From Dehalococcoidia bacterium (GTDB lineage Bacteria > Chloroflexota > Dehalococcoidia > Bin125), in contig OZ242037.1 in NCBI GenBank assembly GCA_965205165.1, forward strand, positions 1,706,576 through 1,770,575: a stretch of 64,000 nucleotides of DNA. Direction: 5' to 3'. Under the pieces are notes generated by a model. That model was given only the letters and a program-made list of their open reading frames with translations, did not search any database and was not told where the DNA came from. Numbering within the stretch: the stretch's first letter is position 1; the number at the start of each line of letters is the position of its first letter. Positions 1 to 64,000 of this stretch are shown piece after piece. The position numbers were made by a program, and so were the translations under genes.

Positions 1-813
1 GGCATCGACCTCGGCATCGACGACTTCGACCGCGTCTCCGAGCGCACCCCCCTGATCGGCGACCTCCGCCCCGGCGGCCGCTACGTCGCCCTCGACATGG
101 ACCGCGCCGGCGGCACCCCCCTCCTCGCCAAGCGCCTGCTCGAACACGACCTCATCCACGGCGCCGAAATGACCGTCACCGGCAAGACCCTCGCCGAATC
201 CGCCGCCGACGCCGGGGAAACCGAAGGCCAGGACGTCATCCTCCCCGTCGAACGCGCCCTCAAGCCCACCGGCGGCCTCGTCATCCTCAAGGGCTCCCTC
301 GCCCCCCAAGGCGCAGTCGTCAAAGTCGCCGGCCACGAGCGCCAGCTCCACACCGGCCCCGCCCGCGTCTTCGAGCGCGAAGAAGACGCCATGGCAGCCG
401 CCACCACCGGCCGAATCAACGAAGGCGACGTCGTCGTCATCCGCTACGAAGGCCCCAAAGGCGGCCCGGGCATGCGCGAAATGCTCGGCGTCACCGCCGC
501 CCTCGTCGGCGCCGGCTTGGGCGACTCCGTGGCCCTCCTCACCGACGGCCGCTTCAGCGGCGCAACCCGCGGCCTCATGATCGGCCACGTAGCCCCCGAA
601 GCCGCCATCAACGGCCCCATCGCCCAAGTCCAAGAACACGACCAAATCACCATCGACATCCCCAACCGCCGCCTAGACCTCAACGTCCCCGCCCCCGAGC
701 TCCAAGCCCGAAGGGAAACCTGGACCCCCCCCGCCCCCAACTACGCCCGCGGCATCTTCGCCAAATACGCCGCCCAAGTCTCCGGCGCAGAACAAGGCGC
801 CGTCACCAGCTGA
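1..813 (+). CDS. IlvD/EDD-family dehydratase, C-terminal part (5' end lies outside the window)
   Basis: The frame is open from base 1. The translation '[26 protein letters not shown]...[18 protein letters not shown]...LTDGRFSG' matches the conserved C-terminal region of the dihydroxy-acid/6-phosphogluconate dehydratase family. Confidence 0.8.
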
Positions 814-842
814 CCGTGCTATGATGGACACGGAGCCGCCCC

Positions 843-2222
843 ATGCTGACCGAAATCACCCTAGAAAACTTCCGCTGCTTCCACGAGCAACAAACTGCCC
901 GCTTGGCCCCCCTCACCCTTTTGGTGGGCGAAAACAGCACCGGTAAGACATCCTTCCTAGCGCTGCTTCGAGCGCTAGCGGAGTTCGCCAACACTGGCGA
1001 GACCCCCAGATTTACCGAACCGCCATATGAACTCGGCTCGTTTGCGGACATTATTCATCATACCGAAGGCAACCTCAGACCGCAATCCTTCGATGCTGGT
1101 TTCACAGCGATCTATCCTCGTCGTGGGCCTGTGAAACCAAATGTTCCGATCTCTTTTTCCGTGACGTTTGAAGAGCATGCTGCTACACCTGTGCCTGTCA
1201 GACGAAGAATCTCACATGATGAAGCATGGATCGAAGATCGCTTAATTCAGAAAGCGAACTATAGTATTATATGCCATACTCGCCGTGGCGACTGGAGTAT
1301 CCCGTTTCGCCGCTTCGAAGCAGAGTACGGTGAACTAGGCGACTACAGTCGTACCTTGAGCACCGCATTGCGGCCTCTTCGATGGCCCGGTGTTCAGCAT
1401 GCAGATATAGATATCGATCTTTTCCATCCAATCGCGGCTTCACCTAAGATCGCCGAAGCGGACATTATTGAGCTTCGGAATGTTGCAGAACGTTATTTTT
1501 TTAGTTACCGTGGACAAATAAGCGATCATACATATGCCGGAGCTCCGATCCGATCGCAACCACAACGCACATACCGCCCATCTCGCCCAACTCCAGATCC
1601 GGAAGGAAATTACATTCCTTCGTATTTTGCTGATCTTTCAGTTCGAGACCCCAAGGAATGGCAAATTCTCAAAGGTGAACTTGAAAAATTTGGGAGAGAT
1701 GCTGGGCTATTCGACTCAATCGGTATCATGCAGTATGGCGAGGCAGGTAGCGGTCCGTTCGAAATCCAAATCTATCAAGGAGACAACAAACCTCAGCGTG
1801 CGAGAAATTTGATCGACATGGGATACGGGGTGAGTCAGGTCTTGCCAATAATCACAGAGTTACAGCGCCCAATTCCACGACGAAGCACATCAACACAATA
1901 TCTGCTACAGCAACCGGAAGTTCACCTGCATCCAAGTGCTCAAGCCGCACTCGGATCGCTCCTGTGTAACCTTGCATCCGAGCAGAGACAGCTGTTCGTG
2001 GAGACTCACAGCGATTATATCGTGGATCGTATACGATGGGATGTCCGTGATGGTCGGACAAATCTTCAAGAGAAGGATGTGTCAATCCTCTATTTCGAAC
2101 GACGAGGCACGGATGTCATGATTCATTCACTGGAACTAGATGAAGAAGGCCAAGTTAACGGGCAACCAGAGAGTTACCGAAAATTCTTCACGGCCGAAGT
2201 TCGACGCCAGCTGGATCTCTGA
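843..2222 (+). CDS. AAA-family ATPase (RecF/ABC-like, AAA_21/AAA_15-type), likely the ATPase of a two-gene abortive-infection or defence-like module
   Basis: The N-terminus 'ITLENFRCF...LTLLVGENSTGKTSFL' is a Walker A P-loop. The downstream 'LLQQPEVHLHP...LFVETHSDYIV' gives Walker B/D-loop and signature-like motifs. A TATGAT -10-like box lies about 20 nt upstream. The gene is AT-richer than its surroundings. Confidence 0.75.
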   Translation: MLTEITLENFRCFHEQQTARLAPLTLLVGENSTGKTSFLALLRALAEFANTGETPRFTEPPYELGSFADIIHHTEGNLRPQSFDAGFTAIYPRRGPVKPNVPISFSVTFEEHAATPVPVRRRISHDEAWIEDRLIQKANYSIICHTRRGDWSIPFRRFEAEYGELGDYSRTLSTALRPLRWPGVQHADIDIDLFHPIAASPKIAEADIIELRNVAERYFFSYRGQISDHTYAGAPIRSQPQRTYRPSRPTPDPEGNYIPSYFADLSVRDPKEWQILKGELEKFGRDAGLFDSIGIMQYGEAGSGPFEIQIYQGDNKPQRARNLIDMGYGVSQVLPIITELQRPIPRRSTSTQYLLQQPEVHLHPSAQAALGSLLCNLASEQRQLFVETHSDYIVDRIRWDVRDGRTNLQEKDVSILYFERRGTDVMIHSLELDEEGQVNGQPESYRKFFTAEVRRQLDL

Positions 2223-2223
2223 C

Positions 2224-2709
2224 ATGTGTGCCATCGTTGATGCCAGTGGCGCGAACGATGTGTTCGGTAAGAACCGCCCAGAGATCGGGAGTACGTTTTT
2301 TGATTGGATCAACGATCATGGTCGCATTCTGACTGGCGGAAAACTAACAATGGAGATCGGTGATCTGTGCCCACGCTTTCTCGAGTGGGCGAAAGAAGCT
2401 GAAAGGACAGGTAAATTAAAAAGAATGAGTCACTCGAAAATTCACAGAGAGATAACCGAAGTCATCAAGCGTAAGCATGGTGGTTCTCCTTTGAACGATG
2501 CCCATATACTCGCCATTGCCCGCCTAGGCGGAGCGCGACTGTTGTATGCAAACGATAAAGACTTGTTGGAAAACTTTGTCGATTCGCACCTTGTCTCGCG
2601 TCCACAAGGTGACACATTGACGAGCCTCACTGGGGGCCGCGTCACCGATGAAGATCGAGAAATATTGGAGCGAGCAACAGAGAGATGTCGCCGGCAGAAG
2701 TCCGGGTAA
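2224..2709 (+). CDS. Small partner protein of the AAA ATPase with a PIN-like acidic-residue pattern (possible nuclease)
   Basis: An ATG lies 1 nt after the ATPase stop, suggesting translational coupling. The 'MCAIVDASGAND...NDAHILAIARLGG...LLYANDKDL' segment has a PIN/TOPRIM-like arrangement of conserved Asp residues. The gene is low in GC. The family assignment is tentative. Confidence 0.45.
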   Translation: MCAIVDASGANDVFGKNRPEIGSTFFDWINDHGRILTGGKLTMEIGDLCPRFLEWAKEAERTGKLKRMSHSKIHREITEVIKRKHGGSPLNDAHILAIARLGGARLLYANDKDLLENFVDSHLVSRPQGDTLTSLTGGRVTDEDREILERATERCRRQKSG

Positions 2710-2727
2710 GACTAAAATAGCACCTCC

Positions 2728-4083
2728 CTACCCTGCCACCGTCTCATACGCCCCCGCCACTTGGCACACCGTCGCCTCGTCCCAGTGCCGCCCGCCGATC
2801 ATCAGCCCGATCGGCAAACCCTTCTCGTCAAACCCGCATGGCACCGAAATCGCTGGAATCCCCGTCACGTCAAACGGCGCCGTCAGCCTCGCCAGCTCCG
2901 CAGTCGGATCCCCGTCTTCGATCAGCGGCGCAGTCCGCGAACAAGTCGGCGACACCAGAACATCGACTTGCTCCAGCACACCCCGCGTCTCCTCGATGAA
3001 CTTCCGCCGCAATCGCTGGTCGTTGATGTAATCGACCGCGCTCACCGTGAGCCCCGCCTCGATCCGTGGCAGGATGTCGCCGTATTCGTCCCGCCGCTCG
3101 CGCAGCCACTTCTCGTGGTAGGCCGCCGCCTCCGCGATGATCGTCAGGCCGCGCCCGCTCCCCGTCTGCAGCGGCAACTCGACCTCTTCCACCACCGCGC
3201 CCAGCCCGCGCAGCACATCGACCGCCTCCGTGCATGCCGTCGCGACTTCGTCGTCCACTCCGTCCCACAGCATCTTCGTCGCCAGCCCGATCTTGAGCCC
3301 GGAGATCTCCTCGCCCAACTTCGCCGCCGCGTCGTCCACCGGCCGCTCCGCGCTGCCGGGGTCCGCCGGGTCGTGCCCCGCGATCGCGTTCAGCACCAGC
3401 GCCGCGTCCTCCACCGTCTTCGCCAGCGGCCCCACGTGGTCCAGCGTCCACGAGAGCGGCAGCACGCCCGCCCGCGAGACGCGACCGTACGTCCCCATCA
3501 GCCCGACCACGCCGCACAGCGACGCCGGTATCCGGATGCTCCCGCCCGTGTCCGACCCCAGCGCCGCCAGCGACGAACCGACCGCGACCGACGCCCCGCT
3601 GCCGCCGCTGCTCCCGCCCGGCGAGCGCTCTTCATCCCACGGATTCCGCACCGCCCCGAAATGCGGATTCCGGCTCGTCGTCCCGAACGCGAACTCGTGC
3701 AGGTTCAGCTTCCCCGGCATCACCGCGCCCGCCTCCTGCAGCTTGCGGTACACAGTCGCGTCCGCCTCCGGCACCCGCTCCCGCAGGAAGCCCGATCCTC
3801 CCGTCGTCGCAATCCCCGCCGTGTCCACCAAGTCCTTCAGCGCCACCGGAATCCCGTGCAGCGGCCCCAGGTCGCGCCCGTCCCGCAGCGCCGCGTCCGC
3901 CTCCGCCGCCTGTTCCCGCGCCAAGTCCCCCGTCACCGTGATGTACGCGTTCAGCCGCGGCTCCGTCTCCGCGATCCGCCCCAGCACCGACTCCGTCAGC
4001 CCCGCCACCGTCAACGATCCGTCCCGCAGCGCCGCCCCCGCCTCGACGATCGTCAACTCATGCGGCTGCCGCTCCCCGGCCAT
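2728..4083 (-). CDS. Amidase (amidase-signature family, GatA-like)
   Basis: A full-length 451-aa ORF carries the amidase-signature region 'GGSSGGSGASVAVGSSLAALGSDTGGSIRIPAS' with the Ser-cisSer-Lys catalytic residues in context. Confidence 0.9.
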   Translation of the reverse strand: MAGERQPHELTIVEAGAALRDGSLTVAGLTESVLGRIAETEPRLNAYITVTGDLAREQAAEADAALRDGRDLGPLHGIPVALKDLVDTAGIATTGGSGFLRERVPEADATVYRKLQEAGAVMPGKLNLHEFAFGTTSRNPHFGAVRNPWDEERSPGGSSGGSGASVAVGSSLAALGSDTGGSIRIPASLCGVVGLMGTYGRVSRAGVLPLSWTLDHVGPLAKTVEDAALVLNAIAGHDPADPGSAERPVDDAAAKLGEEISGLKIGLATKMLWDGVDDEVATACTEAVDVLRGLGAVVEEVELPLQTGSGRGLTIIAEAAAYHEKWLRERRDEYGDILPRIEAGLTVSAVDYINDQRLRRKFIEETRGVLEQVDVLVSPTCSRTAPLIEDGDPTAELARLTAPFDVTGIPAISVPCGFDEKGLPIGLMIGGRHWDEATVCQVAGAYETVAG

Positions 4084-4086
4084 CGC

Positions 4087-4284
4087 TCACGCCCCTCCGT
4101 CGAAGCGCAGCCCGAACGCCGGCTCCGTCTCGCCCAGATCGACCCGCTCCCGATCGCGCGAACGCGCCCGGATCACCCGCTCCACCAGCGGCGCCATCTC
4201 CGCCAGCCGCTCCTCCGAAGGCGCCTCGCCCAGCGCCTCCGCCAGCGCCCGCAGAGCCGTCTTCGCCGCTTCCGTCTCCGCCAT
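4087..4284 (-). CDS. GatC-like small protein (Asp/Glu-tRNA amidotransferase subunit C-like), coupled to the amidase
   Basis: The 65-aa product 'MAETEAAKTALRALAEALGEAPSEERLAEMAPLVERVIRARSRDRERVDLGETEP' resembles GatC. Its stop lies 3 nt before the amidase start codon. Confidence 0.5.
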   Translation of the reverse strand: MAETEAAKTALRALAEALGEAPSEERLAEMAPLVERVIRARSRDRERVDLGETEPAFGLRFDGGA

Positions 4285-4383
4285 CGCGCCGCCTCCGAAT
4301 CGCCCGCGAGTATAGGCCGCTCCATCCACCTCCGCGCCTGCCTCTATCCTGCCGCCAACGCGCACCGAACGCAGGAGGCAGCC

Positions 4384-5172
4384 ATGGCCGATGAAGTCCT
4401 GTTCGACATCCACGAGCGGGTGGCCACCATCACGCTCAACCGCCCGGACAAGATGAACACCATCAACGCCGCACTCGGCTCGCAGCTGATCGAATCGCTC
4501 CTCGAAGTCCGCAACAACGACGCGATCCGCGCCGCCGTCATCACCGGCGCGGGCGACCGCGCCTTCTGCGCCGGCGCCGACCTCACCCAAGGCGACGGCC
4601 CCGCCGCCAGCGCCGGACCGGCCGGCCACTTCCAGACCGACGCGCGCCCCCGCTTCGACGAGTTCGACGCCAAGAAGCCGCTGATCGCCGCCATCAACGG
4701 CCACGCCCTCGGCGGCGGCTTCGAAATCGCCCTCGTCTGCGACCTCCGCATCGGCGCTGAAAACGAGCGCGCGCGCCTCGGCCTGCCCGAAATCACGCTC
4801 GGCTTCTTCCCACTCGCCGGCGGCCCCATGCGCCTCCCCCGCGCCATCCCGCAGGCCTACGCCAACGAAATGCTCTTCCTCGGCCGCCGCCTCGACATGC
4901 AGACCGCCCTCCAATGGGGCCTGATCAGCCGCCTCGTCCCCCAGGACCAGCTGCTCCCCACCGCCCAGGAGATGGCCGGCCAGATCGCCGGCTACGCCCC
5001 CATCGCCGTCCGCGCCCTCAAGGAACTCATCTACGCGCAGACCGACATGACCCTCGACCAAGCCAACCGCTTCGGCGCGAGCCTCCGCTGGATCGTCGGC
5101 CAAACCGCCGACTCCAAAGAAGGCCCCCGCGCCTTCGCCGAACGCCGCACCCCCGAATTCAAAGGCGAGTAG
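4384..5172 (+). CDS. Enoyl-CoA hydratase/isomerase (crotonase fold)
   Basis: The 262-aa product contains 'ITLNRPDKMNTIN...AFCAGADL...INGHALGGGFEIALVCDLRIG', which are crotonase motifs. Confidence 0.9.
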   Translation: MADEVLFDIHERVATITLNRPDKMNTINAALGSQLIESLLEVRNNDAIRAAVITGAGDRAFCAGADLTQGDGPAASAGPAGHFQTDARPRFDEFDAKKPLIAAINGHALGGGFEIALVCDLRIGAENERARLGLPEITLGFFPLAGGPMRLPRAIPQAYANEMLFLGRRLDMQTALQWGLISRLVPQDQLLPTAQEMAGQIAGYAPIAVRALKELIYAQTDMTLDQANRFGASLRWIVGQTADSKEGPRAFAERRTPEFKGE

Positions 5173-5210
5173 CGGGCCGGCGACCAATCTCGCGGGAGAA
5201 AGGCAGACCA

Positions 5211-6323
5211 GTGGAACTTCACGATCAGCTCGTGGCACTCGCCCAGCGGCTTCCCAGCCTCCAAGGCAGTCTGCAGACCGAGGAGGCCACCAAGCACGCA
5301 CTGGTGCTGCCGTTCATCGCGGCGCTCGGCTACAACGTGTTCGACCCCGCCCAAGTCATCCCGGAGTACGTCGCCGATGTCGCTGGCCTGAAGGGCGAGA
5401 AGGTCGATTACGTGCTCATGCACGACGGCGTGCCAGCGGTGCTGATCGAGTGCAAACAGGCGAATGTTGAGCTGCTTGACCGCCACCTTGCTCAGATCTC
5501 GCGGTACTTCACTCGAACGCCAGCCAAGATCGGCGTCCTCACGAACGGCATCGTGTACCGGTTCTTCACGGACCTTACCGAGCCGAATGTGATGGACGAT
5601 GAGCCGTTCCTCGCCTTGGACCTCCGCCAACTAGATACGGACGCGGTCAAGGAGCTTCACCGAATCACGCACGATCGCCTCGATCTGGACGGGATGGTCG
5701 AGGCCGCACGCGAGCTCTCGTATCTCAACGGCATGCAAGCAGTGCTTGCACGGCAGTTGACGGAGCCCGACGAAGATCTGGTTCGGTGGCTGGCCGGGCA
5801 GGTGTACAACGGCAGGCTCACAGAGTCGGTCCGTGCCGAGTTCGCCGAGAGAACGAAGAATGCCTTCCGCTCTCTGATCAACGATCGCGTGAATGAGCTC
5901 GTAAAGCGCGCCGCTGAATTCCAGAAGGCCGACTCGGCCGCCGACGCTGATCTAGAGGAAGAGATCGGCGGAGCCGACGAGGACGATCTGGACCCGGACG
6001 ACGAAGGCGACGGCATCGTCACGACTGTGGAGGAGATGGAGGCCCTCGACCTGATTCGGGCGATCTTGGCAGACACAATCAGCGCCGATCGCGTGGTGAT
6101 GCGCGACAACAAGGCCTACTGCGCCATCCTCCTCGACGACAACAACCGCAAGCCGCTGGTCCGATTGCGGTTCGGCAAGCGCAAGAAGGTCATCGGGCTG
6201 TTCGACGCCGAGAAGAACGAGACCAAGTACCCCATCAGGTCGCTCAACGAGCTGTACCGATACCATGATGAGCTGTGCGAGACCGTCGCGCGCTACGACG
6301 AGAATCGAGCAGACGATGACTGA
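5211..6323 (+). CDS. Stand-alone type I restriction enzyme HsdR N-terminal-like (PD-(D/E)xK nuclease fold) protein
   Basis: The segment 'LVLPFIAALGYNVFDP...EKVDYVLMHDGVPAVLIECKQANVEL' fits the D...E-x-K core of the HsdR_N family. It is followed by an acidic Asp/Glu-rich tail. A GTG start follows the RBS 'GGGAGAAAGG'. GC is lower than in the neighbouring genes. Confidence 0.6.
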   Translation: MELHDQLVALAQRLPSLQGSLQTEEATKHALVLPFIAALGYNVFDPAQVIPEYVADVAGLKGEKVDYVLMHDGVPAVLIECKQANVELLDRHLAQISRYFTRTPAKIGVLTNGIVYRFFTDLTEPNVMDDEPFLALDLRQLDTDAVKELHRITHDRLDLDGMVEAARELSYLNGMQAVLARQLTEPDEDLVRWLAGQVYNGRLTESVRAEFAERTKNAFRSLINDRVNELVKRAAEFQKADSAADADLEEEIGGADEDDLDPDDEGDGIVTTVEEMEALDLIRAILADTISADRVVMRDNKAYCAILLDDNNRKPLVRLRFGKRKKVIGLFDAEKNETKYPIRSLNELYRYHDELCETVARYDENRADDD

Positions 6324-7506
6324 CCGCCTCCCCCTCGAAGACCTGTTCGTCCTCGACCTCACCCGCGCACGCGCCGGGCCCACCGCCACGCGCCAGCTCG
6401 GCGACTGGGGCGCAGACGTGCTCAAAATCGAGCAGCCCGCCGCCAAGGGCGCGGCCGACGGCATCACCGGCGACCGCGAATCCAGCGACTTCCTCAACCT
6501 CCACCGCAACAAGCGCTCGCTCGGCCTCAACCTCAAGGAGCCCGAAGCCCGCGACATCTTCATGCGCCTCGCCGAACGCGCCGATGTCGTCGTCGAAAAC
6601 TACCGGCCCGACGTCAAGCGCCGCCTCGGCATCGACTACGAAGCCGTCAGCGCCGTCAACCCCCGCATCATCTACGGCTCGATCTCCGGCTTCGGCCAAG
6701 ACGGGCCCTACGAGCGACGGCCCGGCGTCGACCAGATCGCGCAGGGCCTCGGCGGCCTCATGTCCGTCACCGGACTGCCCGGCGGCGGACCCGTCCGCGT
6801 CGGCATACCGATCGCCGACCTCTGCGCCGGTAACTTCCTCGCCCAGGCCATACTGATCGCGCTGATCGACCGCGGGCGCACCGGCAAGGGCCAGTGGGTG
6901 CACACATCCCTGCTCGAAGCGCAGATCGCGATGATGGATCTGCAAGCAACACGCTGGCTGATCGATGCTGAAGTGCCCGGCCAAGCCGGCAACGACCATC
7001 CCACCCTGATGCCGACCGGCGTCTACGAAACCAGCGACGGCCACATCAACATCGCCGCCGCCGGCGGCCTGCTCTACGAGCGCATGTGCCAAGCCATCGG
7101 CTCGCCCGAACTGATTGACCACCCGGACTACGCCACCACCGTCCAGCGCAGCGACAACCGAGACGCGCTCAACGCGGCGATCAATTCAAAAACCCGCGCC
7201 AAGACCAGCGCCGAATGGATCGACATACTCAACGAAGCCGGCGTCCCCTGCGGCCCGATCTACGACGTCGAGCAGACCTTCGCCGACGAACAGGTGCGGC
7301 ACCTCGGCCAAGCCCGCCCCGCGCCCCACCACGAGCGCGGCGAAGTGACCATCGTCGGCCAGCCGATCAACCTCACCGCAACCCCGCAACCCGCAAGCAT
7401 GCGGCTGCCATGCCCCCAACTCGGCGAGCATACCGACGATGTGCTCGCCGGGCTCGGATACGACCAAGCGCAGATCGCCGACCTCCATGAGCGCGGCATC
7501 GTCTGA
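6316..7506 (+). CDS. CoA-transferase family III (CaiB/BaiF)
   Basis: The N-terminus 'LEDLFVLDLTRARAGPTATRQLGDWGADVLKIEQP' and the family-wide length and motifs match. The start overlaps the upstream stop. Confidence 0.9.
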   Translation: MTDRLPLEDLFVLDLTRARAGPTATRQLGDWGADVLKIEQPAAKGAADGITGDRESSDFLNLHRNKRSLGLNLKEPEARDIFMRLAERADVVVENYRPDVKRRLGIDYEAVSAVNPRIIYGSISGFGQDGPYERRPGVDQIAQGLGGLMSVTGLPGGGPVRVGIPIADLCAGNFLAQAILIALIDRGRTGKGQWVHTSLLEAQIAMMDLQATRWLIDAEVPGQAGNDHPTLMPTGVYETSDGHINIAAAGGLLYERMCQAIGSPELIDHPDYATTVQRSDNRDALNAAINSKTRAKTSAEWIDILNEAGVPCGPIYDVEQTFADEQVRHLGQARPAPHHERGEVTIVGQPINLTATPQPASMRLPCPQLGEHTDDVLAGLGYDQAQIADLHERGIV

Positions 7507-7524
7507 CCGGAACAGGAGCACCCG

Positions 7525-8325
7525 ATGAAAAACGAAATCACCCTCGACACCGACAAGATGCAGGCCTGGTCCGAAGACGGCATCGGCTGGATGGTGTTCA
7601 ACAACCCCGCCCGCCACAACGCGCTCAGCCTCGAAATGCAGCGCGTCGTGCCGACCATCCTCGGCGCATTCCGCGACGACGACAGCGTCCGCGTCGTGGT
7701 CATGCGCGGCGCAGGCGACAAGGCGTTCATCAGCGGCGCCGACATCTCCGAGTTCGAATCGCGCCGCAGCGACCCCGAAACCATCGCCAAGTTCGACAAA
7801 ATCTCCGCCGACGCCAGCCATGCCTACACCGACCTCGACAAGCCGATCATCGGCATGATCCGCGGCTGGTGCATGGGCGGCGGACTGCTCACCGCACTCC
7901 GCGCCGACCTCCGCATCGCCTCCGACGACTCCCGCTTCGGCATCCCCGCCGCCCGCCTCGGCCTCGGCTACGGCTACGGCGGCGTCAAGTCCCTGATCGA
8001 CCTGATCGGCCGACCCGCCACCGAGGAAATCCTGATCACCGCCAAGCGCTTCAACGCCGAAGACGCCCAGCGCTGGGGCCTCGTCAACCGCGTCGTCCCC
8101 GCCCAGGACCTCGAAGCCGAAGTCAAGGACCTCGCCGCCACCATCGCCGACAACGCCCCCCTCACCCTCAAGGCCCTCCGCTACGCCATCGCCCAATACC
8201 ACAAGCCCGAACCCGACCTCGAAGGCGCGGAACGCCTGGCCGCCGCCTGCTTCGCCAGCGAGGACTACAAAGAAGGCCGCCAAGCCTTCATGCAAAAGCG
8301 CCCCCCCAACTGGCAAGGCCGCTAG
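7525..8325 (+). CDS. Enoyl-CoA hydratase/isomerase family protein
   Basis: The 266-aa product carries the crotonase motifs 'AFISGADISEF...GWCMGGGLLTALRADLRIA'. Confidence 0.9.
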   Translation: MKNEITLDTDKMQAWSEDGIGWMVFNNPARHNALSLEMQRVVPTILGAFRDDDSVRVVVMRGAGDKAFISGADISEFESRRSDPETIAKFDKISADASHAYTDLDKPIIGMIRGWCMGGGLLTALRADLRIASDDSRFGIPAARLGLGYGYGGVKSLIDLIGRPATEEILITAKRFNAEDAQRWGLVNRVVPAQDLEAEVKDLAATIADNAPLTLKALRYAIAQYHKPEPDLEGAERLAAACFASEDYKEGRQAFMQKRPPNWQGR

Positions 8326-8370
8326 ACGCTCTGGTACAAGTGTGCTAGTGTGACGCCCAGAGGAGGCAAG

Positions 8371-9234
8371 ATGGCCGTAAAGAGCACCTATCGGGCACTG
8401 AGCTTGGGAGCGGGCGTGCAGAGCACCGTGCTCGCCCTCCTGCTCTCACGGGGTGACAGCCGGCTCCGAAAGCGCGGCTATCCGACACCGGACGTCGCGA
8501 TTTTCGCCGACACCGGCTGGGAACCGCAGTACGTCTACCGCCATTTGGACTGGCTGACCGAGGAGCTCGCGTTCCCTGTCGAGATTGTGAGGGCGGGTGA
8601 CCTGCGCGAGAACCTGCCGCGCGCCCGGACGCCGCAGGGCTACCGGTTCGTGGATGTGCCCCTCTTCACGGTCAACCCCGACGGCAAGAAGGGGATGCTC
8701 CGCCGCCAGTGCACGAACCACTACAAGGTCGCGCCGATCACCAAGGCGGTCCGTGAATGGGCGGGCGGCGTTCGAGGCCGCCCGTTCCCCCCCGATACGC
8801 GGGTTGAGATGTGGCTCGGCATCTCGACCGACGAGGTGCTCCGCATGAAGCCCAGCCGCGAGCACTGGATCGACCATCGCTGGCCGCTGATCGACCTGGA
8901 CATGTCCCGCCAAGATTGTCTAGACTGGTTCCATGCCCACTACCCGGACCGCCACCTCCCCCGCTCCGCCTGCGTCATCTGCCCCTTCCGGTCCGACGCG
9001 CATTGGGCCGAGCTCCGGGACGAGGAGCCCGAGAGCTACGCGGAAGCCGTGGCGTTCGACCGCTCGCTGCGCCAAGGCAGGAGTCGTCACGCGGTGCGCC
9101 GAGTCATCGATGGACGCCCGTATCTCCACGCTTCCCGGCGCCCGCTGGACACGGCGACCGTGGAAGGCTCGCAGGGCCCTGCCATCGACCTTGACGAGTT
9201 CGTCTCAGAGTGCGAAGGCATGTGCGGTGTCTGA
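8371..9234 (+). CDS. PAPS-reductase-like PP-loop ATP pyrophosphatase (DndC/SspD/phage PAPS-reductase-like; predicted nucleic-acid modification enzyme)
   Basis: A 'SLGAGVQST' PP-loop (SGGxDS-type) lies near the N-terminus and a C-terminal Cys cluster 'SACVICPFRSD' is present. An ATG at 8371 follows 'GAGGAGG'. The ORF could instead begin at the GTG at 8350. Confidence 0.8.
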   Translation: MAVKSTYRALSLGAGVQSTVLALLLSRGDSRLRKRGYPTPDVAIFADTGWEPQYVYRHLDWLTEELAFPVEIVRAGDLRENLPRARTPQGYRFVDVPLFTVNPDGKKGMLRRQCTNHYKVAPITKAVREWAGGVRGRPFPPDTRVEMWLGISTDEVLRMKPSREHWIDHRWPLIDLDMSRQDCLDWFHAHYPDRHLPRSACVICPFRSDAHWAELRDEEPESYAEAVAFDRSLRQGRSRHAVRRVIDGRPYLHASRRPLDTATVEGSQGPAIDLDEFVSECEGMCGV

Positions 9235-10486
9235 CAGGACCACATTCGTGGAGACAGCCCTCCCTCTTCACGATTATCAACGACAGGTTCTGCATGACCT
9301 GCTGGTCGCAGTCTTGCCATCCCGGACATCAGGGAGGGGCGGACGCGCCGTTGCCCACATGCCGACCGGAGCAGGGAAAACTCGAATGGCTTGCCATGCC
9401 GCTGCGACGATCCTGAATCAGTGGCCAGCTGAGGGAAAGGTCGTTGTCTGGCTCGCATCATCTGAAGAGCTCTGCGAACAGGCGGCCGATTCGCTGCTGG
9501 AAGCGTGGCGAAGCATCGGTAATCGCGGTATTGCCCTCCATCGGTTCTGGGGTTCCGATGTCGCGCCACTGGAAGATATCTCCGAAGGGTTTCTCGTTGC
9601 CGGGCTTCCCAAATTGAGGGCTGCCGCTAGCCGTAAGCAAGGTCTACTTGCTCCCCTCGCCCAGAACGTTGCTGGTATATTCTTTGATGAAGCGCATCAA
9701 GCGATCGCTCCTACCTATTCGTTGATAACGGAGCAACTTGCGACATACAGTCCGCCACTGATCGGTCTTACGGCTACGCCCGGTCGCACCTATGAAGTCA
9801 AGGAAGAAGACGAGCGTCTAGCCGATATGTTTCATCATAGGAAAGTCGCAATCAATCCACGTGGTCACGAGAACGCGCTCACGTATCTTATTCGGAATCA
9901 GTATCTTGCGGAACCAGATTTTCACATCATGCAAGTTGATTCATCGATCGATCTTGATGAACCATCAGTAGATGCCGAGTACCGCACCGATGGTCTCCGT
10001 TCACTGGGGCGAGACGAGGCTTGGAGAGCGGCGGTTGCATCGGTCACACGTGACGCACTATCACGGCACCGGCGGGTGATTGCATTCTGTCCCTCTGTGT
10101 CTTGCGCGATCAACGTTGCCGAGACACTCAAATCGGAGTCGCTAAATGCTGATGCTATTACTGGCGAAACGCCAACTGAGGACCGCATAGATACTATAGA
10201 TCGTTTCCGCAGCGACTCTCGGATTCCGATGGCGCTGATAAATTTTGGAGTACTCACAACTGGCTTTGACGCCCCACAGACAAGCTGCGTCATCGTTGCT
10301 CGCCCGACTAATTCTTTAGTACTATATTCGCAGATGGTAGGACGCGCAATGCGTGGTCCTCGCTCAGGAGGAAATAGAGACTGCACAATCTATTCACTGA
10401 TCGGTCCAAGCCACGTCGCTTTCGATTCGGTCATCCACGAGTTCGAGCATTGGGAAGAACTATGGCAGACCGAGCAGAACAACTGA
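9227..10486 (+). CDS. Superfamily-2 DEAD/DEAH-box helicase (type III restriction Res-like minimal helicase)
   Basis: Motif I is 'AHMPTGAGKT', motif II 'FFDEAHQ', motif III 'LTATPGR' and motif VI 'QMVGRAMRG'. The start overlaps the upstream stop. The start codon is uncertain and may be the GTG at 9227. Confidence 0.8.
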   Translation: MSDRTTFVETALPLHDYQRQVLHDLLVAVLPSRTSGRGGRAVAHMPTGAGKTRMACHAAATILNQWPAEGKVVVWLASSEELCEQAADSLLEAWRSIGNRGIALHRFWGSDVAPLEDISEGFLVAGLPKLRAAASRKQGLLAPLAQNVAGIFFDEAHQAIAPTYSLITEQLATYSPPLIGLTATPGRTYEVKEEDERLADMFHHRKVAINPRGHENALTYLIRNQYLAEPDFHIMQVDSSIDLDEPSVDAEYRTDGLRSLGRDEAWRAAVASVTRDALSRHRRVIAFCPSVSCAINVAETLKSESLNADAITGETPTEDRIDTIDRFRSDSRIPMALINFGVLTTGFDAPQTSCVIVARPTNSLVLYSQMVGRAMRGPRSGGNRDCTIYSLIGPSHVAFDSVIHEFEHWEELWQTEQNN

Positions 10487-12288
10487 AACTTAATGAGCCA
10501 CTGTTTGACCCACAAGTGGCGATGCGTGCGATGCGCGACAGTAGATACCGGAGAGAATCTAACGCGATCGCTGAACTCATTGACAACTCTGTTGATGCGC
10601 GTGCGCGGCGTGTTGAGCTGCTGCTATTCGAAGAGCAGCGACAAGGCAACGTGAATGATGTATGGCGAGTGGGCCAACTCGCAGTGGTTGACGATGGCCT
10701 CGGCATGGATCCGCGCACGCTCCAGCAGGCGCTCCGGTTCGGTGGAAGATCAGACGACGGACGGATCCACCGCATTGGAAAATACGGCGTCGGGTTGCCG
10801 ACAGCATCGGCGTCACAATGCCTTCGCGTTGATATTTGGACATGGCAAGAGCCGACAGAACAGCCGTGGCATTGTTTTTTGGATATTGGTGCTATTGAGC
10901 GAGGTGAAGTCAGTTCCATAGCGCCTGCAGAGCGTCACCCCTTGGATGAGAGAGTGCGCCGATTCGTGACAAGCCAAGGCTTGCGGAGTAATAGTGGCAC
11001 GGTGGTGCTGTGGAGTGACATAGATCGCATCAAGGCGCGACCAGAAACCATCTTTGGACGCCTTGAGCGTGAAATTGGCCGAATCCACCGACACCGGATT
11101 AGCGATGGCCGACTGACGATACACGCCCGTGCGATTAGAGACGGAGTTGTTCGACCAGAGACCGACAGATCACTTCGCCCAAACGATCCATTGTTTTTGA
11201 TGGAGGATACTGCCACAGCGCCACCTTGGGATCACGAGCCGATGTTTAAGCCATATGGTGAATCTATGCGCTACACTGTAGATGTCGATGGCCGAATGGA
11301 GCATGTAGAAGTTCGATACTCAATGGTGAAACGAGAAGCAATCGGTAATGATCCGACACAGCCTGGACGGCGGCCACATGGTAAAGATGCCATGGAGAAT
11401 GCGGGCGTCTCCATTGTTCGAGAGGAGCGAGAGCTGTTACTTGATCGCTCGTTCGTCGGCGCGGGGGCACGACGCGATGAACCTCAGCATCGATGGTGGG
11501 GTTGCGAGGTCAGGTTCGATTCAGGATGTGACGATCTGTTCGGAGTTGATCACAATAAGCAGATGGCATCAGCGTTTTCCGATTTGGCGGAAGAGATGGC
11601 AAGGAGTGATGATGCAGATTATGTGTTGAGGGAACAACTCAAGGAAGATCATCAACTCTATGAGATCGTTGAAGATATCAGAAGCACTATTCGTGCAATG
11701 CGTGGAGAAATCAATCAAATGTTTGGGCAGAGGCGTGCAGCTTTGCAAAGATCTAAGACTATATCGCCAGAGAAAGAGGCAGAACGTCGGGCCTCGCTCG
11801 CCGTAGCCGATCAACTAGAATCAGGAGCCACACTTACACAGACTGACAGAATGCGAGAACAGACGAGTCCAGAAGTGCGCATAGCACGGTTCGCAAGTTT
11901 CCTGCAGGATCGTGGAGTTGCTGACCCCGAGGATAGTGCTCGTGAGCATGTGGAAGAGAATATTTGGTTTCGGTTCCGATCCGCCGAACTGAGCGGATCT
12001 CAGATATTCATGGTTGAGCGAAGTGAAGGTATCTTGGTCGTAGTCCTCAATGTGCATCACCCGATTCATAAGTTCATCCAATTTCTCGAGCAACGAGAAG
12101 ATAATCAAATGGCCCACCAGTCAGCCGTGGCTATTCTAACACTGATTTTGGCATGGGCCCGCATGGAAGATCATATCGAACGAACCGACGATCGCCGTGA
12201 ATTGCAAAACATCGCTATAGAGTGGGGCAAGCAAGTGGAAAGAATATTGGCGCAACTGGTGACAGAGCTCAGTGCAGGAGACTTATAG
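10450..12288 (+). CDS. GHKL-superfamily ATPase (MORC/MutL-like, HATPase_c)
   Basis: The N-box 'AIAELIDNSVDA' and the G1 box 'VVDDGLGMD' match the Bergerat ATPase fold. The gene overlaps the helicase 3' end. Confidence 0.75.
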   Translation: MGRTMADRAEQLKLNEPLFDPQVAMRAMRDSRYRRESNAIAELIDNSVDARARRVELLLFEEQRQGNVNDVWRVGQLAVVDDGLGMDPRTLQQALRFGGRSDDGRIHRIGKYGVGLPTASASQCLRVDIWTWQEPTEQPWHCFLDIGAIERGEVSSIAPAERHPLDERVRRFVTSQGLRSNSGTVVLWSDIDRIKARPETIFGRLEREIGRIHRHRISDGRLTIHARAIRDGVVRPETDRSLRPNDPLFLMEDTATAPPWDHEPMFKPYGESMRYTVDVDGRMEHVEVRYSMVKREAIGNDPTQPGRRPHGKDAMENAGVSIVREERELLLDRSFVGAGARRDEPQHRWWGCEVRFDSGCDDLFGVDHNKQMASAFSDLAEEMARSDDADYVLREQLKEDHQLYEIVEDIRSTIRAMRGEINQMFGQRRAALQRSKTISPEKEAERRASLAVADQLESGATLTQTDRMREQTSPEVRIARFASFLQDRGVADPEDSAREHVEENIWFRFRSAELSGSQIFMVERSEGILVVVLNVHHPIHKFIQFLEQREDNQMAHQSAVAILTLILAWARMEDHIERTDDRRELQNIAIEWGKQVERILAQLVTELSAGDL

Positions 12289-13113
12289 ATGCGTGCTGTT
12301 GATATTCTGAGTGAACATGCAGCATCTGCCGACGCGGCAGTAATTGTGGCACCGTATATAAAAGAAGACGCACTGAAACCTCTCCTTGAAAAATTACCTC
12401 CTGCCGCGACATTGCTTTGTGTCTCTAGATGGACCGTGGAAGATGTACGTCGTGGCGTATCTGATATTACCTGTTTCAGGCAAGTGATAGACCATGGCGG
12501 TACGTTCCGGCTACATCAGCGCCTACATGCAAAATATTTCCGATTCAGTGATGCTGTATTTATTGGCTCGGCAAATGTAACGCAGAATGGATTAGGCATA
12601 TCGCTTTCACCAAACATCGAGATTCTCCATTCACCGAGTCAGTCTTTTGATGCGCAAAGGTTCGAAGATGAGATAATTGCCGAATCGATTGCAATAAATG
12701 AGAATGAAGCCAAGCTTTGGCAAAAGATACAACAGACGAATCAGCTGGATAATGAGTTATTGCAAGAAGCAATGGCGATGGATACTTGGCTGCCAACGAC
12801 AAGAGAACCATATCATGTGTGGCTGGCATACAGTAGACGAAGTGGTGAAATCATATCGGCAGATGAACGAAGACTCGCGGAACGAGAGTTGGAAAGACTA
12901 AGATTCCCTGAAAACTTAGAAGAAGCTGATTTTAATTCATGGCTCGCAGCTCGTCTATTGAGCTCAGCACGAGTATATGATGTCAGGCTTTCGTTGCAGT
13001 TGGAGGATGCAGTTGGTTGGGATCTCTTGGTCGCGAGATGGGGGGTGAGCCGGAGTGTGGCGGCCCGGACCCAGACGACGGTTGCGAACTGGTTGCGGGA
13101 GATGGTGGGGTGA
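12289..13113 (+). CDS. Phospholipase-D-family (HKD) nuclease, single HKD motif (Nuc/BfiI-like)
   Basis: The motif 'HAKYFRFSDAVFIGSANVTQNGL' is H-x-K-x4-D-x6-GSxN. The ATG starts immediately after the upstream stop. Confidence 0.75.
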   Translation: MRAVDILSEHAASADAAVIVAPYIKEDALKPLLEKLPPAATLLCVSRWTVEDVRRGVSDITCFRQVIDHGGTFRLHQRLHAKYFRFSDAVFIGSANVTQNGLGISLSPNIEILHSPSQSFDAQRFEDEIIAESIAINENEAKLWQKIQQTNQLDNELLQEAMAMDTWLPTTREPYHVWLAYSRRSGEIISADERRLAERELERLRFPENLEEADFNSWLAARLLSSARVYDVRLSLQLEDAVGWDLLVARWGVSRSVAARTQTTVANWLREMVG

Positions 13114-13174
13114 ACCGTTAGTCATTGATGGAGATTCTGCCGCCGGAGTTCGACCGCTGGAAGACCTGATCGGG

Positions 13175-13192
13175 AGGCGCTATCCTGCGGGT
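13175..13192 (+). promoter_or_regulatory. Recurrent promoter-like motif GCGCTATCCTGCGG (approximate coordinates) ~25-30 nt upstream of the LLM oxidoreductase start
   Basis: The same 12-14-mer containing a TANNNT-type -10 hexamer (TATCCT) recurs upstream of at least four other genes in the window. It is followed by GAGGAGG and an ATG. Confidence 0.45.
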
Positions 13193-13213
13193 CTGCGCTG
13201 AGGAGGTGTCGCC

Positions 13214-14347
13214 ATGCCTGTCGAGTTCATCGGGATGATCGGGGTCAAGCCGTCGGAGCGGGATGCGGCGACGAGCATCATCGGAGGCGGCGTCGACCGC
13301 GACTACCTCTGCGAGTTCACCCGCGCCCACGAGGAGTCGGACTTCGACCAGGTGCTGGTCGGCTACACCTCGGCCGCGGCCGACGGGCTGCACGTGGCGC
13401 AGGCCGCCGCCGCCTGCTCGGAGCGGATCAAGTTCCTGATCGCCCACCGGCCCGGCTTCGTCGCGCCGACCCTCGCCGCCCGCAAGTTCGCCACGCTCGA
13501 CTACTTCACCGGCGGCCGCATCTCCGTCCACATCATCTCCGGCGGCAGCGACCCCGAACAGCGCCGCGACGGCGACTACCGCGACCACGACGCCCGCTAC
13601 CGCCGCACCGGCGAGTACCTCGACGTGATGCGGCGCGTGCTGCGCGGCGAGACCCCGTTCGACTTCCACGGCGAGTTCTACGACTTCGAGGCGTCCAACT
13701 CCGACGTCGCGCCCGTGCAGCCCGGCGGCATCCCGATCTTCTTCGGCGGCGCCTCCGAGATCGCCTTCCGGATCGGCGTCAAGCACTGCGACGTCTACAT
13801 GATGTGGGGCGAGCCGCGCGCCTCGATCGCGGCCACCATCGCCGACGTGCGCGCGCTGGCCGCGGAATACGGGCGCGAGCCCCGCTTCAGCGTCTCCTTC
13901 CGCCCGATCATCGCGCCCACCGAGGCCGCGGCCTGGGAGAAGGCCGAGCGCTACCTGAAGACGGTCAAGGACCTGCGCGCCGGCCCGCTCGGCTCCCGCT
14001 CGGAGTCCCGCGGCTCGCAGCGCCTGCTCGAATTCGCCGCCCAGGGCGAGCTGCACGACGAGCGCCTCTGGATGCCGATCGCCGCCGCCACCGGCGCGAC
14101 CGGCAACACCACCGCGCTGGTCGGCACCCCCGAGCAGGTCGCCGACTCGCTGCTCAAGTACATCGACCTGGGCGTCTCGACGATCCTCATCCGCGGCTTC
14201 AACCCGCTGCCCGACGCCCGCGACTACGGCGAGGAGCTGATCCCGCTCGTGCGCGCCGAAGTGGCCAAGCGCGACGCCGAAGCGGCGCGGCAATCGTCCG
14301 CCGCCGCCGAGCGGGAAGCGGCCGAAGCGGTCGCGGTGGCTGACTGA
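13214..14347 (+). CDS. LLM-class flavin/F420-dependent oxidoreductase (luciferase-like monooxygenase)
   Basis: The 377-aa product shows a TIM-barrel LLM signature in 'RISVHIISGGSDPEQRRDGDY...GVSTILIRGF'. Confidence 0.85.
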   Translation: MPVEFIGMIGVKPSERDAATSIIGGGVDRDYLCEFTRAHEESDFDQVLVGYTSAAADGLHVAQAAAACSERIKFLIAHRPGFVAPTLAARKFATLDYFTGGRISVHIISGGSDPEQRRDGDYRDHDARYRRTGEYLDVMRRVLRGETPFDFHGEFYDFEASNSDVAPVQPGGIPIFFGGASEIAFRIGVKHCDVYMMWGEPRASIAATIADVRALAAEYGREPRFSVSFRPIIAPTEAAAWEKAERYLKTVKDLRAGPLGSRSESRGSQRLLEFAAQGELHDERLWMPIAAATGATGNTTALVGTPEQVADSLLKYIDLGVSTILIRGFNPLPDARDYGEELIPLVRAEVAKRDAEAARQSSAAAEREAAEAVAVAD

Positions 14348-15540
14348 TGGCGGCCGACGGCGCGACGCTCGCGCGCGAGGCCGAACGGCGCATCCGCGCC
14401 TACGAGCGGCTCGGCATCCACCGCACCGGCTGGGGCGCCGACGACGCGGCCGCGCACTGGCTGGTGGAAGAACTGGCCGCCATCGGCATCGAAGGCCGGG
14501 TCGAGCAGTTCGATTTCCCGCAGCTGCACATCCGCCGCGCCGAACTGCGGATCGGCGACCGCGCCGTCCCCGGCGTCCCGCTCTACGACTGCGGGACGAC
14601 TGGACGCGAGGGCGTCTCCGCCCCGCTGATCGCCGCGCCCGACGGAGTGCTCGCCGGCCCGGGCCCGGCAATCGCGGTCTGGGAGCTGCCGGACGCCGAC
14701 ACGCGGCGGCTGACCCCCGCGGTCTACGAAACGCTGGAATCGCTGGCCGCGGCCGGCGCAATCGGCGTGCTGATGGTCATGGGCGACGAACACGGCGATC
14801 CCGTCCTGCGCAACGCCGAGCGCCCCGACGACCCGCTCCCCCTGCCCGTCCTGCAAGTCGCCCCCAAGGACATCGGCGAAGGCTTGGCCGGCGAAGCGAC
14901 GCTCGTGATCGACGCCGAGCGGCGGCCGGGCACGGCGCTCAACGTCGCCGCGGAGATCGCCGGGGCGAACCCGTCGCTCGCGCCGGTGGTGCTGATGACG
15001 CCCAAGAGCGGCTGGTACACCTGCGCGGCCGAGCGCGGCGGCGGCCTCGCCGTCTGGCTCGCCGTCGCCGAGGCAATCGCAAAGCAGCCCGGCGAGCGGA
15101 CCCTGAGCCTGATCGCCAGCAGCGGCCACGAACTCCACCACTACGGCCTCGACGCCTGGCTAGACGGCCCGCCCGGCGTGCCGGCGCAGGACGCGCACGT
15201 CTGGATCCACCTGGGCGCGAGCATCGGCGCCAAGCGCGGCATCGGCCGCATCGGCGCTGCCGACGAAGAGCTGATGGCGCTGGCCAAGCAAGCGCTGGCC
15301 GAACACGGCATAGATCGGGACCCGATGGCCGTCGGCTTCTCCGGCTACGGCGAAGCCCGCAACATCGCCGAGCGCGGCGGCCGCTACATCAGCCTCTTGG
15401 GCGGCCACCCCTACTTCCACAGCCCCAACGATGTCTTCGAGCAGGCGGTGGACATCGAGTCGCTGGTCGCGCACGCAATTGCGTGGCGCTCGCTGGTTGC
15501 CGAGCTCGCGCAATCTGCCGATGCTGGCGCGACGGGGTAA
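14347..15540 (+). CDS. Hypothetical protein (possibly peptidase-like)
   Basis: A 397-aa ORF with strong GC3 codon bias. Its ATG overlaps the upstream stop as TGATG. No confident family was recognised. Confidence 0.5.
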   Translation: MAADGATLAREAERRIRAYERLGIHRTGWGADDAAAHWLVEELAAIGIEGRVEQFDFPQLHIRRAELRIGDRAVPGVPLYDCGTTGREGVSAPLIAAPDGVLAGPGPAIAVWELPDADTRRLTPAVYETLESLAAAGAIGVLMVMGDEHGDPVLRNAERPDDPLPLPVLQVAPKDIGEGLAGEATLVIDAERRPGTALNVAAEIAGANPSLAPVVLMTPKSGWYTCAAERGGGLAVWLAVAEAIAKQPGERTLSLIASSGHELHHYGLDAWLDGPPGVPAQDAHVWIHLGASIGAKRGIGRIGAADEELMALAKQALAEHGIDRDPMAVGFSGYGEARNIAERGGRYISLLGGHPYFHSPNDVFEQAVDIESLVAHAIAWRSLVAELAQSADAGATG

Positions 15541-15551
15541 CGGAGCCGGCC

Positions 15552-17207
15552 ATGGCCGATTTCAACGCGGTCAACCGCGGTGTTTATGTGGCCGACAATC
15601 TGGAATTCCTGCGGCGCTTGAATGACGAGTGCATCGACTTGGCCTGCATCGATCCGCCGTTCTCGAAGGGCGACACGTTCGAGGGCGATCAGCTCAAACC
15701 CGATCTGTCCGACCACGAGCGCGAAGTAGAGCTGCGCCTGCTCCGAGGTTGGGGAATCCACGACGAGAACGACGCAAGCGACGCCGGCATCGCCTGGCCC
15801 GCGACGACGGCCGCCGGCTTCAAGGATGTCTGGTCGTGGGAACAGGATATCCATGAGGATTGGATCAAGGACTTGGCCGAGAACCACGCGCCGACGAGCG
15901 ATTTGATCGAGACGACGCGACTCATCCACGACGATCACATCGCGGCGTACCTCTGCTACATGGCGGTTCGACTAATCGAGATCCACCGCGTGCTCAAGCC
16001 CACCGGCAGCCTGTTCCTGCACTGCGACCACACGGCCAATGGCTACCTGCGCCAGCTGCTCGACAGCGTGTTCGGCAAAGACCAAATGCAGAATGAGATC
16101 ATCTGGTGCTATGCCCCCGCCGGCCGCCCGCCGAAGCGCGGCTTCCACCGCAAGCACGACACGATTTTCTACTACCGCAAGGCGAATGCGGGCTCGTTCA
16201 ATCATCAATACGGCCCGATGTCGCCGGAGACCTTGGCGACCTACTCGGAAACGGATGAAGAGGGCAGGCAATATAAGATCGCGCAGGGCGGGCGCCGAAC
16301 CTATCTCGATCAACAGCGCGGACGGCCGATCCCGTCGTGGTGGGATGACATTCCGTCATTCGGAACTGCAACGAATGCGCCGGAGCGCACGGGCTACCGC
16401 ACCCAGAAGCCGATCGCCCTCGCCGAACGCATCATCAGCGCCAGCACGAACGAGGGCGATGTCGTGCTTGACTGCTTCGCCGGCTGCGCATCCTCCGCGA
16501 TTGCCGCGGAGCGCTTGGACCGCAGATGGGTAGCCTGCGACCTGAACCCAAGAGCATGGACGGTGTTCAAGCGGCAATTCAGCAAGCCGAAGCTGGCGCT
16601 GTTGAGGTGCAGCGACGAAGTCTCCGGCCAAGCAGTATGGGGCGACGAGCCAGTCGTGACGGTGCACGGTCCCGGAAATCTGCCCGCTCGCACCTCGCAA
16701 GCCCAAGAGCAGCAGCCCGAGAAACGCGAACCGCACGAGCGTAAATTCAAGGTCCCCTCAAGCATCATCCCCGAAGAAGAGATGAAGGAAAAACTGCTGG
16801 AGTTCTCCGGCTACAAAGCGTGGTGCTGCGGTTTCGCCAACCGCCTGCCGGACGGCACGATCATCAAGACCACGCGCAACTTCCACTTGGATCACATCCT
16901 CCCCCGCTCGGAAGGCGGCTCCCATCAGATCATGAATCGTGCGCCAATGTGCCCATCACACAATCTCCGCAAGAGCACCCGTTCCGTGAATCTCGTTGAA
17001 TACCAGCGCGAGATCGCAGCCGCAGGCGAGCTCTGCGTCGAATCAATTGAGGAGCTCGTTGACCTACCGGAAGCCTATGAGTACGCACTAAAACTCTATG
17101 GCCAAGCCTATCAAGCTGATCAAAGAGTTAAGATTATGAAAACGAGCGTCTCAGTCTACCAGCAAACCACACTCAATCCCAATCGCCTAAGTGAGGTTAA
17201 CCGATGA
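15552..17207 (+). CDS. DNA methyltransferase (beta-class N6-adenine/N4-cytosine) fused to a C-terminal HNH endonuclease domain
   Basis: 'IDLACIDPPFSKGD' is motif IV (DPPY-type) near the N-terminus, and 'VVLDCFAGCASSAIAA' is the later AdoMet motif I. The C-terminal 'FHLDHILPRSEGGSHQIMNRAPMCPSHN' is an HNH motif. Confidence 0.8.
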   Translation: MADFNAVNRGVYVADNLEFLRRLNDECIDLACIDPPFSKGDTFEGDQLKPDLSDHEREVELRLLRGWGIHDENDASDAGIAWPATTAAGFKDVWSWEQDIHEDWIKDLAENHAPTSDLIETTRLIHDDHIAAYLCYMAVRLIEIHRVLKPTGSLFLHCDHTANGYLRQLLDSVFGKDQMQNEIIWCYAPAGRPPKRGFHRKHDTIFYYRKANAGSFNHQYGPMSPETLATYSETDEEGRQYKIAQGGRRTYLDQQRGRPIPSWWDDIPSFGTATNAPERTGYRTQKPIALAERIISASTNEGDVVLDCFAGCASSAIAAERLDRRWVACDLNPRAWTVFKRQFSKPKLALLRCSDEVSGQAVWGDEPVVTVHGPGNLPARTSQAQEQQPEKREPHERKFKVPSSIIPEEEMKEKLLEFSGYKAWCCGFANRLPDGTIIKTTRNFHLDHILPRSEGGSHQIMNRAPMCPSHNLRKSTRSVNLVEYQREIAAAGELCVESIEELVDLPEAYEYALKLYGQAYQADQRVKIMKTSVSVYQQTTLNPNRLSEVNR

Positions 17208-18517
17208 CTGAATCATCGTACTATGGGCTGTTTTGGCCAACATCCCAATCACGCCACCGCCACGCTGTGCCAGGACAGCTCAAAGTCGCGCCAACGGGTA
17301 AGCTGTCGCTTACCCTGTTCTCGCCCCATTATGATGCACGACCTCCGTGGTTTATCCCTCTTCCCGGCGATCCTGTTGAGCGATCTGTGTCGGGTGAGAT
17401 CTCGGGCCTTGGCGCTATCACCATCTTCCGTTGCGTGACCGGATCGCACACTCTATCATTCGGTCTAGATCAAATTATTGTCGCTGAGATGCTCTGTGGC
17501 GACGGTGCCGTTACACGTGTCGCCGCAAACTGCCATACCAGTCTTCGATTAAAGAACTTTACCCTTCCCGTTCCAGAGCTTTCATTATGGCGAGGAATCC
17601 CGTGGGTTCGTCCTGATGAGCACCGCCCTAGAAACGAATATGGATTTACTGTTACTCTTCCGGAATCGATCCGTGCGCAAGTGCAGCGCAATGAGCATCT
17701 GACGATAGATTATAGATATGAGCCGCAAGGAGGCGGAGCCAGCGACGATCGATTCAGCATCCGGTGCACACCAGCTGTAACATTAGCAGCAGCACATGGG
17801 CTCGATATTGATTGTGCACTCCAACGAATCCATGCGATAAAGGCATTCTTCATATTTCTACTAGATTCCCCGATCACTGAATCGCACCTTCTCTGCACCA
17901 TTGAGCAGCTAGCTCTTCGCCCTTCTGTGTGGATGCGAGATTTGCAGCACAATCGATGCGAATTGCTATTGACGCCCTTTCAATATAATTATCGCGAACG
18001 CAAACGCAATCTCCATGATGTTCTGCTGTTCGAGTCGGAGATAGTCTCAAATTTCAGCCAGATGCTCGAGCAATGGCTTCAGGTTTATACGACCGCACCT
18101 GAAGCCATTGTTCAATTCTTGGATGCCGTTCACAGTGAAGATTATAGACTTAATATTAAGTTTCTATTGCTCACCCAAGCGTTTGATGCCCTGCATCGAA
18201 CTAAAACGAAAGAGCAAGACAAGGCTTTCCGCGTTCGTCTTAATGATTGCCTAGCATCCTATCCAAGTTTGTTCGGTGATCAGGCTGCGCGACTTGATCT
18301 CATCGATCAAATTGTTCACACCCGCAATCGATATACACATGGCAGCGAGCGTCGGCCTGAATTTGAAGCTGGCGACGCAGAATTGTTCCCTCTTGCCCGA
18401 AAGATGGAAGCGATCATCATGGTATATTTACTGGATTGGCTTCTTCCAGATAACCATCAGTGGCCAACGCTGATCAAACAACGTCGGCCGTTCAAGGCAC
18501 GCATTAATCCAACATAG
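17204..18517 (+). CDS. Hypothetical protein with a C-terminal HEPN-like R-x4-H motif (Abi/ApeA-like candidate)
   Basis: Its ATG overlaps the MTase stop as ATGA. The gene is low in GC. The C-terminal 'LIDQIVHTRNRYTHG' fits HEPN R-x4-6-H. No other family was recognised. Confidence 0.5.
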   Translation: MTESSYYGLFWPTSQSRHRHAVPGQLKVAPTGKLSLTLFSPHYDARPPWFIPLPGDPVERSVSGEISGLGAITIFRCVTGSHTLSFGLDQIIVAEMLCGDGAVTRVAANCHTSLRLKNFTLPVPELSLWRGIPWVRPDEHRPRNEYGFTVTLPESIRAQVQRNEHLTIDYRYEPQGGGASDDRFSIRCTPAVTLAAAHGLDIDCALQRIHAIKAFFIFLLDSPITESHLLCTIEQLALRPSVWMRDLQHNRCELLLTPFQYNYRERKRNLHDVLLFESEIVSNFSQMLEQWLQVYTTAPEAIVQFLDAVHSEDYRLNIKFLLLTQAFDALHRTKTKEQDKAFRVRLNDCLASYPSLFGDQAARLDLIDQIVHTRNRYTHGSERRPEFEAGDAELFPLARKMEAIIMVYLLDWLLPDNHQWPTLIKQRRPFKARINPT

Positions 18518-18636
18518 TCAATCTGTTTTAATGTGATGGGGCGTGATGAAACACTAATGATATAGATGGAACAGAGAATTCGCCGCTGCGACATGAGACG
18601 CGCTGAAATTGTCTATCTGGCTATTGGATGCAACCG

Positions 18637-19122
18637 CTATCGCGTGGCCCAAGTAACCTGCCTCTCATCGCGTTGCACCTGATCCAGTGTCTGGTAATAG
18701 AAATGATGGAGGAACGGGAGCTGCGGCTCGCGGCCGTGTTGGAGGAACATCCAGAGCCAGAGGACGCGGCCGCTGCGGCCGTTGCCGTCCATGAAGGGAT
18801 GCAGGGTTTCGTAGCGGATGTGGGTCTGCCAGAGGTCGATCGGGTGGGTGTTGGCGTGATTGAGCAGGTCTGCAAGGTCGGTGCGGATTTTGGGGCCGCC
18901 TTGCGGCGGCGTGTGGTTGCCGACGAAGACGTTCATGCCGGGGTGTTCGCGGAGCTCGGCGTTGGCGCAGGTCCAGACGAACTGCTGCATGTCGCCGACG
19001 GTGATGTCGCGTTGGTCGAGGAACAGCTCGTGGGCCTCGATCTCCGCCTCGGTGACGCGGAAGATGCCCTCGATCCGGTTCGATTCTTCGACGAAGTCAT
19101 GCAGGTTGAATTCGCTGGGCAT
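18637..19122 (-). CDS. Fic/DOC-family protein
   Basis: It carries the canonical Fic motif 'HPFMDGNGRSGR' (HPFx[DE]GNGR). Confidence 0.85.
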   Translation of the reverse strand: MPSEFNLHDFVEESNRIEGIFRVTEAEIEAHELFLDQRDITVGDMQQFVWTCANAELREHPGMNVFVGNHTPPQGGPKIRTDLADLLNHANTHPIDLWQTHIRYETLHPFMDGNGRSGRVLWLWMFLQHGREPQLPFLHHFYYQTLDQVQRDERQVTWATR

Positions 19123-19132
19123 GTCGATTCTC

Positions 19133-20356
19133 CTAACCGATACCGGCTCGCCGGATGGCGGCGGGTGCCGCCGGGGCGGCGAGCTCCGAGAGTACCTCGG
19201 CCGTATCCGCGCCGAGCAGCGGCGGCGGGCGGCGGATGCGCCACGGGGTCCGGCCGAGCTTGTAGGGCGCGCCGGGGATGGTTTGTTCCCCGTCCGCGGT
19301 TTGGATTTCGCGCCAGAAGTCGCGTTGCGCCAGCTGGTCGGACTCGGCGACTTCGGCGATGGTATGGACGGGCTGGAAGCTAATCCGGTTGGCGGCGAAC
19401 TGCTCCCAGAGTTCCTGCTTGGTTCGTTCTTTCATCCACGGATGCCAGAGCGCGTCGATTTCGTCGGCCCATTGGAAGGCGGTCCAGCGGTTCTTGAGGC
19501 GCTCGTCGTGCTGCCAATCGGGATCGCCCAGCAGCTCCATGAAGCGGTTCCACTGATCATCGACCAAGGTGATGACCTCGAAGAATCCATCCTTGGCGGG
19601 CGCGACTTGGTACGGATAGAACGAATTCATGCGCACGCCGGCGCGGGAACGGTTCTGGCCGGCGAACAGATACGCGGCGACGCCCGCGCCGGCCATCACG
19701 GAGCTGACGATATCGACGATGCTGACCCAGACATGCTGCCCGCCTGCGCCGTTGCGGGCGGCGCGGCGGCCGAGCAGGGCGGCGATCGCGCCGTGGATGC
19801 CGCCTTGGAATTCGGGCGCGTTGTAGGGCAGGCCGAGCGGCGAGCGGTCGGGGTCGCCGATGCGGTAGGAGATGCCGGAGGCGAGCGAAGCGGTGAGCGA
19901 GGCGGCCTGCCAGCCTTCGCGGCGGGTGCCGATGCCCCACATCGTGATCGAGACCTGCGCGAGCTCCGGGTTGGCGCGCGCGAGGTCGTCCCAAGTCAAG
20001 CCGAGGCGTCGCTGGTCGGCGATGGGGCGGGAGGTGATCACGGCGTCGCTGGATGCGGTGAGCCCGCGGAAGAGCCGCCGCGCCGCCGCGGTTTCGAGAT
20101 CGAGCACGATGCTCCGCTTGTTGGTGTCGAGGAAGAGGTGCAGGCCGCCGCGCTCGCGGTGCGGGAGGTCGCGCGGGAACGGCCCGCGACGGCGGATGTC
20201 GTCGCCCTCGGGAGGCTCGATCTTGATCACGTCGGCGCCGAGATCGGCGAGCAGCTTGCCGGCGTAGGAGGCGGCGATGCCGCCGCCGTCCTCGATGATG
20301 CGCACCCCTTCCAGCGCGAGCGGAGGGTCGGCGACAGCGCCGTCGGCGTCGTTCAT
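19133..20356 (-). CDS. CoA-transferase family III (CaiB/BaiF)
   Basis: The N-terminus 'LEGVRIIEDGGGIAASYAGKLLADLGADVIKIEPP' and the family-typical length of 407 aa match. Confidence 0.85.
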   Translation of the reverse strand: MNDADGAVADPPLALEGVRIIEDGGGIAASYAGKLLADLGADVIKIEPPEGDDIRRRGPFPRDLPHRERGGLHLFLDTNKRSIVLDLETAAARRLFRGLTASSDAVITSRPIADQRRLGLTWDDLARANPELAQVSITMWGIGTRREGWQAASLTASLASGISYRIGDPDRSPLGLPYNAPEFQGGIHGAIAALLGRRAARNGAGGQHVWVSIVDIVSSVMAGAGVAAYLFAGQNRSRAGVRMNSFYPYQVAPAKDGFFEVITLVDDQWNRFMELLGDPDWQHDERLKNRWTAFQWADEIDALWHPWMKERTKQELWEQFAANRISFQPVHTIAEVAESDQLAQRDFWREIQTADGEQTIPGAPYKLGRTPWRIRRPPPLLGADTAEVLSELAAPAAPAAIRRAGIG

Positions 20357-20369
20357 GGCAGCGGATGAT

Positions 20370-20390
20370 AGCCGCTAGCCTGCGCGGGAT
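20370..20390 (+). promoter_or_regulatory. Variant of the recurrent motif (GCTAGCCTGCGCGG) upstream of the MBL hydrolase start
   Basis: One mismatch to the TATCCTGCGCGG core. It lies about 35 nt upstream of the ATG at 20420. Confidence 0.3.
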
Positions 20391-20419
20391 TGCGCGCCGC
20401 GCGCGGGTCAGGAGCCGCC

Positions 20420-21370
20420 ATGTCCACCGAGATCATCACGTCGCGCGACCAGCTGCCGGATCCGGAGCTGGTGGAGGCCGCGCCCGGCGTCTTCGCCTAC
20501 GTGCAGCACGATGGCTCGTGGTGCCTCAACAATCCGGCCTTCATGACCTCGGCGGACGGCGTGATCGCGGTCGACGCCTGCGCGACGGAGCGGCGGACGC
20601 GCGGATTCCGCGAGGCGATCGAGCGCATTTCGGAGCAGCCGGTGCGGACGCTGATCAACACGCACGCGCACTTGGATCACACGTTCGGCAATCACGTCTT
20701 CAAGCCGGACGCGACAATCATCGGCCACCGCAACACGCGGGCCGAGTTGCTGCGCGACCGGGCGGCGATGCCGGACCGCGCCAAGCTGATGTTCCCCGGC
20801 GTCGAGTGGGGCGATGTCGATGCGACTCCGCCGGATGTCACGTTCGACGAGGAGCTGGCGATCTACGCGGGCGATCTGGAGCTGCGGCTGATCTACGTAT
20901 CGCCGGCGCACACCAATACCGACGTGGTGATCTGGCTGCCCGAACACCGGACGCTGATTGCGGGCGACATCATATTCAACCAAGGCACTCCGTTCGCGCT
21001 GATGGGCAGCATCGCGGGCTGGCTGGATGCCCTGGAACGGCTGCGCGGGCTTGGCGCGGAGACGATCATCCCCGGCCACGGCCCGGTCTGCGGCCCCGAA
21101 GTATTCAACGAGGTGGCGGATTATCTGCGGTTCGTGCAGGCGACGGCGGCGGAGGCGCAGGCGACGGGAGCGCCGCCCCTGCAGGCCGCGCGGGAGGCGG
21201 ACTTGGGCCGTTTCGCGGAATGGCACGACAGCGAGCGGATCGTCGGCAACCTGCACCGCGCCTACAGCGAACTGAAGGGGGAGCCGAGGGGTGCGGAGAT
21301 CGATACGGGCAAGGCGTTCGGGGAGATGCTCGAATACAACGGCGGCGAGCCGTTGCGCTGCCTCGCCTGA
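20420..21370 (+). CDS. MBL-fold metallo-hydrolase
   Basis: The 'LINTHAHLDHTFGNH' motif is the HxHxDH zinc-binding signature. Confidence 0.8.
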   Translation: MSTEIITSRDQLPDPELVEAAPGVFAYVQHDGSWCLNNPAFMTSADGVIAVDACATERRTRGFREAIERISEQPVRTLINTHAHLDHTFGNHVFKPDATIIGHRNTRAELLRDRAAMPDRAKLMFPGVEWGDVDATPPDVTFDEELAIYAGDLELRLIYVSPAHTNTDVVIWLPEHRTLIAGDIIFNQGTPFALMGSIAGWLDALERLRGLGAETIIPGHGPVCGPEVFNEVADYLRFVQATAAEAQATGAPPLQAAREADLGRFAEWHDSERIVGNLHRAYSELKGEPRGAEIDTGKAFGEMLEYNGGEPLRCLA

Positions 21371-21398
21371 GCGGGATAGGCTGGCAGGGGAGCGGGCG

Positions 21399-21902
21399 AT
21401 GGAACGCGAGCTGACGCTGAAGTTCGAGGGGCCGGCCACGGAGCAGGTGCACATCCCGGTGCGCAGCCTGCTGGCCATCGTCGATGTGCTCGAGGGGGCG
21501 ATCCGCAAGCGCTGCGGCAGGCTGCACACGCTGAAGACGATGTGCGAGCTCGAAATCGTCTCCTTCGACGCGCCATCGAGCACCGCCCAGCTGCGCCTGC
21601 AAGGCCCCGAGGACTGCGAGCGCGCCTGGCGCTCGGAAGACCCGCTGCAGCGCGTGATGACGGAGCTCGAACGCACGGCCGGCGACACCCCGCACCTGCC
21701 GGGACGGCTGCGTTGCCAGATCGCGAGCAAGCTGGCGGAGGGGCTCCGTCGGGTTGAGTTCGCCGCGCCGGCATGCGGATCGCCGCAGTGGATCGTGTGG
21801 GACGAGCGCGAGTCGCGGCCGTTCAGCCTGCTCCGCCCGGAGGAGAAGATGCCGAACTTCGACGCCGAGGCGTTCAACGACTTGGTGGAGAGCATGCGCT
21901 GA
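21399..21902 (+). CDS. Hypothetical protein, putative cognate partner/antitoxin of the downstream PIN toxin
   Basis: A 167-aa ORF whose stop overlaps the PIN gene start. No recognised fold. The assignment rests on position only. Confidence 0.4.
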   Translation: MERELTLKFEGPATEQVHIPVRSLLAIVDVLEGAIRKRCGRLHTLKTMCELEIVSFDAPSSTAQLRLQGPEDCERAWRSEDPLQRVMTELERTAGDTPHLPGRLRCQIASKLAEGLRRVEFAAPACGSPQWIVWDERESRPFSLLRPEEKMPNFDAEAFNDLVESMR

Positions 21903-22351
21903 TGCCGGATGCGGAATTCAGCGGCATTGAGCTGATCGCCGACACGAACATCTTCTCGTACGAGATGTCCGATCAGCCGGAGTCGATCGAGATCGCGGCG
22001 CGCTACCGGCACGTTTGGGAGGGGCGGCGCGTCGGCTTGTCGTTTCAGTCTGTCGCCGAATTGCGCGTCGGCCTCGAACTGCAAGGGTGGGAGATCGGCC
22101 GATATGAAGAGCTGATGAGCCGGTTCACGCCGATCTATCTGCTGCCCGGGATCGTCGACGCCTATGTCCGCATCCAGGTCGAAGCGGCGCGGCGGGGGAG
22201 GGGTGAACCGGCACGGCGCTCGAAGGCGGGCGATGCGTGGGTGGGCGCGACGGCGCTGTGGCTGGGGGCTCCGTTGGTGACGCACAATGGGCGGGATTTC
22301 AGGGCGGCGGAGGCGCTGGGGTTGGAGGTGGTGAGCCATGGGGGGTGGTGA
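21902..22351 (+). CDS. PIN-domain protein (VapC-like toxin)
   Basis: 'IELIADTNIFSYE' carries the first catalytic Asp, followed by '...AWVGATALWLGAPLVTHNGRDF'. The ATG overlaps the upstream stop. Confidence 0.75.
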   Translation: MPDAEFSGIELIADTNIFSYEMSDQPESIEIAARYRHVWEGRRVGLSFQSVAELRVGLELQGWEIGRYEELMSRFTPIYLLPGIVDAYVRIQVEAARRGRGEPARRSKAGDAWVGATALWLGAPLVTHNGRDFRAAEALGLEVVSHGGW

Positions 22352-22357
22352 GGGGAG

Positions 22358-22378
22358 GGGCGCTATCCTGCGCGGAGC
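22358..22378 (+). promoter_or_regulatory. Recurrent promoter-like motif GCGCTATCCTGCGCGG (approximate coordinates) upstream of enoyl-CoA hydratase 22394
   Basis: The motif is identical to the 13.18-kb instance and again precedes GAGGAGG and an ATG. Confidence 0.45.
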
Positions 22379-22393
22379 CTGAGGAGGTGCTTG

Positions 22394-23278
22394 ATGGCGA
22401 TGCCGGAGTTCGAGAACGTGGTGATCGATCGATTGGGGACGGACGGGCGGGTCGGACGGATCACGCTGAACCGCCCGGAGAAGATGAACGCGCTGTCGCA
22501 GGAGCTGATCTACGACCTGCGGGACGCGCTGGAGTACGTGGAGACGGATGACGGGATGCGGGTGCTGATCCTGCGGGGGGCGGGACGGACGTTCTCGGCG
22601 GGCTACGACCTGACGCCGGCGGGGGGCTACGGGGCGGACGCGATCCACCGCGGGTTCCGGACGACGGACGACGATGGGAACCGGCTGATCATGGGGATCC
22701 GCGGGGGGATGGCGCGGGTGACGGACATCTGGCTCTACTTCTGGAACATGCAGAAGGTGACGATCGCGCAGCTGCACGGGTACGCGATCGCCGGGGGGTT
22801 CGAGCTGTCGATGATGGCGGACTTGGTGACGGCGGCGGATGACACGCAGCTGGGGCATCCGGGGCTGCGCTTCGCGGGGAGCCGGACGTCGGCGATTTTG
22901 CCGCTGCTGACTTCGATGCGGAAGGCGAAGGAGCTGTTCTACACGGGGGATCCGATCCGGGCGACGCGGGCGCAGGAGCTGGACCTGATCAACTACGCGT
23001 GGCCGAAGGAGGAGCTGGAGGAGCGGACGCTGGCGCTGGCGGAGCGGATCGCGAACCTGCCGGCGGACCACTTGGCGCAGCTGAAGGTGCACGTCAACCG
23101 CTTCTACGAGAACATGGGCATCTACTCGTCGCTGCGCTCTTCGACGGACTTGGATGCCGTGGGGACGTTCACGTCGCAGCACTACGAGTGGGCTCGCAGG
23201 ATGCGCGACGAGGGGCTGAAGGGGGCGCTGGCGTGGCGCGACGGGCCGTTCGGGGACTACTCGCAGGGCAAGCGCTGA
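22394..23278 (+). CDS. Enoyl-CoA hydratase/isomerase family protein
   Basis: Crotonase motifs 'ITLNRPEKMNALS...TFSAGYDL' are present. The RBS GAGGAGG lies 7 nt upstream of the ATG. Confidence 0.85.
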   Translation: MAMPEFENVVIDRLGTDGRVGRITLNRPEKMNALSQELIYDLRDALEYVETDDGMRVLILRGAGRTFSAGYDLTPAGGYGADAIHRGFRTTDDDGNRLIMGIRGGMARVTDIWLYFWNMQKVTIAQLHGYAIAGGFELSMMADLVTAADDTQLGHPGLRFAGSRTSAILPLLTSMRKAKELFYTGDPIRATRAQELDLINYAWPKEELEERTLALAERIANLPADHLAQLKVHVNRFYENMGIYSSLRSSTDLDAVGTFTSQHYEWARRMRDEGLKGALAWRDGPFGDYSQGKR

Positions 23279-23330
23279 GCAGGCGCCGGCGCAACCGCCC
23301 CCGCGTTCCGCGCTTTCGTGGCCTGCGGAG

Positions 23331-23861
23331 CTAGGCGCGTTCGAGGCCTTGGGCTTCGCGGAGGGCGTTGAGCTGGTCGGCGTGCATGCCGTCGTGGAAG
23401 GCTTGGAAGAGCATCCAGGCGCGGGAGGGGAGTTCGCCGAAGAAGGCGTGGGGGACCGTGGTTCGGGCGTCGGGCTCTTCGGGCAGGCGTTGGCCAACTG
23501 AGAGGAGGTGTTCGGAGACAGAGACGAGGCGGGCGCGGAGTTCGCGGATGGGGGCGTTTTCGGCGTTGATTTCGCCGGGAGGGCCTTTCGGGGTGGTGCT
23601 GCCATTGGCGGTGGATTCGATGATTGCGGCGACGTTGGGGGTGGCGGTGATGAGGTGGCGGATGACTTGGGAGGCGGACCAGGCTTCTTCGCCTTGGCCC
23701 GTTGGGGGAGTCCAGGAGGCTTGGGCGTCGGAGAGGTCGAGGGTGGCGGCGATGAGGGAGGCGCGGGCGCGGGCGGAGCGGAGCCAGATTTCGGGCCAGG
23801 GGAGGGTTTCGGCGTCGCGGAGGAAGCCTTGGCGGAGTCGGAGGAAGGGGTCGTCGGGCAT
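23331..23861 (-). CDS. DinB/YfiT-like (DinB_2) family protein
   Basis: A 176-aa protein whose His pattern '...HLITATP...HDGMHADQL' is typical of the DinB_2 helical bundle. Confidence 0.6.
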   Translation of the reverse strand: MPDDPFLRLRQGFLRDAETLPWPEIWLRSARARASLIAATLDLSDAQASWTPPTGQGEEAWSASQVIRHLITATPNVAAIIESTANGSTTPKGPPGEINAENAPIRELRARLVSVSEHLLSVGQRLPEEPDARTTVPHAFFGELPSRAWMLFQAFHDGMHADQLNALREAQGLERA

Positions 23862-23914
23862 TGGGGGATGCTAGCGCGAGCGGGCTTTGGGGGTAAACTG
23901 CCGGGCGAGAGGGT

Positions 23915-24772
23915 TTGGACGCGAGGCGGGCGATGGGCGAGGTGCTGCGGGATCTGAATTGGCCGCGATTGCTGGCGTTTCTGGCGATTGCGGGGGTGGC
24001 TGCCGGGGTGGCGTTCGCGGCTGGGTCGTTGAGGGGGTCGCGGGAGGAGACCGTGGGAGGGGAGCATGATTTGACGCTGTCGCTGAAAGCGGCGTCGTAT
24101 TGCGAGGCTTGGGATGCGGAGGGGGTGCTGGACGGGGGGGAGCGGGTTTGGCCGGTTTCGAGGGCGCCGGTCGTGGAGGTGGGGTGGTCGTTGACGGCTG
24201 GGCTGGGGCCGTATCGGTTGGAGATCGAGGGGGAGGAGTACGAGGGGACGAAGGGGGTGGCGGAGGTGCCTTGCGCGATGTCGTACGAGCTGCTGGAGGA
24301 GGCGCATCCGCGGCTGGGGAAGTTGTTCGATCCGGAAGCGCCGATCGTGGTGGAATCGGGGGTGCGGGAGATTCGGGCGATGGCTTGGGATGCGGAGGGG
24401 GCGATCGGGGAGGCGTCGATCGAGGTGTACGTGATTCGGGAGGTTGGGCTGGACGAGGCGATGATGGGGGGGCGGACGTACCGGCTGGGGGCGTTCCGGC
24501 AGTTGGTGACGGTGCCGGAGGGGATTTCGCTGGCGTACGGGGGGAGTTACCAGCCGGATTGCGGCGACATAGAAGCGGAAGAGGGTTGCGAGCGGGTGCA
24601 TGTATTCAACGTGACGGATCCGCCGAATGGGGGGCGGATCGGATTGTACCGGCACTCGTGGAGGGAGCATTTCCGGGAAGTGGGGGTGGCGGAGGTAGAT
24701 GGCATGGCGATGGATGATTTGCTGGATCAGTTCGAGCAGTCGATCGGGCGGCACCCGGAATTGCAGCGTTGA
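23915..24772 (+). CDS. Hypothetical membrane-anchored protein
   Basis: The N-terminal hydrophobic segment 'LLAFLAIAGVAAGVAFAA' suggests a membrane anchor. A TAAACT -10-like box lies upstream. Confidence 0.45.
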   Translation: MDARRAMGEVLRDLNWPRLLAFLAIAGVAAGVAFAAGSLRGSREETVGGEHDLTLSLKAASYCEAWDAEGVLDGGERVWPVSRAPVVEVGWSLTAGLGPYRLEIEGEEYEGTKGVAEVPCAMSYELLEEAHPRLGKLFDPEAPIVVESGVREIRAMAWDAEGAIGEASIEVYVIREVGLDEAMMGGRTYRLGAFRQLVTVPEGISLAYGGSYQPDCGDIEAEEGCERVHVFNVTDPPNGGRIGLYRHSWREHFREVGVAEVDGMAMDDLLDQFEQSIGRHPELQR

Positions 24773-24819
24773 GGGGAGGTAGGCATTGAAGCGAGGCTTG
24801 GCGGCGTTTGGGGTGGGCA

Positions 24820-25719
24820 TCAGCGGAATTCTTTGATGATTTGGTCCATGAATTGGTCGGCTTGTTCGGTGCGTTCGAAGGCGTTGGAGCCGAGGGTGAA
24901 ATCGGGGATGATGAGTTCGTCGACGCCGGCGTCGATATAGGCTTGGATGGTGTTGAGGATGTCGTCTTTGGAGCCGCCGAGGACTGGGCGTCCGGCGGCG
25001 CGGGCTTGGTCGAGGCGTGCTTGGTCTTGGGTTTGGATGAGGAGGGTGCAGGCGCTGCGCTGGATTTCCGAGGGGTCGCGGCCGATGTCCTGGCAGTGGT
25101 CGTCGAGGACGTTGTTCTTGTGGGCGAGGACTTCGGGGGTGCCCCAGACGTTCCACTCGTCGGCATACTTTGCGGCGATGCGGAGGGTGCGTTTTTCGCC
25201 GCCGCCGCCGATCATGAGGGGGAGCGGGGTTTGGACGGGCTTGGGTTCGAGGGGGGCGTCGACGAGTTGGTAGTGCTGGCCGGCGAAGTTGGTTTTCTGG
25301 TAGCGGAAGAGTTCGGTGACGAGTTGGCAGGCTTCTTCGAAGCGGTCGAGGCGTTCTTTGAGGGTGAAGAAGGGGATGCCGTAGGCGCGGTGCTCGTTTT
25401 CCTGCCAGGCTGCGCCGAGGCCGAGGGTGAAGCGGCCGGCGGAGACGATGTCGAGTTCGGCGGCCATTTTGGCGACGACGGCGGGGTGGCGGTAGGTGTT
25501 GCCGGAGACGAGGTGGCCGATGCGGACTCTGGGGACGCGGACGGCGAGAGCGGTGAGGGCGACCCAGCTTTCGTGGACGGGGGCGGAGGTGTCTTCTTGG
25601 TTGGGCATGAAGTGGTCGGCGAACCAGAGGCGGTCCCAGCCGGAGGCTTCGGCGTGTCGGGCGACGGTGAGGATTTCGGCCCAGGGGTTGCCTGCGCCGG
25701 GCCAGAATCCGAATCGCAT
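24820..25719 (-). CDS. LLM-class F420-dependent oxidoreductase
   Basis: The 299-aa product starts 'MRFGFWPGAG...' with the LLM signature. It has its own GGAG RBS, although the upstream frame is open. Confidence 0.85.
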   Translation of the reverse strand: MRFGFWPGAGNPWAEILTVARHAEASGWDRLWFADHFMPNQEDTSAPVHESWVALTALAVRVPRVRIGHLVSGNTYRHPAVVAKMAAELDIVSAGRFTLGLGAAWQENEHRAYGIPFFTLKERLDRFEEACQLVTELFRYQKTNFAGQHYQLVDAPLEPKPVQTPLPLMIGGGGEKRTLRIAAKYADEWNVWGTPEVLAHKNNVLDDHCQDIGRDPSEIQRSACTLLIQTQDQARLDQARAAGRPVLGGSKDDILNTIQAYIDAGVDELIIPDFTLGSNAFERTEQADQFMDQIIKEFR

Positions 25720-27468
25720 GGTGGAGCTCCAGTTCTCGCGTGCTGCGCGGGAATGGAAGGATAGCGATGCGGGCGCGAGGCTGCCGGCGGCCGGGCTGGC
25801 GTCTTGGTTCGGGGTGTCGTTCGGGGGGCGGCGGGGGAGGGGAGGTTGGTTGGTTTGGTGGGGGTAGAGGGGGATGATGTCGGGGTGGGCGGGGGGTTGG
25901 GGGGCGGGTTGGGAGAGGGTTTGGGTGATGGAGTTTTTGGGTTGGGGGATGGTGCAGGGTTGGAGTTTGCCGGCGGCTTCGAGGCGTTTGAGGGTTTCGA
26001 AGCCGATGAGGTCGTGGACGGCGAAGGGGTCGTCTTCTTCTTGCTTGGGGGTTCGGCCTTGTTGCATGCGGAAGAGGTCTTGGAGGGAGCGGGGTTGGCG
26101 CTGTTTGCGGGCGCGGCGCTGGCGGCGGGGGCGGGGGTCGTCGTTGGGGCCGCGCTGGTTCCGGGAGCTGGCGGGACGGTCGGTGCCAGAGCTGCCGGGG
26201 TCAGCGGCGGCCGGAGATTTGAGGCCGGGGTTGCGGCTGCCGGGAGGGTTGAGGGAAGGGAGACGTTCGGGATCGGGGGTTCGGGGGCGGTGGTCGTCCG
26301 GGCTGTCCCAGGATTGGATGAGTTCTTTGGGGGTTCTGGGGTTTTGGGGGTCGGGGGGGCGGGCGTCTAGTTCTTGTTGGGCTTGGTCGACGATGGCGAT
26401 GATGCGGTCGAGGTTGCGGAGTTGTTCGTGGCTGAGCGGGGGGTGCTGGGGTTGGGGGGCGGGTTCGGGGTCGGGTTGGCCGTTGAGGCGGTGGGCGTAG
26501 ATTTGGGCTTGTTCGGCGTCGGTGCATTCGATCACGATGGCGCCGTCGGGGGTGGCGCGGCGGGCCCAGATGCGGGCGGAGTCGTTGCGGAGTTGTCGGT
26601 TGATGGCGTCGGCGAGGGTTTGGGCGTGTTCGCGGAAGTGGCGGCGCTGGCGCTGGAGGGCGCGGTCTTTGGCGGCGTTGCCCCAGGTTTGGTCGGCGAG
26701 GTGGCGGCGGAGTTGTTCGGCGTCGTAGCCGTTCTGTTCGACGAGTTGGAGGGAGTGGCGGGCGAGGTGCTCGTTGTCGGTGTTGATGAGGCGGGCTTGT
26801 TCGACGTTGATGGTTCGGTCGCGGAGGCGCTGGAGGAGGTACTGGGGGAATTTGAGGATGCGGACGGCTTGGTGGAGGCGGTCGCGGTGGAGGCCGAGGA
26901 GTTGTGCGAGGGGGGCGATGCGGATTCCTCGGCGGACGGCGCGCTTGAAGGCGTTGGCGCGTTCGACGGGGTCGAGGGGGAGGCGCTGTTCGTTTTCGGC
27001 GAGGGAGAGGAGGATGGGGCCGGCGGGGTGTGCGGAGTGGAGGGTGGACTTGGGTGCGATGAGGACGGGGATGTCGCGGAGGTTGGCGTGGATGGCGGCT
27101 TGTCGGCGGCGTTCGCCGATGATGAGGCGGAGTTGTCCGTCGGGCAGTGGTTGGGCGATGACGGGTTGGAGGAGGCCGTGGGCGCGGATGGAGTGGGCGA
27201 GTTTTTGGGTGTCGGCGAGGGTGATGTTGTCGCGGGGGTGGTCTTGCGGGGGGAGCAGGTCCTGGGGCGGGAGGTAGCGGAGTTTGAAGCGGCGGTTGAG
27301 TGGGTTGGAGGGGTCGTAGCGGGGTTCTTGGGGTCGGCGGTAGGAGGGCTGGGGCTGTTGGGGAGCTTGCGGTTGTCGGCGGCGGGCTTGGGCTTGTTCG
27401 AGGGAGTGGAGGGCGCGTTGGCGTCGGGCGTCGGCTTTGGGGTCGTGTTCGAAGGCGACGATGGTCAT
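25720..27468 (-). CDS. ParB/Spo0J-like N-terminal-domain protein with a P/Q-rich low-complexity C-terminal region; frame runs uninterrupted into the downstream LLM gene
   Basis: The ParB N-domain is visible in 'LLQPVIAQPLPDGQLRLIIGERRRQAAIHANLRDIPVLI'. There is no in-frame stop before 24820. Confidence 0.5.
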
Positions 27469-27593
27469 TGGGGGATGGTACGGGTGTTCTGCGGGGATGG
27501 GGCGGCGGCGGGGGAGGGAGTGTGGCGGGGGTTGCAGAGTGCTGGGGTAGGCTTCGGGGCGTCGGGAGTTGGCTTGGAGAGGGAGTCGGGGCT

Positions 27594-28277
27594 GTGGCTA
27601 CGGTGTTGATCGTGGAGGATGAGGGGCATTTGGCGGAGACGCTGCGGTTCAACTTGGCGGCGGAGGGGTACACGGTGCGGACGGCTGGGGACGGTGCGGA
27701 GGGGTTGTCGCTGGCGCGGGCGCTGCGGCCGGATTTGGTGCTGCTGGACGTGATGCTGCCGAAGTTGGACGGGACGGAGGTGCTGCGTGGGATTCGGGAG
27801 CATTCGCTTGCGCCGGTGGTGCTGCTGACGGCGCGGGCGGGGGAGGCGGACCGGGTGCGGGGTTTGGATTTGGGAGCGGACGACTACGTGGTGAAGCCGT
27901 TCAGCATGGCGGAGTTGAAGGCGCGGGTTCGGGCGCATTTGCGGCGGAAGCAGCTGCCGACGGAGTTGATCGGGGAGCGGCGGATTGCGTTCGGGGGGTT
28001 CGAGCTGGACTTGGACCGGCGGGTGCTGAGCCGGGGCGGGGAGCAGGTGGGGCTGCGTCCGAAGGAGTACGAGGTGCTGGCGTACTTGGCGCAGCGGGCG
28101 GGGAAGGCGTTCACGCGGGATCAGCTGCTGAACGACGTGTGGGACATTTCGTACGGAGGGGGGACGCGGACGGTGGACGTGCATGTGCGCTGGCTGCGGA
28201 GCAAGATCGAGGAGCCGGGGGCGGAGCCGCGGCATCTGATCACGGTGCGCGGGGTGGGCTACCGTTTCGAGCGCTGA
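27594..28277 (+). CDS. OmpR/PhoB-family response regulator
   Basis: The receiver domain is 'VLIVEDEGHL...LVLLDVMLPKLDG'. A winged helix follows in '...VDVHVRWLRSKIE...GVGYRF'. Confidence 0.85.
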   Translation: MATVLIVEDEGHLAETLRFNLAAEGYTVRTAGDGAEGLSLARALRPDLVLLDVMLPKLDGTEVLRGIREHSLAPVVLLTARAGEADRVRGLDLGADDYVVKPFSMAELKARVRAHLRRKQLPTELIGERRIAFGGFELDLDRRVLSRGGEQVGLRPKEYEVLAYLAQRAGKAFTRDQLLNDVWDISYGGGTRTVDVHVRWLRSKIEEPGAEPRHLITVRGVGYRFER

Positions 28278-28291
28278 GGAGTCTTTTGACG

Positions 28292-29620
28292 ATGCTGGCC
28301 AATGCGACGGCCGCGATTCTGACGGTGGGGGTTTTGTGGGGGCTGGCTGGGCTGGTGCTGGTGAATTCGCTGGACGATTGGATGATCGCCGTGGCAGGCG
28401 CGGCAGGCGGCTTGGTTCTGTGGGCGATCTGGATGTGGATGCGGGCGCGGCAGCGGCGGCGGGAGCGGGGGTTGATCGCGGCGGTGGCGGCTTCTGCCGG
28501 GCTGGAAGCGCCGCGGGGCGAGTCGTCGGAGGCGGAGGTCCGCACGGTGGCGGAGGGCGTGTCGGCGTTGTCGGATTCGCTGGCGCAGGCGCGCGCGGAG
28601 CGGGGGCAGTTCGAGGGGGCGTTGGCGGCTACGGGGGACGTGGTGCTGGCGGTGGACGGGGATAGGCGGATTGCGTATGCGAATCCGGCGGCGCGGGCGG
28701 CGCTGGGGGAGGGAGCGCGGGAGGGTGCGGCGCTGATCGATGCGGTGTCGGATCCGGTGTTGATCACGGCGGTGGAGCGGGCGCTGGCGGAGCCGGGGGC
28801 GGTGTCGTTGAACGTGATGGAGGATTCGCGGCATTACCAGGCGGTGATTGCGCCGCTGGGGGGCGAGGGGGGCTGGCGCTTGGCGGTGGCGCTGCGGGAT
28901 TTGAGCGATCGGCATGAGGCGGAGGCGGCGCGGCGGGATTTTTTCGTGAACGCGTCGCACGAGTTGCGGACGCCGCTGGCGACGATCGCGGCGGCGGCGG
29001 AGACGCTGGAGATTGCGGAGCGGCGGGAGGATGTGGCGAAGTTCGGGGGGATCATTCAGGCGGAGACGGAGCGGATGGGGCAGTTGGTGGAGGAGATGCT
29101 GGCGCTGGCGCGTTTGGAGTCTGGGTTGACGGAGCCGGAGATCGAGGAGGTGGAGGCGGGGGAGCTGGTGGATGGGGCGGTGGCGGCGATTCGGACGCAG
29201 GCGGAGCGGGCTGGGGTGTCGTTGTCGGCGGAGTGCGATGGGGGGCGGGTGTCGGCGGATCCGGAGTTGGCGCGACGGGCGGTGCTGAATTTGCTGCACA
29301 ATGCGGTGAAGTTCACGCCGGCTGGGGGTTCGGTGGAGGTGTTCACGGAGGTTGGGGAGGAGCCCGGGAGCGGTGCGCCGATGCTGTGGTTCCGGGTGCG
29401 GGATACGGGGATCGGGGTGGAGCCGGCTGATCGGACGCGGATTTTCCAGCGGTTCTACCGGGTGGATGGTGCGCGGTCGCGTTCGGGGGGGACGGGTTTG
29501 GGGCTGGCGGTGGTGCGGCATATTGCGGAGGTGCACGGGGGAGCGGTGTCGTTGGAGAGCGAGGTTGGGGAGGGTTCGACGTTCGGATTTTCGGTGCCGA
29601 TGGCGGCGGGCGGGCGCTAA
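28292..29620 (+). CDS. Sensor histidine kinase (PhoR/SenX3-like)
   Basis: Two N-terminal transmembrane segments precede the H-box 'VNASHELRTPLATI' and the HATPase motifs 'LLHNAVKFT...GTGLGLAVVRHI'. Confidence 0.85.
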   Translation: MLANATAAILTVGVLWGLAGLVLVNSLDDWMIAVAGAAGGLVLWAIWMWMRARQRRRERGLIAAVAASAGLEAPRGESSEAEVRTVAEGVSALSDSLAQARAERGQFEGALAATGDVVLAVDGDRRIAYANPAARAALGEGAREGAALIDAVSDPVLITAVERALAEPGAVSLNVMEDSRHYQAVIAPLGGEGGWRLAVALRDLSDRHEAEAARRDFFVNASHELRTPLATIAAAAETLEIAERREDVAKFGGIIQAETERMGQLVEEMLALARLESGLTEPEIEEVEAGELVDGAVAAIRTQAERAGVSLSAECDGGRVSADPELARRAVLNLLHNAVKFTPAGGSVEVFTEVGEEPGSGAPMLWFRVRDTGIGVEPADRTRIFQRFYRVDGARSRSGGTGLGLAVVRHIAEVHGGAVSLESEVGEGSTFGFSVPMAAGGR

Positions 29621-29720
29621 CTGGGTTTTAACGGGGCGTTCCCCGCTTGTTAACCGCTGGCTTGGGGGGGCGTTCGTAGGCTGCCGTGCGAACGGAGCGG
29701 GAACGAGAGGGAGGCTGGAC

Positions 29721-30809
29721 ATGAGCGGACTGATGCGGGGGCGGGTTTGGCTGCTGGGGCTGCTGCTGGCGGTGGGCGTTGCCTTGGCGGCTTGCGGCGG
29801 GGGCGGGCAGCAGGAGGCGGAGGAGCGGGTGGCGGCTGCGAGTTCGGGCGGGGCGTCGGATTCCAGCAGCGCGGCGGCTGGTGCGGATGAGGGGTTGAGG
29901 GGGGAGATTCAGATTGACGGGTCGTCGACGGTGTTTCCGATCACGGAGGCGGTGGCGGATGCGTTCCGGTTCGAGCAGGGCGGGGTGGCGGTGACGGTGG
30001 GGGTGTCGGGGACGGGCGGGGGGTTCAAGCGGTTCTGCGCGGGGGAGACGGACATTTCTGGGGCGAGCCGGCCGGTGCGGGAAGCGGAGGTGGAGTTGTG
30101 CGCGGAGGCGGGGGTCGAGTTCGTGGAGCTGCCGGTGGCGTTCGACGGGCTGACGGTGGTGGTGAATCCGGAGAATGACTGGGTGGATCAGTTGACGGTG
30201 GGGGAGTTGCACAGGATTTTCCGTCCGGAGGATTACGCGGTGACGTGGGCGGATGTGCGGGAGGGGTTCCCGGATGTGGAGATTTCGCTGTACGCGCCTG
30301 GGTCGGATTCGGGGACGTTCGACTATTTCACGGAGACGGTGAACGAGGATGGGGGGGCGCATCGTTCGGATGACACGACGTTTTCGGAGGATGACAACGT
30401 GCTGGTGCAGGGGGTGGCGTCGGAGCGGGGGGGGATCGGGTACTTCGGGTTCAGCTACTACGCGAACAATCGGGAGCGGCTGAAGGCGGTGGCGGTGGTG
30501 AACGAGGCGGGGGAGGCGGTGCTGCCGTCGAAGGAGTCGATCAACGACGGGTCGTACAATCCGCTGTCGCGGCCGCTGTTCGTCTACGTGAGGACGTCGT
30601 CGCTGGATCGGGCGGAGGTGGCGGCGTTCGTGGATTTCTACTTGAACGAGGGGCGGGGGCTGGTGGATTCGCCGGAGGTGGGGTACGTGCAGTTGCCGGG
30701 GGAGTTGTACGAGGCGGTGCTGAGGCGGGTGGCTTCGCGGGTGGCTGGGTCGGCGGTGGCGGCGGCTGGGGAGGGGGCGACGCTGGCGGAGACGTTCGGG
30801 GAGCGGTAG
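29721..30809 (+). CDS. pstS: Phosphate ABC transporter substrate-binding lipoprotein PstS
   Basis: The signal peptide has the lipobox 'LAACGG'. 'IQIDGSSTVFPITEAVAD...' matches PstS. The RBS is GAGGGAGG. Confidence 0.9.
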   Translation: MSGLMRGRVWLLGLLLAVGVALAACGGGGQQEAEERVAAASSGGASDSSSAAAGADEGLRGEIQIDGSSTVFPITEAVADAFRFEQGGVAVTVGVSGTGGGFKRFCAGETDISGASRPVREAEVELCAEAGVEFVELPVAFDGLTVVVNPENDWVDQLTVGELHRIFRPEDYAVTWADVREGFPDVEISLYAPGSDSGTFDYFTETVNEDGGAHRSDDTTFSEDDNVLVQGVASERGGIGYFGFSYYANNRERLKAVAVVNEAGEAVLPSKESINDGSYNPLSRPLFVYVRTSSLDRAEVAAFVDFYLNEGRGLVDSPEVGYVQLPGELYEAVLRRVASRVAGSAVAAAGEGATLAETFGER

Positions 30810-30858
30810 GGGCTCGCAGATTGCGGCGGGTCGGGGAGCAGGGGAGCGAGGGCGGAGC

Positions 30859-31845
30859 GTGAGCGGCGAGGCGCCCCAGGGACGGGATTCGGCGCGTTCG
30901 CTGCTGGCGGAGTTGTGGCGGGAGCGGCTGCAGCCGAGTCGGCCGAGCAGCGGGCGGGAGACGGCGGCGGGGCGGGCGGTTCATTTGGCGCTGTTCTTGA
31001 CGGCGGCGGCTTCGGCGTTCGTGACGCTGGGGATCGTGCTGGTGCTGATTTTCGAGACGGTGGAGTTTTTCCGGGAGGTGCCGTTCTTCGATTTCGTCGG
31101 GGAGACGGAGTGGTCGGCGCTGTTCGCGGAGAAGAAGTTCGGGGTGTGGGCGCTGGTGTGGGGGACGATGCTGGTGGCGGTGGTGGCGCTGGCGATCGCG
31201 GTGCCGATCGGGTTGATGGCGGCGATATTCCTGAGCGAGTACGCGCGGCCGCGGGTTCGGGCGGCGCTGAAGCCGATGCTGGAGATTTTGGCGGGGGTGC
31301 CGACGGTGGTGTTCGGGTATTTCGCGCTGCTGGCGGTGAGTCCGGTGGTGCAGGACGCGGCGGGCTGGCTGGGGCTGGAGGTGGGGATCTTCAACGCGCT
31401 GAGCGCGGGGATCGTGATGGGGATCATGATCGTGCCGATGGTGTCGTCGCTGAGCGAGGACGCGATGAACGCGGTGCCGCGGTCGTTGCGGGAGGGTTCG
31501 TACGCGCTGGGGGCGACGCGGATGGAGACGGCGCTGCGGGTGGTGCTGCCGGCGGCGTTTTCGGGGGTGGTGGCGTCGGTGGTGCTGGCGATGTCGCGGG
31601 CGGTCGGGGAGACGATGATCGTGACGATCGCGGCTGGGGGGAATCCGCAGTTTTTGGTGGATCCGCTGCAGGCGGTGCAGACGATGACGGCGATGATCGT
31701 GCAGTTGAGCCTGGGTGACACGCCGACGACGAGCATCGAGTTCAAGGTGCTGTTCGCGGTGGGGATGACGCTGTTCGCGATGACGCTGGCGATGAACATC
31801 GCGGCGGCTTGGGTGTCGAGCCGGTTCCGGCAGGCGTACGAATGA
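30859..31845 (+). CDS. pstC: Phosphate ABC transporter permease PstC
   Basis: A polytopic permease with PstC-like sequence lying in operon context between pstS and pstA. Confidence 0.9.
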
Positions 31846-33173
31846 CGGCGGCGGCGGCGACTGGGCCGGCGAGGGGGGCGTACCGGGCGCGGGTGAGGGC
31901 GCGGCGGCTGTTGTCGTCGACGTTCCTGGTCGGGTGCGTGGGGGCGATTTTGATCGGGTTGGCGCTGCTGGGTGCGCTGGTGTTCGACGTGGTGCGGGAC
32001 GGGGGGGCGGTGGCGTTCACGTCGGGCGGGACGGACGGGCTGCCGGCGGGGATGGGGTGGATGGCGTGGGCGGTGCCGGCGGCGATGGCGCTGCCGTTCC
32101 TGGCGCCGCGGCTGGGGTTTGCGCGGGCTGGGGTGCGCGGGCGGGGGTTGAAGCTGCTGGCGGCGGGGTCGACGGCGCCGATCGCGGTGTTCATGCACGT
32201 GCTGTACGCGCTGTACGAGGGGGCGCCGGTTGGGGCGGATCCGTCGTACTACATCGAGTTGGAGGGTGCTCGGCACGTGTTCGCGCTGCTGGGGGAGGCG
32301 TCGGGCTGGCAGTTTGCGCGGATTGCCTTCTTCGGGTTCCTGATTCCGGGGGGGCTGGTGCTGTGGGCGTGGCGGGGTGCGGAGCGGCTGCGGTCGCCGT
32401 CGCTGATTTTTCCGCTGCTGGGGATTGGGGCGTGGTGCTTCTACCTGTTCCTGGATTCTGGGTTCCTGCACAATTTCCAGTCGTCGAGTCCGGACCGGGC
32501 GGGGATTTTCACGGCGGTGACGGGGACGCTGTACATGATGGCGATCACGGCGGCGGTGGCGTTTCCGCTGGGGGTTGGGGCGGCGGTGTACCTGGAGGAG
32601 TACGCGAGGCGGAGCTGGTTTTCGCGGATGATCCAGGTGAACATCTCGAATTTGGCGGGGGTGCCGTCGATCATCTACGGGCTGCTTGGGTTGCAGCTGT
32701 TCGTGCGGGCGCTGGAGTTCGAGCGTTCGGTGCTGGCGGGGGCGTTCACGATGGCGCTGCTGGTGATGCCGATCATCGTGGTGGCGGCGCAGGAGTCGCT
32801 GCGGGCGGTGCCGCCGTCGATGCGTGAGGCGGCGTACGCGGTGGGGGCGACGCGGTGGCAGGTGGTGCGGCACCACGTGCTGCCGTACGCGTTCGGGGGG
32901 ATGCTGACGGGGAACATATTGGCGATGTCGCGGGCGATCGGGGAGACGGCGCCGCTGATCGCGATCGGGGCGCTGACGTTCATCACGTTCCTGGCGGATG
33001 ATCCGCGGGACGATTTCACGGTGCTGCCGATCATGATCTTCAACTACGTGTCGCGTCCGCAGGCGGGGTTCCACGCGGTGGCGGCGGGGGCGATCATCGT
33101 GCTGCTGGCGGTGCTGCTGCTGATGAATTCGGCGGCGATCATCATGCGTCACCGGACGCGGACGGAGTGGTAG
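31842..33173 (+). CDS. pstA: Phosphate ABC transporter permease PstA
   Basis: Its ATG overlaps the pstC stop. A polytopic permease carrying the EAA-like loop '[12 protein letters not shown]'. Confidence 0.9.
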
Positions 33174-33177
33174 GGCG

Positions 33178-33471
33178 ATGGGGCGGCTGAGAGGCTGGAG
33201 TTGGCGGCGGGCGGTGCTGGGGGCGCAGTTGGCGCTGGCGGCGGGGGGGATCGCGGTGGGGGTGTACGCGGGTGCGATGGGGGATAGGCTGATCGACCTG
33301 AACGCGGTGTTCGCGGAGGGGGAGATCGCGGCGGAGGAGTACACGCCGGAGTTGTGCGCGGAGATCGGTGACAGCCTGCGGCTGAATCCGAATGCGTACG
33401 CGGGGCCGCCGAGTCCGGTGTCGGCGCGGTACTACTTCGCGGAGCCGTACGGGGAGCACTGCCCGCGGTGA
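33178..33471 (+). CDS. Small hypothetical membrane-anchored protein inserted between pstA and pstB
   Basis: A 97-aa ORF fills the pstA-pstB gap. It has a single hydrophobic segment. It is supported only by position and ORF length. Confidence 0.3.
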   Translation: MGRLRGWSWRRAVLGAQLALAAGGIAVGVYAGAMGDRLIDLNAVFAEGEIAAEEYTPELCAEIGDSLRLNPNAYAGPPSPVSARYYFAEPYGEHCPR

Positions 33472-33498
33472 TGCGGGCGATTTTGGGAGAGGGCGCAG

Positions 33499-34443
33499 AT
33501 GTCGAGGAATCCGCTGACCACGCTGTTCAGCCGCGCGGCGACGGAGGAGCCGGCGGGGATGGCGGCCTCGGGGGCGCCTGGTCCGGCTGGTCCGTTGGGG
33601 CCACGGGCGATTGATCCGCCGCCGGCGCCGGAGATGGGGCCGGGGCCGGAGGCGGAGGTGCGGCATGATGAGGAGATCGAGGATGCGGCGGTGGAGTTGG
33701 AGGAGGTGTCGGTGTTCTACGGGAGTTTCCAGGCGGTGGATCGGGTGTCGCTGAAGGTGGCGCAGCGGCGTGTGACGGCGTTGATCGGGCCTTCGGGGTG
33801 CGGGAAGTCGACGCTGCTGCGGAGCTTGAATCGGATGAACGACTTGATTCCGGGTGCGCGGGCGGAGGGTCGGATCCGGTTCGGGGGGATGGATTTGCTG
33901 GCGGCGAAGGTGGATGCGGTGGACGTTCGGCGGCGGATCGGGATGGTGTTCCAGAAGCCGAATCCGTTTCCGAAGTCGATTTACGAGAACGTGGCGTTCG
34001 GTGCGCGGATCAACGGGTACGGGGGGGACATGGATCGGCTGGTGGAGGAGTCGCTGCGGCGGGCGGCTTTGTGGGAGGAGGTGAAGGACGACTTGGGGAA
34101 GAGCGGTTTGGCGCTTTCGGGGGGTCAGCAGCAGCGGCTGTGCATCGCGCGGACGATCGCGGTGGAGCCGGAGGTGATTTTGATGGATGAGCCGGCGAGC
34201 GCGCTGGATCCGGTGGCGACGCTGAAGATCGAGGATTTGATGCGGGAGTTGGCGGAGGAGTACACGATCGTGGTGGTGACGCACAACATGCAGCAGGCTG
34301 GGCGGGTGTCGGACTACACGGCGTTTTTGCTGGCTGGGGAGGAGCGGACGGGGCGGCTGGTGGAGTTCGGGCCGACGACGGAGATCTTCACGAATCCGCG
34401 GGACCAGCGGACGGAGGACTACATTACGGGGAGGTACGGCTGA
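33499..34443 (+). CDS. pstB: Phosphate ABC transporter ATP-binding protein PstB (start uncertain; ~50-aa P/G-rich N-terminal extension if 33499)
   Basis: Walker A 'GPSGCGKST', the signature 'LSGGQQQR' and Walker B 'ILMDEP' are all present. Confidence 0.9.
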
Positions 34444-34479
34444 GGAGCGGGAGCGAGCGGGCGGGATGACGGAGATGAC

Positions 34480-35154
34480 GTGACGAGGACGACGTTTTCG
34501 AATGATCGGCAGGGGGTGCTGGAGCGGCTGCGGCTGCTGCATGCGCAGGCGGATCGGTCGATCGTGGATTCGATGGAGGCGCTGCTGCGGCGGGACCTGA
34601 TTTTGGCGCGGGCGGTGTGCGAGAACGACGACGCGATCAACCGGCTGCGGTTCGACATCGAGGAGGACGTGCTGAATCTGGTGGCGCTGCAGCAGCCGGT
34701 GGCGGGTGATTTGCGGGAGTTGCTGGGGGTGAACGCGATCGCGTCGAACTTGGAGCGGATCGCGGATCATGCGGAGGGGATCGCGCGGATCGCGATTTTC
34801 CTGGGGGACGACGCGCTGGCGGCGACGGAGCCGGACTTGTGGCGAATGGCGGACGTGGTTCGGGAGATGCTGACGGCGAGCATGCGGGCGTTCATCGAGC
34901 GGGACGCGGATTTGGCGCGGGCGACGTGCGACCGTGACGACGAGGTGGATGATCTGTACACGGCGGTGCACGGGCGGCTGCTGGAGCGGATCGGGGGGGT
35001 GCGGCGGGAGGCGTCGGAGTTCGATGCGTTCACGCACGTGATTTGGTGCAGCCACAATTTGGAGCGGATCGGGGATCGTGCGACGAACATCTGCGAGCGG
35101 GCGCTGTTCTTGGTGACGGGGAATTTCCAGGACGTGAACGTGTCGCGGTACTGA
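34480..35154 (+). CDS. phoU: Phosphate signalling complex protein PhoU
   Basis: Two PhoU repeats are present, with 'NLERIADHAEGIAR' and 'NLERIGDRATNICE'. Confidence 0.9.
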   Translation: MTRTTFSNDRQGVLERLRLLHAQADRSIVDSMEALLRRDLILARAVCENDDAINRLRFDIEEDVLNLVALQQPVAGDLRELLGVNAIASNLERIADHAEGIARIAIFLGDDALAATEPDLWRMADVVREMLTASMRAFIERDADLARATCDRDDEVDDLYTAVHGRLLERIGGVRREASEFDAFTHVIWCSHNLERIGDRATNICERALFLVTGNFQDVNVSRY

Positions 35155-35182
35155 GGTTCGGGCGGCTGGCTAGGCTCGGGGG

Positions 35183-35740
35183 GTGGAAGCGGTCGTCATT
35201 GGGCTGATTCGGGTGGCGGGATCGCTGCCGGTGCTGCGGTGGGCGTTCGTGGGCGGTTTGGTGGCGGTGTTCACGGATTTGTCGGATTTGTTCTGGCGGG
35301 AGTGGCTGGATCTTGGGGGGATTTCGAACTACCAGGGTTGGGACAAGTGGCTGGATCAGGTGTACATGGGGCTGTTCCTGGCGGTGGCGCTGCGGTCTTG
35401 GACGGGTTGGGAGCGGCAGATCGCGGTCGCGCTGTTCGCGTACCGGCTGATCGGGTTCGCGGCGTTCGAGCTGGGGCTGGGGGATCGGGGGATTCTGCTG
35501 TTCTTTCCGAACGTGTTCGAGTTCTGGTTCTTGTTCGTCGCGTCGCGGCGGCATTGGCCGCGGCGGTTGACGGGGCGGGTTGGGGACGGGGACGCGCCGG
35601 CGCTGGGGCTGCGGGGGGTGGTTGGCTGGCTGGGGTTCTTGACGGCGCTGAAGGTGGGGCAGGAGTACATGCTGCACGGGGGGCAGTGGCTGGACCGGTA
35701 CGGGGCGTTCGAGTTCATGGAGATGCTGTGGCCGTTCTAG
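35183..35740 (+). CDS. Hypothetical polytopic membrane protein
   Basis: A 185-aa product with several hydrophobic helices. It starts at a GTG. Confidence 0.5.
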   Translation: MEAVVIGLIRVAGSLPVLRWAFVGGLVAVFTDLSDLFWREWLDLGGISNYQGWDKWLDQVYMGLFLAVALRSWTGWERQIAVALFAYRLIGFAAFELGLGDRGILLFFPNVFEFWFLFVASRRHWPRRLTGRVGDGDAPALGLRGVVGWLGFLTALKVGQEYMLHGGQWLDRYGAFEFMEMLWPF

Positions 35741-35765
35741 GGGTTTGCGCCGCGTAAGGGGGCGC

Positions 35766-35786
35766 GGGGGTATCCTGCGCGGGCGC
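35766..35786 (+). promoter_or_regulatory. Recurrent promoter-like motif GGTATCCTGCGCGGG (approximate coordinates) upstream of ABC ATPase 35813
   Basis: The TATCCTGCGCGG core is shared with the other instances. Confidence 0.4.
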
Positions 35787-35812
35787 GGGATTGAGTGTTT
35801 GGCAGGGAGCAG

Positions 35813-36744
35813 ATGACGACGAGCGCGGCGATGCCGCCGATTTCGGTCGAGGACGTGCCGCGGGGGCGGCATGTGGTGTGCCGCGATCTGTTCAAGATCT
35901 ACAAGATCGCGGATTTGGAGGTGGTGGCGCTGCGGGGGCTGGATTTGAGCGTGGCGGAGGGGGAGGTGCTGGCGATCGTGGGGGCATCGGGTTCGGGGAA
36001 GTCGTCGCTGCTGAATGTGCTGGCGGGGCTGGACGTGCCGAGCGCGGGGACGGCGTTCGTGAACGGGCGTGATCTGCTGCAGATGTCGGAGGCGGACATG
36101 GTGCGGTACCGGCGCGAGGAGGTGGGGTTCGTGTGGCAGCAGACGAGCCGGAACTTGATTCCGTACCTGTCGTCGCAGCAGAACATCGAGGTGCCGATGA
36201 TTTTGTCGGGGCGATCGCGGAGGGCGGCGCGGGAGCGGGCGCAGGAATTGCTGGAGGCGGTGGGGCTGACGGAGAAGCGGCGGCAGCGGCCGGATCAGTT
36301 GTCGGGGGGGGAGCAGCAGCGGGTGAGCATCGGGGTGGCGCTGGCGAATGATCCGCCGCTGCTGCTGGCGGACGAGCCGACGGGGGAGTTGGACACGCAC
36401 ACGTCGGAGGAGATTTTCGAGTTGTTCCGGCGGTTGTCGCAGCAGTTCGGGTTGACGATCGTGGTGGTGACGCATGATCCGGCGATTGCGGCGCGGGTGG
36501 ATCGGGTGGTGGCGATTCGGGATGGATCGATTGCGACGGAGACGGTGCGGCGGATCGAGAATGCGGGGACGGAGTTGTCGGAGGTGGTGCATGAGGAGTT
36601 CGCGGTGGTGGACAGCGCGGGGCGGCTGCAGATTCCGAAGCCGCTGGCGGGGGCGGTGGACTTGGGATCGCGGGTGAAGGTGGACGAGCGCGACGGGCGG
36701 ATCGTGATCACGCCGGTGCGTTCGGCGGACGGGCCGCCGCCGCG

Positions 36745-36748
<4 letters not shown>
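35813..36748 (+). CDS. ABC transporter ATP-binding protein (MacB/LolD-like)
   Basis: Walker A 'GASGSGKSSL', the signature 'LSGGEQQRV' and Walker B 'LLLADEPTGELD' are present. Confidence 0.85.
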
Positions 36749-38037
<1,289 letters not shown>

Positions 38038-38338
38038 GGGCGTCGCAACGGCGTGCTGGCGACTGGGCATGACCGGGCCAGCGTGATCCGGGCAGCGGGC
38101 GCGGCACCGTCGGCGCGAGCCGGCACGGACGTGAAAAGACGGGGTTGCGGGGGTGTTCAGATTGCGTGCTTGGGGCCGCGGGTTGGGCGGATATGCTCGG
38201 CGTCATGGCCGCTGCTCTGGTTTATCGGGATGATCTGCCTCGGGGTTGTCCGCCGGGGGGCGCGGAGATCAGGGGCACGGTGGTCGTCTATCGCTGGGTT
38301 GAGCATGATCCGGTCGACGCGGACGAGGATTTCAAGTC

Positions 38339-38707
38339 ATGAAGAAGGTTCTCCACGCGCGGGTGCTGGACTACTACGACGGGCCTTTGGTGATCGAGGC
38401 GGTGGATGAGGATGGGCGGCGCTACCTGTGCGATTCCCTGCCGGCGGATGGGGAGGGCAGGCGGTTCATCGTGGTGCCGGTGACGGATGGGGAGGTTGGG
38501 GAGCTCAATCGGGGGGAGGCTTGCATGCGGGTGATGATGGAGCGGGTTGGTTGCGGGGAGTGGTATTTGTCGGTGCCGCATTGGGATTTCAGGGAGCCGT
38601 TCGGGATCGAGCGGCAGGCGGGGGCGATTGGGGAGAGCGGGAAGCTGCCGGGGGAGGGGTACATGCTGACGGGGGCTTGGGATGAGGAGGAGGCGGGCGG
38701 GAGATGA
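38339..38707 (+). CDS. Small hypothetical protein, paralog A of a duplicated pair (immunity-protein-like size)
   Basis: A 122-aa product that is near-identical over about 80 aa to the 39079..39444 product ('...VVPVTDGEVGELNRGEACMRVM...YLSVPHWDFREPFGIERQAGAIGESGKLPGEGYMLTGAWDEEE'). Confidence 0.55.
   Translation: MKKVLHARVLDYYDGPLVIEAVDEDGRRYLCDSLPADGEGRRFIVVPVTDGEVGELNRGEACMRVMMERVGCGEWYLSVPHWDFREPFGIERQAGAIGESGKLPGEGYMLTGAWDEEEAGGR
38380..38695 (+). repeat. Direct repeat copy 1 (~315 bp, approximate coordinates), the coding body of duplicated small gene A
   Basis: Near-identical to 39120..39435. About 220 bp at the 3' end differ by only a few nucleotides. Confidence 0.7.
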
Positions 38708-39000
38708 AGAAGGGGGAGAGGTTGAGGTCTGATGGGGCGGGGGGTGAGGTCGGCGGGAGCAGGCGGGGGCTCGTGGTTTCTTTTGCGGTGATCTTTGTGG
38801 GCATTGTCGGGGGGATGTACTTGATCGAGGCGTTTTTGATCGGGCCGGAGACGGAGTACGGGGGGTTGATCGCGCTTGGGGCGAGCAGCGGGGCGGTGCT
38901 GTTGGGGATTGAGATCGCGCGCCGCACGCGGCTGGGCAGGTATCTGCCGGTGCTCGTGATTTGGGCTTTGCTGGGGCTCGTGCTTGACTTGGCGGCCTAG
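38704..39000 (+). CDS. Small hypothetical membrane protein between the duplicated genes
   Basis: A 98-aa product with two hydrophobic helices. It overlaps the upstream stop. Confidence 0.4.
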   Translation: MKKGERLRSDGAGGEVGGSRRGLVVSFAVIFVGIVGGMYLIEAFLIGPETEYGGLIALGASSGAVLLGIEIARRTRLGRYLPVLVIWALLGLVLDLAA

Positions 39001-39078
39001 CGGGGATTTTGGCGTCGGGGCTCGTGTCCGTGTCGTTGACCGGGGCGGGGGGGCAGTGATGAGGGGAGCGGTGGTCGA

Positions 39079-39444
39079 GTGGAGATGATCCGCTATGGGC
39101 GCACGCTTGTCTTTCACGATCGGCCTTTGGTGATCGAGGCGGTGGATGGGGATGGGCGGCGCTATCTGTGCGATTCTTTGGCGACGCGGGAGGAGGGGGA
39201 GTGGTTCGTCGTGGTGCCGGTGACGGATGGGGAGGTTGGGGAGCTCAATCGGGGGGAGGCTTGCATGCGGGTGATGCTGGAGCGGGTTGGCTGCGGGGAG
39301 TGGTATCTGTCGGTGCCGCATTGGGATTTCAGGGAGCCGTTCGGGATCGAGCGGCAGGCGGGGGCGATTGGGGAGAGCGGGAAGTTGCCGGGGGAGGGGT
39401 ACATGCTGACGGGGGCTTGGGATGAGGAGGAGTTGGAGGGTTAG
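39079..39444 (+). CDS. Small hypothetical protein, paralog B of the duplicated pair
   Basis: A 121-aa product that is >90% identical to paralog A over its C-terminal two-thirds. Confidence 0.55.
   Translation: MEMIRYGRTLVFHDRPLVIEAVDGDGRRYLCDSLATREEGEWFVVVPVTDGEVGELNRGEACMRVMLERVGCGEWYLSVPHWDFREPFGIERQAGAIGESGKLPGEGYMLTGAWDEEELEG
39120..39435 (+). repeat. Direct repeat copy 2 (~315 bp, approximate coordinates), the coding body of duplicated small gene B
   Basis: See copy 1. The pattern suggests a recent tandem duplication or gene conversion. Confidence 0.7.
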
Positions 39445-39603
39445 AGGTGCGGGGAGGCGTTGGGCGAGGATCCGGGCGCGAGGATCCGGCGCGAGGGGGT
39501 GGATGCGGGAGGCTGGTTTTTTTGGGGCTGCACGGAGGGGGCGGGGTTCGGCTAGCCTTGCGGGGCTGTCGGGGTTGGTTGGGCAGCGCGGGAGGGCGGA
39601 TTG

Positions 39604-41019
39604 ATGGATGCGCCTCCGGTCCAGTTCACGCAGACGTCGGACGGGGTGTCGATCGCGTACCAGCAGCGGGGGACGGGGCCGCCGTTGGTGGTGGCGTCGG
39701 GGCTGATTCCGCCGTTGGAGGAGGATTGGCGGGAGGATGGCTGGGCTGGGCGGTTGTCGCGGAGTTTCCGGGTGGTGCGGTACGACCCGCGGGGGTGCGG
39801 GTTGTCGCAGTTCGAGGTGGGTTCGGAGGGGGTGGAGGCGGAGGCGGAGGATGTGGCGGCGGTGGCGCGGGCGACGGGCGAGCGGCGGGTGTCCTTGATG
39901 GGGTATTCGCTGGGGGTGCCGGCGGCGGCGGCTTGCGCGGTGGCGGAGCCGGAGTTGGTGGATCGGCTGGTGCTGCACGCGCCGATCATGGGGCGGGCGG
40001 CGGCGGCGAGTTCGCCGATTGATCGGGAGGCGGAGAATCCGGCGGAGATTGCGGGGGACGTGATCGAGGGGTTGATGAAGCTGGGGTTCGCGTACAACGA
40101 CGAGCCTGCGCGGCGGGCGATGATGACGATGGTGATTCCGGAGGCGGGGTTGGAGGAGTTGGCGCTGCTCGGGGAGGGGCTGCGGGCGTATGCGTCGGCG
40201 GAGCGGATTTTGCAGGTGGTGCCGCAGTTGCGTTCGCGGGCGACGGAGGCGCTGTTGTCGCGGTTGGAGGTGGAGACGCTGGTGTCGGTGCCGAACGAGG
40301 AGTCGGGGCGGGCGATCGGTCGGCGGTGGACGCAGGCGATCGAGCGGGCGCAGATGGTGGTGGTTCGGGGGCGTTCGGGGATCATTTTGCCGGGGAGCCG
40401 GACGGTGGAGGATTTCGCGTCGGCGGTGGAGCGGTTCGCGGGCGGGCAGGAGTACGAGGGTCGGGAGGATCATTCGGCGCGGACGCGGACGGTGCTGTTC
40501 ACGGATTTGAAGGATTCGACGGATTTGACGGATCGGCTGGGAAATTTCGAGGCTCGGCGGATCATGCGGGAGGTGGAGCGCTTGACGCGGCAGGCGATTC
40601 AGGTGCATGGGGGGACGGAGGTGAAGGGTTTGGGTGACGGGATGATGGCGTGGTTCCCGCTGGCTTCGGGAGCGCTGGAGGCGGCGGTGCGGCTGCAGTA
40701 CGCGGTGAGCGGGATGGATGCGCCGGCGGAGGTTCAGTTGTCGGTGGGGGTGGATGCGGGGGAGCCGATCGAGGAGGGCGGGGATTTGTTCGGCGCGGCG
40801 GTGAATCGGGCGGCGCGGATCGTGGCGCATGCGGGTGAGAGCGAGATATTGGCGTCGAGCATCGTTCGGGGGCTGGTGCAGGGGCACCGGTTCCAGTTCC
40901 GTGACCGGGGGTTGGCGCAGTTGCGGGGGATTGCGGAGTCGACGCACTTGTTCGAGTTGGATTGGCGTGCGGCGCCGGATCCGGCGGGAGCGGCGGCGGT
41001 TCCGGGGAGCGCGAAGTGA
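39604..41019 (+). CDS. Alpha/beta-hydrolase fused to a class III adenylyl/guanylyl cyclase domain
   Basis: The N-terminal alpha/beta-hydrolase carries the nucleophile elbow 'GYSLG'. The C-terminal cyclase has 'VLFTDLKDSTDLT...GDGMMAWF...GAAVNRAARI'. Confidence 0.8.
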   Translation: MDAPPVQFTQTSDGVSIAYQQRGTGPPLVVASGLIPPLEEDWREDGWAGRLSRSFRVVRYDPRGCGLSQFEVGSEGVEAEAEDVAAVARATGERRVSLMGYSLGVPAAAACAVAEPELVDRLVLHAPIMGRAAAASSPIDREAENPAEIAGDVIEGLMKLGFAYNDEPARRAMMTMVIPEAGLEELALLGEGLRAYASAERILQVVPQLRSRATEALLSRLEVETLVSVPNEESGRAIGRRWTQAIERAQMVVVRGRSGIILPGSRTVEDFASAVERFAGGQEYEGREDHSARTRTVLFTDLKDSTDLTDRLGNFEARRIMREVERLTRQAIQVHGGTEVKGLGDGMMAWFPLASGALEAAVRLQYAVSGMDAPAEVQLSVGVDAGEPIEEGGDLFGAAVNRAARIVAHAGESEILASSIVRGLVQGHRFQFRDRGLAQLRGIAESTHLFELDWRAAPDPAGAAAVPGSAK

Positions 41020-41050
41020 TCCGCTTGCGGGTCGATGGAAGGAGTTCGAG

Positions 41051-42037
41051 ATGAGCGAGATGACGAAGCGGGAGCGTGTTCGGGCGGCGATCGCGGGGGA
41101 GGCGGTGGATCGTGCGCCGGCGTCGCTGTGGGGGCATGATTTCCTGCGGGAGTGGAGCAATGAGGAGCTGGTGGGGGCGGCGGCGGAGCAGTACGAGGCG
41201 TACGGGTGGGATTTCATCAAGCTGAATCCGCGGTGGACGATGTTTCCGGAGGCTTGGGGGGCGGTGTACGAGCCGCCTTCGGAGCAGGTGAATCCGACGC
41301 TGGTGCGGGCGGCGCTGGGTGATGCTTCGGAGTTGGGGGGGGTGGAGGCGGTGCATGCGGAGCGGGGGCTGTTCGGGGAGCATTTGGAGGCGGTGCGGAT
41401 GCTGATCGAGCGGACGGGGGGCGAGGTGGACGTGGTGCAGACGGTGTTTTCGCCGATGTCGGTGCTGGGGTTGATGACGGGGCGCCCGCCGCTGCTGAAG
41501 GCGTGGGCGGCGGAGGATCCGGCGGCGGTGCACGGGGCGATCGGGCGGATTACGGAGACGATCATCGGGTACGGGCTGGCGACGCTGGAGGAGGGGGCGG
41601 CGGGGATTTTCTACGCGCCGCTGCAGTGGGCGTCGCGCGACATTTCGACGGTGGAGTTCTACCGGGAGTTCGGGCGGCCGTACGATTTGCAGGTGCTGGA
41701 TGCGGTGCGGGGTGCGGAGTTCAACATTCTGCACGTGTGCCACACGCACAACATGCTGGACGAGTTGATCGATTATCCGGTGGCGGCGATCAACTGGGAT
41801 GATCGGGGGCGGGGGAACGCGGGCTTGGCGGAGGTTCGGGAGCGGACGTCGACGGCGGTGATGGGGGGCGTCGGGCGGCAGGATTTGGCGGAGCTGGGGG
41901 CGGAGGCGATTTACGGGCAGGCGGCGGAGGCGGCGGGTCTTGGGACCGGGGTGCTGGTGACGGCGGGGTGTTCGATTCCGCCGCAGACGCCGGGGGAGAA
42001 TCGGGCGGCGGTGGCGTCGGGGGTGCGGGGGAATTGA
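41051..42037 (+). CDS. Uroporphyrinogen-decarboxylase (URO-D)-family protein (MtaA/CmuA-like methyltransferase-type)
   Basis: A 328-aa product whose length and motifs ('...FIKLNPRWTM...DDRGRGNAG...') fit the URO-D TIM-barrel family. The exact function is unknown. Confidence 0.7.
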   Translation: MSEMTKRERVRAAIAGEAVDRAPASLWGHDFLREWSNEELVGAAAEQYEAYGWDFIKLNPRWTMFPEAWGAVYEPPSEQVNPTLVRAALGDASELGGVEAVHAERGLFGEHLEAVRMLIERTGGEVDVVQTVFSPMSVLGLMTGRPPLLKAWAAEDPAAVHGAIGRITETIIGYGLATLEEGAAGIFYAPLQWASRDISTVEFYREFGRPYDLQVLDAVRGAEFNILHVCHTHNMLDELIDYPVAAINWDDRGRGNAGLAEVRERTSTAVMGGVGRQDLAELGAEAIYGQAAEAAGLGTGVLVTAGCSIPPQTPGENRAAVASGVRGN

Positions 42038-42066
42038 GGACGGGGCGGCGGGACAGGCATCCGCAG

Positions 42067-42738
42067 CTAGAAGAGGAGTTCCGGGGTTGCAAGAAAATCG
42101 ATCGCTATCACCTCGTCAGCAGCGTTGAGGAGTCCTCTGCTTGCCCTAGATGGAACGGCTGCCACGACGACCTTCCGCTCATATGCCTTCGCATTCCGGA
42201 CCGCACGTACCAGATCGCCGTCACCACTGACCAAGATCGCTACGTCGTACACGCGCCGCCAGGCAGCCTCTGCCAGCGTGAGCGCGAGATCAACATCGAC
42301 CCCTTTCTCCTCGTTTCCCGCAAACTCAGTTCCGCACAGAGGGCAGGAAGCGGTCTTCTCCCTGCAGAGAGGATTAGGGCAGATCGCCGGCTTGCGGATC
42401 GGACGTTGCTTGAATCGATGGACATCGAAATTCCTCTTGACGCGCAGCTGTTTGTTCACGAAATCATCTTCTTTCCTCCCCCCGCGAGTGCGTGGATTGT
42501 ATGAGAAGAACACGTGCGGTGGGGCGTATGTCAGCTCGGACAGGCCCAATTTGACGCACGTCTCCTCGACAAGCCATTCAGGGAAGCGGTCCCAGTCCAA
42601 GCCCAATCGGCCTCGGCGCTCTGCCGCTCTTCTCGCGGGGTTGACGATGTTCCAATAGTCGATGAACAGGTGAGCGCTTTGGCGTTCTTGGCGGCCTGTT
42701 ATCTGGCTCGTCAGCCTGTCTGTTGGGCGGGATGCCAC
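42067..42738 (-). CDS. NYN-domain (LabA-like) protein with zinc-ribbon
   Basis: 'HLFIDYWNI...GVDVDLALTL...AILVSGDGDL' matches the NYN/PIN-like ribonuclease core. The 'CPNPLCREKTASCPLCG' segment is a zinc ribbon. The gene lies in a lower-GC patch. Confidence 0.75.
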   Translation of the reverse strand: MASRPTDRLTSQITGRQERQSAHLFIDYWNIVNPARRAAERRGRLGLDWDRFPEWLVEETCVKLGLSELTYAPPHVFFSYNPRTRGGRKEDDFVNKQLRVKRNFDVHRFKQRPIRKPAICPNPLCREKTASCPLCGTEFAGNEEKGVDVDLALTLAEAAWRRVYDVAILVSGDGDLVRAVRNAKAYERKVVVAAVPSRASRGLLNAADEVIAIDFLATPELLF

Positions 42739-42759
42739 GGGAGCAGGCTCCTAGAAAGG

Positions 42760-42791
42760 GCGAAGGGGCCGTCGCGACGGCCCCTTCGCAG
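42760..42791. other. Perfect GC-rich palindrome/stem-loop 'gaaggggccgtcg|cgacggccccttc' (approximate coordinates) between the NYN gene and the membrane-protein pair
   Basis: A 12-13-bp perfect inverted repeat is seen directly. There is no flanking T-run, so it is not a classical intrinsic terminator. Confidence 0.5.
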
Positions 42792-42942
42792 CTATGACGG
42801 GCCGCGGTTAAGCACTTGCGTGCCGCACGAGTGCCGCACGCCGCCGCAGCCAGCAGCTAAGACGACGCCACCGTACCGGTGCCACGCTCAGTCTGTCAAG
42901 TGCCTCGTCGTCGCCTGCAGCGCAGGAGGGGCGAACTGAGGG

Positions 42943-43782
42943 TTAGGCGTCGTCGGGGGTGCGGCTTAGGCGGTGGGAGAGGGGGGTGGACAGGAGGGCG
43001 GAGGTTAGGGCGAGGGCTAGGACTACCAGGGTCCAGGGCCAGTAGATGTTGTAGGCGCCCAGGGGGTCGGCGTAGATGCGGGCGTAGTGGGCGATGGTTT
43101 CGAACCAGGTGGTGAGGAAGATGAGGAGGATGGTTGCGATGTTGAGGGGGCGGGCGATGGGGCCGGCGAAGCCCCGGCCGGCGATGGCGAGGGCGATGAT
43201 GGCGGAGGCGGCTTGGAGGGCGATCCAGATGGAGCCTGCGCCGGCGCGGGGCGGGTTGACGGGGCCTTCGGCGGTGATGGCGTGGATGATGAACATGAGG
43301 GTGACGTAGATGGCGAGCCAGAGGACGAGGGGGTTGCGGAGCGCGGGTCCGACGAGTCGGGCGGCGAAGAGGGCGCCGGCGTGCATGAGGACCCAGGGCC
43401 AGTTGAGGTCGTGCTGGGCGATTTGGCCGCCGAGGCCGAAGCCCATGCCGAATTGGATGATGATGGTGGCGATGATGGAGACGAGGAGGGTGATGTTGAG
43501 GGGGTCTTCGAGTCCGCCGGAGAGGGGGCGCATGACGAGTGCGCGGGCGATGAGCATGAGGCTGACGGTCATGGCGACCCAGACGCCGGTGTCGACGAAT
43601 TGTCCGTCGACGGTGATGCCGGTGGTTGGGCCGGCGTCGGCGAGGTTCATGGCGATGTTGAGTGCGGCGAGGAGGAGGGCGGCGATGATGGCGAAGCGGG
43701 CGCCGGGGTCGTTCCAGACGGAGCGGAGGGCGGCGGAGGGGTCGTCGGCGAGGCGGGCGAGGGCGTTGGTGACGGGGGTCAT
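42943..43782 (-). CDS. Polytopic membrane protein, paralog 1 of a tandem pair
   Basis: A 279-aa product with about seven hydrophobic helices. It shares 'WPW' motifs and overall architecture with the 43819..44670 product. Confidence 0.6.
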   Translation of the reverse strand: MTPVTNALARLADDPSAALRSVWNDPGARFAIIAALLLAALNIAMNLADAGPTTGITVDGQFVDTGVWVAMTVSLMLIARALVMRPLSGGLEDPLNITLLVSIIATIIIQFGMGFGLGGQIAQHDLNWPWVLMHAGALFAARLVGPALRNPLVLWLAIYVTLMFIIHAITAEGPVNPPRAGAGSIWIALQAASAIIALAIAGRGFAGPIARPLNIATILLIFLTTWFETIAHYARIYADPLGAYNIYWPWTLVVLALALTSALLSTPLSHRLSRTPDDA

Positions 43783-43818
43783 CGCGGGCGTCTTTCGGGG
43801 CGGGGCGGGCAGTCGTGG

Positions 43819-44670
43819 TCAGTCGCGTTCGGGTGCGCCGAGGCGGCGGGAGATGGGGGGTGCGGCGAGGACGGAGAGGGCGGCGACGCCGATGAGGAGC
43901 AGGAGCCACTGGTAGCAGATGGGGGGGTCTCCGAGGTCGGGTGCGAAGCCGCCGTATTCGGCGGCGACTTCGATCCAGAAGAGGGCGGTGAGGGCGAGCA
44001 TGACGGCGATGTGGAGGGGGCGGGCGACGTGTCCGCCGAAGCCGCGGGCGGCGATGGCGAGGGCGGCGATCATGGAGAGGGCGTGGAGGCCGATGAAGAA
44101 GCGGGTGACTTCGATGGAGTCGACGCCGGTGACGGCGCAGACGATGGTTTCGACGACGATGGAGAGGAAGGCGTAGGCGAGCAGCCAGACGACGAGGGGT
44201 CGGGTGGCGACTGGGGCGAGCAGGCGCATGAGGAGGACGGAGCCGCCGTGGATGAGGATCCAGGGCCAGTAGATGTAGCGGCCGCCGAGGTCTTGGAGGA
44301 CGGCGGGTTCGAAGGAGAGGGCGAGTTCGTAGGTGATGATGGCGGCGAGGCCGAGGAAGACGGTCATGTTGGAGACGTCGGCGAGGCGCGGTTCGAGGGG
44401 GCGGAGTGCGAGGAGGCGGGCGATGAGGAGGAGGGAGCAGGTCATGACGGTCCAGACGCCGCCGCCGACGGTCCAGGCGGGTTGGCCGTCGGCGAAGACG
44501 GTGGCGGTGGTCGCGCTGCCGGCGCCGGCCCAGTACATGCAGGCGTTGAGGCCGAAGATGAGGGCGGCGTAGATGATCCAGGTGCGCCACGCCGTGTCGT
44601 TCCAAGCGGAGCGGGCGGCGGCGAGCGGGTCTTGGGCGGCAGCGAGGATGGGTTGGAGGGCGGCGGGCAT
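43819..44670 (-). CDS. Polytopic membrane protein, paralog 2 of the tandem pair
   Basis: A 283-aa product with the same architecture, including the 'YIYWPWILIHGG' motif. Confidence 0.6.
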   Translation of the reverse strand: MPAALQPILAAAQDPLAAARSAWNDTAWRTWIIYAALIFGLNACMYWAGAGSATTATVFADGQPAWTVGGGVWTVMTCSLLLIARLLALRPLEPRLADVSNMTVFLGLAAIITYELALSFEPAVLQDLGGRYIYWPWILIHGGSVLLMRLLAPVATRPLVVWLLAYAFLSIVVETIVCAVTGVDSIEVTRFFIGLHALSMIAALAIAARGFGGHVARPLHIAVMLALTALFWIEVAAEYGGFAPDLGDPPICYQWLLLLIGVAALSVLAAPPISRRLGAPERD

Positions 44671-44802
44671 TGCGCGTTCCTTCACCGGCGCGTGACCGGG
44701 GCGTGACAGGGGCGATCGCCGGCACGGGCACCGGCGCAGGGCCGGGGCGAGGCGGCTAGGATTTGCACTGTAGACAGGATCGGCAGGGGAACGGGGATCG
44801 TC

Positions 44803-45702
44803 ATGCGTAATTTCGAGGGGAAGACGGCGGTGGTGACGGGCGCGGCATCGGGGATGGGTTTGGCGTTCGCGGAGCGGTTCGCGGCGGAGGGGATGAACGT
44901 GGTGCTGGCGGACATCGAGGAGGAGGCGCTGTCGGCGCAGGTGCGGCGGTTGGAGCAGGAGGAGCGGAGGGTGATGGGGGCGGTGGTGAACACGATGTCG
45001 CGGGAGAGCGTGGATGCGCTGCGTGATCGGGCGATCGAGGCGTACGGGAAGGTGCACCTGCTGTTCAACAATGCGGGGGTGGCGAGCCGGACGGATGGGG
45101 GCTTGGGGCGGGGGGAGCGGAGTTTGGCGGTGTGGGAGATGCCGGACGAGACGTGGGAGTGGGTGATGGGGGTGAATTTCCAGGGTGTGCTGTACGGGAT
45201 TCAGTCGTTCGTGCCGCACATGATCGAGCACGGGGAGGAGGGGCACATCGTGAACACGGCGTCGTTGGCGGCGCTGATTCCGGGTGCGTCGGCGTACAGC
45301 GTGAGCAAGCACGGGGTGCTGACGCTGACGGAGGGGCTGTATTTCCATTTGCGCGATCGTGGGACGCGGATCGGGGCGTCGGTGCTGTGTCCGGGGTTCG
45401 TGAACACGCAGATCGGGGTGGCGGGGCGGAATCGTCCGGAGGAGTTGGGCGGGGCGGAGGAGGAGGCGACGGAGGAGCAGCGGGCGGCGATGGCGGTGAT
45501 GCTTGGGGGCGGGATGGATCCGGCGGAGGTGGCGGAGCAGGTGTACGAGGCGGTGGTGGAGGGGCGGGCGTACATATTGCCGCATCCGGGCTGGGACGAA
45601 GTGGTGCGGGGGCGGGTGGAGGCGGTGCTTGGGCGGGTCGCGCCGTACGAGGTGGATTTCGAGGCGCTGCTGGCGAAGCGGGCGCGGGGGGAGCTGATCT
45701 AG
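44803..45702 (+). CDS. SDR-family oxidoreductase (short-chain dehydrogenase/reductase)
   Basis: 'KTAVVTGAASGMGLAFA' is the TGxxxGxG Rossmann motif, and the catalytic 'YSVSK' is present. Confidence 0.9.
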   Translation: MRNFEGKTAVVTGAASGMGLAFAERFAAEGMNVVLADIEEEALSAQVRRLEQEERRVMGAVVNTMSRESVDALRDRAIEAYGKVHLLFNNAGVASRTDGGLGRGERSLAVWEMPDETWEWVMGVNFQGVLYGIQSFVPHMIEHGEEGHIVNTASLAALIPGASAYSVSKHGVLTLTEGLYFHLRDRGTRIGASVLCPGFVNTQIGVAGRNRPEELGGAEEEATEEQRAAMAVMLGGGMDPAEVAEQVYEAVVEGRAYILPHPGWDEVVRGRVEAVLGRVAPYEVDFEALLAKRARGELI

Positions 45703-46253
45703 GCGTCGGGGGCGTCTGCGCCGCTGGCGAGTTGGGCGGCGAATTCCTTGCGGCCGGCGCGTTCCTTGTCGGTTTTTTCGAGGATGGTTTCGGGGATCCA
45801 GAAGGGGACTTGGGCGTCGGCGCGGCTGGGGGCGAGGAGGTCGTCGAGGTCCATGATGAGTTCGCGGCGGTCGTATTTGGTCTGCTCGTGGCCTTCCCAG
45901 AGGGGGAGCATGGCGATGGCGTCGAAGGGGCAGACTTCGACGCAGATGTTGCAGCGCATGCAGCGGCCGAAGTCGATGTAGAACTGGTCGATGACGGACT
46001 TGTGGTTGGAGCGACCGGCGGCGTGGGCGGGGTTTTTGGTGAGCTTGGTGGTCATGCAGTCGACGGGGCAGGCGGCGGCGCACTTGCCGCAGCCGGTGCA
46101 GTTGGGTTCTTCGAGCTGGTGGTTCCAGATGAGGTAGGGGAAGGTGCGCGCGCGCTTGGGGAGCTGCTTTTTTTCGAAGGGGTAGTGGACGGTGACGGGG
46201 CCGCGGGCCATGACTTGGGCGCCGCGGGAGAAGACTTTGAGGACGCCGCGCAT
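45699..46253 (-). CDS. NuoI-like 2x[4Fe-4S] ferredoxin (NADH-quinone oxidoreductase subunit I homolog, stand-alone)
   Basis: The leader 'YPFEKKQLPKRARTF' is followed by two CxxCxxCxxxCP motifs, 'CTGCGKCAAACP' and 'CMRCNICVEVCP'. Confidence 0.8.
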   Translation of the reverse strand: MRGVLKVFSRGAQVMARGPVTVHYPFEKKQLPKRARTFPYLIWNHQLEEPNCTGCGKCAAACPVDCMTTKLTKNPAHAAGRSNHKSVIDQFYIDFGRCMRCNICVEVCPFDAIAMLPLWEGHEQTKYDRRELIMDLDDLLAPSRADAQVPFWIPETILEKTDKERAGRKEFAAQLASGADAPDA

Positions 46254-46386
46254 TTGGGTGCTCCGTTTCCGTTGAACAGGGTAGCAGCAGGTCGGGGGAT
46301 GGTCGCGGGTTCGGGATTGGCTACCCTAGCGGGGAGAGAGAGACGGGCGCGCCTTGGGGGGCGCGGCAAGCGAGGGAGGGTCGGAG

Positions 46387-47595
46387 ATGGCGGCACCTTT
46401 GGACGGGGTCAAGGTGGTGGATTTCACGCGGTACCAGAACGGGCCGCATGCGACGGCGATGCTGGCGGACATGGGGGCGGAGGTGCTGAAGGTGGAGATG
46501 CCGGGGAACGGGGATCCGGGGCGGCAGCTGGGGGTGGGGGCGGACGGGTTCTGCTCGTACTTCGAGGCGCTGAACCGGGGGAAGCGGTCGATGACGCTGG
46601 ATTTGCGGGCGGAGGGGGCGCTGGAGATCGTGCGGAAGCTGGTGGCTGAGGCGGATGTGCTGGCGGAGAATTTCCGGCCGGGGTACTTGGACAGCATCGG
46701 GCTGGGGTACGAGGATTTGAGGGGGGCGAATCCGCGGCTGATCTACGCGACGAACAGCGGGTTCGGACCGGAGGGGGAGTGGGCGAGGCGGGGGTCGTTC
46801 GACGTGGTGGCGCAGGGGATGAGCGGGGCGATGGTGGCGCTGGGCGGGGGGCCGGGGGAGCGGCCGATCACTGCGCCTTGGGGGTTGGCGGATCAGACGG
46901 GGAGCATCATGTTCGCGTACGGGATCGTGACGGCGCTGCTGGCGCGGGAGCGGTACGGGGTTGGGCAGAAGATCGACGTGTCGCAGCTGGGGGCGATGCT
47001 GACGCTGCAGGCGCTGTCGATTCAGGCGTACCTGCATTCGAAGACGCAGCCGGTGCTGAAGCCGGGGAAGTCGTTCAGCGCGACGTTTTCGTGGTACCAG
47101 TGCGGGGATGGGGAGTGGCTGACGGTGGGGGTGCTGGATCCGAAGTTCTGGCCGGTGCTGTGCGGGGTGCTGGAGCGGGAGGATTTGGTGGAGGATTCGC
47201 GGAGCGCGGATCCGTTCCAGCGGCGGGACAACGAGGAGTGGCTTCGGGGGGAGTTGGCGGAGGCGTTTTCGGCGCGATCGCGGGACGAGTGGATCGAGCG
47301 GCTGGCGGCGGGGAAGGTGCCGTGCGGTCCGGTGTACGACTACGCGCAGGTGGCGGAGGACGAGCATTTCTGGCTGAACGGGTACTTGCAGGAAGCGCCG
47401 CACCAGCATTTCGAGGCGCATCACGTGGTGGGGATTCCGGTGTCGTTCTCGGAGACGGGGACGCGGGTGGAGTCGGCTGCGCCGGAGCTGGGGCAGAACA
47501 CGGAGGAGGTGCTGCTGGGGCTGGGGTACGACTGGGGGGACATTGAGCGGCTGCACGATGCGGGGGTGACGGCGGTCAAGCGCAACGGGGCGTAG
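46387..47595 (+). CDS. CoA-transferase family III (CaiB/BaiF)
   Basis: The N-terminus 'LDGVKVVDFTRYQNGPHATAMLADMGAEVLKVEMP' is family-typical. Confidence 0.85.
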   Translation: MAAPLDGVKVVDFTRYQNGPHATAMLADMGAEVLKVEMPGNGDPGRQLGVGADGFCSYFEALNRGKRSMTLDLRAEGALEIVRKLVAEADVLAENFRPGYLDSIGLGYEDLRGANPRLIYATNSGFGPEGEWARRGSFDVVAQGMSGAMVALGGGPGERPITAPWGLADQTGSIMFAYGIVTALLARERYGVGQKIDVSQLGAMLTLQALSIQAYLHSKTQPVLKPGKSFSATFSWYQCGDGEWLTVGVLDPKFWPVLCGVLEREDLVEDSRSADPFQRRDNEEWLRGELAEAFSARSRDEWIERLAAGKVPCGPVYDYAQVAEDEHFWLNGYLQEAPHQHFEAHHVVGIPVSFSETGTRVESAAPELGQNTEEVLLGLGYDWGDIERLHDAGVTAVKRNGA

Positions 47596-47622
47596 GGGGC
47601 GCGGCCGCACGGCCGGGCGTGG

Positions 47623-47919
47623 TCAGCTGTTGCGCCACTCTTGGTAGTAGTAGGTCTCGGTGGTGCCGTCGGGGCAGGTGCGGCGTGCGGTGACCCAGTA
47701 GAGGTAGGTGGTGCTGTAGCGGGTGGCGTGGGCGTCGATGCGGCGCTCGGTGAGGATGGTGCGCGGGCAATTGTTGGAGACGGGCTCGACGGCGGGGGCG
47801 GTGGCCGCGGGGGCGATGCTGACGGCGGCGTCGGCGCCGCTGCCGGGGAGGAGGGCGATCAGGGCGAGGGCTGCTGCGGCGACAACAGCGGCGGCGAGGG
47901 CGGTGATGGGCGTGCGCAT
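47623..47919 (-). CDS. Short secreted Cys-pair protein (family S)
   Basis: A 98-aa product with a signal peptide (AxA-type) and two Cys spaced about 30 aa apart, then '...CPDG...YYYQEW'. Confidence 0.6.
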   Translation of the reverse strand: MRTPITALAAAVVAAAALALIALLPGSGADAAVSIAPAATAPAVEPVSNNCPRTILTERRIDAHATRYSTTYLYWVTARRTCPDGTTETYYYQEWRNS

Positions 47920-47951
47920 CGTTGTCAGGCTGCTTGCCGGTGCGGGGCTGG

Positions 47952-48317
47952 TCACGTGACGACCTGCCACTGGCGGTAGCGGACGGTGCCTGATTGGGCG
48001 TGGGTGCAGGTCTGGGTGCGGGTGTATTCGTAGAGCTCGTAGGTCACGCCGTCGACGACGGAGCGCTGGCCGAGGCTTCGCTTGGTGGTGGTGACGGACT
48101 GGCAGCGCTGGTCTTGGGTGTCGGAGAGGTCGGGGGCGGCGGTGGGCGCGAAGGCGGCGGCGGCGATGGCGTCGGGGGTTTCGGCGATGCCGGTCGAGGC
48201 GGCGTCGGCGCTGCTCCAGGCGAGGAGGCCGATCAGGGCGATTGCGGCGGCCGCGGCGATGGTGGTGAGGGCGGCGAGCTTGGCGGTGCGGAAGTGCGAT
48301 GCGGGGGTGTTCGTCAT
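47952..48317 (-). CDS. Short secreted Cys-pair protein (family S')
   Basis: A 121-aa product with a signal peptide. It is a near-duplicate of the 48434..48799 product. Confidence 0.6.
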   Translation of the reverse strand: MTNTPASHFRTAKLAALTTIAAAAAIALIGLLAWSSADAASTGIAETPDAIAAAAFAPTAAPDLSDTQDQRCQSVTTTKRSLGQRSVVDGVTYELYEYTRTQTCTHAQSGTVRYRQWQVVT

Positions 48318-48433
48318 GATGCTTCCTTCTCGCTGGCGGCGGTCTCGGCACCGTTGTCAGTGTACGGCGGGGGCGGGGGTTTGGCTCAGCTGGGCCGGTT
48401 CTCCCGGTGTACTGGCGGCGGTGCCGGGGCTGG

Positions 48434-48799
48434 TCAGGTGACGGCTTCCCACCCGCGGTAGCGGACGGTGCCTTCGTTGGCTCCGCCGCAGTCTCTGGTG
48501 TTGGTGTACTCGTAGAGCTGGTAGGTCACGCCGTTGACGACGGTGGTCTGTCCGAGGCTTCGCTTGGTGCTGCTCGTGGTACTGCACCAGCTTTGCGGGT
48601 CGGAGGGGTCGGGGGCGGTGGCGGGTGCGAAGGCGGCGGCGGCGGCGATGGCGGCGGGGGTTTCGGCGATGCTGGTCGAGGCGGCGTCGGCGCTGCTCCA
48701 GGCGAGGAGGCCGATCAGGGCGAAGGCGGCGGCCGCGGCGATGGTGGTGAGGGCGGCGAGTTTGGCGGTGCGGAAGTGCGATGCGGGGGTGCTGGTCAT
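48434..48799 (-). CDS. Short secreted Cys-pair protein (family S')
   Basis: A 121-aa paralog of the 47952..48317 product. The two share 'MT(N/S)TPASHFRTAKLAALTTIAAAAA' and '...VRYR.W..VT'. Confidence 0.6.
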   Translation of the reverse strand: MTSTPASHFRTAKLAALTTIAAAAAFALIGLLAWSSADAASTSIAETPAAIAAAAAFAPATAPDPSDPQSWCSTTSSTKRSLGQTTVVNGVTYQLYEYTNTRDCGGANEGTVRYRGWEAVT

Positions 48800-48833
48800 G
48801 ATGCCCGTCTCCTCTCGCTTGCGGGGGTTGGGC

Positions 48834-49145
48834 TCAGCTGCCCCAGTCTTCCCAGTATTGGTGGCGGCGCTGGTTGCGGTCGACGGTGCCGCCGCTGCCG
48901 TCTGGGCAGCGGTCGACGATGGTCTCTTCCCAGAGTCTGTGGTCGACGTAGCCGAAGGAGTCGCGGGTGACGCGGAGGAGGCGGGTGTTGATGACGACTT
49001 CGGTGCAGCCGGCTTGGGTTTGCGCGAGGCTGGGTTCGGCGGGGGCGGCGGGTACTGATGCGGCGCCGGCGGAGGTTGCCGCGAGGGCGAGCGCGCCGGC
49101 GGCGAGGGCGGCGGCGAGGGCGAGCTTGAGCTTGCGGGTGATCAT
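48834..49145 (-). CDS. Short secreted Cys-pair protein (family S)
   Basis: A 103-aa product with a signal peptide and 'C...TIVDRCPDGSGGTVDRNQRRHQYW'. Confidence 0.6.
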   Translation of the reverse strand: MITRKLKLALAAALAAGALALAATSAGAASVPAAPAEPSLAQTQAGCTEVVINTRLLRVTRDSFGYVDHRLWEETIVDRCPDGSGGTVDRNQRRHQYWEDWGS

Positions 49146-49169
49146 CGTTGCGCCTTTTTGGGGAGCGGG

Positions 49170-49478
49170 CTAGCCGTTGTCGAACTCTTGGACGTCGACC
49201 CAGTAGCGGACGCGGCGCTGGTTGAGGTCGACGGTGCCGCCGGCGGCGGTGGTGCAGCGGTCGACGATGGTGTCTTCGATTTGGCGCTGGTCGATGAAGT
49301 TGCCGTCGCGGGTTTCGCTGATGACGCGGGAGGAGATGGTGACGGTGGTGCAGTCATCGGTCGCCGTGCTGGCCTGCTGCGCACCGACGGGCTGGGAGGC
49401 GGGGATTGCGACGAGCAGGACGGCGGCGGCGAAGGCGGCCAGGGCGGCGGTGATGCGGAGGTTCCGCGATGCGGTCAT
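49170..49478 (-). CDS. Short secreted Cys-pair protein (family S)
   Basis: A 102-aa paralog of the 48834..49145 product, with 'C...TIVDRCTTAAGGTVDLNQRRVRYW'. Confidence 0.6.
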   Translation of the reverse strand: MTASRNLRITAALAAFAAAVLLVAIPASQPVGAQQASTATDDCTTVTISSRVISETRDGNFIDQRQIEDTIVDRCTTAAGGTVDLNQRRVRYWVDVQEFDNG

Positions 49479-49520
49479 GTTGGGAGGGCCTCTCGTTGGC
49501 GGCTGTTTTCGGTGGCGGGC

Positions 49521-49871
49521 TTAGCCGCCGTCGCGGGACCAGTAGCTGCGGGAGTAGCTGCGGTCGACGCCGTCGGTGCAGGTTCGCTGGATCTGCTGGG
49601 TGTAATGGACCCAGTCGCCGCCGTCATCGGTGGCGGCGTTCCGGCCTATCTCGCGGGGGGTCTGGGGTTCCCAGGTGCAGGTCACCTGCTGAGCGGGGGC
49701 TGGCTGGCCGGCGGGCGGTGCGAAGGAGATGGCGATGGTCTCGGCTTCGCCGGCGGGCGGGGCGACCTCGGCGGCGTCGGTCTGGGCGGTCCAAGCGAGG
49801 AGGGCGAGTGCCGCGAGGAGAGCGGCGAGCGGCAGTGCTCGGCTGCGGGCGGTGGTTTTGATGGATGGCAT
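49521..49871 (-). CDS. Short secreted Cys-pair protein (family S)
   Basis: A 116-aa product with a signal peptide and 'CTWEP...CTDGVDRSYSRSYW'. The GCTATCCTGCGCG motif lies upstream. Confidence 0.55.
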   Translation of the reverse strand: MPSIKTTARSRALPLAALLAALALLAWTAQTDAAEVAPPAGEAETIAISFAPPAGQPAPAQQVTCTWEPQTPREIGRNAATDDGGDWVHYTQQIQRTCTDGVDRSYSRSYWSRDGG

Positions 49872-49902
49872 CGGGTGCTCCCTTCGCGGGCGGGGCGGTC
49901 TG

Positions 49903-49922
49903 CCCTCGCGCAGGATAGCCGG
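49903..49922 (-). promoter_or_regulatory. Recurrent promoter-like motif GGCTATCCTGCGCG on the minus strand (approximate coordinates) upstream of the secreted-protein gene ending at 49871
   Basis: The reverse complement of 'cgcgcaggatagcc' lies about 40 nt upstream of the start codon. Confidence 0.4.
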
Positions 49923-49938
49923 GCGGGGCGTGGGCGGA

Positions 49939-50658
49939 TCAGTCGGCGAGGTGGGATTCGCCCTGCGGCGGGGTGACCTGGAAGGCGTCCGGGGTCAGGC
50001 CGGGGACGATGGAGACGCGCCAGAGGGTGACGCGGTAGCGGACGGTGATGATCGAGATGGGGGGAGCGGGGGGGATGAGGCCGGCGGGTGCGTCGCTGCC
50101 GTCGGTCATGATCGGGAGCCAGGTGCTGGTGCAGCGGTAGTCCTCGACGCGTTCGATCTGCTCGAAGAGGACGTCGTCGACGGTCTGGGTGAGGCCGGTG
50201 AGGCGGATGCTGTGGATGTCGTTGACGGGGCAGCGGGTCTGGTAGTGCCAGCGGAGCATGGGGTGCTTGTCGTCCTGCATGATCAGGGCGCATTGGAGTT
50301 GCAGGTCGGTGAGGCGGTCTTCCGGTGGGATGCGGGCGACGAGCTTGTCGGAGTCGTCGACGGTCGTGCCGCGGAGTCGGGCGAAGTAGCGGTCTTGGAG
50401 GATGTCGAGGCTGGGGACGCCGGAGCAGTCTGGGCGGTCGTCGTCGGGGTTCGCGGGGGGCGGGGCAGGGTCGTCGTCTCCGTCGTCGGCGTCGCCGGAA
50501 GCGGAGCTGGTTCCGCCGTTGCTTGTGCTGGTGTCGCCGTCGTCGGGCGTTTGGGCGGAGGCGGTTGCGGCGAGGGCGAATACGGCGGCGAGCACGAGGA
50601 GCAGCGCGGCGGGGAGGAGGGCGATGCGCCAGGCGGGTCGGCTTTCAGTCTTGGTCAT
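49939..50658 (-). CDS. Secreted protein carrying shared domain B only
   Basis: A signal peptide, an acidic linker, then domain B 'YFARLRG...DSD...IP..DRLTD...C...HP.L.W...T.C......RLTG.....D.......RV....C.....P.M.DGS..P..LIPP'. Confidence 0.6.
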   Translation of the reverse strand: MTKTESRPAWRIALLPAALLLVLAAVFALAATASAQTPDDGDTSTSNGGTSSASGDADDGDDDPAPPPANPDDDRPDCSGVPSLDILQDRYFARLRGTTVDDSDKLVARIPPEDRLTDLQLQCALIMQDDKHPMLRWHYQTRCPVNDIHSIRLTGLTQTVDDVLFEQIERVEDYRCTSTWLPIMTDGSDAPAGLIPPAPPISIITVRYRVTLWRVSIVPGLTPDAFQVTPPQGESHLAD

Positions 50659-50700
50659 GGGGCGATCCTTTCGCGGGCTCGGGGAGATGGGCGGTCTGGT

Positions 50701-51804
50701 TTAGGTGCATTCGCGCCAGCAGAGCCAGAAGTAGGCGGACGACGGGGCGGTGAGCACCGTTCTCGGCTCGCTGGGGGGGATGAGGTCTTCGGGCGGGGTG
50801 GAGCCGTCGTCCATGGCGGGTGTTTGGACGTAGCGGCATTCGGAGGTGGCGACGCGCTGGAGTTGGATGTAGACGCCGTCTTGCTGGCGTTCTTCGACGC
50901 CGGTTCGGCGGAGGGAGATGAGGTCGAGGATTCTGCAGGTGGTGGTCTCGGACCAGGAGAGGCCGGGGTGCTTGAGGTCTTGGAAGATCTGGGCGCATTC
51001 GCGGCCCTCGTCGGTGATGCGGTCGGCTTGGGGGATCTGGCTGACGAGCCTGTCGGAGTCGGGTTTGGTGGAGCCGCGGGCGCGGGCGAAGTAGCGGTCC
51101 GTGAGGTATGTGCCGTCGCCGTAGGTGTTCACGCATTGGGTGGGGGTGACGGTGCCGGGCGGGCGGGAGAACTGGAAGGTGAAGTCCTCCCAGACGTCGG
51201 TGTTTTCGTCTTGCTCGTTGAAGTAGATGCCGGCGTGGAGGTAGGCGGGGCCGCTGTGGCTGTCGGGGACGGTGAAGGAGATTTCGACGGGGAGGGCGTT
51301 TTCCTCGCTGGTGGCGGTGGTTTCGGTGGGCCAGTGGCCGTCGACGGTTTGGTCGCGCCTGTTGAAGGTGCCGAGGGTGCGGCGGTCGGAGAAGTCGTCT
51401 GGGAGGTAGATGTGTGCGCCGGCGATCAGGGAGCCGTCGGAGCCGGGGGCGTCGCGGAGTTCGAGGTACCACTGGTCGCGGTAGACGGCGCCGCGGATGT
51501 CCTGGACGTTCTCGGCGACGACGTTGGCGGGGCCGCAGTTGCCGATTCCCCACGCTCGGAGGTAGAGGGTGATGGAGGTGGCGCGGGTCCAGGAGTATGC
51601 GCCGGCGGTTCTCTGGACGCTGTCTTGGTTGGGGCAGATGGCGGTGTCGCCGACTTTGGCGTACCAGCGGCCGAACCATTCCCTGTTCTGGGCGTCGACG
51701 GAGGCGCGGGGGAGGAGCGCGGCGGTCGCGCCGAGCAGGATGGCGGCGGCGAGGGCGAGCAGGGCGAGTCGGCCGGCTGGGGCGTTTCGGGCGAGGCGGA
51801 TCAT
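50701..51804 (-). CDS. Secreted two-domain protein (domain A + domain B)
   Basis: A signal peptide, then domain A 'WFGRWYAKVGDTAICP...YLELRD...ISFTVPDSHSGPAYLHAGIYFNEQDENTDVWEDFTFQF', then domain B. A TAAGAT -10-like box lies upstream. Confidence 0.65.
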   Translation of the reverse strand: MIRLARNAPAGRLALLALAAAILLGATAALLPRASVDAQNREWFGRWYAKVGDTAICPNQDSVQRTAGAYSWTRATSITLYLRAWGIGNCGPANVVAENVQDIRGAVYRDQWYLELRDAPGSDGSLIAGAHIYLPDDFSDRRTLGTFNRRDQTVDGHWPTETTATSEENALPVEISFTVPDSHSGPAYLHAGIYFNEQDENTDVWEDFTFQFSRPPGTVTPTQCVNTYGDGTYLTDRYFARARGSTKPDSDRLVSQIPQADRITDEGRECAQIFQDLKHPGLSWSETTTCRILDLISLRRTGVEERQQDGVYIQLQRVATSECRYVQTPAMDDGSTPPEDLIPPSEPRTVLTAPSSAYFWLCWRECT

Positions 51805-51844
51805 CGCGGCACTTCCCGTTTGCGGCGGGCTTGGCGGATCGGGG

Positions 51845-51858
51845 CGATCTTACCCTGA
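51845..51858 (-). promoter_or_regulatory. -10-like TAAGAT element (minus strand, 'cagggTAAGATcgc', approximate coordinates) upstream of secreted-protein gene 50701..51804
   Basis: The 'cagggtaa(a/g)at' context matches that of the paralogous gene. Confidence 0.4.
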
Positions 51859-51877
51859 AGGGGGGTGGCTGGCGGGG

Positions 51878-52528
51878 CTAGGCGCAGTCTTCCCAGCAGA
51901 GCCAGAAATAGGCGACGTGGGGGCCGGTGATTTCGGTTCTGGGTTCGCTGGGGGGGATCAGGTCGTCGGGCGGGGTTGAGCCGTCGTCCATGGCGGGGGT
52001 TTGAACGTGCTGGCAGGAATGTGAGGCGGTGCGCTGGAACTGGGCGTAGGTGCCGTCTTGGCGTTCTTGGCGGGAGCCGGTGAGGCGCAGCGATTCGACG
52101 AGGTGGATGCGGCAGGTGACGCGCTCAGACCAGGAGAGGCCGGGGTGGGCCTCGTTTTGGAGGGACTGGGCGCAGAGGCGCTCATCGGCGGTGAGGCGGT
52201 CGGCTTGGGGGATGGCGGCGAGGCGGCGGTCGGAGCCGTCTTTGTCGGAGCTGGGGATGCGGGCGAAGTAGGTGTTTTGGAGGTCTTGCAGGCCTCCGCT
52301 GTACTGGAGGCACTCGGGGCTGTCGGAGGCGGTGCCAGCGGCACCGGCGCCGGCGGGCGGGTTGTCGTCGCCTTCGCTGATGGTGATCGGGGTGGATGCG
52401 GAGTTGCCGGTTTGCTGTGCGGAGGCGGTTGCGGAGGCGGCGATGATGGCGGCGAGTGCGAGGAGCAGGGCGGCGGCGAGGAGTGCGGGGCGCGGGGAGA
52501 GCGCGGCTTCGAGGTTTTTCCGGGTCAT
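51878..52528 (-). CDS. Secreted protein carrying domain B only
   Basis: A 216-aa paralog of the 49939..50658 product, with '...YFARIPSSDKDGSDRRLAAIPQADRLTADERLCAQ...PAMDDGSTPPDDLIPP'. Confidence 0.6.
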   Translation of the reverse strand: MTRKNLEAALSPRPALLAAALLLALAAIIAASATASAQQTGNSASTPITISEGDDNPPAGAGAAGTASDSPECLQYSGGLQDLQNTYFARIPSSDKDGSDRRLAAIPQADRLTADERLCAQSLQNEAHPGLSWSERVTCRIHLVESLRLTGSRQERQDGTYAQFQRTASHSCQHVQTPAMDDGSTPPDDLIPPSEPRTEITGPHVAYFWLCWEDCA

Positions 52529-52563
52529 GGGGCGTCCTTTCGGGGGCGGGCGGGGGGGCTCTC

Positions 52564-53619
52564 CTAGATCCAGAAGTAGTGGATGAGGGGGCCGGTGGCT
52601 TCGGTCCTGGTCTCGTAGGGGGGGATCAGGTAGCCGGGGACGTGGGAGCGGTCGCTCATCGTGGGACTTGCGGTGTGGCTGCAGTCGAAGGTGGCGGTGC
52701 GCTGGACTTGGTAGTGGAGGTGGCCGTCGGCGCCTCGTTGCTCGGAGCCGGTGCGGCGGAGGGAGATGAGCCTGGTGAGGGAGCAGTCGGTGTCGTGCTG
52801 CCAGGTCAGTGCGGGCCATTGGAGGTTTTGGAGGACTTGGGCGCAGTAGCGCTGGTCGGCGGTGATGCGGTCGGCTTGGGGCGTTCGCCAGAGGGCGTTG
52901 TTCCTGGTGCCGTCGGCATTGAGGGCGTAGTAGCGGTTTTGGATGGTTTCCAGGGCGCCTGGGAGCACGGAGCAGGTCGGGTTGGGGCGGGAGAACTGGA
53001 AGGTGAAGTCTTCCCAGACATCTTCGTTTTCGTCTTGCGAGTTGAAGTAGATGCCGGCGTGGAGGTAGACGGCGCCGGCGTGGTCGTCGGGGATGGTGAA
53101 GGAGATTTCAGCGGCGCGGACGGGGACCTCTTGGTGGTTGAGGGTCGGCCAGTTGCCATCGGTGGTCTGGTCGCGCCTGTTGAGGGTGCCGCTGGTGCGG
53201 CGGCCGCGGAAGTTGTCGGGGAGGTCGATGTGGGCGCCGTCGATCAGGGAGCCGCGGGAGCCGGAGGCGTCGCGGAGTTCGAGGTACCACTGGTTGCGGT
53301 AGATGGCCCCGTCGACGCTGCCGACGGTCTGGGCGACGACGTTGTCCGGGCTGCAGTCGCTGATGCCCCATTCCCTGAAGTGGAGGGTGATGGAGGTGGA
53401 TCCGGTTGTGGAGTAGTCGCCGGCGTCGGCGACGATGTCGTTTTGTTCGGGGCAGATGGGGGTGTTGCCGACTTTGGCGTACCAGCGGCCGAACCAGTTC
53501 ATGTTCTGGGCGTCGGCGGGGGCGCGGGGGAGGAGTGCGGCGGTTGCGCCGAGCAGGATGGCGGCGGCGAGGGCGAGCAGGGCGAGTCGGCGGGCGGGGA
53601 TTCTCGGGGTGATGGTCAC
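52564..53619 (-). CDS. Secreted two-domain protein (domain A + domain B), paralog of 50701..51804
   Basis: Domain A 'WFGRWYAKVGNTPICP...' is followed by a divergent domain B. The start is probably the GTG at 53619. A TAAAAT -10-like box lies upstream. Confidence 0.6.
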   Translation of the reverse strand: MTITPRIPARRLALLALAAAILLGATAALLPRAPADAQNMNWFGRWYAKVGNTPICPEQNDIVADAGDYSTTGSTSITLHFREWGISDCSPDNVVAQTVGSVDGAIYRNQWYLELRDASGSRGSLIDGAHIDLPDNFRGRRTSGTLNRRDQTTDGNWPTLNHQEVPVRAAEISFTIPDDHAGAVYLHAGIYFNSQDENEDVWEDFTFQFSRPNPTCSVLPGALETIQNRYYALNADGTRNNALWRTPQADRITADQRYCAQVLQNLQWPALTWQHDTDCSLTRLISLRRTGSEQRGADGHLHYQVQRTATFDCSHTASPTMSDRSHVPGYLIPPYETRTEATGPLIHYFWI

Positions 53620-53654
53620 GGCGCGTCCTGTTCCCGGTGCGGTTGTCGGCAACG

Positions 53655-53670
53655 GGAATTTTACCCTGAG
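53655..53670 (-). promoter_or_regulatory. -10-like TAAAAT element (minus strand, 'cagggTAAAATtcc', approximate coordinates) upstream of secreted-protein gene 52564..53619
   Basis: An AT-rich hexamer in an otherwise ~70% GC intergenic region, about 40-50 nt upstream of the start. The paralog at 51845..51858 has a matching element. Confidence 0.4.
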
Positions 53671-53705
53671 TCGGGGCAGATGAGGCCGCGAAGATCGGGG
53701 GGCGG

Positions 53706-54365
53706 TCAGCTGGAGGGGGCGGGGATGGCGGCGGGGACGGAGGTGGTCCAGTACTGGTTGTCGATGGTCTGGGTGACGCGTCCGCAGGCGCGGGAGCCGA
53801 CGACGCGGACTTCGTAGACGACGCGGTGGTTGGGGCCGTACATGCCGCGGCGGAGGATCGTCGGGGAGAGGGTTTGGATGGGACCGCAGATGGTCCATTG
53901 CTGGGCATAGGCGGTTCGGCCGCATTCGTTGCGCTCGGTGTTGCGCCAGAGGTATTCGGTGCGGCCGTTGGAGGTGCGCTGGTTGAGGGTTTCGTCGGTG
54001 ATGGTCTTGATGCCGGAGCAGCCGCCGGTGTAGGCGTTGGGGATGTCGGACAGGCGGGTTGGGGACCAGTAGGTCAGCCTTGTGTTGACGGCGGTGCCGT
54101 CGCAGTCGCGCCAGGTGTCTTCGGAGTAGGGGGTGGCGTTGGAGTAGCCGCCGTTGCTGTAGACCAAGCCGGGGCGGCCGATCTGGCGGATGGTGCGCTG
54201 GAGGATGTAGGGGCAGTCTTCGGGGGAGCTGGCGTCGGTGCGGTCGACGGCGCGGGGGGCTTGGGGGAGGGGGCTGGTGCGGGAGTCGGCGGGCTGGGCG
54301 GCGAACGTCCAGGCGGAGAGGCCGGCGATGAGGGCGAGGAGGGCGGCGAGGGTGATCTTGGTCAT
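53706..54365 (-). CDS. Secreted Cys-rich protein (distinct family)
   Basis: A 219-aa product with a signal peptide and six Cys. No family was recognised. Confidence 0.5.
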   Translation of the reverse strand: MTKITLAALLALIAGLSAWTFAAQPADSRTSPLPQAPRAVDRTDASSPEDCPYILQRTIRQIGRPGLVYSNGGYSNATPYSEDTWRDCDGTAVNTRLTYWSPTRLSDIPNAYTGGCSGIKTITDETLNQRTSNGRTEYLWRNTERNECGRTAYAQQWTICGPIQTLSPTILRRGMYGPNHRVVYEVRVVGSRACGRVTQTIDNQYWTTSVPAAIPAPSS

Positions 54366-54504
54366 GGGGGTGCTCCGGATTCCGCCAGCGGCGGTTGGTC
54401 TGGATTCTAGGCGGTTCGGAGGGCGCGTGTCAGGGTGCGGGGGTTGCGGCTGTGGTGCTGCATCATCGTCGTCTCGCGGGCGGGCCCGGATCGGATAGGC
54501 CGCG

Positions 54505-55410
54505 CTAGGACTGGTGGTGGATTTCGGGCGGGATGCGGTCGACTGGGGCGCCGTAGGTGGTTCGGCTGGTGTAGGCGCGGCCGTTGCAGTTGTAGGTGGC
54601 GGTTACCTGGATCGAGATGTAGCGGACTTGGCTGCCGGCGTCGGGCGAGTCGTAGGGCTCGCCGATCTGTTGGACGATGCGCTCGACGGGGCCGACGCAG
54701 GCGCGGTGCGCGGGGGCGTTGAACTTGAGGCGGGCGTGGGTGTGCTTGACGTCATTGGCCCACATGGTGAGATGGAGCCAGACGGGGCCGGAGTGGGAGC
54801 GGGGCACGGAGAAGCGGATGTTGACGCGGGGGAGGTTGCCGACGTGGAGCGCGCCGTCTTGGTCGCAGTAGCCGAAGGTTCCCTTGTCGGGCGAGGCTCC
54901 GATGCGGCGGGCGTAGATGCGATTGTAGGTCTCGCCGTCGGCGTTGCGCCAGGAGCCGTCGCTGCAGGTGAGGCCGCTGACGTACTCGATGTCGGCGCCC
55001 GGGACGAGGTCGCCGGTCTCGCCATGGGCGGTCGAATCGGACGAGGTGATTTTGAGTTCGTAGGCCGAGATGGGGTAGTCGAAGGGGGCGGGGGTGTGGG
55101 TTCTGCAGGGGAGGCCGCGGCCGAGGCGGAAGGCGACGGAGTTCCAAGCGCCGTTGTCGGCGTAGGGGGCGCTGGCGGTGCGGTCGCAGACGTTGCGGTT
55201 TTGGACGGAACCCCAGGTGGTGCCGGCTTCGCCGAGCTGTGCGGTGATGCTGGAGTTGCCTTGGCGCCAGGCGACGGCGCCGGGGTTGCCGTCGGCATCG
55301 GCGGGGGCGGGGGCGAGGAGGAGCCAGCCGCCGAGGAGGAGGGCGAGGGTCAGGGCGAGGAGGGCGGCGCGGCGGAGGGCGGGCCGGGGCCGTGGGGCGG
55401 AAGCGGTCAT
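54505..55410 (-). CDS. Secreted protein sharing sub-domain C1 with 55441 and 56689 products
   Basis: A signal peptide is followed by a C-terminal 'ACVGPVERIVQQIGEPYD...YNCNGRAYTSRTTYGAPVDRIPPEI', comparable with 'CVGPIQRHVQRIG...VDRIPRDI'. Confidence 0.55.
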   Translation of the reverse strand: MTASAPRPRPALRRAALLALTLALLLGGWLLLAPAPADADGNPGAVAWRQGNSSITAQLGEAGTTWGSVQNRNVCDRTASAPYADNGAWNSVAFRLGRGLPCRTHTPAPFDYPISAYELKITSSDSTAHGETGDLVPGADIEYVSGLTCSDGSWRNADGETYNRIYARRIGASPDKGTFGYCDQDGALHVGNLPRVNIRFSVPRSHSGPVWLHLTMWANDVKHTHARLKFNAPAHRACVGPVERIVQQIGEPYDSPDAGSQVRYISIQVTATYNCNGRAYTSRTTYGAPVDRIPPEIHHQS

Positions 55411-55440
55411 GGTTCGGTTCCCTTCAGGCCGGAGGGGGTT

Positions 55441-56658
55441 CTAGGGCGCGGTGATGGTGGCGGGGACGTTGTAGGTCCAGAGGAGGTTGATGAACCAGTA
55501 GGGGCAGCTGGCGTCGAGTTCTTGTCCGCTGAGCTGGTGGCGGAGGTCGACTTGGTAGGCGATGCGGTTGTCGGCGGTGATGCGGCGCTGGAGGATGATC
55601 GGCGTCTGGCTGAGGATGCCGCCGCCGCAGGTGGTGACGCCGATCACGGTGCCGGGGTTGGGGGTGCCGCCGCCGCAGCCTTGGTCGGCCCAGCGGAGCT
55701 GGAAGGAGTAGGCGGTGCGGCCGCCGCGCTGGCCGGCGACGTGCAGGCTGTTGTCCTTGTCGCGCTGGTAGTCGGAGGTGATGCCGGACTTGATCAGGTT
55801 GCAGTCGGCGTGCGGTCGGGGGATATCGCGCGGGATGCGGTCGACCGGGACTCTGTAACGGGTGCGGGTGGTTCGGGCGGTGCCGTCGCAGTCGTGGATT
55901 TCGGTGACTTGGATCACTTGGCGCGAGTTCAGGGGCGGGCCGATTCTTTGGACATGGCGCTGGATGGGGCCGACGCAGGCGTTGGAGGCAGGCGGCGTTG
56001 GAGGCGGGTTGAACTTGAAGGTGAAGGGTTCCCAGACGTCGTTGTTGTCGTGTTGCTCGTTGAAGAAGACGCTGACGTAGAGGTAGACGGGGCCGGTGTG
56101 GCTGCTGGGGACGGTGAAGGAGATTTGGGCGGTTCTCATGTAGGGGCCGCCGCCGTAGTTGGAGTAGTTGGGCCAGTCGCCGTCGCTGGCTTTGTCGAGG
56201 GAGTTGTGGGTGCCGGTGGTGCGTCGGCCGCTGAAGGTGGCGGGGAGGGTGATGCCTGCGCCGCTGATCAGGGAGCCGCCGGTGCCGGTGGCGGTGCGCA
56301 GCTGCATGGTCCAATTGCCGGCGTAATCAGCGCCTTCCTCGCCGCTCTGGGAGTCGGTGAGGACGTTGGAGTCGCTGCAGTTGGGGAGGTCGAAGGCCAG
56401 CATGCGGAGGGTGATCGTGGTGGGGGAGGTGCGCGAGTATTCGCCGGCATCGGCTTCGGTGGCGGTTTCGTCGGGCGGGCAGATGGCGGTGTCGCCGACT
56501 TTGGCGTACCAGCGGCCGTAGAGGTCCCCGGCTTGGGCATCGGCCATGGCGGTGGAGAGAGCGATGGAGCCGGCGAGGAGAAGGGCGAGGGCCAGGGCGA
56601 GCAGGGCGGCGCGACCGAGGGCGGGATGCCGGCGGGTTGCGGGAGCGAGGGTGGTCAT
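55441..56658 (-). CDS. Secreted two-domain protein (domain A + domain C)
   Basis: A signal peptide, then domain A ('GRWYAKVGDTAICP...FTFKF'), then domain C ('CVGPIQRHVQRIG...CGGGILSQTP...SCPYWFINLLWTYNVPATITAP'). Confidence 0.65.
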   Translation of the reverse strand: MTTLAPATRRHPALGRAALLALALALLLAGSIALSTAMADAQAGDLYGRWYAKVGDTAICPPDETATEADAGEYSRTSPTTITLRMLAFDLPNCSDSNVLTDSQSGEEGADYAGNWTMQLRTATGTGGSLISGAGITLPATFSGRRTTGTHNSLDKASDGDWPNYSNYGGGPYMRTAQISFTVPSSHTGPVYLYVSVFFNEQHDNNDVWEPFTFKFNPPPTPPASNACVGPIQRHVQRIGPPLNSRQVIQVTEIHDCDGTARTTRTRYRVPVDRIPRDIPRPHADCNLIKSGITSDYQRDKDNSLHVAGQRGGRTAYSFQLRWADQGCGGGTPNPGTVIGVTTCGGGILSQTPIILQRRITADNRIAYQVDLRHQLSGQELDASCPYWFINLLWTYNVPATITAP

Positions 56659-56688
56659 GGGGTGTTCCCTTCCACGCCGCAGGGTGCG

Positions 56689-57912
56689 TTACGGGGCGGT
56701 GATCGTCTCCGGGACGTCGTAGGTCCAGAGGAGGTTGATGAACCAGTAGGGGCAGCTGGCGTCGAGTTCCTGGCCGCTGATCTGCTGGTGGAGGTCGACT
56801 TGGTAGGCGATGCGGTTGTCGGCGGTGATGCGGCGCTGGCGGATGGTGGGGGTTTGGCTGAGGATGCCTCCGCCGCAGGAGGTGACGCCGATTGTGGCGC
56901 CGGAGTTGGGGGTGCCGCCGCCGCAGCCGAGGTCGGCCCAGCGGAGATAGAAGGAGTACATGTCGCGGCCGTTTCGCCGGCTGGCGACGCGCAAGCTGCC
57001 GTCGGGGTTGAGGGCGTAGCCGAAGGTGATGCCGGACTTGATCAGGTTGCAGTCGGCGTGGGGGCGGGGGATGTCGCGCGGGATGCGGTCGACCAGGACT
57101 CTGGAGGTGGTGCGGGTGGTTCGGGCGGTGCCGTCGCAGTCGTGGATGTCGGTGACTTGGATCACTTGGAACGAGTTCAGAGGGAGGCCGATTCTTTGGA
57201 CGTGGCGCTGGATGGGGCCGACGCAGGAGTCGGAGGCGGGTGGGTCGAACTTGAAGGTGAAGTCCTCCCAGACGTCGTTGTTGTCGTGTTGCTCGTTGAA
57301 GTAGGCGCCGGCGTGGAGGTAGACGGGGCCGCCGTGGCTGTCGGGGACGGAGAAGGAGATGGCGACGGGGTGCATGGCGGGGACGCGAAAGTCCCAGTGG
57401 ACTTCGCCGTTGGGCCAGTCGCCGTCGGTGGTTTGGTCGCGCCTGTTGTGGAGGCCGCTGGTGCGGCGGCCGGTGAAGGTGTCGGGGAGGGTGATGTAGG
57501 CGCCTTGGATCAGCTGGCCGCCGGATCCGGTGCCGGTGCGGAGTTCGAGGTACCAGCGGCCGCTGTAGGAGGCCCCCTCGGTGTAGTCGCTGCCGCGTGT
57601 TCCCCAGCGGAGTTGGTCGACGTTGTCGGGGCCGCAGTCTTCGATTTCCCAGTCCTTGAAGTTGAGGGTGATCGTGTTGGCGGCGGTTCTGGAGTAGGTG
57701 CCGGCGTCGGCCTCGATGTCGGTGTAGGCGGGGCAGATGGCGGTGCCGCCGACTTTGGCGTACCAGCGGCCGTAGGGGCTCATGTTCTGGGCGTCGACGG
57801 CGGCGGGGGCGAGGAGGAGCCAGCCGCCGAGGAGGAGGGCGAGTGTCAGCGCGAGCAGGGCAGCGCTGCGGAGGTCGGGGCGGCGGCGGTGGGCGGCGGC
57901 AGGGGCGGTCAT
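56689..57912 (-). CDS. Secreted two-domain protein (domain A + domain C), paralog of 55441..56658
   Basis: A 407-aa product with the same architecture. Domain C is about 85% identical to that of the 55441..56658 product. Confidence 0.65.
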   Translation of the reverse strand: MTAPAAAHRRRPDLRSAALLALTLALLLGGWLLLAPAAVDAQNMSPYGRWYAKVGGTAICPAYTDIEADAGTYSRTAANTITLNFKDWEIEDCGPDNVDQLRWGTRGSDYTEGASYSGRWYLELRTGTGSGGQLIQGAYITLPDTFTGRRTSGLHNRRDQTTDGDWPNGEVHWDFRVPAMHPVAISFSVPDSHGGPVYLHAGAYFNEQHDNNDVWEDFTFKFDPPASDSCVGPIQRHVQRIGLPLNSFQVIQVTDIHDCDGTARTTRTTSRVLVDRIPRDIPRPHADCNLIKSGITFGYALNPDGSLRVASRRNGRDMYSFYLRWADLGCGGGTPNSGATIGVTSCGGGILSQTPTIRQRRITADNRIAYQVDLHQQISGQELDASCPYWFINLLWTYDVPETITAP

Positions 57913-57998
57913 GGGCTGGTTCCTTTTCCGCGGGCATCGTATACGAGCGGTTGGCTCGGCGGTGGGGCGGGTGGGATCATGGGGAATTTCCGGGGCGG

Positions 57999-58712
57999 TC
58001 AGGTGCCGTTGATGGCGGCGTCCGGGTCGAAGGTGCGGATGTTCCAGGATTGGCGGAGGTCGCCGTCGGCGCATTCGCGGGTGATGGTGACGCGGACGTT
58101 GTAGACCATTTTCCAGTCGGAGCGGCGGACGGAGCGCCCGGTGATGACGCCGGTGCGTTCGGAGATGCGGCTGCAGCTGTTCCAGTGGCTGAAGTTGGCG
58201 CCGAGTCTGGCGCCGCAGGCGTCGACGACGGATTGGCCCCATTCGTACTGGGTTCGGCCGTTTCTGACGCGCTGTCCGCGGCGTTCCAAGTTCCAGCTGG
58301 CTTGGATGTAGCGGCAGGCGGGGGCTTCGACGAGGGCGATGGGGTCGGGGAGGTCGGTGGTCCAGAAGGTGCGGTTGTTGATGGTGTAGTTGCCGTTGCA
58401 GTCGTATCCCTCGCCGACGCGGAGGTGCCAGTTGACGCTGGCGGCCTGCATTTCGGCGAGGCTGTTCCAATGGCGGGTGAAGGCGCTGGCGGGGACGGTG
58501 CTGATCACGAAGACGCGGCGTTCGAGCAGGGTGTCGTCGCACCAAGCGGCGGGGGCGAGGCGGTCGACGGCGGCGGTTTGGGGGGCGCCGGCGGGCGGGC
58601 GGTCGGCGGCGGCGCCGGCGGAGGAGATGAGGGCGAGCGCGGCGATGGCTGCGAGCGCGGCGGCGGTCAGGGTCGCCGGGATGGAGCGGGCTTTGATGCC
58701 GTCTATGCGCAT
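57999..58712 (-). CDS. Secreted Cys-rich protein (distinct family)
   Basis: A 237-aa product with a signal peptide and eight Cys. No family was recognised. Confidence 0.5.
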   Translation of the reverse strand: MRIDGIKARSIPATLTAAALAAIAALALISSAGAAADRPPAGAPQTAAVDRLAPAAWCDDTLLERRVFVISTVPASAFTRHWNSLAEMQAASVNWHLRVGEGYDCNGNYTINNRTFWTTDLPDPIALVEAPACRYIQASWNLERRGQRVRNGRTQYEWGQSVVDACGARLGANFSHWNSCSRISERTGVITGRSVRRSDWKMVYNVRVTITRECADGDLRQSWNIRTFDPDAAINGT

Positions 58713-58833
58713 CTTGGAACCTCGCGGCCATGCACTGGGGGGTCAGGCACTGGCGATTTCGGGTCGGACGGGTGGAGCATATCGGAGCGGGGCGGGGGCG
58801 GGATCGGCCGTTATGGCGGGTGTTGGCGGCGGA

Positions 58834-59523
58834 TCAGCCGGGCGGATCTTGTTCGGGGACGTCGTCGGTCCAGAGGGTGTTGGTCAGCGTTTCGGGGCAA
58901 TCGTCGGCTGCGCCGCTGAGGCGGTGGGTGAGGCGGATTTCGTAGAGGACGCGGCTGCTGGCGTCGACGGCGCGGCGGAGGGTCTCGATCTGCTGGGATT
59001 CGAGGCCGCCGCCGCAGTAGGTTTCGGCGAGGATGTTGCCGTGGCTGGGGCCGTGGGTTGCGGAGTCGCCGCAGGTATCGGAGGGCCACTGGATGCGGAA
59101 GAAGTAGCGGGCGCCTTGGGCGGCCTGGGAGGTGAGGAGGTTGCCGAGGTTGTTGCGGTCGTAGGCCCAGTTGATGCCGGTTTTGACGAGGCGGCAGGAG
59201 GGTGCGGGGGTGGGGGCGATGTCGGGCGGGGGGCTGCCGGGAGCGCGGACGTAGAAGACGCGGTTGGTGCGGGCGGCTCCGTCGCAATCCCAGACGGAGG
59301 TTTCGAGCACGCCGATGGAGCGGACGCCGTTCTTGAGGTAATGGCCGATCACGTTGGAGGTGCGGGAGAGGGGGCCTTCGCAGCCGGGCAGGGAGCGCTG
59401 GGCGGTCTGCGGCGGGGCTGCGGCGCCGAGGGCGGGATTGGAGAAGGAGGCGGCTCCGGCGACGGCGATCAGGCCGGCGAGCGCTCCGAGGGCGGCCACT
59501 GCGGCGGCGAGGAGCTTGGCCAT
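58834..59523 (-). CDS. Secreted protein related to sub-domain C2
   Basis: A signal peptide is followed by a C-terminal 'YCGGGLESQQIETLRRAVDASSRVLYEIRLTHRLSGAADDCPETLTNTLWTDDVPE', comparable with 'CGGGILSQTP...CPYWFINLLWTY.VPE'. Confidence 0.55.
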   Translation of the reverse strand: MAKLLAAAVAALGALAGLIAVAGAASFSNPALGAAAPPQTAQRSLPGCEGPLSRTSNVIGHYLKNGVRSIGVLETSVWDCDGAARTNRVFYVRAPGSPPPDIAPTPAPSCRLVKTGINWAYDRNNLGNLLTSQAAQGARYFFRIQWPSDTCGDSATHGPSHGNILAETYCGGGLESQQIETLRRAVDASSRVLYEIRLTHRLSGAADDCPETLTNTLWTDDVPEQDPPG

Positions 59524-59593
59524 GCGGCTTCCTTTCGCACGGGCCCTCGGCAGGGGCTCTCAGCGGCAGCCTAGCGGGGCCCGGGCGCGCGGG

Positions 59594-59935
59594 TCAGATG
59601 AGGCCGGTGGTTTCGATCCAGCGGGAGCGGGTGGTGTAGGAGCGGGAGCGGATGGTGATGGTGGTGCCGGGGACGTCTTCGCGCCAGGTGCAGGTGTAGT
59701 GGTAGGTGCGCTCGATGGTTTGGGTTCGGCGGGTGCCGCTGGTGCCTTGGGCGACGACGCGGTCGGTTTGGGAGACCAGCGAGCAGGTCTCGTCTTCGCG
59801 GGGGTTGTCGTCGGATTGGGCGGAGGCGGACGGGGAGAGGGCGGCCGAGGCGGCGATGACGAGGGCGGCGACGGCGATTGCGGCGACTGCGGGGAGGATG
59901 ATCGCGGGGAGTCGGCGGGTGCGGAGAGCGGTCAT
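59594..59935 (-). CDS. Short secreted Cys-pair protein (family S'')
   Basis: A 113-aa product with a signal peptide and 'ETCSLVSQTDRVVAQGTSGTRRTQTIERTYHYTCTW...WIETTGLI'. Confidence 0.55.
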   Translation of the reverse strand: MTALRTRRLPAIILPAVAAIAVAALVIAASAALSPSASAQSDDNPREDETCSLVSQTDRVVAQGTSGTRRTQTIERTYHYTCTWREDVPGTTITIRSRSYTTRSRWIETTGLI

Positions 59936-59991
59936 GGCGGCCTCCTTCGGCGTTCGGGTTTGCGGGGGCAAGCCTACGCGGTTGGGCGGGG

Positions 59992-60303
59992 TCAGATGAG
60001 GCCGGTGGTTTCGGTCCAGCGGGTGCGGATGGAGTAGGAGCGGACGGTGTAGGTGGGGTATCGCTGGCCGGGTTCGTCGTGGCGCAGGCTGCAGAGGTAC
60101 GTGGTGGTGCGTTCGATGGTTTGGGTTCGGCGGGTGCCGCTGGTGCCTTGGGAGATGACGCGGTCGGTTTCGCGGAAGAGGATGCAGGTTTCGCCTTCGC
60201 GGGGGCCGTTGTCGGATTGAGCGGAGGCGTTGGGTGAGAGTGCGGTCCAAGCGGCGATGACGAGGACGGCGGCGGCGATTGAGGCGATGGCGGTGTTCTT
60301 CAT
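59992..60303 (-). CDS. Short secreted Cys-pair protein (family S''), paralog of 59594..59935
   Basis: 'ETCILFRETDRVISQGTSGTRRTQTIERTTTYLCS...WTETTGLI' is about 70% identical to the 59594..59935 product. A GGAGGA RBS precedes the ATG at 60303. Confidence 0.55.
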   Translation of the reverse strand: MKNTAIASIAAAVLVIAAWTALSPNASAQSDNGPREGETCILFRETDRVISQGTSGTRRTQTIERTTTYLCSLRHDEPGQRYPTYTVRSYSIRTRWTETTGLI

Positions 60304-60354
60304 GGCGGCATCCTCCGATGTTCGACGGGGCAAGCCTACGCCGATCGGGGCGGG

Positions 60355-62616
60355 CTATGTGGACATTATCTCTTCGAGGCTCTTTTTGAAGGCGTCGACG
60401 GCGTCTAAGAGGGGGATGTCGATGAGGGGGGCGTCGGGGGCGTTTTGGATGATGATGCGGTCGCCGCCGACGACGCCGATTTGGGCGGCGGGGACGTCGT
60501 ATGCGGCGGCGATGGCGAGGAGGGCGCGGAGGTTGGCGAGGGGGGCGCTGACGATGGCGGTGGCGGGGGGTTCGCCGAAGAGGGCGGCGTCGAGGCGGCC
60601 TTGGCCGTGGATGGCGCGGACGCCGATTTGGCCGGCGATGGCGGATTCGGCGAGGGCGACGGCGAAGCCGCCGTCGCTGACGTCGTGGGCGGAGTGGAGG
60701 AGGTTGGCTTCGGCGGCGTGGGCGAGGCAGTCGACGAGGTTTTTTTCGGCTTGGAGGTCTACGTTGACGGGGCCGGCTTCGAGGCCGTGGGCGAGGTGGA
60801 GGTATTCGCTCGCGCCGAGGGTCGAGGCGGGGACGGCGGGTGGGCCGAGGAGGATGACGCGGTCGCCGTCTTGTTGGAAGGCGCTGCGGACGGCTTGTCG
60901 GACGTCGGCGAGGATGCCGAGCATGCCGATGACGGGGGTGGGGGTGACGGGGCCGAGGTCGGATTCGTTGTAGAGGGAGGCGTTGCCGGAGACGACGGGG
61001 GCGTCGAGTGCGCGGCAGGCGTCGGCGATGCCTTGGACGGCTTGGCTGAGCTGGTGGTAGGCGTGGGGGCGTTCGGGGTTGGCGAAGTTGAGGCAGTCGG
61101 TGACGGCGACGGGGCGGGCGCCGGAGCAGGCGACGTTGCGGGCGGCTTCGGCGACGGCGCGGGCGGCGCCGTTGCGGGGGGAGAGTTCGACGGCGCGGCC
61201 GGGGCCGTCGGTGCAGAGTGCGAGGCCGTGCTGGATGCCGCGGATGCGGATGACGGCGGCGTCGGAGCCGGGGGTGACGACGGTGTTTGTGCCGACTTGG
61301 TGGTCGTATTGGCGCCAGATCCAGCGGCGTGAGGCGATGTTGGGGGAGGCGAGCATTCGGAGGAGGGCTGCCGGGGCGTCGGTGGGTTCGAGGTCGGGGA
61401 GCGATGCGGGGTCGAATTGGGCGCGCTCGGTTGCGGAGGGGTCGGGGAAGGCTTCGGGCTCGTATTGGGGCGGGTCGGTGAGGACGGCGACTGGTGCGGC
61501 GGCGACTTCGGCGTCGCCGTCGAAGACGCGGGCGGCGCCGTCGCCGGTGGTTTCGCCGATGGGGGTGCAGTCGAGTTCGAATTCGGCGAACCAGTTGGCG
61601 ACGTCTTGGGCGTGCTGGGGTTTGACGGAGACGATCATGCGCTCTTGGGATTCGGAGAGCATGACTTCGTATGGGGTCATGGCGCGTTCGCGGCGTGGGA
61701 CGCGGTCGGCGTGGATGCGGAGGCCGGCGTCGGCGCGCTGGGCCATTTCGACGGCGGCGCTGGTGATGCCGGCCGCGCCGCAGTCTTGGAGTCCTTCGAT
61801 CCAATCGGGGTGTTCTTGGACGAGGGAGATGCAGGCTTCCATGAGGAGTTTTTCGAGGAAGGGGTTGCCGACTTGGACGGCTGGTCGGCGGTCGGCGGCG
61901 TCTTGGTCGAGTTCGACGCTGGCGAAGGTGGCGCCGTGGAGGCCGTCGCGGCCGGTGTCGGCGCCGACGAGCATGAGGATGCTGCCCGGGGGGCCGGCGG
62001 TGGCGCTGACGAGGGAGCCGGCGGGAGCGATGCCGAGGCACATGGCGTTGACGAGGGGGTTGCCGGAGTAGGAGGGGGCGAAGGCGACTTCGCCGCCGAC
62101 GGTGGGGATGCCGAGGCAATTGCCGTAGCCGCCGATGCCGGCGACGACGCCCTCGAAGAGGCGTTGGTTGCGGGGCTGGTCGAGGGGGCCGAAGCGGAGG
62201 GAGTCGAGGAGTGCGACGGGGCGCGCGCCCATGGCGATGATGTCGCGGACGATGCCGCCGACGCCGGTGGCTGCGCCCTCGCAGGGCTCGATGGCGCTGG
62301 GGTGGTTGTGGGATTCGATTTTCATGACGGCGACGAAGCCGCCGCCGATGTCGATTGCGCCGGCGTTTTCGCCGCCGAGTCGGGTGAGGACGCGGCCGCC
62401 GCCATCGCCGGCGTCGGCGAAGTGGCGGAAGAGGGGGCGGGAGTGCTTGTAGCCGCAGTGCTCGCTCCAGAGTGCGGCGATCATGCCGAGTTCGACTTCT
62501 GTGGGGTTGCGGCCGAGCATGTTGCGGGCGCGGTCGTACTCGTCGCGGGAGAGGGCGATTTGGGCGAGCAGGTCGTCGCCGGCGATGGGGGGATCGGCGG
62601 GTGGATTTGGGGGCAT
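60355..62616 (-). CDS. purL: Phosphoribosylformylglycinamidine synthase subunit PurL
   Basis: A 753-aa product starting 'MPPNPP...' with typical PurL motifs and FGAM-synthase domain order. The upstream part of the ORF is GC-bias read-through. Confidence 0.9.
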   Translation of the reverse strand: MPPNPPADPPIAGDDLLAQIALSRDEYDRARNMLGRNPTEVELGMIAALWSEHCGYKHSRPLFRHFADAGDGGGRVLTRLGGENAGAIDIGGGFVAVMKIESHNHPSAIEPCEGAATGVGGIVRDIIAMGARPVALLDSLRFGPLDQPRNQRLFEGVVAGIGGYGNCLGIPTVGGEVAFAPSYSGNPLVNAMCLGIAPAGSLVSATAGPPGSILMLVGADTGRDGLHGATFASVELDQDAADRRPAVQVGNPFLEKLLMEACISLVQEHPDWIEGLQDCGAAGITSAAVEMAQRADAGLRIHADRVPRRERAMTPYEVMLSESQERMIVSVKPQHAQDVANWFAEFELDCTPIGETTGDGAARVFDGDAEVAAAPVAVLTDPPQYEPEAFPDPSATERAQFDPASLPDLEPTDAPAALLRMLASPNIASRRWIWRQYDHQVGTNTVVTPGSDAAVIRIRGIQHGLALCTDGPGRAVELSPRNGAARAVAEAARNVACSGARPVAVTDCLNFANPERPHAYHQLSQAVQGIADACRALDAPVVSGNASLYNESDLGPVTPTPVIGMLGILADVRQAVRSAFQQDGDRVILLGPPAVPASTLGASEYLHLAHGLEAGPVNVDLQAEKNLVDCLAHAAEANLLHSAHDVSDGGFAVALAESAIAGQIGVRAIHGQGRLDAALFGEPPATAIVSAPLANLRALLAIAAAYDVPAAQIGVVGGDRIIIQNAPDAPLIDIPLLDAVDAFKKSLEEIMST

Positions 62617-62618
62617 TG

Positions 62619-63305
62619 TCAGGCCCAACGCTGGATGATGGAGCGCCAGATGAGGTTGCCGTCGTCGCCGCCGAGGAGTGGGTCGGAGGCGCGTTCGGGG
62701 TGGGGCATCATGCCGAGGATGTTGCCTGAGTCGTTGAGGATGCCGGCGATGTGGTTGGCGGAGCCGTTGGGGTTGGCGGCGTCGGCGAGTTCGCCGCCGG
62801 GGGTTGAGTAGCGGAAGAGGATGCGGCCCTGGTCTTCGAGGCGCTGGAGGGTTTCGTGGTCGGCGTGGTAGTTGCCTTCGCCGTGGGAGATGGGGAGTTG
62901 GAGGACTTGGCCGGGTCGGCAGGCGGAGGTGAAGCCGGAGTCGGCGGATTCGACGCGGAGGTGCTGGGGCTGGCAGCGGAATTTGAGGGAGCGGTTGCGG
63001 AGGAGGGCGCCTGGGAGGAGGCCCGCTTCGCAGAGGATTTGGAAGCCGTTGCAGGAGCCGAAGACGGGGCGTCCGGAGGCGGCGAAGCGTTCGAGCGCGG
63101 ACATGACGGGTGCGAAGCGGGCGATTGCGCCGCAGCGGAGGTGGTCGCCGTAGGAGAAGCCGCCCGGGATGATGACGGCGTCGAAGCCGTCGAGGGAGGG
63201 TTGGCGATGGGGGACGCGCTCGGCGTGCTGGCCGAGATCGGAGAGGGCGTGGATGCAGTCCCAGTCGGACCAAGTGCCGGGGAAGGCGAGGACGGCGAAG
63301 CGCAT
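62619..63305 (-). CDS. purQ: Phosphoribosylformylglycinamidine synthase glutaminase subunit PurQ
   Basis: A class-I glutamine amidotransferase with the catalytic Cys in 'PVFGSCNGFQIL' and 'MMPHPER'. It is immediately upstream of and coupled to purL. Confidence 0.9.
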   Translation of the reverse strand: MRFAVLAFPGTWSDWDCIHALSDLGQHAERVPHRQPSLDGFDAVIIPGGFSYGDHLRCGAIARFAPVMSALERFAASGRPVFGSCNGFQILCEAGLLPGALLRNRSLKFRCQPQHLRVESADSGFTSACRPGQVLQLPISHGEGNYHADHETLQRLEDQGRILFRYSTPGGELADAANPNGSANHIAGILNDSGNILGMMPHPERASDPLLGGDDGNLIWRSIIQRWA

Positions 63306-64000
63306 CAGGAGGGTCCTTGGGGCGGGGTTGGCGCGGGTGCGGGTGCTGGTGCGGGGCGGCGATGGTAGAGGCGGGCGAAGGATTCCTTGAAGGAGATGGA
63401 GATGTCGGCGAGGTCGCGGAGGGAGAGGGAGCAGGATTGGAGCTGGCCTTCGTCGATGCGCTCTTCGATGACGCGGTCGACGAGGAGTTCGATGGTTTCG
63501 CGGTCGCGGTCGGGGCTGCTGCGGATGACGGATTCGCAGGAGTCGGCGAGCATGACGATGGCGGTTTCCCTGGTGTGTGGCTTGGGGCCGGGGTAGGAGA
63601 ACATGGCGGGGTCGACGTTGGGGTCGGAGATGGCGGCGCGGCGGTAGAAGTAGTTGACGCGGCGGGTGCCGTGGTGTTCGGCGATGAAGGCGCGGACGGG
63701 GTCGGGGAGGCCGGCTTGGCGGGCGAGTTCGGCGCCGGCGTGGACGTGGGAGATGATTTCGCGGGCGCTTTCGCGGGGGGAGAGGGCGGCGTGGGGGGAG
63801 TCGCCGGGGCCGCGGTTTTCGGCGTGCATGCGGGGGTTGGCGAGCTTGCCGACGTCGTGGTAGTAGGCGCCGACGCGGCAGAGGAGGGAGTCTGCGCCGA
63901 TGCGTGCGGCGGCGCGCTCGGCGAGGAGTGCGACGGCGGCGGAGTGGGCGAAGGTGCCGGGTGTTTCGCGCTGGAGGCGCTGGAGGAGGGGCTGGTCGGG
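63305..64000 (-). CDS. HD/HDIG-domain phosphohydrolase, C-terminal part (5' end beyond window)
   Basis: The frame is open to the window edge. The minus-strand translation contains '...VGAYYHDVGKLANPRMHAENR...HHGTRRVNYFY...MLADSCESV', which are HD-domain motifs. A PAPAPAP tail follows. Confidence 0.7.
   Translation of the reverse strand, partial: PDQPLLQRLQRETPGTFAHSAAVALLAERAAARIGADSLLCRVGAYYHDVGKLANPRMHAENRGPGDSPHAALSPRESAREIISHVHAGAELARQAGLPDPVRAFIAEHHGTRRVNYFYRRAAISDPNVDPAMFSYPGPKPHTRETAIVMLADSCESVIRSSPDRDRETIELLVDRVIEERIDEGQLQSCSLSLRDLADISISFKESFARLYHRRPAPAPAPAPTPPQGPS

Follow-up and report, generated by a model that had tools for sequence, protein, structure and literature searches.

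An exchangeable ApeA-class HEPN gene between an apparently mobile methyltransferase–HNH gene and a Fic gene in a Dehalococcoidia chromosome

Does an ApeA-class HEPN gene whose start codon overlaps the stop codon of a methyltransferase–HNH nuclease fusion gene form a dedicated defence system with its neighbour, or do two independent genes share a site? The question is raised by a locus within a 64,000-nucleotide stretch of Dehalococcoidia DNA (contig OZ242037.1, positions 1,706,576 to 1,770,575; hereafter the window). An earlier note, made from the sequence alone, proposed a two-part layered system in which restriction or modification is coupled to an RNA-targeting suicide effector, while allowing that the HEPN gene might be a later insertion riding on the methyltransferase operon. 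Linkage of restriction–modification (R-M) genes with HEPN genes, with or without Doc/Fic genes, has been on record since 2013, and layered defence has already been proposed for R-M/HEPN/Doc neighbourhoods (PMC3710099). The features on which our analysis is based are collected in Table 1.

Table 1. Features of the locus, with positions in the window
Feature	Position	Strand	Evidence
MTase-HNH fusion gene, 551 aa	15552..17207	+	Pfam, PADLOC, homologues
MTase motif IV, DPPF	15651..15662	+	D34, P35, P36 and F37 invariant (24 homologues)
MTase motif I region, VLDCFAGCAS, AdoMet binding	16464..16493	+	Alignment of homologues
HNH nuclease core, AWCCGF…HLDH…NRAPMCPSHN	16818..16979	+	Pfam HNH, HNH_5, HNH_4; NCBIfam; PHROG
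Read-through C-terminal tail of MTase-HNH, ~28 codons	17121..17207	+	3'-end alignment, six strains
Strain-variable cassette (Shine-Dalgarno, ApeA ORF, 3' spacer), GC ~0.49	17179..18636	+	Homology breakpoints
Predicted ApeA/BMEI1217-class HEPN protein, 437 aa	17204..18517	+	Pfam, PADLOC, AF2
Predicted HEPN catalytic motif, R374-N-R-Y-T-H379	18323..18340	+	Family alignment, AF2 model
Fic protein, short, 161 aa, convergent	18637..19122	-	Pfam Fic, PADLOC SoFic

The upstream gene, MTase-HNH, starts at an ATG that follows GGAG at a distance of 6 nt; a GTG at 15483 is an alternative start. Its product matches the Pfam N6_N4_Mtase domain (E=3.8e-33) and the PADLOC MTase_II model (2.2e-51), and the nearest solved relatives of the methyltransferase part are M.MboIIA (2e-15) and M.RsrI (1e-12). 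Motif IV precedes motif I, which gives the beta-class order that the earlier note had recognized, and the AdoMet-dependent methyltransferase motifs are intact, DPPF and FAGCA being invariant in 24 homologues. The C-terminal HNH domain claimed on the strength of HLDHILPRSEGGSHQIMNRAPMCPSHN is also present: it is found by Pfam (E=6.9e-5, 23.4 bits against a cut-off of 21.4) and by PHROG HNH families (~1e-8), the NCBIfam match of the core is to the IscB/Cas9d HNH region, and the H/N/C positions show little or no variation in the same 24 homologues (C425, C426, H445, D447, N462, C467, H470 and N471 invariant, H448 nearly). The H/N/H residues and the Cys/His zinc ligands are kept in 22 of the 24, the window protein included, while P0003 and P0005 carry HLDY. 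Among paralogues, the target-recognition region (alignment columns ~240-440) is hypervariable with large indels between conserved flanks. The AlphaFold2 model, built from 24 sequences, is poor (pLDDT 56.9). From these domains and motifs we infer that MTase-HNH may be a self-contained R-M-like unit, or at least a methylase of defined sequence specificity that carries a ββα-Me nuclease. As a type II-like single-chain enzyme it would cleave its target DNA when unmethylated and protect it by its own methylation.

The gene belongs to a large family, with more than 3000 homologues, many of them full length at 50-62% identity, and 196 genomic relatives that occur in up to 6 copies per genome. Imperfect direct repeats of 25-416 nt flank it at 13 of 78 loci, shuffled partners giving 0-1. 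A plasmid search returned no full-length relative, IMG/VR viral contigs yielded none, and the window contains no tRNA gene as an integration target. Copy number and flanking repeats point to MTase-HNH being a mobile, multi-copy gene, which here would have entered the 3' end of an upstream 397-aa gene, so that a decayed second copy of this end now lies beyond the insertion. Flanking direct repeats are shared with mobile R-M units that insert with long target duplication (Furuta, Abe & Kobayashi 2010, PMC2853133), and different cargo among conspecific strains likewise recalls the allelic substitution described at R-M loci in the same study; in contrast to those units, the present one is a single fused gene, and substitution hits the neighbouring gene rather than the R-M gene.

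That neighbour encodes the 437-aa protein, for which the earlier note had proposed a HEPN, Abi/ApeA-type identity from a C-terminal R-x4-6-H motif. The motif alone proves nothing, since five such matches occur in the protein and about four are expected by chance. It gains significance from profile matches and conservation: both Pfam ApeA models score above their gathering cut-offs, ApeA_NTD1 at 3.6e-17 (63.2 bits against 25.5; aa 5-291, spanning profile positions 1-271 of 271) and HEPN_Apea at 4.1e-9 (37.4 bits against 24.4; aa 329-411), and R374 and H379 are invariant in 129 ApeA relatives, with N375 and T378 conserved in at least 90%. PADLOC adds matches to PDC-S58 (4.5e-18) and Cas13-ApeA (9.3e-17). 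In the AlphaFold2 model (pLDDT 88.5, pTM 0.89) a mostly beta-strand N-terminal domain is followed by a helical, four-helix HEPN fold with the motif at the end of helix 360-379, so that the fold expected around the motif is indeed predicted. Sequence identity to anything else is at most 25% (exhaustive phmmer against 1.8 billion representatives), word-indexed homologue searches with the single sequence and with a profile matched only the protein itself, and the PDB, searched by sequence and with a profile, yielded no ApeA structure. A toxin–antitoxin pair was considered and rejected, because no small partner gene is present and ApeA relatives stand alone.

The protein is thus best described, from its sequence, as a very divergent ApeA family member of the short ApeA/BMEI1217 class, and not as one of the validated ApeAs of ~600 aa. 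The latter (Gao et al. 2020; Ec1ApeA, Ec2ApeA) share with it an R-N-x3-H motif in a C-terminal domain of HEPN_Apea type, a single polypeptide with an N-terminal putative sensor region, and a setting in defence-rich, strain-variable DNA. However, they are ~580-600 aa long with N-terminal, Mid and split-HEPN parts, the N and Mid domains of Ec2ApeA being described as catenin-like and PafA-like, whereas the N-terminal domain of the window protein models as mostly beta; the PADLOC ApeA model, which recognises the validated group, gives no match to the window protein at E<=0.1; and validated ApeAs are single genes, unlike the operonic one here. The validated type is further characterised by a doughnut-shaped decamer or dodecamer, a ligand pocket and cleavage of tRNA anticodons upon phage infection. 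Closer is the ApeA/BMEI1217 family with ApeA-NTD1 (PMC3710099; PADLOC PDC-S58): it shares the Pfam architecture (ApeA_NTD1 plus HEPN_Apea), is of comparable length, and has an N-terminal domain that is mostly beta. In epsilonproteobacteria its genes occur inside R-M operons (Anantharaman et al. 2013, PMC3710099). The present case departs from that precedent in its partner, a single-chain beta-MTase–HNH, in its Chloroflexota-like host, and in a linkage limited to a single locus where cassettes are exchanged. Defence has yet to be demonstrated for any member of the short class, and the one that was tried could not be transformed (10.64898/2026.03.20.713152).

The stop/start overlap reported in the earlier note is real: 'cgATGAct' (ATGA at 17204-17207) serves as both the MTase-HNH stop and the ApeA start on the same strand, a 4-nt overlap, and ApeA has its own Shine-Dalgarno sequence, GAGG, at 17193-17196. 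Such ATGA-type overlaps of MTase-HNH with the next ORF recur at the related loci L002, L003 and L085. Compared with the sister strains, the MTase-HNH gene here differs by 1 nt in length, which brings the ancestral ATGA (17136-17139) into frame, and its ORF consequently reads on into what is left of a leader ORF downstream (MKTSVSV…); sister proteins terminate at …QADRESTS* or …QGDRK*, and of the 27 members of the 90% cluster, the 15 listed are most often 528 aa long. Scans for promoters, terminators and repeats between 15000 and 19400 gave nothing above background. Given the ATGA junction and no promoter-like site in between, the putative RNase is probably co-transcribed with, and translationally coupled to, MTase-HNH.

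Comparison with related strains defines what has moved. Homology to L002 stops at 17178 and restarts at 18637, and that to L003 and L005 stops at 17119 and restarts at 18670-18671, so the breakpoints (~17119-17178 and ~18637-18671) bracket the ApeA gene exactly, which establishes the later insertion that the earlier note had offered as an alternative. Against L001 there are only 6 substitutions between 17170 and 18668, ApeA being 0.4% diverged between the two strains whose flanks differ by ~5%. The cassette also stands out in composition, as noted earlier: GC is 0.495 in ApeA and 0.445 in the intergenic DNA, compared with 0.60 in MTase-HNH, 0.62 in Fic and 0.66 in the window. Across strains, the slot between MTase-HNH and Fic holds four ApeA allele classes, mutually 20-27% identical and all retaining R-x4-H, but it also holds non-HEPN genes, namely a trypsin-like protein (Trypsin_2/PDC-S45) in L003 and L085 and an RNase T-like exonuclease gene in L086/L087. 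The latter was considered as a diDNase and set aside, because its Pfam families in L086 (RNase_T, Rv2179c-like) are not those of the NrnC-like DEDDy group to which diDNases are assigned (PMC11706625). In one strain, L004, an in-frame MTase–ApeA fusion lacks the HNH domain, and this may be a dead gene. In L002, L005 and L088, the 3' end of the upstream gene is present again as a 74-146-nt copy between MTase-HNH and ApeA, which indicates that the two were acquired separately. The locus is a cassette slot with swapping of ApeA alleles between related Dehalococcoidia-like strains.

Outside this locus the pairing disappears. An ApeA HMM matched at none of 74 paralogous MTase-HNH loci, and no methyltransferase neighbours the ApeA relatives in any of 8 contexts elsewhere, the full sample on the ApeA side, where they stand alone on four plasmids and at four metagenomic or genomic sites. 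The pair is conserved only at the one orthologous locus, and the dedicated two-part system proposed in the earlier note finds no support. In a few cases, a paralogous MTase-HNH gene does have a single-gene effector candidate of another kind right behind it, namely SIR2/PDC-S65, at +23 nt, or a TIR-like gene, at +65 nt.

The Fic gene that follows in convergent orientation, correctly called in the earlier note, encodes a Fic domain (Pfam, 2.8e-7, 31.7 bits against a cut-off of 24; PADLOC SoFic, 1.8e-13) with the motif HPFMDGNGRSGR at 18766-18801 (aa 108-119), in agreement with HxFx(D/E)GNGRxxR. A further SNRIEG motif at 19066-19083 (aa 14-19) resembles an inhibitory helix and fits the inhibitory-motif consensus, (S/T)xxxE(G/N). 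The gene is present in all sister loci at 86-98% nucleotide identity, and its L003 orthologue has a GC3 of 0.83. The Fic gene is conserved backbone of the locus outside the exchanged cassette and, being convergent, conserved in all strains and near-host in composition, may be a resident with no part in the system. This sets the locus apart from the 'three-level' neighbourhoods of R-M, RloC-like HEPN and DOC genes (PMC3710099), which likewise combine an R-M component with genes for a HEPN RNase and a Fic/Doc protein.

Taken together, these observations make it rather probable, in our judgement, that this high-GC, Dehalococcoidia-like chromosome has at the locus a defence hotspot that varies between strains, and no dedicated two-component system. 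A mobile R-M-like gene and an abortive-infection RNase that works autonomously would be expressed together there. Since the slot is filled by other ApeA versions or other effectors in related strains, it speaks for a defence-gene hotspot and for no new kind of system. ApeA is considered autonomous because its relatives stand alone and validated ApeAs act as single-gene systems (bioRxiv 10.64898/2026.01.26.701840, 10.64898/2026.03.20.713152), and MTase-HNH because it has 196 genomic relatives in up to 6 copies per genome, an ApeA HMM matched only at the orthologous locus, and 13 of 78 copies are flanked by direct repeats. ApeA would be a 'minimal' protein, in which an N-terminal beta-rich sensor domain is joined to a C-terminal HEPN domain. 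By analogy with characterised HEPN and ApeA enzymes, it would dimerise via the HEPN domain and form a composite R374/H379 site with metal-independent RNase activity. It may stay latent until an infection cue binds at the N-terminal/HEPN interface, whereupon it would cut tRNA anticodon loops or other RNA and translation would stop. The cell would then express DNA-level and RNA-level defence together, and 'layered defence' is plausible in this sense of co-expression. Counting against independence of the two genes, the recurrence of ATGA, the L004 fusion, the four ApeA classes in one slot and the effectors behind paralogues exceed what a simple neighbourhood would predict.

An alternative is guard-type coupling on the model of PrrC–EcoprrI, in which MTase-HNH would be the first line of defence and would also keep the downstream effector (ApeA, or the protease in other strains) inactive until a phage anti-restriction factor disables or titrates MTase-HNH and so releases the killer. 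At that type Ic R-M locus, too, a HEPN-type RNase gene lies in or beside the R-M genes and is co-transcribed with them, with the same proposed logic of DNA restriction first and translation shut-off second; ApeA/BMEI1217 genes within R-M operons of epsilonproteobacteria are a further precedent (PMC3710099). At the slot, co-orientation and stop/start overlap persist, a natural fusion exists, and effector-type genes sit right behind some paralogues. Yet the N-domain of PrrC is an ABC-ATPase, and EcoprrI masks PrrC physically, whereas Pfam and NCBIfam scans found no ABC-ATPase regulatory domain on the ApeA here; nor does the pair show the family-wide linkage of a PrrC–EcoprrI-type system, given the counts of 0/74 and 0/8. 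The direct-repeat remnant moreover shows that MTase-HNH inserted beside a pre-existing slot, alleles only 20-27% identical would all need one shared protein interface, and the L004 fusion is a single metagenomic observation, without HNH and possibly dead. We regard such guarding as unlikely. More doubtful still is the broader idea that MTase-HNH supplies the fixed half, a 'sensor or guardee', of a modular system whose translationally coupled slot takes interchangeable suicide effectors. These may comprise the HEPN/ApeA classes and the trypsin-like protease at this locus and SIR2 and TIR-like proteins at paralogous copies, and may fire once the restriction enzyme is attacked or is degrading invader DNA; the L004 protein may then be a natural single-chain version.

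The nuclease might also signal through its products. If HNH degraded unmethylated invader DNA, short 5'-phosphorylated deoxy-oligonucleotides or dinucleotides could switch on ApeA and turn restriction into an abortive-infection alarm, a reading suggested by the ApeA-class gene directly 3' of a nuclease gene and by the activation of Ec2ApeA by pdNG deoxydinucleotides, thought to be products of DNA degradation (10.64898/2026.01.26.701840). However, Ec1ApeA does not respond to dinucleotides, the window ApeA has 437 aa and a beta-rich N-terminal domain rather than ~580 aa and helical N and Mid domains, and identities of at most 25% mean that the ligand pocket is not transferable. L004 keeps ApeA without HNH, and strains with a different effector have HLDY instead of HLDH (P0003). 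To our knowledge, an HNH endonuclease alone is not expected to yield dinucleotides, and we consider the relay extremely improbable. Selfish behaviour, with MTase-HNH as a homing or addictive mobile gene, its HNH as a homing or post-segregational killer nuclease, and the HEPN toxin as island-stabilising rather than anti-phage cargo, would suit the multi-copy family, the flanking direct repeats, the low GC of the cargo and the known insertion of RM units with long target duplication (PMC2853133). We find it very unlikely as the main explanation, as ApeA-family proteins tested so far protect against phages, no adjacent antitoxin candidate is present and IMG/VR viral contigs are without MTase-HNH relatives; selfish behaviour and defence can, in any case, coexist.

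If the favoured reading of a hotspot with independent genes is right, the locus offers a clean natural illustration, from an uncultured lineage, of how effector cassettes replace one another while the chromosomal site stays the same. It also supplies short ApeA-class proteins that lend themselves to side-by-side testing, and it draws attention to a large MTase-HNH family, apparently mobile, whose members would pass for plain methyltransferases in annotation pipelines. Were the two genes coupled after all, they would provide a second, modular example, beyond PrrC–EcoprrI, of restriction enzymes guarding suicide RNases. Alleles of the one family differ by ~75-80% in sequence between flanks that differ by 3-15%. 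The slot took four very different ApeA classes, though any defence gene could have filled it.

The MTase-HNH gene and the 437-aa gene behind it, which the earlier note had proposed to form a layered defence system, were found paired at a single orthologous locus only. An HMM built from ApeA relatives and run on every ORF of 83 loci gave matches only in the window and at L001, L002, L004, and L005, which are orthologous loci of sister strains, and at none of the 74 paralogous MTase-HNH loci. The only other linked case, L088, again represents the same orthologous locus, and no MTase partner was found for ApeA relatives on four plasmids or in four other metagenomic or genomic contexts. The 437-aa gene is therefore not always tied to MTase-HNH, and the pair is not a general two-gene system. 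Other single-gene effector candidates were observed 3–65 nt behind some paralogous MTase-HNH genes: a SIR2 gene (PDC-S65, 3.4e-199; L079, 7742–9517), a TIR-effector-like gene (3.3e-10; L074, 7763–8773), and a gene whose product has DUF4379 repeats and ends in a DUF559/REase-like part (L056, 7590–9485).

Features of the window and of the variable slot in sister strains (positions in the window unless a locus is named)
Feature	Position	Strand	Remarks
PAPS-reductase/SspD-like gene	8350-9234		PADLOC SspD 5.7e-11
SF2 helicase	within 8933-10486		
GHKL ATPase	10450-12288		MzaB-like, 6e-18
PLD/DrmC-like protein	12289-13113		
MTase-HNH ORF	15552 (ATG)-17207	+	551 aa; GGAG 6 nt 5' of ATG
MTase motif IV (DPPF)	15651-15662	+	5' of motif I
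MTase motif I	16464-16493	+	3' of motif IV (beta-class order)
437-aa ORF (ApeA), slot	17204-18517	+	GAGG 7 nt upstream of ATG; also in L001
Fic gene	18637-19122	-	161 aa; convergent with ApeA
ApeA of a different class, 448 aa	L002 slot		preceded by 52-codon ORF
Third-class ApeA	L004 8001-10559		position of the whole 852-aa ORF, an in-frame fusion to MTase without HNH
Fourth-class ApeA	L088, L005		intact in L088, split into two ORFs in L005
Trypsin-like protein	L003, L085 slots		PADLOC PDC-S45 match
RNase_T/Rv2179c-like DEDD exonuclease, 168 aa	L086 6704-7210; L087 2510-3016	-	opposite strand to MTase-HNH, co-oriented with Fic

The window has a GC content of 0.66 with two AT-richer islands, and MTase-HNH sits in the second of these. 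A GTG further upstream, at 15483, is the less probable start, as the preceding gene extends to 15540. The assignment as a beta-class DNA methyltransferase was borne out by Pfam (N6_N4_Mtase, 3.8e-33) and by the motif order; PADLOC calls a type II MTase (2.2e-51), and the closest solved relatives, M.MboIIA and M.RsrI, are both beta-class N6-adenine enzymes. The C-terminal HNH domain likewise holds, as the string quoted for it is present, Pfam HNH exceeds its cut-off (6.9e-5), and the His/Asn/Cys positions are invariant or almost so in 24 homologues. Two of these, P0003 (from L003) and P0005, carry HLDY where the remaining homologues keep HLDH, which suggests that the HNH catalytic histidine has been lost in some lineages, including the strain with the trypsin-like cassette (L003). 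More than 3000 homologues were found, many of them full length at 50–62% identity. A set with one genome per species yielded 196 relatives, nearly all from Dehalococcoidia/Chloroflexota MAGs and often with several copies in a genome, with a maximum of six in OZ242043.1 and five each in OZ251484.1 and OZ241860.1.

The 437-aa gene is indeed markedly AT-richer than MTase-HNH (GC 0.495 versus 0.60; spacer, 0.445). Its product had been read as a HEPN protein from a C-terminal R-x4-6-H motif. This pattern by itself is worthless as evidence, because it occurs five times where chance alone predicts about four, but in an alignment of 129 relatives R374 and H379 are invariant, and N375 and T378 almost so. 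Furthermore, the protein passes both curated Pfam ApeA cut-offs (ApeA_NTD1, 63.2 bits; HEPN_Apea, 37.4 bits) and is matched by PADLOC to PDC-S58 and to the HEPN part of Cas13-ApeA. In a confident AlphaFold model from the same alignment (pLDDT 88.5, pTM 0.89), the N-terminal half is rich in beta strands and the C-terminal domain consists of helices only; the R/H motif lies in this domain, at the end of helix 360–379, so that the HEPN reading does not fail on the ground of a motif outside a helical HEPN fold.

The protein is extremely divergent. Among 5.8 billion clusters, a word-indexed search returned only the protein itself, and 266 matches at 20–30% identity (best non-self E=3.4e-15) came from searching 1.8 billion representatives exhaustively. 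Experimentally studied ApeAs have ~580–600 aa, are built of N-terminal, Mid, and split-HEPN domains, and assemble into rings of ten or twelve subunits. They cleave the anticodon loops of tRNAs, and 5'-phosphorylated deoxydinucleotides activate Ec2ApeA (10.64898/2026.01.26.701840); Ec1ApeA can also cleave RNA-phage genomes (10.64898/2026.03.20.713152). With 437 aa, the window protein instead falls in the shorter ApeA/BMEI1217 class, which a computational study delineated in 2013 (PMC3710099). Among such 'minimal' homologues, one with 467 aa has been attempted and was not transformable (10.64898/2026.03.20.713152). Because of its divergence and shorter class, we assign the protein to Pfam's ApeA family and do not treat it as an orthologue of a validated ApeA; its mechanism is inferred.

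Contigs with flanks at 85–98% nucleotide identity to the window differ in what lies between MTase-HNH and the convergent Fic gene, which follows the 437-aa gene as described. Homology breaks at ~17119–17178 on the left and ~18637–18671, the Fic stop, on the right; at L004 the left breakpoint is 16785, within the MTase gene and ahead of HNH. Outside this slot, the strains share genes for a luciferase-like and a 397-aa protein on the upstream side and for Fic and a CoA-transferase on the downstream side. The four classes of ApeA found at the slot have pairwise identities of only 20–27%, and all keep R-x4-H. All cargo genes measured are AT-rich, with a GC of 0.42–0.52; these are the trypsin-like gene of L003 and the ApeAs from L001 (which has the window allele), L002, and L005. 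The window and L001 differ by six substitutions in the 1.5 kb of the ApeA interval (17170–18668; 0.4%), five of them in the ApeA ORF and all synonymous, the sixth in the 3' spacer, whereas the MTase and Fic genes diverge by ~4–5%. The ApeA cassette thus has a separate, more recent history, and the difference implies that it was recently transferred between lineages. In L004, a single metagenomic observation, the MTase part is 95% identical up to ~aa 410 and joined exactly at the ApeA N-terminus, with HNH deleted and no separate ApeA start codon; the resulting ORF may encode a working fusion protein or be a dead gene.

The overlap of the MTase-HNH TGA with the ATG at 17204 was found as claimed. 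In L002, L003, and L085 the MTase-HNH stop also overlaps the next ATG, that of a short leader in L002 and of the trypsin-like gene in the other two; the overlap is thus a standing property of the slot, not peculiar to ApeA. Since a 1-nt length difference in the window brings the ancestral ATG (17136) into frame, MTase-HNH reads on for ~23 codons through a leader remnant (MKTSVSV…) and ends at a second ATGA, where the incoming cassette with ApeA starts; the cassette carries its own Shine-Dalgarno sequence. The overlap argues for co-transcription and translational coupling, but is by itself no proof of a protein-level partnership.

MTase-HNH and ApeA appear to have separate origins. A decayed copy of the 3' part of the 397-aa gene (74–146 nt, 76–84% identity) lies between MTase-HNH and ApeA in L002, L005, and L088, which is most simply explained by an insertion of MTase-HNH into the end of the 397-aa gene, beside an already occupied slot, with target duplication. 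Direct repeats of 25–416 nt flank family copies at 13 of 78 loci, compared to 0, 0, and 1 with upstream and downstream flanks paired at random. This signature is that of the 'insertion with long target duplication' known for R-M genes (PMC2853133), and suggests that the single MTase-HNH gene moves in this way. Examples among the paralogues L005–L083 are L017, L045, L062, and L066. No relatives were found in IMG/VR viral contigs, and no full-length relatives on plasmids.

The best-supported account, which we consider probable, is that MTase-HNH would be a self-contained, mobile R-M-like unit and ApeA an autonomous HEPN abortive-infection RNase on an exchangeable cassette, their co-expression providing DNA-level and RNA-level protection out of one operon. 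Alternatively, the restriction enzyme could guard the effector, as in PrrC–EcoprrI. Such guarding is favored by the recurrence of the coupling at the slot, by the MTase–ApeA fusion in L004, and by two MTase-HNH paralogues that have a SIR2 gene (PDC-S65, 3e-199) or a TIR-like gene immediately downstream; however, the linkage is not conserved and the decayed 397-aa gene copy is a repeat remnant, and we regard guarding as rather unlikely. That the locus is a purely selfish element carrying toxin cargo strikes us as improbable, and a relay in which digestion products of HNH trigger ApeA as very improbable.

The concept of R-M combined with HEPN is not new, because ApeA is an established defence gene and HEPN RNases have been known to be linked with R-M systems since 2013, including ApeA/BMEI1217 within R-M operons and 'three-level' neighbourhoods of R-M, HEPN, and Doc (PMC3710099). 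What is new is the partner, from a family of single-chain beta-MTase–HNH proteins that has expanded in Dehalococcoidia-like genomes, together with the replacement of ApeA by very deeply diverged alleles in a slot that is fixed and translationally coupled, and the natural MTase–ApeA fusion. To these points we add an ApeA_NTD1 with a suggested tail-tube/Hcp-like fold.

A second strain-variable cargo block of four genes (8323–13126, GC 0.44–0.57) lies two core genes upstream; its four genes may represent a defence candidate not described before. Sister strains here carry either DUF6339 and three unannotated genes or an MTase, a 200-aa protein, and Peptidase_M78. Further downstream, GC skew is unusually strong (+0.3 to +0.56) over 6 kb at 22000–28000, around an 882-aa ORF on the minus strand (24820–27468) whose L002 counterpart combines a long Pro/Gln-rich linker with three kinds of domain, ParB_N, HTH_ParB, and luciferase-like monooxygenase. 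A PIN-domain gene and its small upstream partner (~21291–22351, plus strand) are kept in sister strains and are likely a toxin-antitoxin pair.

Follow-up and report, generated by a model that had tools for sequence, protein, structure and literature searches.

An 18-gene, lineage-specific island of exported, cysteine-paired proteins beside purL in a Dehalococcoidia bacterium, and its possible role as a surface coat or adhesin-type repertoire

The window analysed is a stretch of 64,000 nucleotides, and positions 47623-60303 of it contain 18 genes, all co-oriented on the minus strand; the first-pass annotation had counted at least 18 minus-strand paralogs there. The island is bounded upstream by purL (60355..62616, minus strand), which encodes FGAM synthase II and whose ortholog in the related contig L001 contains the Pfam AIRS and AIRS_C domains, and downstream by a convergent CoA-transferase family III gene (46387..47595, plus strand). 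A ferredoxin gene is also found in the flanks. The earlier description of the array as adjacent to purL is correct, but it does not lie between CoA-metabolism genes, since one flank is the CoA-transferase gene and the other is purL/purQ. The local GC content is 69% and long ORFs are found in all six frames. Because the region has a strong GC skew and long plus-strand ORFs, we considered whether the annotated frames were antisense. GC3 is about 0.9 in the minus frames, which identifies minus as the coding strand, and a purine-rich Shine-Dalgarno sequence precedes each of the 18 genes. The dN/dS ratios of all 17 genes with orthologs are below 1 against L001 and L002, indicating that these are real coding genes. 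These three results rule out the wrong-strand reading, and the long plus-strand ORFs (54514-58104, for example) arise as antisense artefacts from the 69% GC. All start codons are ATG except the GTG of g10.

Eight genes encode small single-module proteins. Six of them lie at the CoA-transferase end: g01 (47623..47919, 98 aa, one Cys pair at a spacing of 31, orthologs in L001, L002, L083 and L084), g02 (47952..48317, 121 aa, with an Ala/Pro-rich linker and a conserved GTACACTGACA motif upstream at 48355-48365), g03 (48434..48799, 121 aa, 75% identical to its paralog g02), g04 (48834..49145, 103 aa, the example chosen for AF2 modelling), g05 (49170..49478, 102 aa, 43% identical to its paralog g04) and g06 (49521..49871, 116 aa). 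The other two are next to purL, namely g17 (59594..59935, 113 aa, conserved GCGTAGGCTTGCC upstream at 59967-59979) and its paralog g18 (59992..60303, 103 aa, 62% identity), which has the same motif at 60329-60341. These eight proteins, whose kinship the first-pass annotation had missed, form one superfamily with an invariant C-x7-R…C…W signature; the four residues (C47, R55, C80 and W98 in g04) are invariant among 41 small-protein sequences.

The longer proteins are built from domains A, B and C, and all-vs-all BLASTP bore out the module combinations proposed earlier. Domain B occurs alone in g07 (49939..50658, 239 aa, acidic linker and domain B at 50014-50439) and in g09 (51878..52528, 216 aa, linker, domain B at 51899-52324 and a C-terminal C-x3-C), the latter with an exact copy, P0062, on a 2.85-Mb contig. 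It is joined to domain A in g08 (50701..51804, 367 aa, A at 51139-51684, B at 50722-51147, C-terminal C-x3-C, conserved GGGTAAGAT upstream at 51847-51855) and g10 (52564..53619, 351 aa, A at 52978-53502, B at 52567-52986, conserved GGGTAAAAT upstream at 53658-53666). Domains A and C are combined in g13 (55441..56658, 405 aa, A at 55981-56529, C at 55444-55989) and g14 (56689..57912, 407 aa, A at 57229-57783, C at 56692-57237, conserved CGTATACGATG upstream at 57935-57945). Domain A is 48-58% identical among g08, g10, g13 and g14, and a divergent copy (27-35% identity) at 54703-55290 of g12 (54505..55410, 301 aa) is followed by a single C1 module (54508-54711). The product of g16 (58834..59523, 229 aa), identical to P0021, had been credited with sub-domain C2; C2 is indeed present, but as part of a whole domain C (58837-59394) that stands alone. 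Two further three-module C-like proteins had been overlooked: g11 (53706..54365, 219 aa, modules at 53709-54227) and g15 (57999..58712, 237 aa, modules at 58002-58553, conserved GATATGCTCC upstream at 58774-58783). By hhalign they are distant C-family proteins (86-96%), with C1 matching g11a at 92%, C3 matching g11c at 96%, and g11b and g11c matching g15b and g15c at 94% and 86%, respectively.

The small proteins, domain C and the B2 part of domain B probably share one universal module, as judged by partial HMM support and weak hhalign similarity. An HMM of the small module, tested against Cys-preserving shuffles, matched g11b, g15b, g15c and three B2 modules (p<=0.01) and none of 12 control segments at p 0.05. 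The small-protein profile aligned by hhalign with C and B2 modules at E values of 0.0015-0.02 and a probability below 20%. The Cys pair of domain A (spacing 33-34) showed no similarity to the small module in the HMM test.

Intergenic spacing in the array is 24-139 nt. The annotation had described AT-rich promoter-like elements in front of individual genes. The spacers are 67-83% GC and a sigma-70 scan gave one site against 0.5 expected, which is chance level; what survives of that claim are short TANNNT-type hexamers that form conserved islands in at least seven spacers. The terminator scan was also at chance level and found none on the strand shared by purL and g18, where g18 starts 51 nt beyond the end of purL.

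Export signals were judged by rules rather than by a trained predictor such as SignalP. By these rules all 18 N-termini have a positive charge followed by 18-31 hydrophobic residues with no charge among them, and most have a cleavage-type A-x-A/Q site; no lipobox and no convincing Tat motif was found in any of the 18. The long hydrophobic stretches could instead be uncleaved membrane anchors. The Cys number is even in every protein, being 4-8 in the longer ones and exactly two, at a spacing of 31-33, in the eight small ones, where the pair is invariant over the 41 sequences. Thus the proposal that every protein is of a secreted type with paired cysteines agrees with our results. T, R, Q, E and D are abundant in the mature small proteins. 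Many members have a linker of 20-40 residues after the hydrophobic segment, which would suit tethered display. Searches with the Pfam and NCBIfam anchor domains detected no LPXTG/sortase, SLH or other anchor in the array proteins, and their C-termini lack both LPXTG and a hydrophobic tail. Pfam scans of the flanks revealed no secretion, assembly, chaperone or usher genes near the array.

The AF2 model of g04 has residues 45-100 at pLDDT 90-95 and predicts a three-strand beta-meander (strands 48-61, 67-81 and 87-100) with one Cys before strand 1 and the other at the end of strand 2. The fold is predicted with confidence and has no counterpart among solved structures; its structural analogues are found only as pieces of larger or oligomeric sheets. 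The model of domain C has low confidence (pLDDT 50-73), and the layout of C1 in the g13 model matches the small-module meander. Domain A, previously taken as unrecognised, is in the models an Ig-like beta-sandwich. The same domain builds giant secreted repeat proteins, which are 1398-4963 aa long and include one from the same genome; it is homologous to both the N-terminal head and the repeats of these giants. The giant paralogs P0014, P0016, P0017 and P0024 contain repeats; array proteins have at most one domain A each.

The array proteins have no relative in Pfam, NCBIfam, PHROGs, PADLOC or PDB (three PDB profile searches), as the first-pass annotation had anticipated in recognising no known domain. 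Weak PDB matches to MelC are confined to the signal-peptide region, and MelC was rejected as a relative. Families A, B and the small/C module are, at the sequence level, described in no database, and our literature search found no description of them or of the extreme skew of the region. Searches of 5.8 billion proteins gave 13-33 matches each and a search of 1.84 billion representatives gave 17, all in one narrow Dehalococcoidia group known from metagenomes. Domain A is absent from the 185,579 GTDB species representatives scanned. The bacterium is an uncultured, probably sponge-associated member of the Dehalococcoidia.

The array is found between purL and the CoA-transferase gene in five related contigs (L001, L002 and L083-L085), and the nearest GTDB genomes (L003 and L004) have purL without the array beside it. 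One related circular contig with the array has 164x coverage in its metagenome. Orthologs are mostly one-to-one and in nearly unchanged order. Gene content nevertheless varies at this site: L085 lacks g10 and g01-g03, L001 and L002 lack g16, and L001 has one additional A+C paralog; the order of g12 and g13 is swapped in L001 and L002. Omega is mostly below 1 and highest in g11 (1.3 versus L085), values made imprecise by an extreme codon bias, since a C3 of about 0.8 saturates the silent sites and with them dS. For the comparison of array and flanks, Nei-Gojobori omega was therefore replaced by a composition-aware four-fold-site distance. On this measure, the ratio of amino-acid to silent change is 0.55-0.84 for the array and 0.21-0.37 for the flanks, a 2-3-fold difference. 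The dN values against L085 are 0.18-0.31 for array genes and 0-0.08 for flanking ones. Divergence of the array is thus decoupled from that of the flanks, and this, with the absence beside purL in the nearest GTDB genomes, agrees with the earlier view of a genomic island without a recombinase. No mobility features were found, that is, no tRNA in the window, no recombinase and no flanking repeats. The faster evolution and varying gene content do not extend to a hypervariable repertoire, against which stand the one-to-one orthologs, the near-constant order, the mostly low omega and the lack of inverted repeats and simple-sequence tracts; the only repeats in the array are short GC-rich codon repeats. 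For lack of simple-sequence tracts, invertible segments or a recombinase (flanks scanned against Pfam), we also rejected a phase-variable or contingency locus.

The array is best read as an island of exported proteins, of surface or adhesin type, that evolves fast and can be exchanged. We give about an even chance to the fuller statement that this lineage-specific, 18-gene island of Sec-exported proteins serves as a surface coat or adhesin-type repertoire, which is its most likely role. The proteins would leave through Sec and function beyond the cytoplasm, where each beta module may be stapled by one disulfide. Three building blocks would be used: the Ig-like beta-sandwich of domain A, belonging to the family of head and stalk repeats of giant adhesin-like proteins; the three-strand meander of about 55-65 residues with Cys-x7-Arg…Cys…Trp, present once per small protein and probably in triplicate in C-type proteins and singly in domain B; and the B1 piece. 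The products may form or decorate the cell surface and contact an external partner such as the host matrix, another cell or a phage. Pressure from outside would explain both the faster evolution than in the surroundings and the apparent swapping of the island as a cassette among related strains. We put forward as speculation, with a rather low chance of being right, that the disulfide-stapled meander is a new universal block, used singly, as a triplet or joined to an Ig-like head, of a hitherto undescribed extracellular protein system: a cassette-exchangeable surface repertoire by which sponge-associated Dehalococcoidia achieve recognition by, or evasion of, host or phage.

The one-to-one retention of most paralogs at an omega below 1 would suit fixed structural subunits no less than an adaptive repertoire. 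The 18 proteins may then be parts of one extracellular structure (an S-layer-like coat, sheath or fibre) in which each paralog occupies a position of its own and the sheets pair through their edges or their faces. The one-to-one orthologs of nearly all paralogs and their near-constant order in the five relatives, the tight spacing on one strand, and an isolated three-strand sheet without a buried core whose analogues are parts of larger sheets all favour this. However, a fixed machine would poorly tolerate the gene losses seen in L085, L001 and L002, and L001 has an extra paralog; the array also outpaces the flanks in amino-acid evolution, and genes for assembly factors, chaperones or ushers were not found nearby. 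We regard this alternative as unlikely.

Soluble secreted effectors (inhibitors, toxins or signalling proteins) acting on the host or competitors, as in other symbionts and pathogens, would account for the eight members of about 60-90 mature residues, each comprising a compact beta module and one disulfide, for the fast, lineage-restricted evolution and for the missing anchoring motif. We consider effectors improbable, because there are no signal-less immunity-type partner genes or dedicated transporter, Pfam, NCBIfam and PDB gave no match to a bacteriocin, toxin or inhibitor family, the giant adhesin-like repeat proteins also contain domain A, and the linker fits tethered display. A bacteriocin or polymorphic-toxin cluster in particular was rejected, as Pfam, NCBIfam, PADLOC and PDB profiles detected no toxin or bacteriocin domain, no immunity gene or dedicated exporter is adjacent, and every array gene has an export signal. 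An ordinary housekeeping role outside the cytoplasm (solute binding or envelope maintenance), co-transcribed with purQ-purL as the short junction with g18 and the lack of a terminator hit might suggest, is very improbable and largely refuted by the distribution, namely the absence beside purL in the nearest genomes and from the GTDB representatives; there is also no homology to solute-binding or other housekeeping families, the array has its own conserved promoter-like hexamers, and its evolutionary rate is raised. That the ORFs are chance open frames, as the GC content and the six open frames might allow, is already refuted by the minus-frame periodicity, the Shine-Dalgarno site at every gene, the dN/dS of 17 genes, the Cys and motifs kept in dozens of metagenomic orthologs and the confident g04 model.

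High-microbial-abundance sponges count Dehalococcoidia and related Chloroflexota among their most abundant symbionts. To our knowledge none of these has been cultured, and their cell surface and the way the host discriminates symbiont from food are almost undescribed. The array, compact, restricted to its lineage and faster-evolving than its flanks, is a concrete candidate for the symbiont's interaction surface, because its modules are shared with the giant surface proteins of the lineage. It also brings families A, B and the small/C module to light. Its significance is limited, since the function is putative and the family has a distribution no wider than one narrow lineage.

Like fibrillar adhesins and giant Ig-like-repeat proteins, the array proteins have rule-based export signals and a predicted Ig-like beta-sandwich, with domain A homologous to the giants of the lineage. 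Unlike them, they are 98-407 aa long, lack a tandem stalk and a recognised anchor, and fuse A to the unrelated B and C; neither they nor the giants match a Pfam adhesin or stalk domain. Streptomyces chaplins comprise short secreted surface proteins, each with a single conserved Cys pair, and longer members with several domains. The array similarly has several small exported one-Cys-pair paralogs beside longer multi-module members, and surface action is presumed in both, but its proteins have no Pfam chaplin domain or sortase signal, are polar and charged where chaplins are hydrophobic, and are predicted to fold as a long three-strand meander. Small Cys-rich effector families are likewise lineage-restricted, signal-peptide-bearing, putatively disulfide-stabilised, clustered and fast-evolving; they are mostly eukaryotic (fungi and oomycetes), and in the array larger Ig-like proteins account for half of the members. 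With exchanged surface cassettes such as capsule, O-antigen and S-layer loci, the array shares a fixed site between conserved housekeeping genes, decoupled divergence of insert and flanks, variable gene content and the lack of a dedicated recombinase. It differs in encoding small secreted proteins rather than biosynthetic enzymes or a single S-layer gene, and its exchange is inferred from five contigs only. The protein families are new, and the kind of locus is familiar.

The window has a G+C content of 69% and carries long ORFs in all six frames, and the choice of strand therefore had to be checked. We chose the coding strand by codon-position G+C. From 47.6 to 60.3 kb, the frames of the minus strand have GC1 of about 0.65, GC2 of about 0.55 and GC3 of about 0.9, as expected of genuine genes where G+C is high. 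The long ORFs of the plus strand, among them one of 1196 aa at 54514-58104, show the antisense codon-position pattern and were ruled out as genes. Trimming to plausible starts gave 18 minus-strand genes at 47623-60303, named g01 to g18 from the low coordinate so that g18 adjoins purL; the start codon is ATG in 17 of them and GTG in g10. A purine-rich Shine-Dalgarno sequence precedes every start by 5-10 nt, and the intergenic spacers measure 24-139 nt. For the genes with an ortholog in both L001 and L002, two related metagenomic contigs, dN/dS was 0.2-0.67 in all 17, which settles that these encode proteins. GC3, Shine-Dalgarno sites and dN/dS bear out the gene count of the first-pass annotation, and very little weight is left for the view that the ORFs are not genes.

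That annotation had also placed AT-rich promoter-like elements before individual genes. This description did not hold, as the spacers are 67-83% G+C. A sigma-70 consensus scan of the coding strand found one site against 0.5 expected, and a terminator scan of the same strand found none. Alignment of the spacers across relatives showed short conserved islands with TANNNT-type hexamers amid variable sequence: GGGTAAGAT before g08, GGGTAAAAT before g10, GATATGCT before g15, CGTATACGATG before g14, GCGTAGGCTTG before both g17 and g18, and GTACACTGACA before g02. Promoters consisting of a -10 element only are known from other GC-rich bacteria, and the islands fit several internal promoters of this type. 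They suggest several transcription units, roughly g18, g17, g16, g15, g14-g12, g11, g10-g09, g08-g03 and g02-g01.

All 18 N-termini consist of a positive segment followed by an uncharged hydrophobic run of 18-31 residues, as judged by a rule-based check rather than a trained predictor. An A-x-A/Q-type site (ASA-Q, VDA-Q, ADA-Q) usually follows the run; the same check found no lipobox or convincing twin-arginine motif in the 18 proteins. Cysteine counts are even in every product. The eight small proteins (g01-g06, g17 and g18; 98-121 aa) have two apiece; the others have four to eight, and their two to four pairs are mostly spaced 27-47 residues apart. Signal-type N-termini and paired cysteines on every product, as first proposed, were thus confirmed. 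Many small and B-type members also carry an Ala/Pro/Asp-rich linker of 20-40 residues.

All-vs-all BLASTP upheld the proposed scheme of shuffled domains A, B and C. Domain A occurs in g08, g10, g13 and g14, with a divergent copy in g12; B stands alone in g07 and g09 and downstream of A in g08 and g10; C lies behind A in g13 and g14. One detail required correction: g16, the 58834 product, had been credited with only the last part of C (C2), and it corresponds to the whole domain (36% identity over 190 residues). In profile-profile comparison C1 matched g11a at 92%, C3 matched g11c at 96%, g11b matched g15b at 94% and g11c matched g15c at 86%, and by these profiles g11 and g15, a link missed in the first reading, are distant three-module relatives of C. 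The C-terminal motif 'FWLCW(R/E)(E/D)C' of g08 and g09 (50701-50722 and 51878-51899) contributes an extra C-x3-C pair, possibly for metal binding or for a local disulfide. It is kept in the g08 and g09 orthologs, including the g08 ortholog of the divergent contig L085, and is missing from g07 and g10.

By sequence, the eight small proteins form one superfamily, which the first reading overlooked. Their Cys-Cys spacing is 31-33 throughout, and alignment with 33 metagenomic orthologs (41 sequences) left exactly four invariant positions in the mature part, C47, R55, C80 and W98 in g04 numbering. An AlphaFold2 model of g04 using this alignment has a pLDDT of 90-95 over residues 45-100 and contains three long antiparallel strands (48-61, 67-81 and 87-100), with Cys47 directly ahead of strand 1 and Cys80 closing strand 2. 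In the model of g13 (A+C), Cys228 of C1 is followed by strands 229-243, 246-257 (ending at Cys257) and 260-271, and C1 as modelled shares the layout of the small module. C2 and C3 of g13 were modelled at lower confidence (pLDDT 50-73) as three- or four-strand units with a bounding Cys pair. Aligned by hhalign with the C and B2 modules, the small module gave end-to-end alignments, but with E of 0.0015-0.02 and probability below 20%. Tested against Cys-preserving shuffles, the small-module HMM gave p<=0.01 with three of four B2 modules and, in the C-like proteins, with g11b, g15b and g15c; the 12 control segments, drawn from B1 and from the two halves (N- and C-terminal) of A, all failed to reach 0.05. 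These sequence comparisons point weakly to identity of the small module with the C and B2 modules. A single ancestral 'Cys-beta1-beta2-Cys-beta3' module is probable. Among solved structures the small module has no counterpart.

Domain A had no match in GTDB searched at one genome per species (185,579 species). A purL scan of the same set placed the window in the Chloroflexota, class Dehalococcoidia, the best matches (68% identity) being L003, a complete MAG chromosome, and L004, 'Chloroflexi bacterium bin125'. Both have ordinary metabolic genes directly behind purQ-purL, and array proteins were undetectable in all 80 purL loci. In five related metagenomic contigs the array stands at the identical site, with purL on one side and a convergent CoA-transferase III gene on the other. 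Orthology among them is mostly one-to-one and order is nearly kept. L001 and L002 lack g16 and have g12 and g13 in swapped order, L001 has one additional A+C paralog, and L085 lacks g10 and g01-g03 and has a truncated g07-like fragment. This fragment, a 112-aa ORF at L085 4008-4346, lacks a signal peptide, equals the C-terminal half of the g07-type protein and stands beside its intact copy; it is probably the remnant of a partial tandem duplication. A phase-variable locus was not supported, since no inverted repeats, simple-sequence tracts, tRNA or recombinase were found; DNA-level repeats (60-91% identity) mirror paralogy only. The 5' ends of g12, g13 and g14 (55294-55400, 56536-56642 and 57790-57896), which encode the signal peptides, share 77-87% DNA identity. 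Between g12 and g14 this identity is 87%, with 21 consecutive matching residues in the hydrophobic regions, as against about 35% for the mature proteins; gene conversion or 5'-end swapping may have acted here.

The array diverges independently of its flanks. The CoA-transferase of L085 is 95.5% identical to that of the window, but its array proteins only 62-79%; in L002 and L084 the flanks are 92% and the arrays 70-92% identical. Against L085, flank genes have dN of 0-0.08 and omega of about 0-0.2 (0.53 in one hypothetical gene), and array genes dN of 0.18-0.31 and omega of 0.58-1.30. Because silent sites are near compositional saturation (C3 of about 0.8), four-fold-site distances were recomputed with the Tajima-Nei correction. 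The ratio of amino-acid to silent change in array and flanks, respectively, was then 0.74 and 0.31 for L083, 0.60 and 0.21 for L002, 0.55 and 0.29 for L084, and 0.84 and 0.37 for L085; for L001 it was 0.90 in the array and not estimable in the flanks. In four comparisons the array had a smaller silent distance than its flanks (L083, 0.041 vs. 0.057; L002, 0.211 vs. 0.350; L084, 0.214 vs. 0.364; L001, 0.265 vs. saturation); against L085 its distance exceeded theirs more than twofold (0.394 vs. 0.168). The L001 array (7035-20576) retains strong C-ending codon usage (GC3 skew -0.56), which its flanks (1832-6945) lack (purL -0.18, HD-domain gene +0.04), and its silent divergence from the window is far lower than that of purL. 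These values suggest that the island was replaced laterally or that its codon usage is under selection. The simplest reading is that the array is under relaxed or partly positive selection and is occasionally swapped between related strains; recombination in the conserved flanks would accomplish the exchange. The view of the array as an island without recombinase genes agrees with the lack of a recombinase around it and with its own absence from the 80 purL loci. Its description as a diversifying family stands for the faster amino-acid change and variable gene content, but not for the mostly one-to-one orthologs and near-conserved order.

Other features of the window deserve mention. Plus-strand GC skew is +0.3 to +0.47 over 22000-64000. 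Third codon positions there are about 0.8 C and 0.1 G in minus-strand genes and 0.7 G and 0.16 C in plus-strand genes, a GC3 skew of about ±0.6-0.85 regardless of gene direction. The same extreme skew is present in L083, an independent circular 2.84-Mb assembly, while the nearest GTDB relatives show only 0.04. No literature report of a comparable bacterial skew was found, and this strand-linked skew is perhaps a greater oddity than the array. Its sign changes at a low-GC stretch (8933-18517; 53-60%) encoding a ResIII/DEAD helicase, a GHKL ATPase (HATPase_c_3), an N6/N4 DNA methylase and an ApeA-HEPN protein, a probable defence island. A 925-aa minus-strand ORF at 24820-27597 combines ParB N-terminal, HTH and luciferase-like monooxygenase domains and represents an unusual fusion or, alternatively, two genes; the presence of ParB near the skew switch suggests a nearby replication origin. 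At 42943-43818 (minus strand) lies an unannotated multi-pass membrane protein gene with no Pfam match, unrelated to the array and conserved in all relatives beside a second hypothetical gene.

The proteins of the array would cross the membrane by Sec and then be cleaved behind A-x-A or tethered by the hydrophobic segment. The Ala/Pro/Asp-rich linker would suit a stalk, and one disulfide would staple each module. Since a three-strand sheet without a core likely pairs with another sheet, homo- or hetero-oligomers are plausible from the models. At the cell surface the proteins would act as coat or adhesin-type components meeting an external partner, and we give such a surface repertoire about an even chance. 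A fixed multi-subunit structure is unlikely, soluble effectors are slightly more doubtful still, and a housekeeping role deserves very little credence. Accessions beginning with MPN belong to a metagenome study of the sponge Aplysina aerophoba, and two related contigs carry names of the form PANK22-1_SAMN…_METAG. M. S. Pankey is among the authors of Caribbean sponge metagenomes (PMC9723761). On these grounds a sponge-associated lifestyle of the array-bearing lineage is likely. The array, narrow in distribution and of putative function, is a sound, well-delimited lead for sponge-symbiont cell-surface biology.

Pfam, NCBIfam, PHROGs and PADLOC models and PDB sequence profiles matched no array protein, in agreement with the first-pass view that they contain no known domain. 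Among 5.8 billion proteins, a word-indexed search with g13 gave 13 matches, the small-protein profile 33 and the domain B profile 19; exhaustive HMMER of 1.84 billion representatives with the A+C profile gave 17. All came from metagenome assemblies, and those of the small-protein and B profiles were orthologs or paralogs of array genes. Several of the 17 A+C matches were giants of 1398-4963 aa without Pfam domains, which open with a signal peptide like those of the array and with domain A at full length, and then carry many repeats of about 115 aa matching the C-terminal half of A. The largest, P0014 (4963 aa; no Pfam or NCBIfam match), has two full-length A domains and many such repeats. It lies outside the window on a 2,853,868-bp contig with exact copies of g09 and g16, that is, in the window's own genome; relatives encode similar giants (P0016, P0017, P0024 and P0028). 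A conserved segment at the C-terminus of both P0014 and P0028, 'LWNG+RW…YAT…G…IPGS…F…HP.D.L', could be an anchoring domain. Since the giants open with A and their repeats match its C-terminal half, domain A is a variant of the Ig-like unit from which this lineage builds giant secreted, adhesin-like proteins. The three sequence families of the array are undescribed; as a locus it belongs to a familiar kind, in which fast-evolving paralogs specific to one lineage, exported and in part Ig-like, are clustered at one fixed site.

Follow-up and report, generated by a model that had tools for sequence, protein, structure and literature searches.

A lineage-specific array of exported proteins in Dehalococcoidia includes eight conserved two-cysteine mini-proteins with a predicted three-stranded module

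The chaplins of Streptomyces (short ChpD-H and long ChpA-C; PF03777) are several small, Sec-exported paralogues with a domain of about 50 aa in which two cysteines form an intramolecular disulfide. These proteins are β-rich and self-assemble at the cell surface, the longer paralogues contain more than one domain, and the domains are strongly hydrophobic, amyloid-forming and surface-active. The small secreted cysteine-rich effectors of host-living fungi and oomycetes are lineage-restricted orphans with signal peptides, even numbers of cysteines and tandem paralogues. Lactococcin 972 is a β-rich protein of approximately 60-70 aa in its mature form that is exported with a classical signal peptide and contains no cysteine. 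Here we compare with these systems an array of exported proteins encoded in a Dehalococcoidia genome, within a window that comprises the whole 64,000-nucleotide stretch of DNA analysed.

The array consists of 18 genes for exported proteins, spans 12.7 kb and is flanked by purQ/purL on one side and by genes for a CoA-transferase, a ferredoxin and an SDR protein on the other. In the two nearest species of the genome collection (L007 and L008), purL lies directly beside the CoA-transferase gene with no array between them and, judging from this gene order, the array is a lineage-specific insertion at a conserved purL/CoA-transferase junction. The genes for the mini-proteins occupy both ends of the array, g1-g6 at one end and g17-g18 at the other. 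At the first end, g1 (47623-47919, on the minus strand, as are all the genes listed here) encodes 98 aa with a signal peptide of about 31 aa, an Ala/Pro-rich linker, Cys51/Cys82 and a CPDG turn; g2 (47952-48317; 121 aa; Cys72/Cys104) encodes the mini-protein that was modelled with AlphaFold; g3 (48434-48799; 121 aa) is a paralogue of g2, with which its 5′ half appears to have been homogenised; g4 (48834-49145; 103 aa; Cys47/Cys80) has a CPDG turn and an acidic module (pI 5.5); g5 (49170-49478; 102 aa; Cys43/Cys75) combines a short linker with a still more acidic module (pI 4.3); and g6 (49521-49871; 116 aa; Cys65/Cys98) has a CTDG turn and orthologues that are about 90% identical. At the other end, g17 (59594-59935; 113 aa; Cys51/Cys82) has a longer loop after the second cysteine, and g18 (59992-60303; 103 aa; Cys40/Cys71), which is 66% identical to g17, starts 51 nt downstream of purL. 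Between the two groups lie the larger exported paralogues g7-g10 (49939-53619; 239, 367, 216 and 351 aa), g11 (53706-54365; 219 aa; Cys 51/88, 116/148 and 160/194) and g12-g16 (54505-59523; 301, 405, 407, 237 and 229 aa). The genes share a strand, and the short gaps around the mini-genes (24-139 nt) suggest co-transcription; a promoter and terminator scan of the array gave only background-level signals, and an Rfam scan of the window detected no RNA families.

Each of the eight mini-proteins comprises a signal-peptide-like N-terminus, a short linker and a module of 50-66 aa with exactly two cysteines, and a six-frame HMM scan located exactly eight copies of this module in the window. Four residues in the pattern C-x7-R...C...W (the two cysteines, an arginine 8 residues after the first of them, and a tryptophan) are invariant in the eight paralogues and throughout an alignment of 59 sequences. 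All 18 array proteins carry N-termini that resemble Sec signal peptides according to a rule-based check of the n-, h- and c-regions, with 1-4 K/R in the n-region, a hydrophobic h-region (12-residue Kyte-Doolittle mean 2.3-3.1) and AXA-type cleavage sites (ADA/AGA/ASA/VGA/TDA); a lipobox cysteine is absent. The number of cysteines is even in every array protein (2, 4, 6 or 8), and a spacing of 32-34 recurs. The original prediction, made from the sequence alone, described six adjacent genes encoding a signal peptide and a two-cysteine module, along with a further pair of like pattern at 59594 and 59992, and the ORF calls bear out both groups, the latter as g17 and g18. Some details had to be amended. 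The cysteine pair is indeed conserved, but its members are 31-33 positions apart (30-32 residues between them) rather than 25-32; the Ala/Pro-rich linker ascribed to all six proteins is present in g1-g4 and g6 (16-30 aa, 43-57% A+P) but not in g5, where, as in g17 and g18, the linker has only 7-9 aa and is not A/P-rich; and the proposed C(P/T)DG tail holds for g1, g4 and g6, whereas the general pattern at the second cysteine is a Cys, a short turn and then a G.

In a high-GC genome with very strong skew, long open frames arise easily, and the window contains many overlapping ORFs, so that the small frames might be spurious products of extreme strand composition bias. The observations leave this explanation a negligible probability. 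The GC3 of the mini-genes is 0.85-0.93, similar to that of the neighbouring genes, and such values are confined to these frames; Shine-Dalgarno-like sequences precede most of them; and 1:1 orthologues of all eight were identified in six related metagenomic loci (L001-L006). The pooled dN/dS, well below 1, is 0.21 for the module compared to 0.47 for the signal peptide and linker, with gene-specific module values of 0.27 (g1), 0.14 (g2), 0.14 (g4) and 0.09 (g5); the value for g3 is higher (0.58), with low dS. These ratios indicate that the module is under purifying selection. Together with the four residues invariant across the 59 sequences and the confident AlphaFold prediction for the module, this pattern of conservation effectively refutes the spurious-frame explanation. 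The eight small genes are thus genuine and conserved and encode exported proteins, chance ORFs being ruled out because 1:1 orthologues exist and purifying selection acts on the module.

The family is an orphan, confined to a single narrow group of Dehalococcoidia that probably live in association with sponges. When 1.84 billion representative proteins were searched exhaustively with a profile, only orthologues were retrieved. Scans of the mini-proteins and the larger proteins against Pfam, NCBIfam and PADLOC yielded only sub-threshold matches, mostly to signal-peptide or low-complexity regions (for example CU044_5270_fam, which scored 24 bits where the cutoff is 100); the sole PADLOC match had an E-value of 0.0098 and no matched stretch. 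There was no match among PDB sequence profiles (A1, A2), no relative in the genome collection when the conserved motifs of the large proteins were used, none in a scan of JGI metagenomes with the g4/g5 motifs, no record for the exact g4 sequence, and nothing relevant in the literature on a described sponge-symbiont secreted family. Homologues of g13 numbered 13 among 5.8 billion protein clusters. A 461-aa profile-search match (P0094) was rejected as a relative since it is a translated DNA repeat. Another candidate locus (L090), where mini-genes beside TamB and Omp85 genes hinted at an outer membrane, was rejected as a chimeric contig: the reading frame of a g4-like signal peptide continues into a biotin-lipoyl protein, and both GC content and skew shift at about nt 830. 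With regard to habitat, the two closest relatives that the genome collection contains include bin125 (68% identity in purL) from the sponge Aplysina aerophoba (PMC5649159), a hint that sponge tissue is the likely habitat.

The mini-proteins resemble chaplins in being small exported paralogues with a two-cysteine domain that is accompanied by longer, multi-domain paralogues. However, PF03777 matches none of the eight mini-proteins or the 59 family members, the modules are hydrophilic (GRAVY −0.64 to −1.22) as opposed to the hydrophobic chaplin domains, the longer paralogues of the array lack a sortase signal, and both phylum and habitat differ. With the fungal and oomycete effectors, the mini-proteins share orphan status, signal peptides, even numbers of cysteines, tandem paralogues and a probable host-associated life of the organism, but they are bacterial, contain a single cysteine pair, evolve under purifying rather than diversifying selection and belong to a gene set that is stable across strains.

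The original prediction proposed a search for a conserved β-hairpin or disulfide in AlphaFold models. In the model of g2, the module is predicted to be a three-stranded antiparallel β-meander (residues 70-121 with pLDDT 82-89; strands 72-88, 91-104 and 110-119). The first cysteine precedes strand 1 by about 3 residues and the second lies where strand 2 ends; a disulfide between the two would thus shut the first hairpin at its open end. The model of g11, built from 10 sequences and with one of five AlphaFold models confident, contains three consecutive units of the mini-module type in the same strand and cysteine register (units 2-3 with pLDDT 86-92), and the 3-residue offset by which the first cysteine precedes the position paired with the second is identical in all four predicted units of g2 and g11. 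By structural match, the nearest PDB neighbours of the g11 model are WD40, sialidase and lectin propellers. Like β-propellers and small oligomeric propeller lectins, the array proteins are predicted to use repeated antiparallel β-meander units; the unit, however, has three strands instead of four and no repeat-family sequence signature. This predicted three-strand β-sheet module, with its putative disulfide closure, is previously undescribed.

Cysteine-bracketed units also occur in the larger proteins. The C-terminal domain shared by g7-g10, which have no Pfam matches, includes such a unit with cysteines 33-34 apart, and g8 and g10 carry, in addition, an N-terminal domain of about 170 aa with the motif GRWYAKVG; g13 and g14 combine the N-terminal domain with units similar to those of g11 and g16, the latter protein being specific to this strain. 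In profile-profile comparisons, the mini module matched the g7-g10 unit in cysteine register (E 7e-4) and g11 unit 2 matched the mini profile (E 8e-3), whereas five of the seven module profiles gave no significant result. An HMM built from the mini-proteins scored 4-8 bits against the units of the larger proteins in the window, and 2-8 of 850 shuffled decoys scored as high. Thus, the homology of the mini module to these units is supported mainly by predicted structure, the sequence signal being weak. In a more divergent lineage (L087), the module is C-terminal to RCC1_2 repeats in one protein (14 bits), and in another a g2-like module is joined to He_PIG, an Ig-like domain (29 bits); none of the 850 shuffled decoys reached either score. 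Taken with the strand and cysteine register in the AlphaFold models and the weak profile-profile signal, these fusions make the mini module appear to be the very building block of the larger proteins. Because the module is apparently shared in this way, the relation of the mini-proteins to the larger proteins looks like one of paralogues, not of a distinct class of partners.

This apparent kinship bears on the proposal that the mini-proteins are cognate partners of the larger proteins, that is, inhibitors, immunity proteins or chaperone-like caps. Their placement in one array with the larger genes, with a shared strand and gaps of 24-139 nt, is compatible with such a role, as are their complementary acidic and basic pI values, and a shared module would permit homotypic docking. 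On balance, we consider a partner role decidedly unlikely. All eight mini-genes are present in each of the related loci, whereas the complement of larger genes ranges from 5 to 10. The two groups do not co-vary 1:1: L005 has the full set of mini-genes and lacks g8, g12, g13 and g15, and the mix in L087 is different again. Furthermore, database scans identified no toxin or enzyme domain in the larger proteins that could be a target of inhibition, proteinaceous enzyme inhibitors such as SSI and tendamistat gave no sequence or fold match, and the mini-proteins resemble the larger proteins' own units instead of a separate inhibitor fold. The idea of cognate inhibitors, as initially put forward, is weakened by the retention of the mini-genes amid variation of the larger genes and by the sharing of the module, although physical association of the two groups of proteins could still occur.

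Antimicrobial activity, in the form of Sec-dependent, bacteriocin-like peptides or precursors of modified peptides, would be in keeping with small, secreted, cysteine-containing tandem paralogues that are limited to a single lineage, and lactococcin 972-type proteins resemble the mini-proteins in mature size (about 60-70 aa), β-rich structure and export by a signal peptide. Nonetheless, we regard this as highly improbable: neither the array nor its flanks contain genes for immunity proteins, ABC exporters, leader peptidases or other proteases, modification enzymes or toxins; no bacteriocin model in Pfam or NCBIfam matches; the N-termini are those of classical signal peptides, not leader peptides; the cysteines, which lactococcin 972 lacks, are conserved here; and the module is found within large multi-domain proteins as well. 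The presence/absence polymorphism among strains that the original prediction had suggested looking for did not materialize either, all eight paralogues being strictly conserved across the six related loci. The initial bacteriocin-like or immunity reading is thus unsupported, with neither linked machinery nor a model match.

A different possibility is that the symbiont releases the mini-proteins as soluble effectors, perhaps resembling lectins, that bind to host or matrix and function independently of the larger proteins, possibly after self-assembly into small rings. The signal peptide, the lack of an anchor motif in the mini-proteins, the hydrophilic nature of the modules and their conserved R, W and Y residues, the restriction to a single lineage whose nearest relative is a sponge symbiont, and the L087 fusions to an RCC1 propeller and to the adhesion-type He_PIG domain all speak for this option. 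However, there is no significant sequence or structural match to any lectin, the module is well conserved (dN/dS 0.1-0.3) whereas effectors that face a host typically diversify, and the sponge habitat is itself inferred. We consider free effectors unlikely.

The explanation that we favor, while judging it somewhat short of even probability, is that the mini-proteins represent the free, single-module part of an extracellular protein set specific to this lineage and probably assemble with their paralogues. Chloroflexota are generally single-membraned, and for this reason we propose that all 18 proteins are exported across one membrane and become oxidised outside the cell. Cleavage at the AXA site would leave a mature mini-protein composed of a flexible linker and the hydrophilic module of 50-66 aa. 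Since an isolated sheet of three strands lacks a core, free modules would be expected to associate, by packing or by edge-pairing, either among themselves or with the multi-module paralogues. The resulting assembly might form a structure outside the cell or on its surface, or decorate one, with the module serving as a unit of association or attachment. Each of the eight paralogues is conserved in its own right, and their charges differ (pI 4.3-9.6, with acidic and basic members mixed), which suggests non-redundant, possibly heteromeric roles. Contact with matrix or host is a plausible purpose given the likely sponge habitat. Both the oligomeric assembly of the modules and the surface or host role of the array proteins are inferred. 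As initially suggested, the mini-proteins belong with the larger cysteine-containing proteins downstream, and an extracellular or cell-surface role is still the most plausible general class.

A more specific version of the favored explanation, which we consider quite unlikely as a whole, is that the eight mini-proteins, each of them conserved and their charges complementary, join the multi-module paralogues outside the cell to form a heteromeric β-sheet structure of a kind not known before (a surface coat, fibre or propeller-like ring). The building unit would be a new disulfide-closed three-strand domain that evolved in a single clade of sponge-associated Dehalococcoidia, and the assembly would serve attachment to the sponge host or recognition by it. 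Little is understood of the cell surface and the host contact of sponge-associated Chloroflexota, which are abundant and uncultured. The array encodes 18 exported proteins that are kept across strains, with a small domain that has no relatives among approximately 15 billion predicted proteins and no PDB match. Should these proteins turn out to be abundant in the sponge matrix or on the cell surface, they would offer a handle on the envelope architecture of the symbiont or on its interaction with the host, and they would also provide a new small disulfide-stabilised β domain whose expression and structure determination should be easy. Otherwise, the array is another case of hypothetical exported proteins forming an orphan family, such as are common in metagenome-assembled genomes.

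Finally, the relationships among the adjacent paralogues depart in detail from the two recently duplicated pairs (47952/48434 and 48834/49170) first supposed. The g2 and g3 proteins are 75% identical overall but only 58% identical in the modules, g4 and g5 are 43% identical, and each of the four genes has its own orthologue in all six related loci. The signal peptide and linker of g2 and g3 are 87% identical within this genome compared to 63-65% identity to the g2 orthologues in L001-L004, a difference that indicates homogenization of the 5′ ends of the two genes by gene conversion.

The mini-genes are a genuine, well-defined orphan family, and the module they share is a small new domain within an array of exported proteins that is specific to the lineage; the family belongs to a familiar general kind, the taxon-restricted small secreted proteins containing cysteines. 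In agreement with the original prediction, we found six neighbouring minus-strand ORFs within 47623–49871 (g1, 47623–47919; g2, 47952–48317; g3, 48434–48799; g4, 48834–49145; g5, 49170–49478; g6, 49521–49871), with products of 98–121 aa, and a further minus-strand pair of the same type at 59594–59935 (g17) and 59992–60303 (g18). Each mini-protein contains exactly two cysteines, 31–33 positions apart. The third-position GC of these ORFs (0.85–0.93) is like that of the genes around, and a Shine-Dalgarno-like GGAG/GAAGG lies 5' of most of them. In the eight aligned mature modules, the C-terminal units that follow signal peptide and linker, Cys 1, an Arg eight residues on, Cys 2 and a Trp close to the C-terminus are invariant, and so is this quartet in a 59-sequence alignment. 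An A/P-rich linker is present in g1–g4 and g6; that of g5, g17 and g18 is short, with no A/P enrichment. GRAVY values of −0.6 to −1.2 mark the modules as hydrophilic; the modules of g4–g6 are acidic, and those of g1, g2, g17 and g18 basic.

The minis occupy both ends of an 18-gene array (12.7 kb, 47623–60303) that runs on a single strand with gaps of 24–139 nt. By a rule-based check, all 18 products have signal-peptide-like N-termini: the n-region is charged, the h-region is hydrophobic, and an AXA-type site is present. The number of cysteines is even in every array protein (2, 4, 6 or 8), and a spacing of 32–34 between cysteines recurs in the larger proteins, the genes for which form overlapping paralogue groups. 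Searches of Pfam, NCBIfam and PADLOC returned no match for any array protein.

Among 5.8 billion protein clusters, a search with one of the larger proteins, g13 (405 aa), recovered only 13 relatives, all derived from metagenome assemblies. The contigs carrying them (L001–L005 and L006, the latter part of a 2.84 Mb circular contig) contain the same array, with purL on one side and a CoA-transferase gene on the other. All eight mini-genes have a one-to-one orthologue in each of these six loci, at 66–99% identity. Most show a dN/dS of 0.2–0.4 (Nei-Gojobori); when split by region, the pooled value is 0.21 for the module, falling to 0.09–0.14 in g2, g4 and g5, and 0.47 for the less constrained signal peptide and linker. 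Reference values for the flanking purL, purQ and CoA-transferase genes are mostly 0.09–0.15. The mini ORFs are real genes.

The complement of larger genes differs among genomes, from 5 in L005 to 9–10 in the other near-identical loci, and still all eight minis are present in every related locus. One larger gene, g16 (58834–59523; 229 aa), resembles the C-terminal half of g13/g14, occurs in the window and is missing from all six near-identical loci; the alignment of the window with L006 breaks exactly around it, and g16 is a strain-specific gain or loss. The bacteriocin, immunity and inhibitor roles initially proposed for the minis find no supporting gene or domain, and they are further weakened because the minis do not co-vary with particular larger genes.

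Two pairs of minis had been taken for recent duplicates, a reading that neither pair sustains. The signal-peptide and linker halves of g2 and g3 (47952–48799) are 87% identical to each other within the window genome but only 63–65% identical to the g2 orthologues in L001–L004, whereas the two modules share 58% identity with each other and 89–98% with their own orthologues. This pattern indicates gene conversion limited to the 5' halves, and g2 and g3 look recently duplicated only because these halves were homogenised in the window genome. The other pair, g4 and g5, is 43% identical, and both genes are already present in the divergent L087 lineage. More broadly, dS in the comparisons of the window with L001, L003 and L004 is about 0.1–0.3 for array genes as opposed to 0.7–0.9 for the flanking purL and purQ, and nucleotide identity across 46354–63305 is 86–88% over g1–g11 compared with about 80% over g17, g18, purL and purQ. 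The low divergence of the array may reflect recombination or an array exchanged between lineages, or else constrained codon usage.

An AlphaFold2 model of g2, built with the 59-sequence alignment, is confident for residues 70–121 (pLDDT 82–89), and its signal peptide and linker are predicted with low confidence. The predicted module consists of three long antiparallel strands (72–88, 91–104 and 110–119), with strand 1 beginning at Cys72 and strand 2 ending at Cys104. The larger protein g11, for which one of five models from an alignment of 10 sequences was confident, is predicted to comprise three consecutive units of the same layout (pLDDT 86–92 in units 2–3), in which each cysteine pair (51/88, 116/148 and 160/194) brackets strands 1–2 and the third strand follows. 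In all four predicted units, the position paired with Cys 2 comes three residues after Cys 1, a geometry consistent with a hairpin-closing disulfide.

The mini HMM matches the larger proteins of the window weakly (4–8 bits), in register with the cysteine pairs. In profile-profile comparison, the mini module matched the g7–g10 unit (E 7e-4) and g11 unit 2 (E 8e-3), and no other unit of the larger proteins significantly. The link between the mini module and larger proteins is clear in the more divergent loci L087–L089, where an array of different composition lies at the same site, adjoining the CoA-transferase gene. There, L087 encodes a 690-aa exported protein (1320–3392) with RCC1_2 repeats (E 1e-54) and a C-terminal mini-type module (14 bits), and a 204-aa protein (8954–9568) in which a g2-like module (29 bits) precedes an Ig-like domain of the He_PIG type (24.4 bits, with the cutoff at 24). 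Both module scores exceed those of all 850 shuffled decoys. Given the RCC1 and He_PIG fusions, the module behaves as an extracellular domain that is portable.

A sheet of three strands lacks its own core. For this reason, and because each of the eight paralogues is conserved individually and the unit also occurs in tandem or fused to binding-type domains, we favour a scheme in which the free mini modules would associate with each other or with their multi-module paralogues. Such association would yield, we infer, an extracellular or surface assembly with a role possibly relevant to life in sponge tissue.

The purL sequences most similar to that of the window (68%) come from two Dehalococcoidia/Chloroflexota MAGs, one of which, MPNM01 'bin125', originates from the sponge Aplysina aerophoba (PMC5649159). 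Both have an orthologous CoA-transferase gene (79% identical) directly after purL, with no array between, and neither tblastn nor a six-frame HMM scan detected array homologues in 80 purL loci of other species. The same type of scan counts exactly eight module copies across the window. All 53 proteins retrieved by a word-indexed profile search are orthologues of the eight minis, and an HMM searched exhaustively against 1.84 billion representative proteins gave nine matches, eight of them orthologues or divergent orthologues; the ninth, a translated DNA repeat, was rejected as a relative. The naming convention of the PANK22-1_SAMN1229xxxx samples suggests that they may be sponge metagenomes. 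A further metagenome contig, L090, is chimeric: at 736–981 a g4-like signal peptide runs in frame into a biotin-lipoyl protein, with a shift in GC and skew at about nt 830, followed by TamB and Omp85 genes from another organism.

The strand composition of the window is extremely asymmetric. Between 22 kb and 64 kb the plus strand has a GC skew of +0.3 to +0.48 irrespective of gene orientation; at third codon positions the skew reaches +0.62 in genes on the plus strand, and −0.75 in minus-strand genes when these are read on their coding strand. The skew has the opposite polarity at 1–9 kb. The change, which falls between about 9000 and 22000, resembles a replication origin or terminus switch with unusually strong skew. 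Near it lies a ParB-domain ORF (24820–27597, minus strand), a single 925-aa open frame with ParB_N and HTH_ParB at residues 106–299 and a luciferase-like monooxygenase domain at 627–865, which may be a fusion or two same-frame genes read through. Lower-GC stretches (53–58%) within 8933–18517 carry defence-type genes, encoding a ResIII/DEAD helicase (8933–10486), a HATPase_c_3 protein (10450–12288), an N6_N4 DNA methylase (15483–17207) and an ApeA-HEPN protein (17204–18517), and a luciferase-like monooxygenase sits among them.
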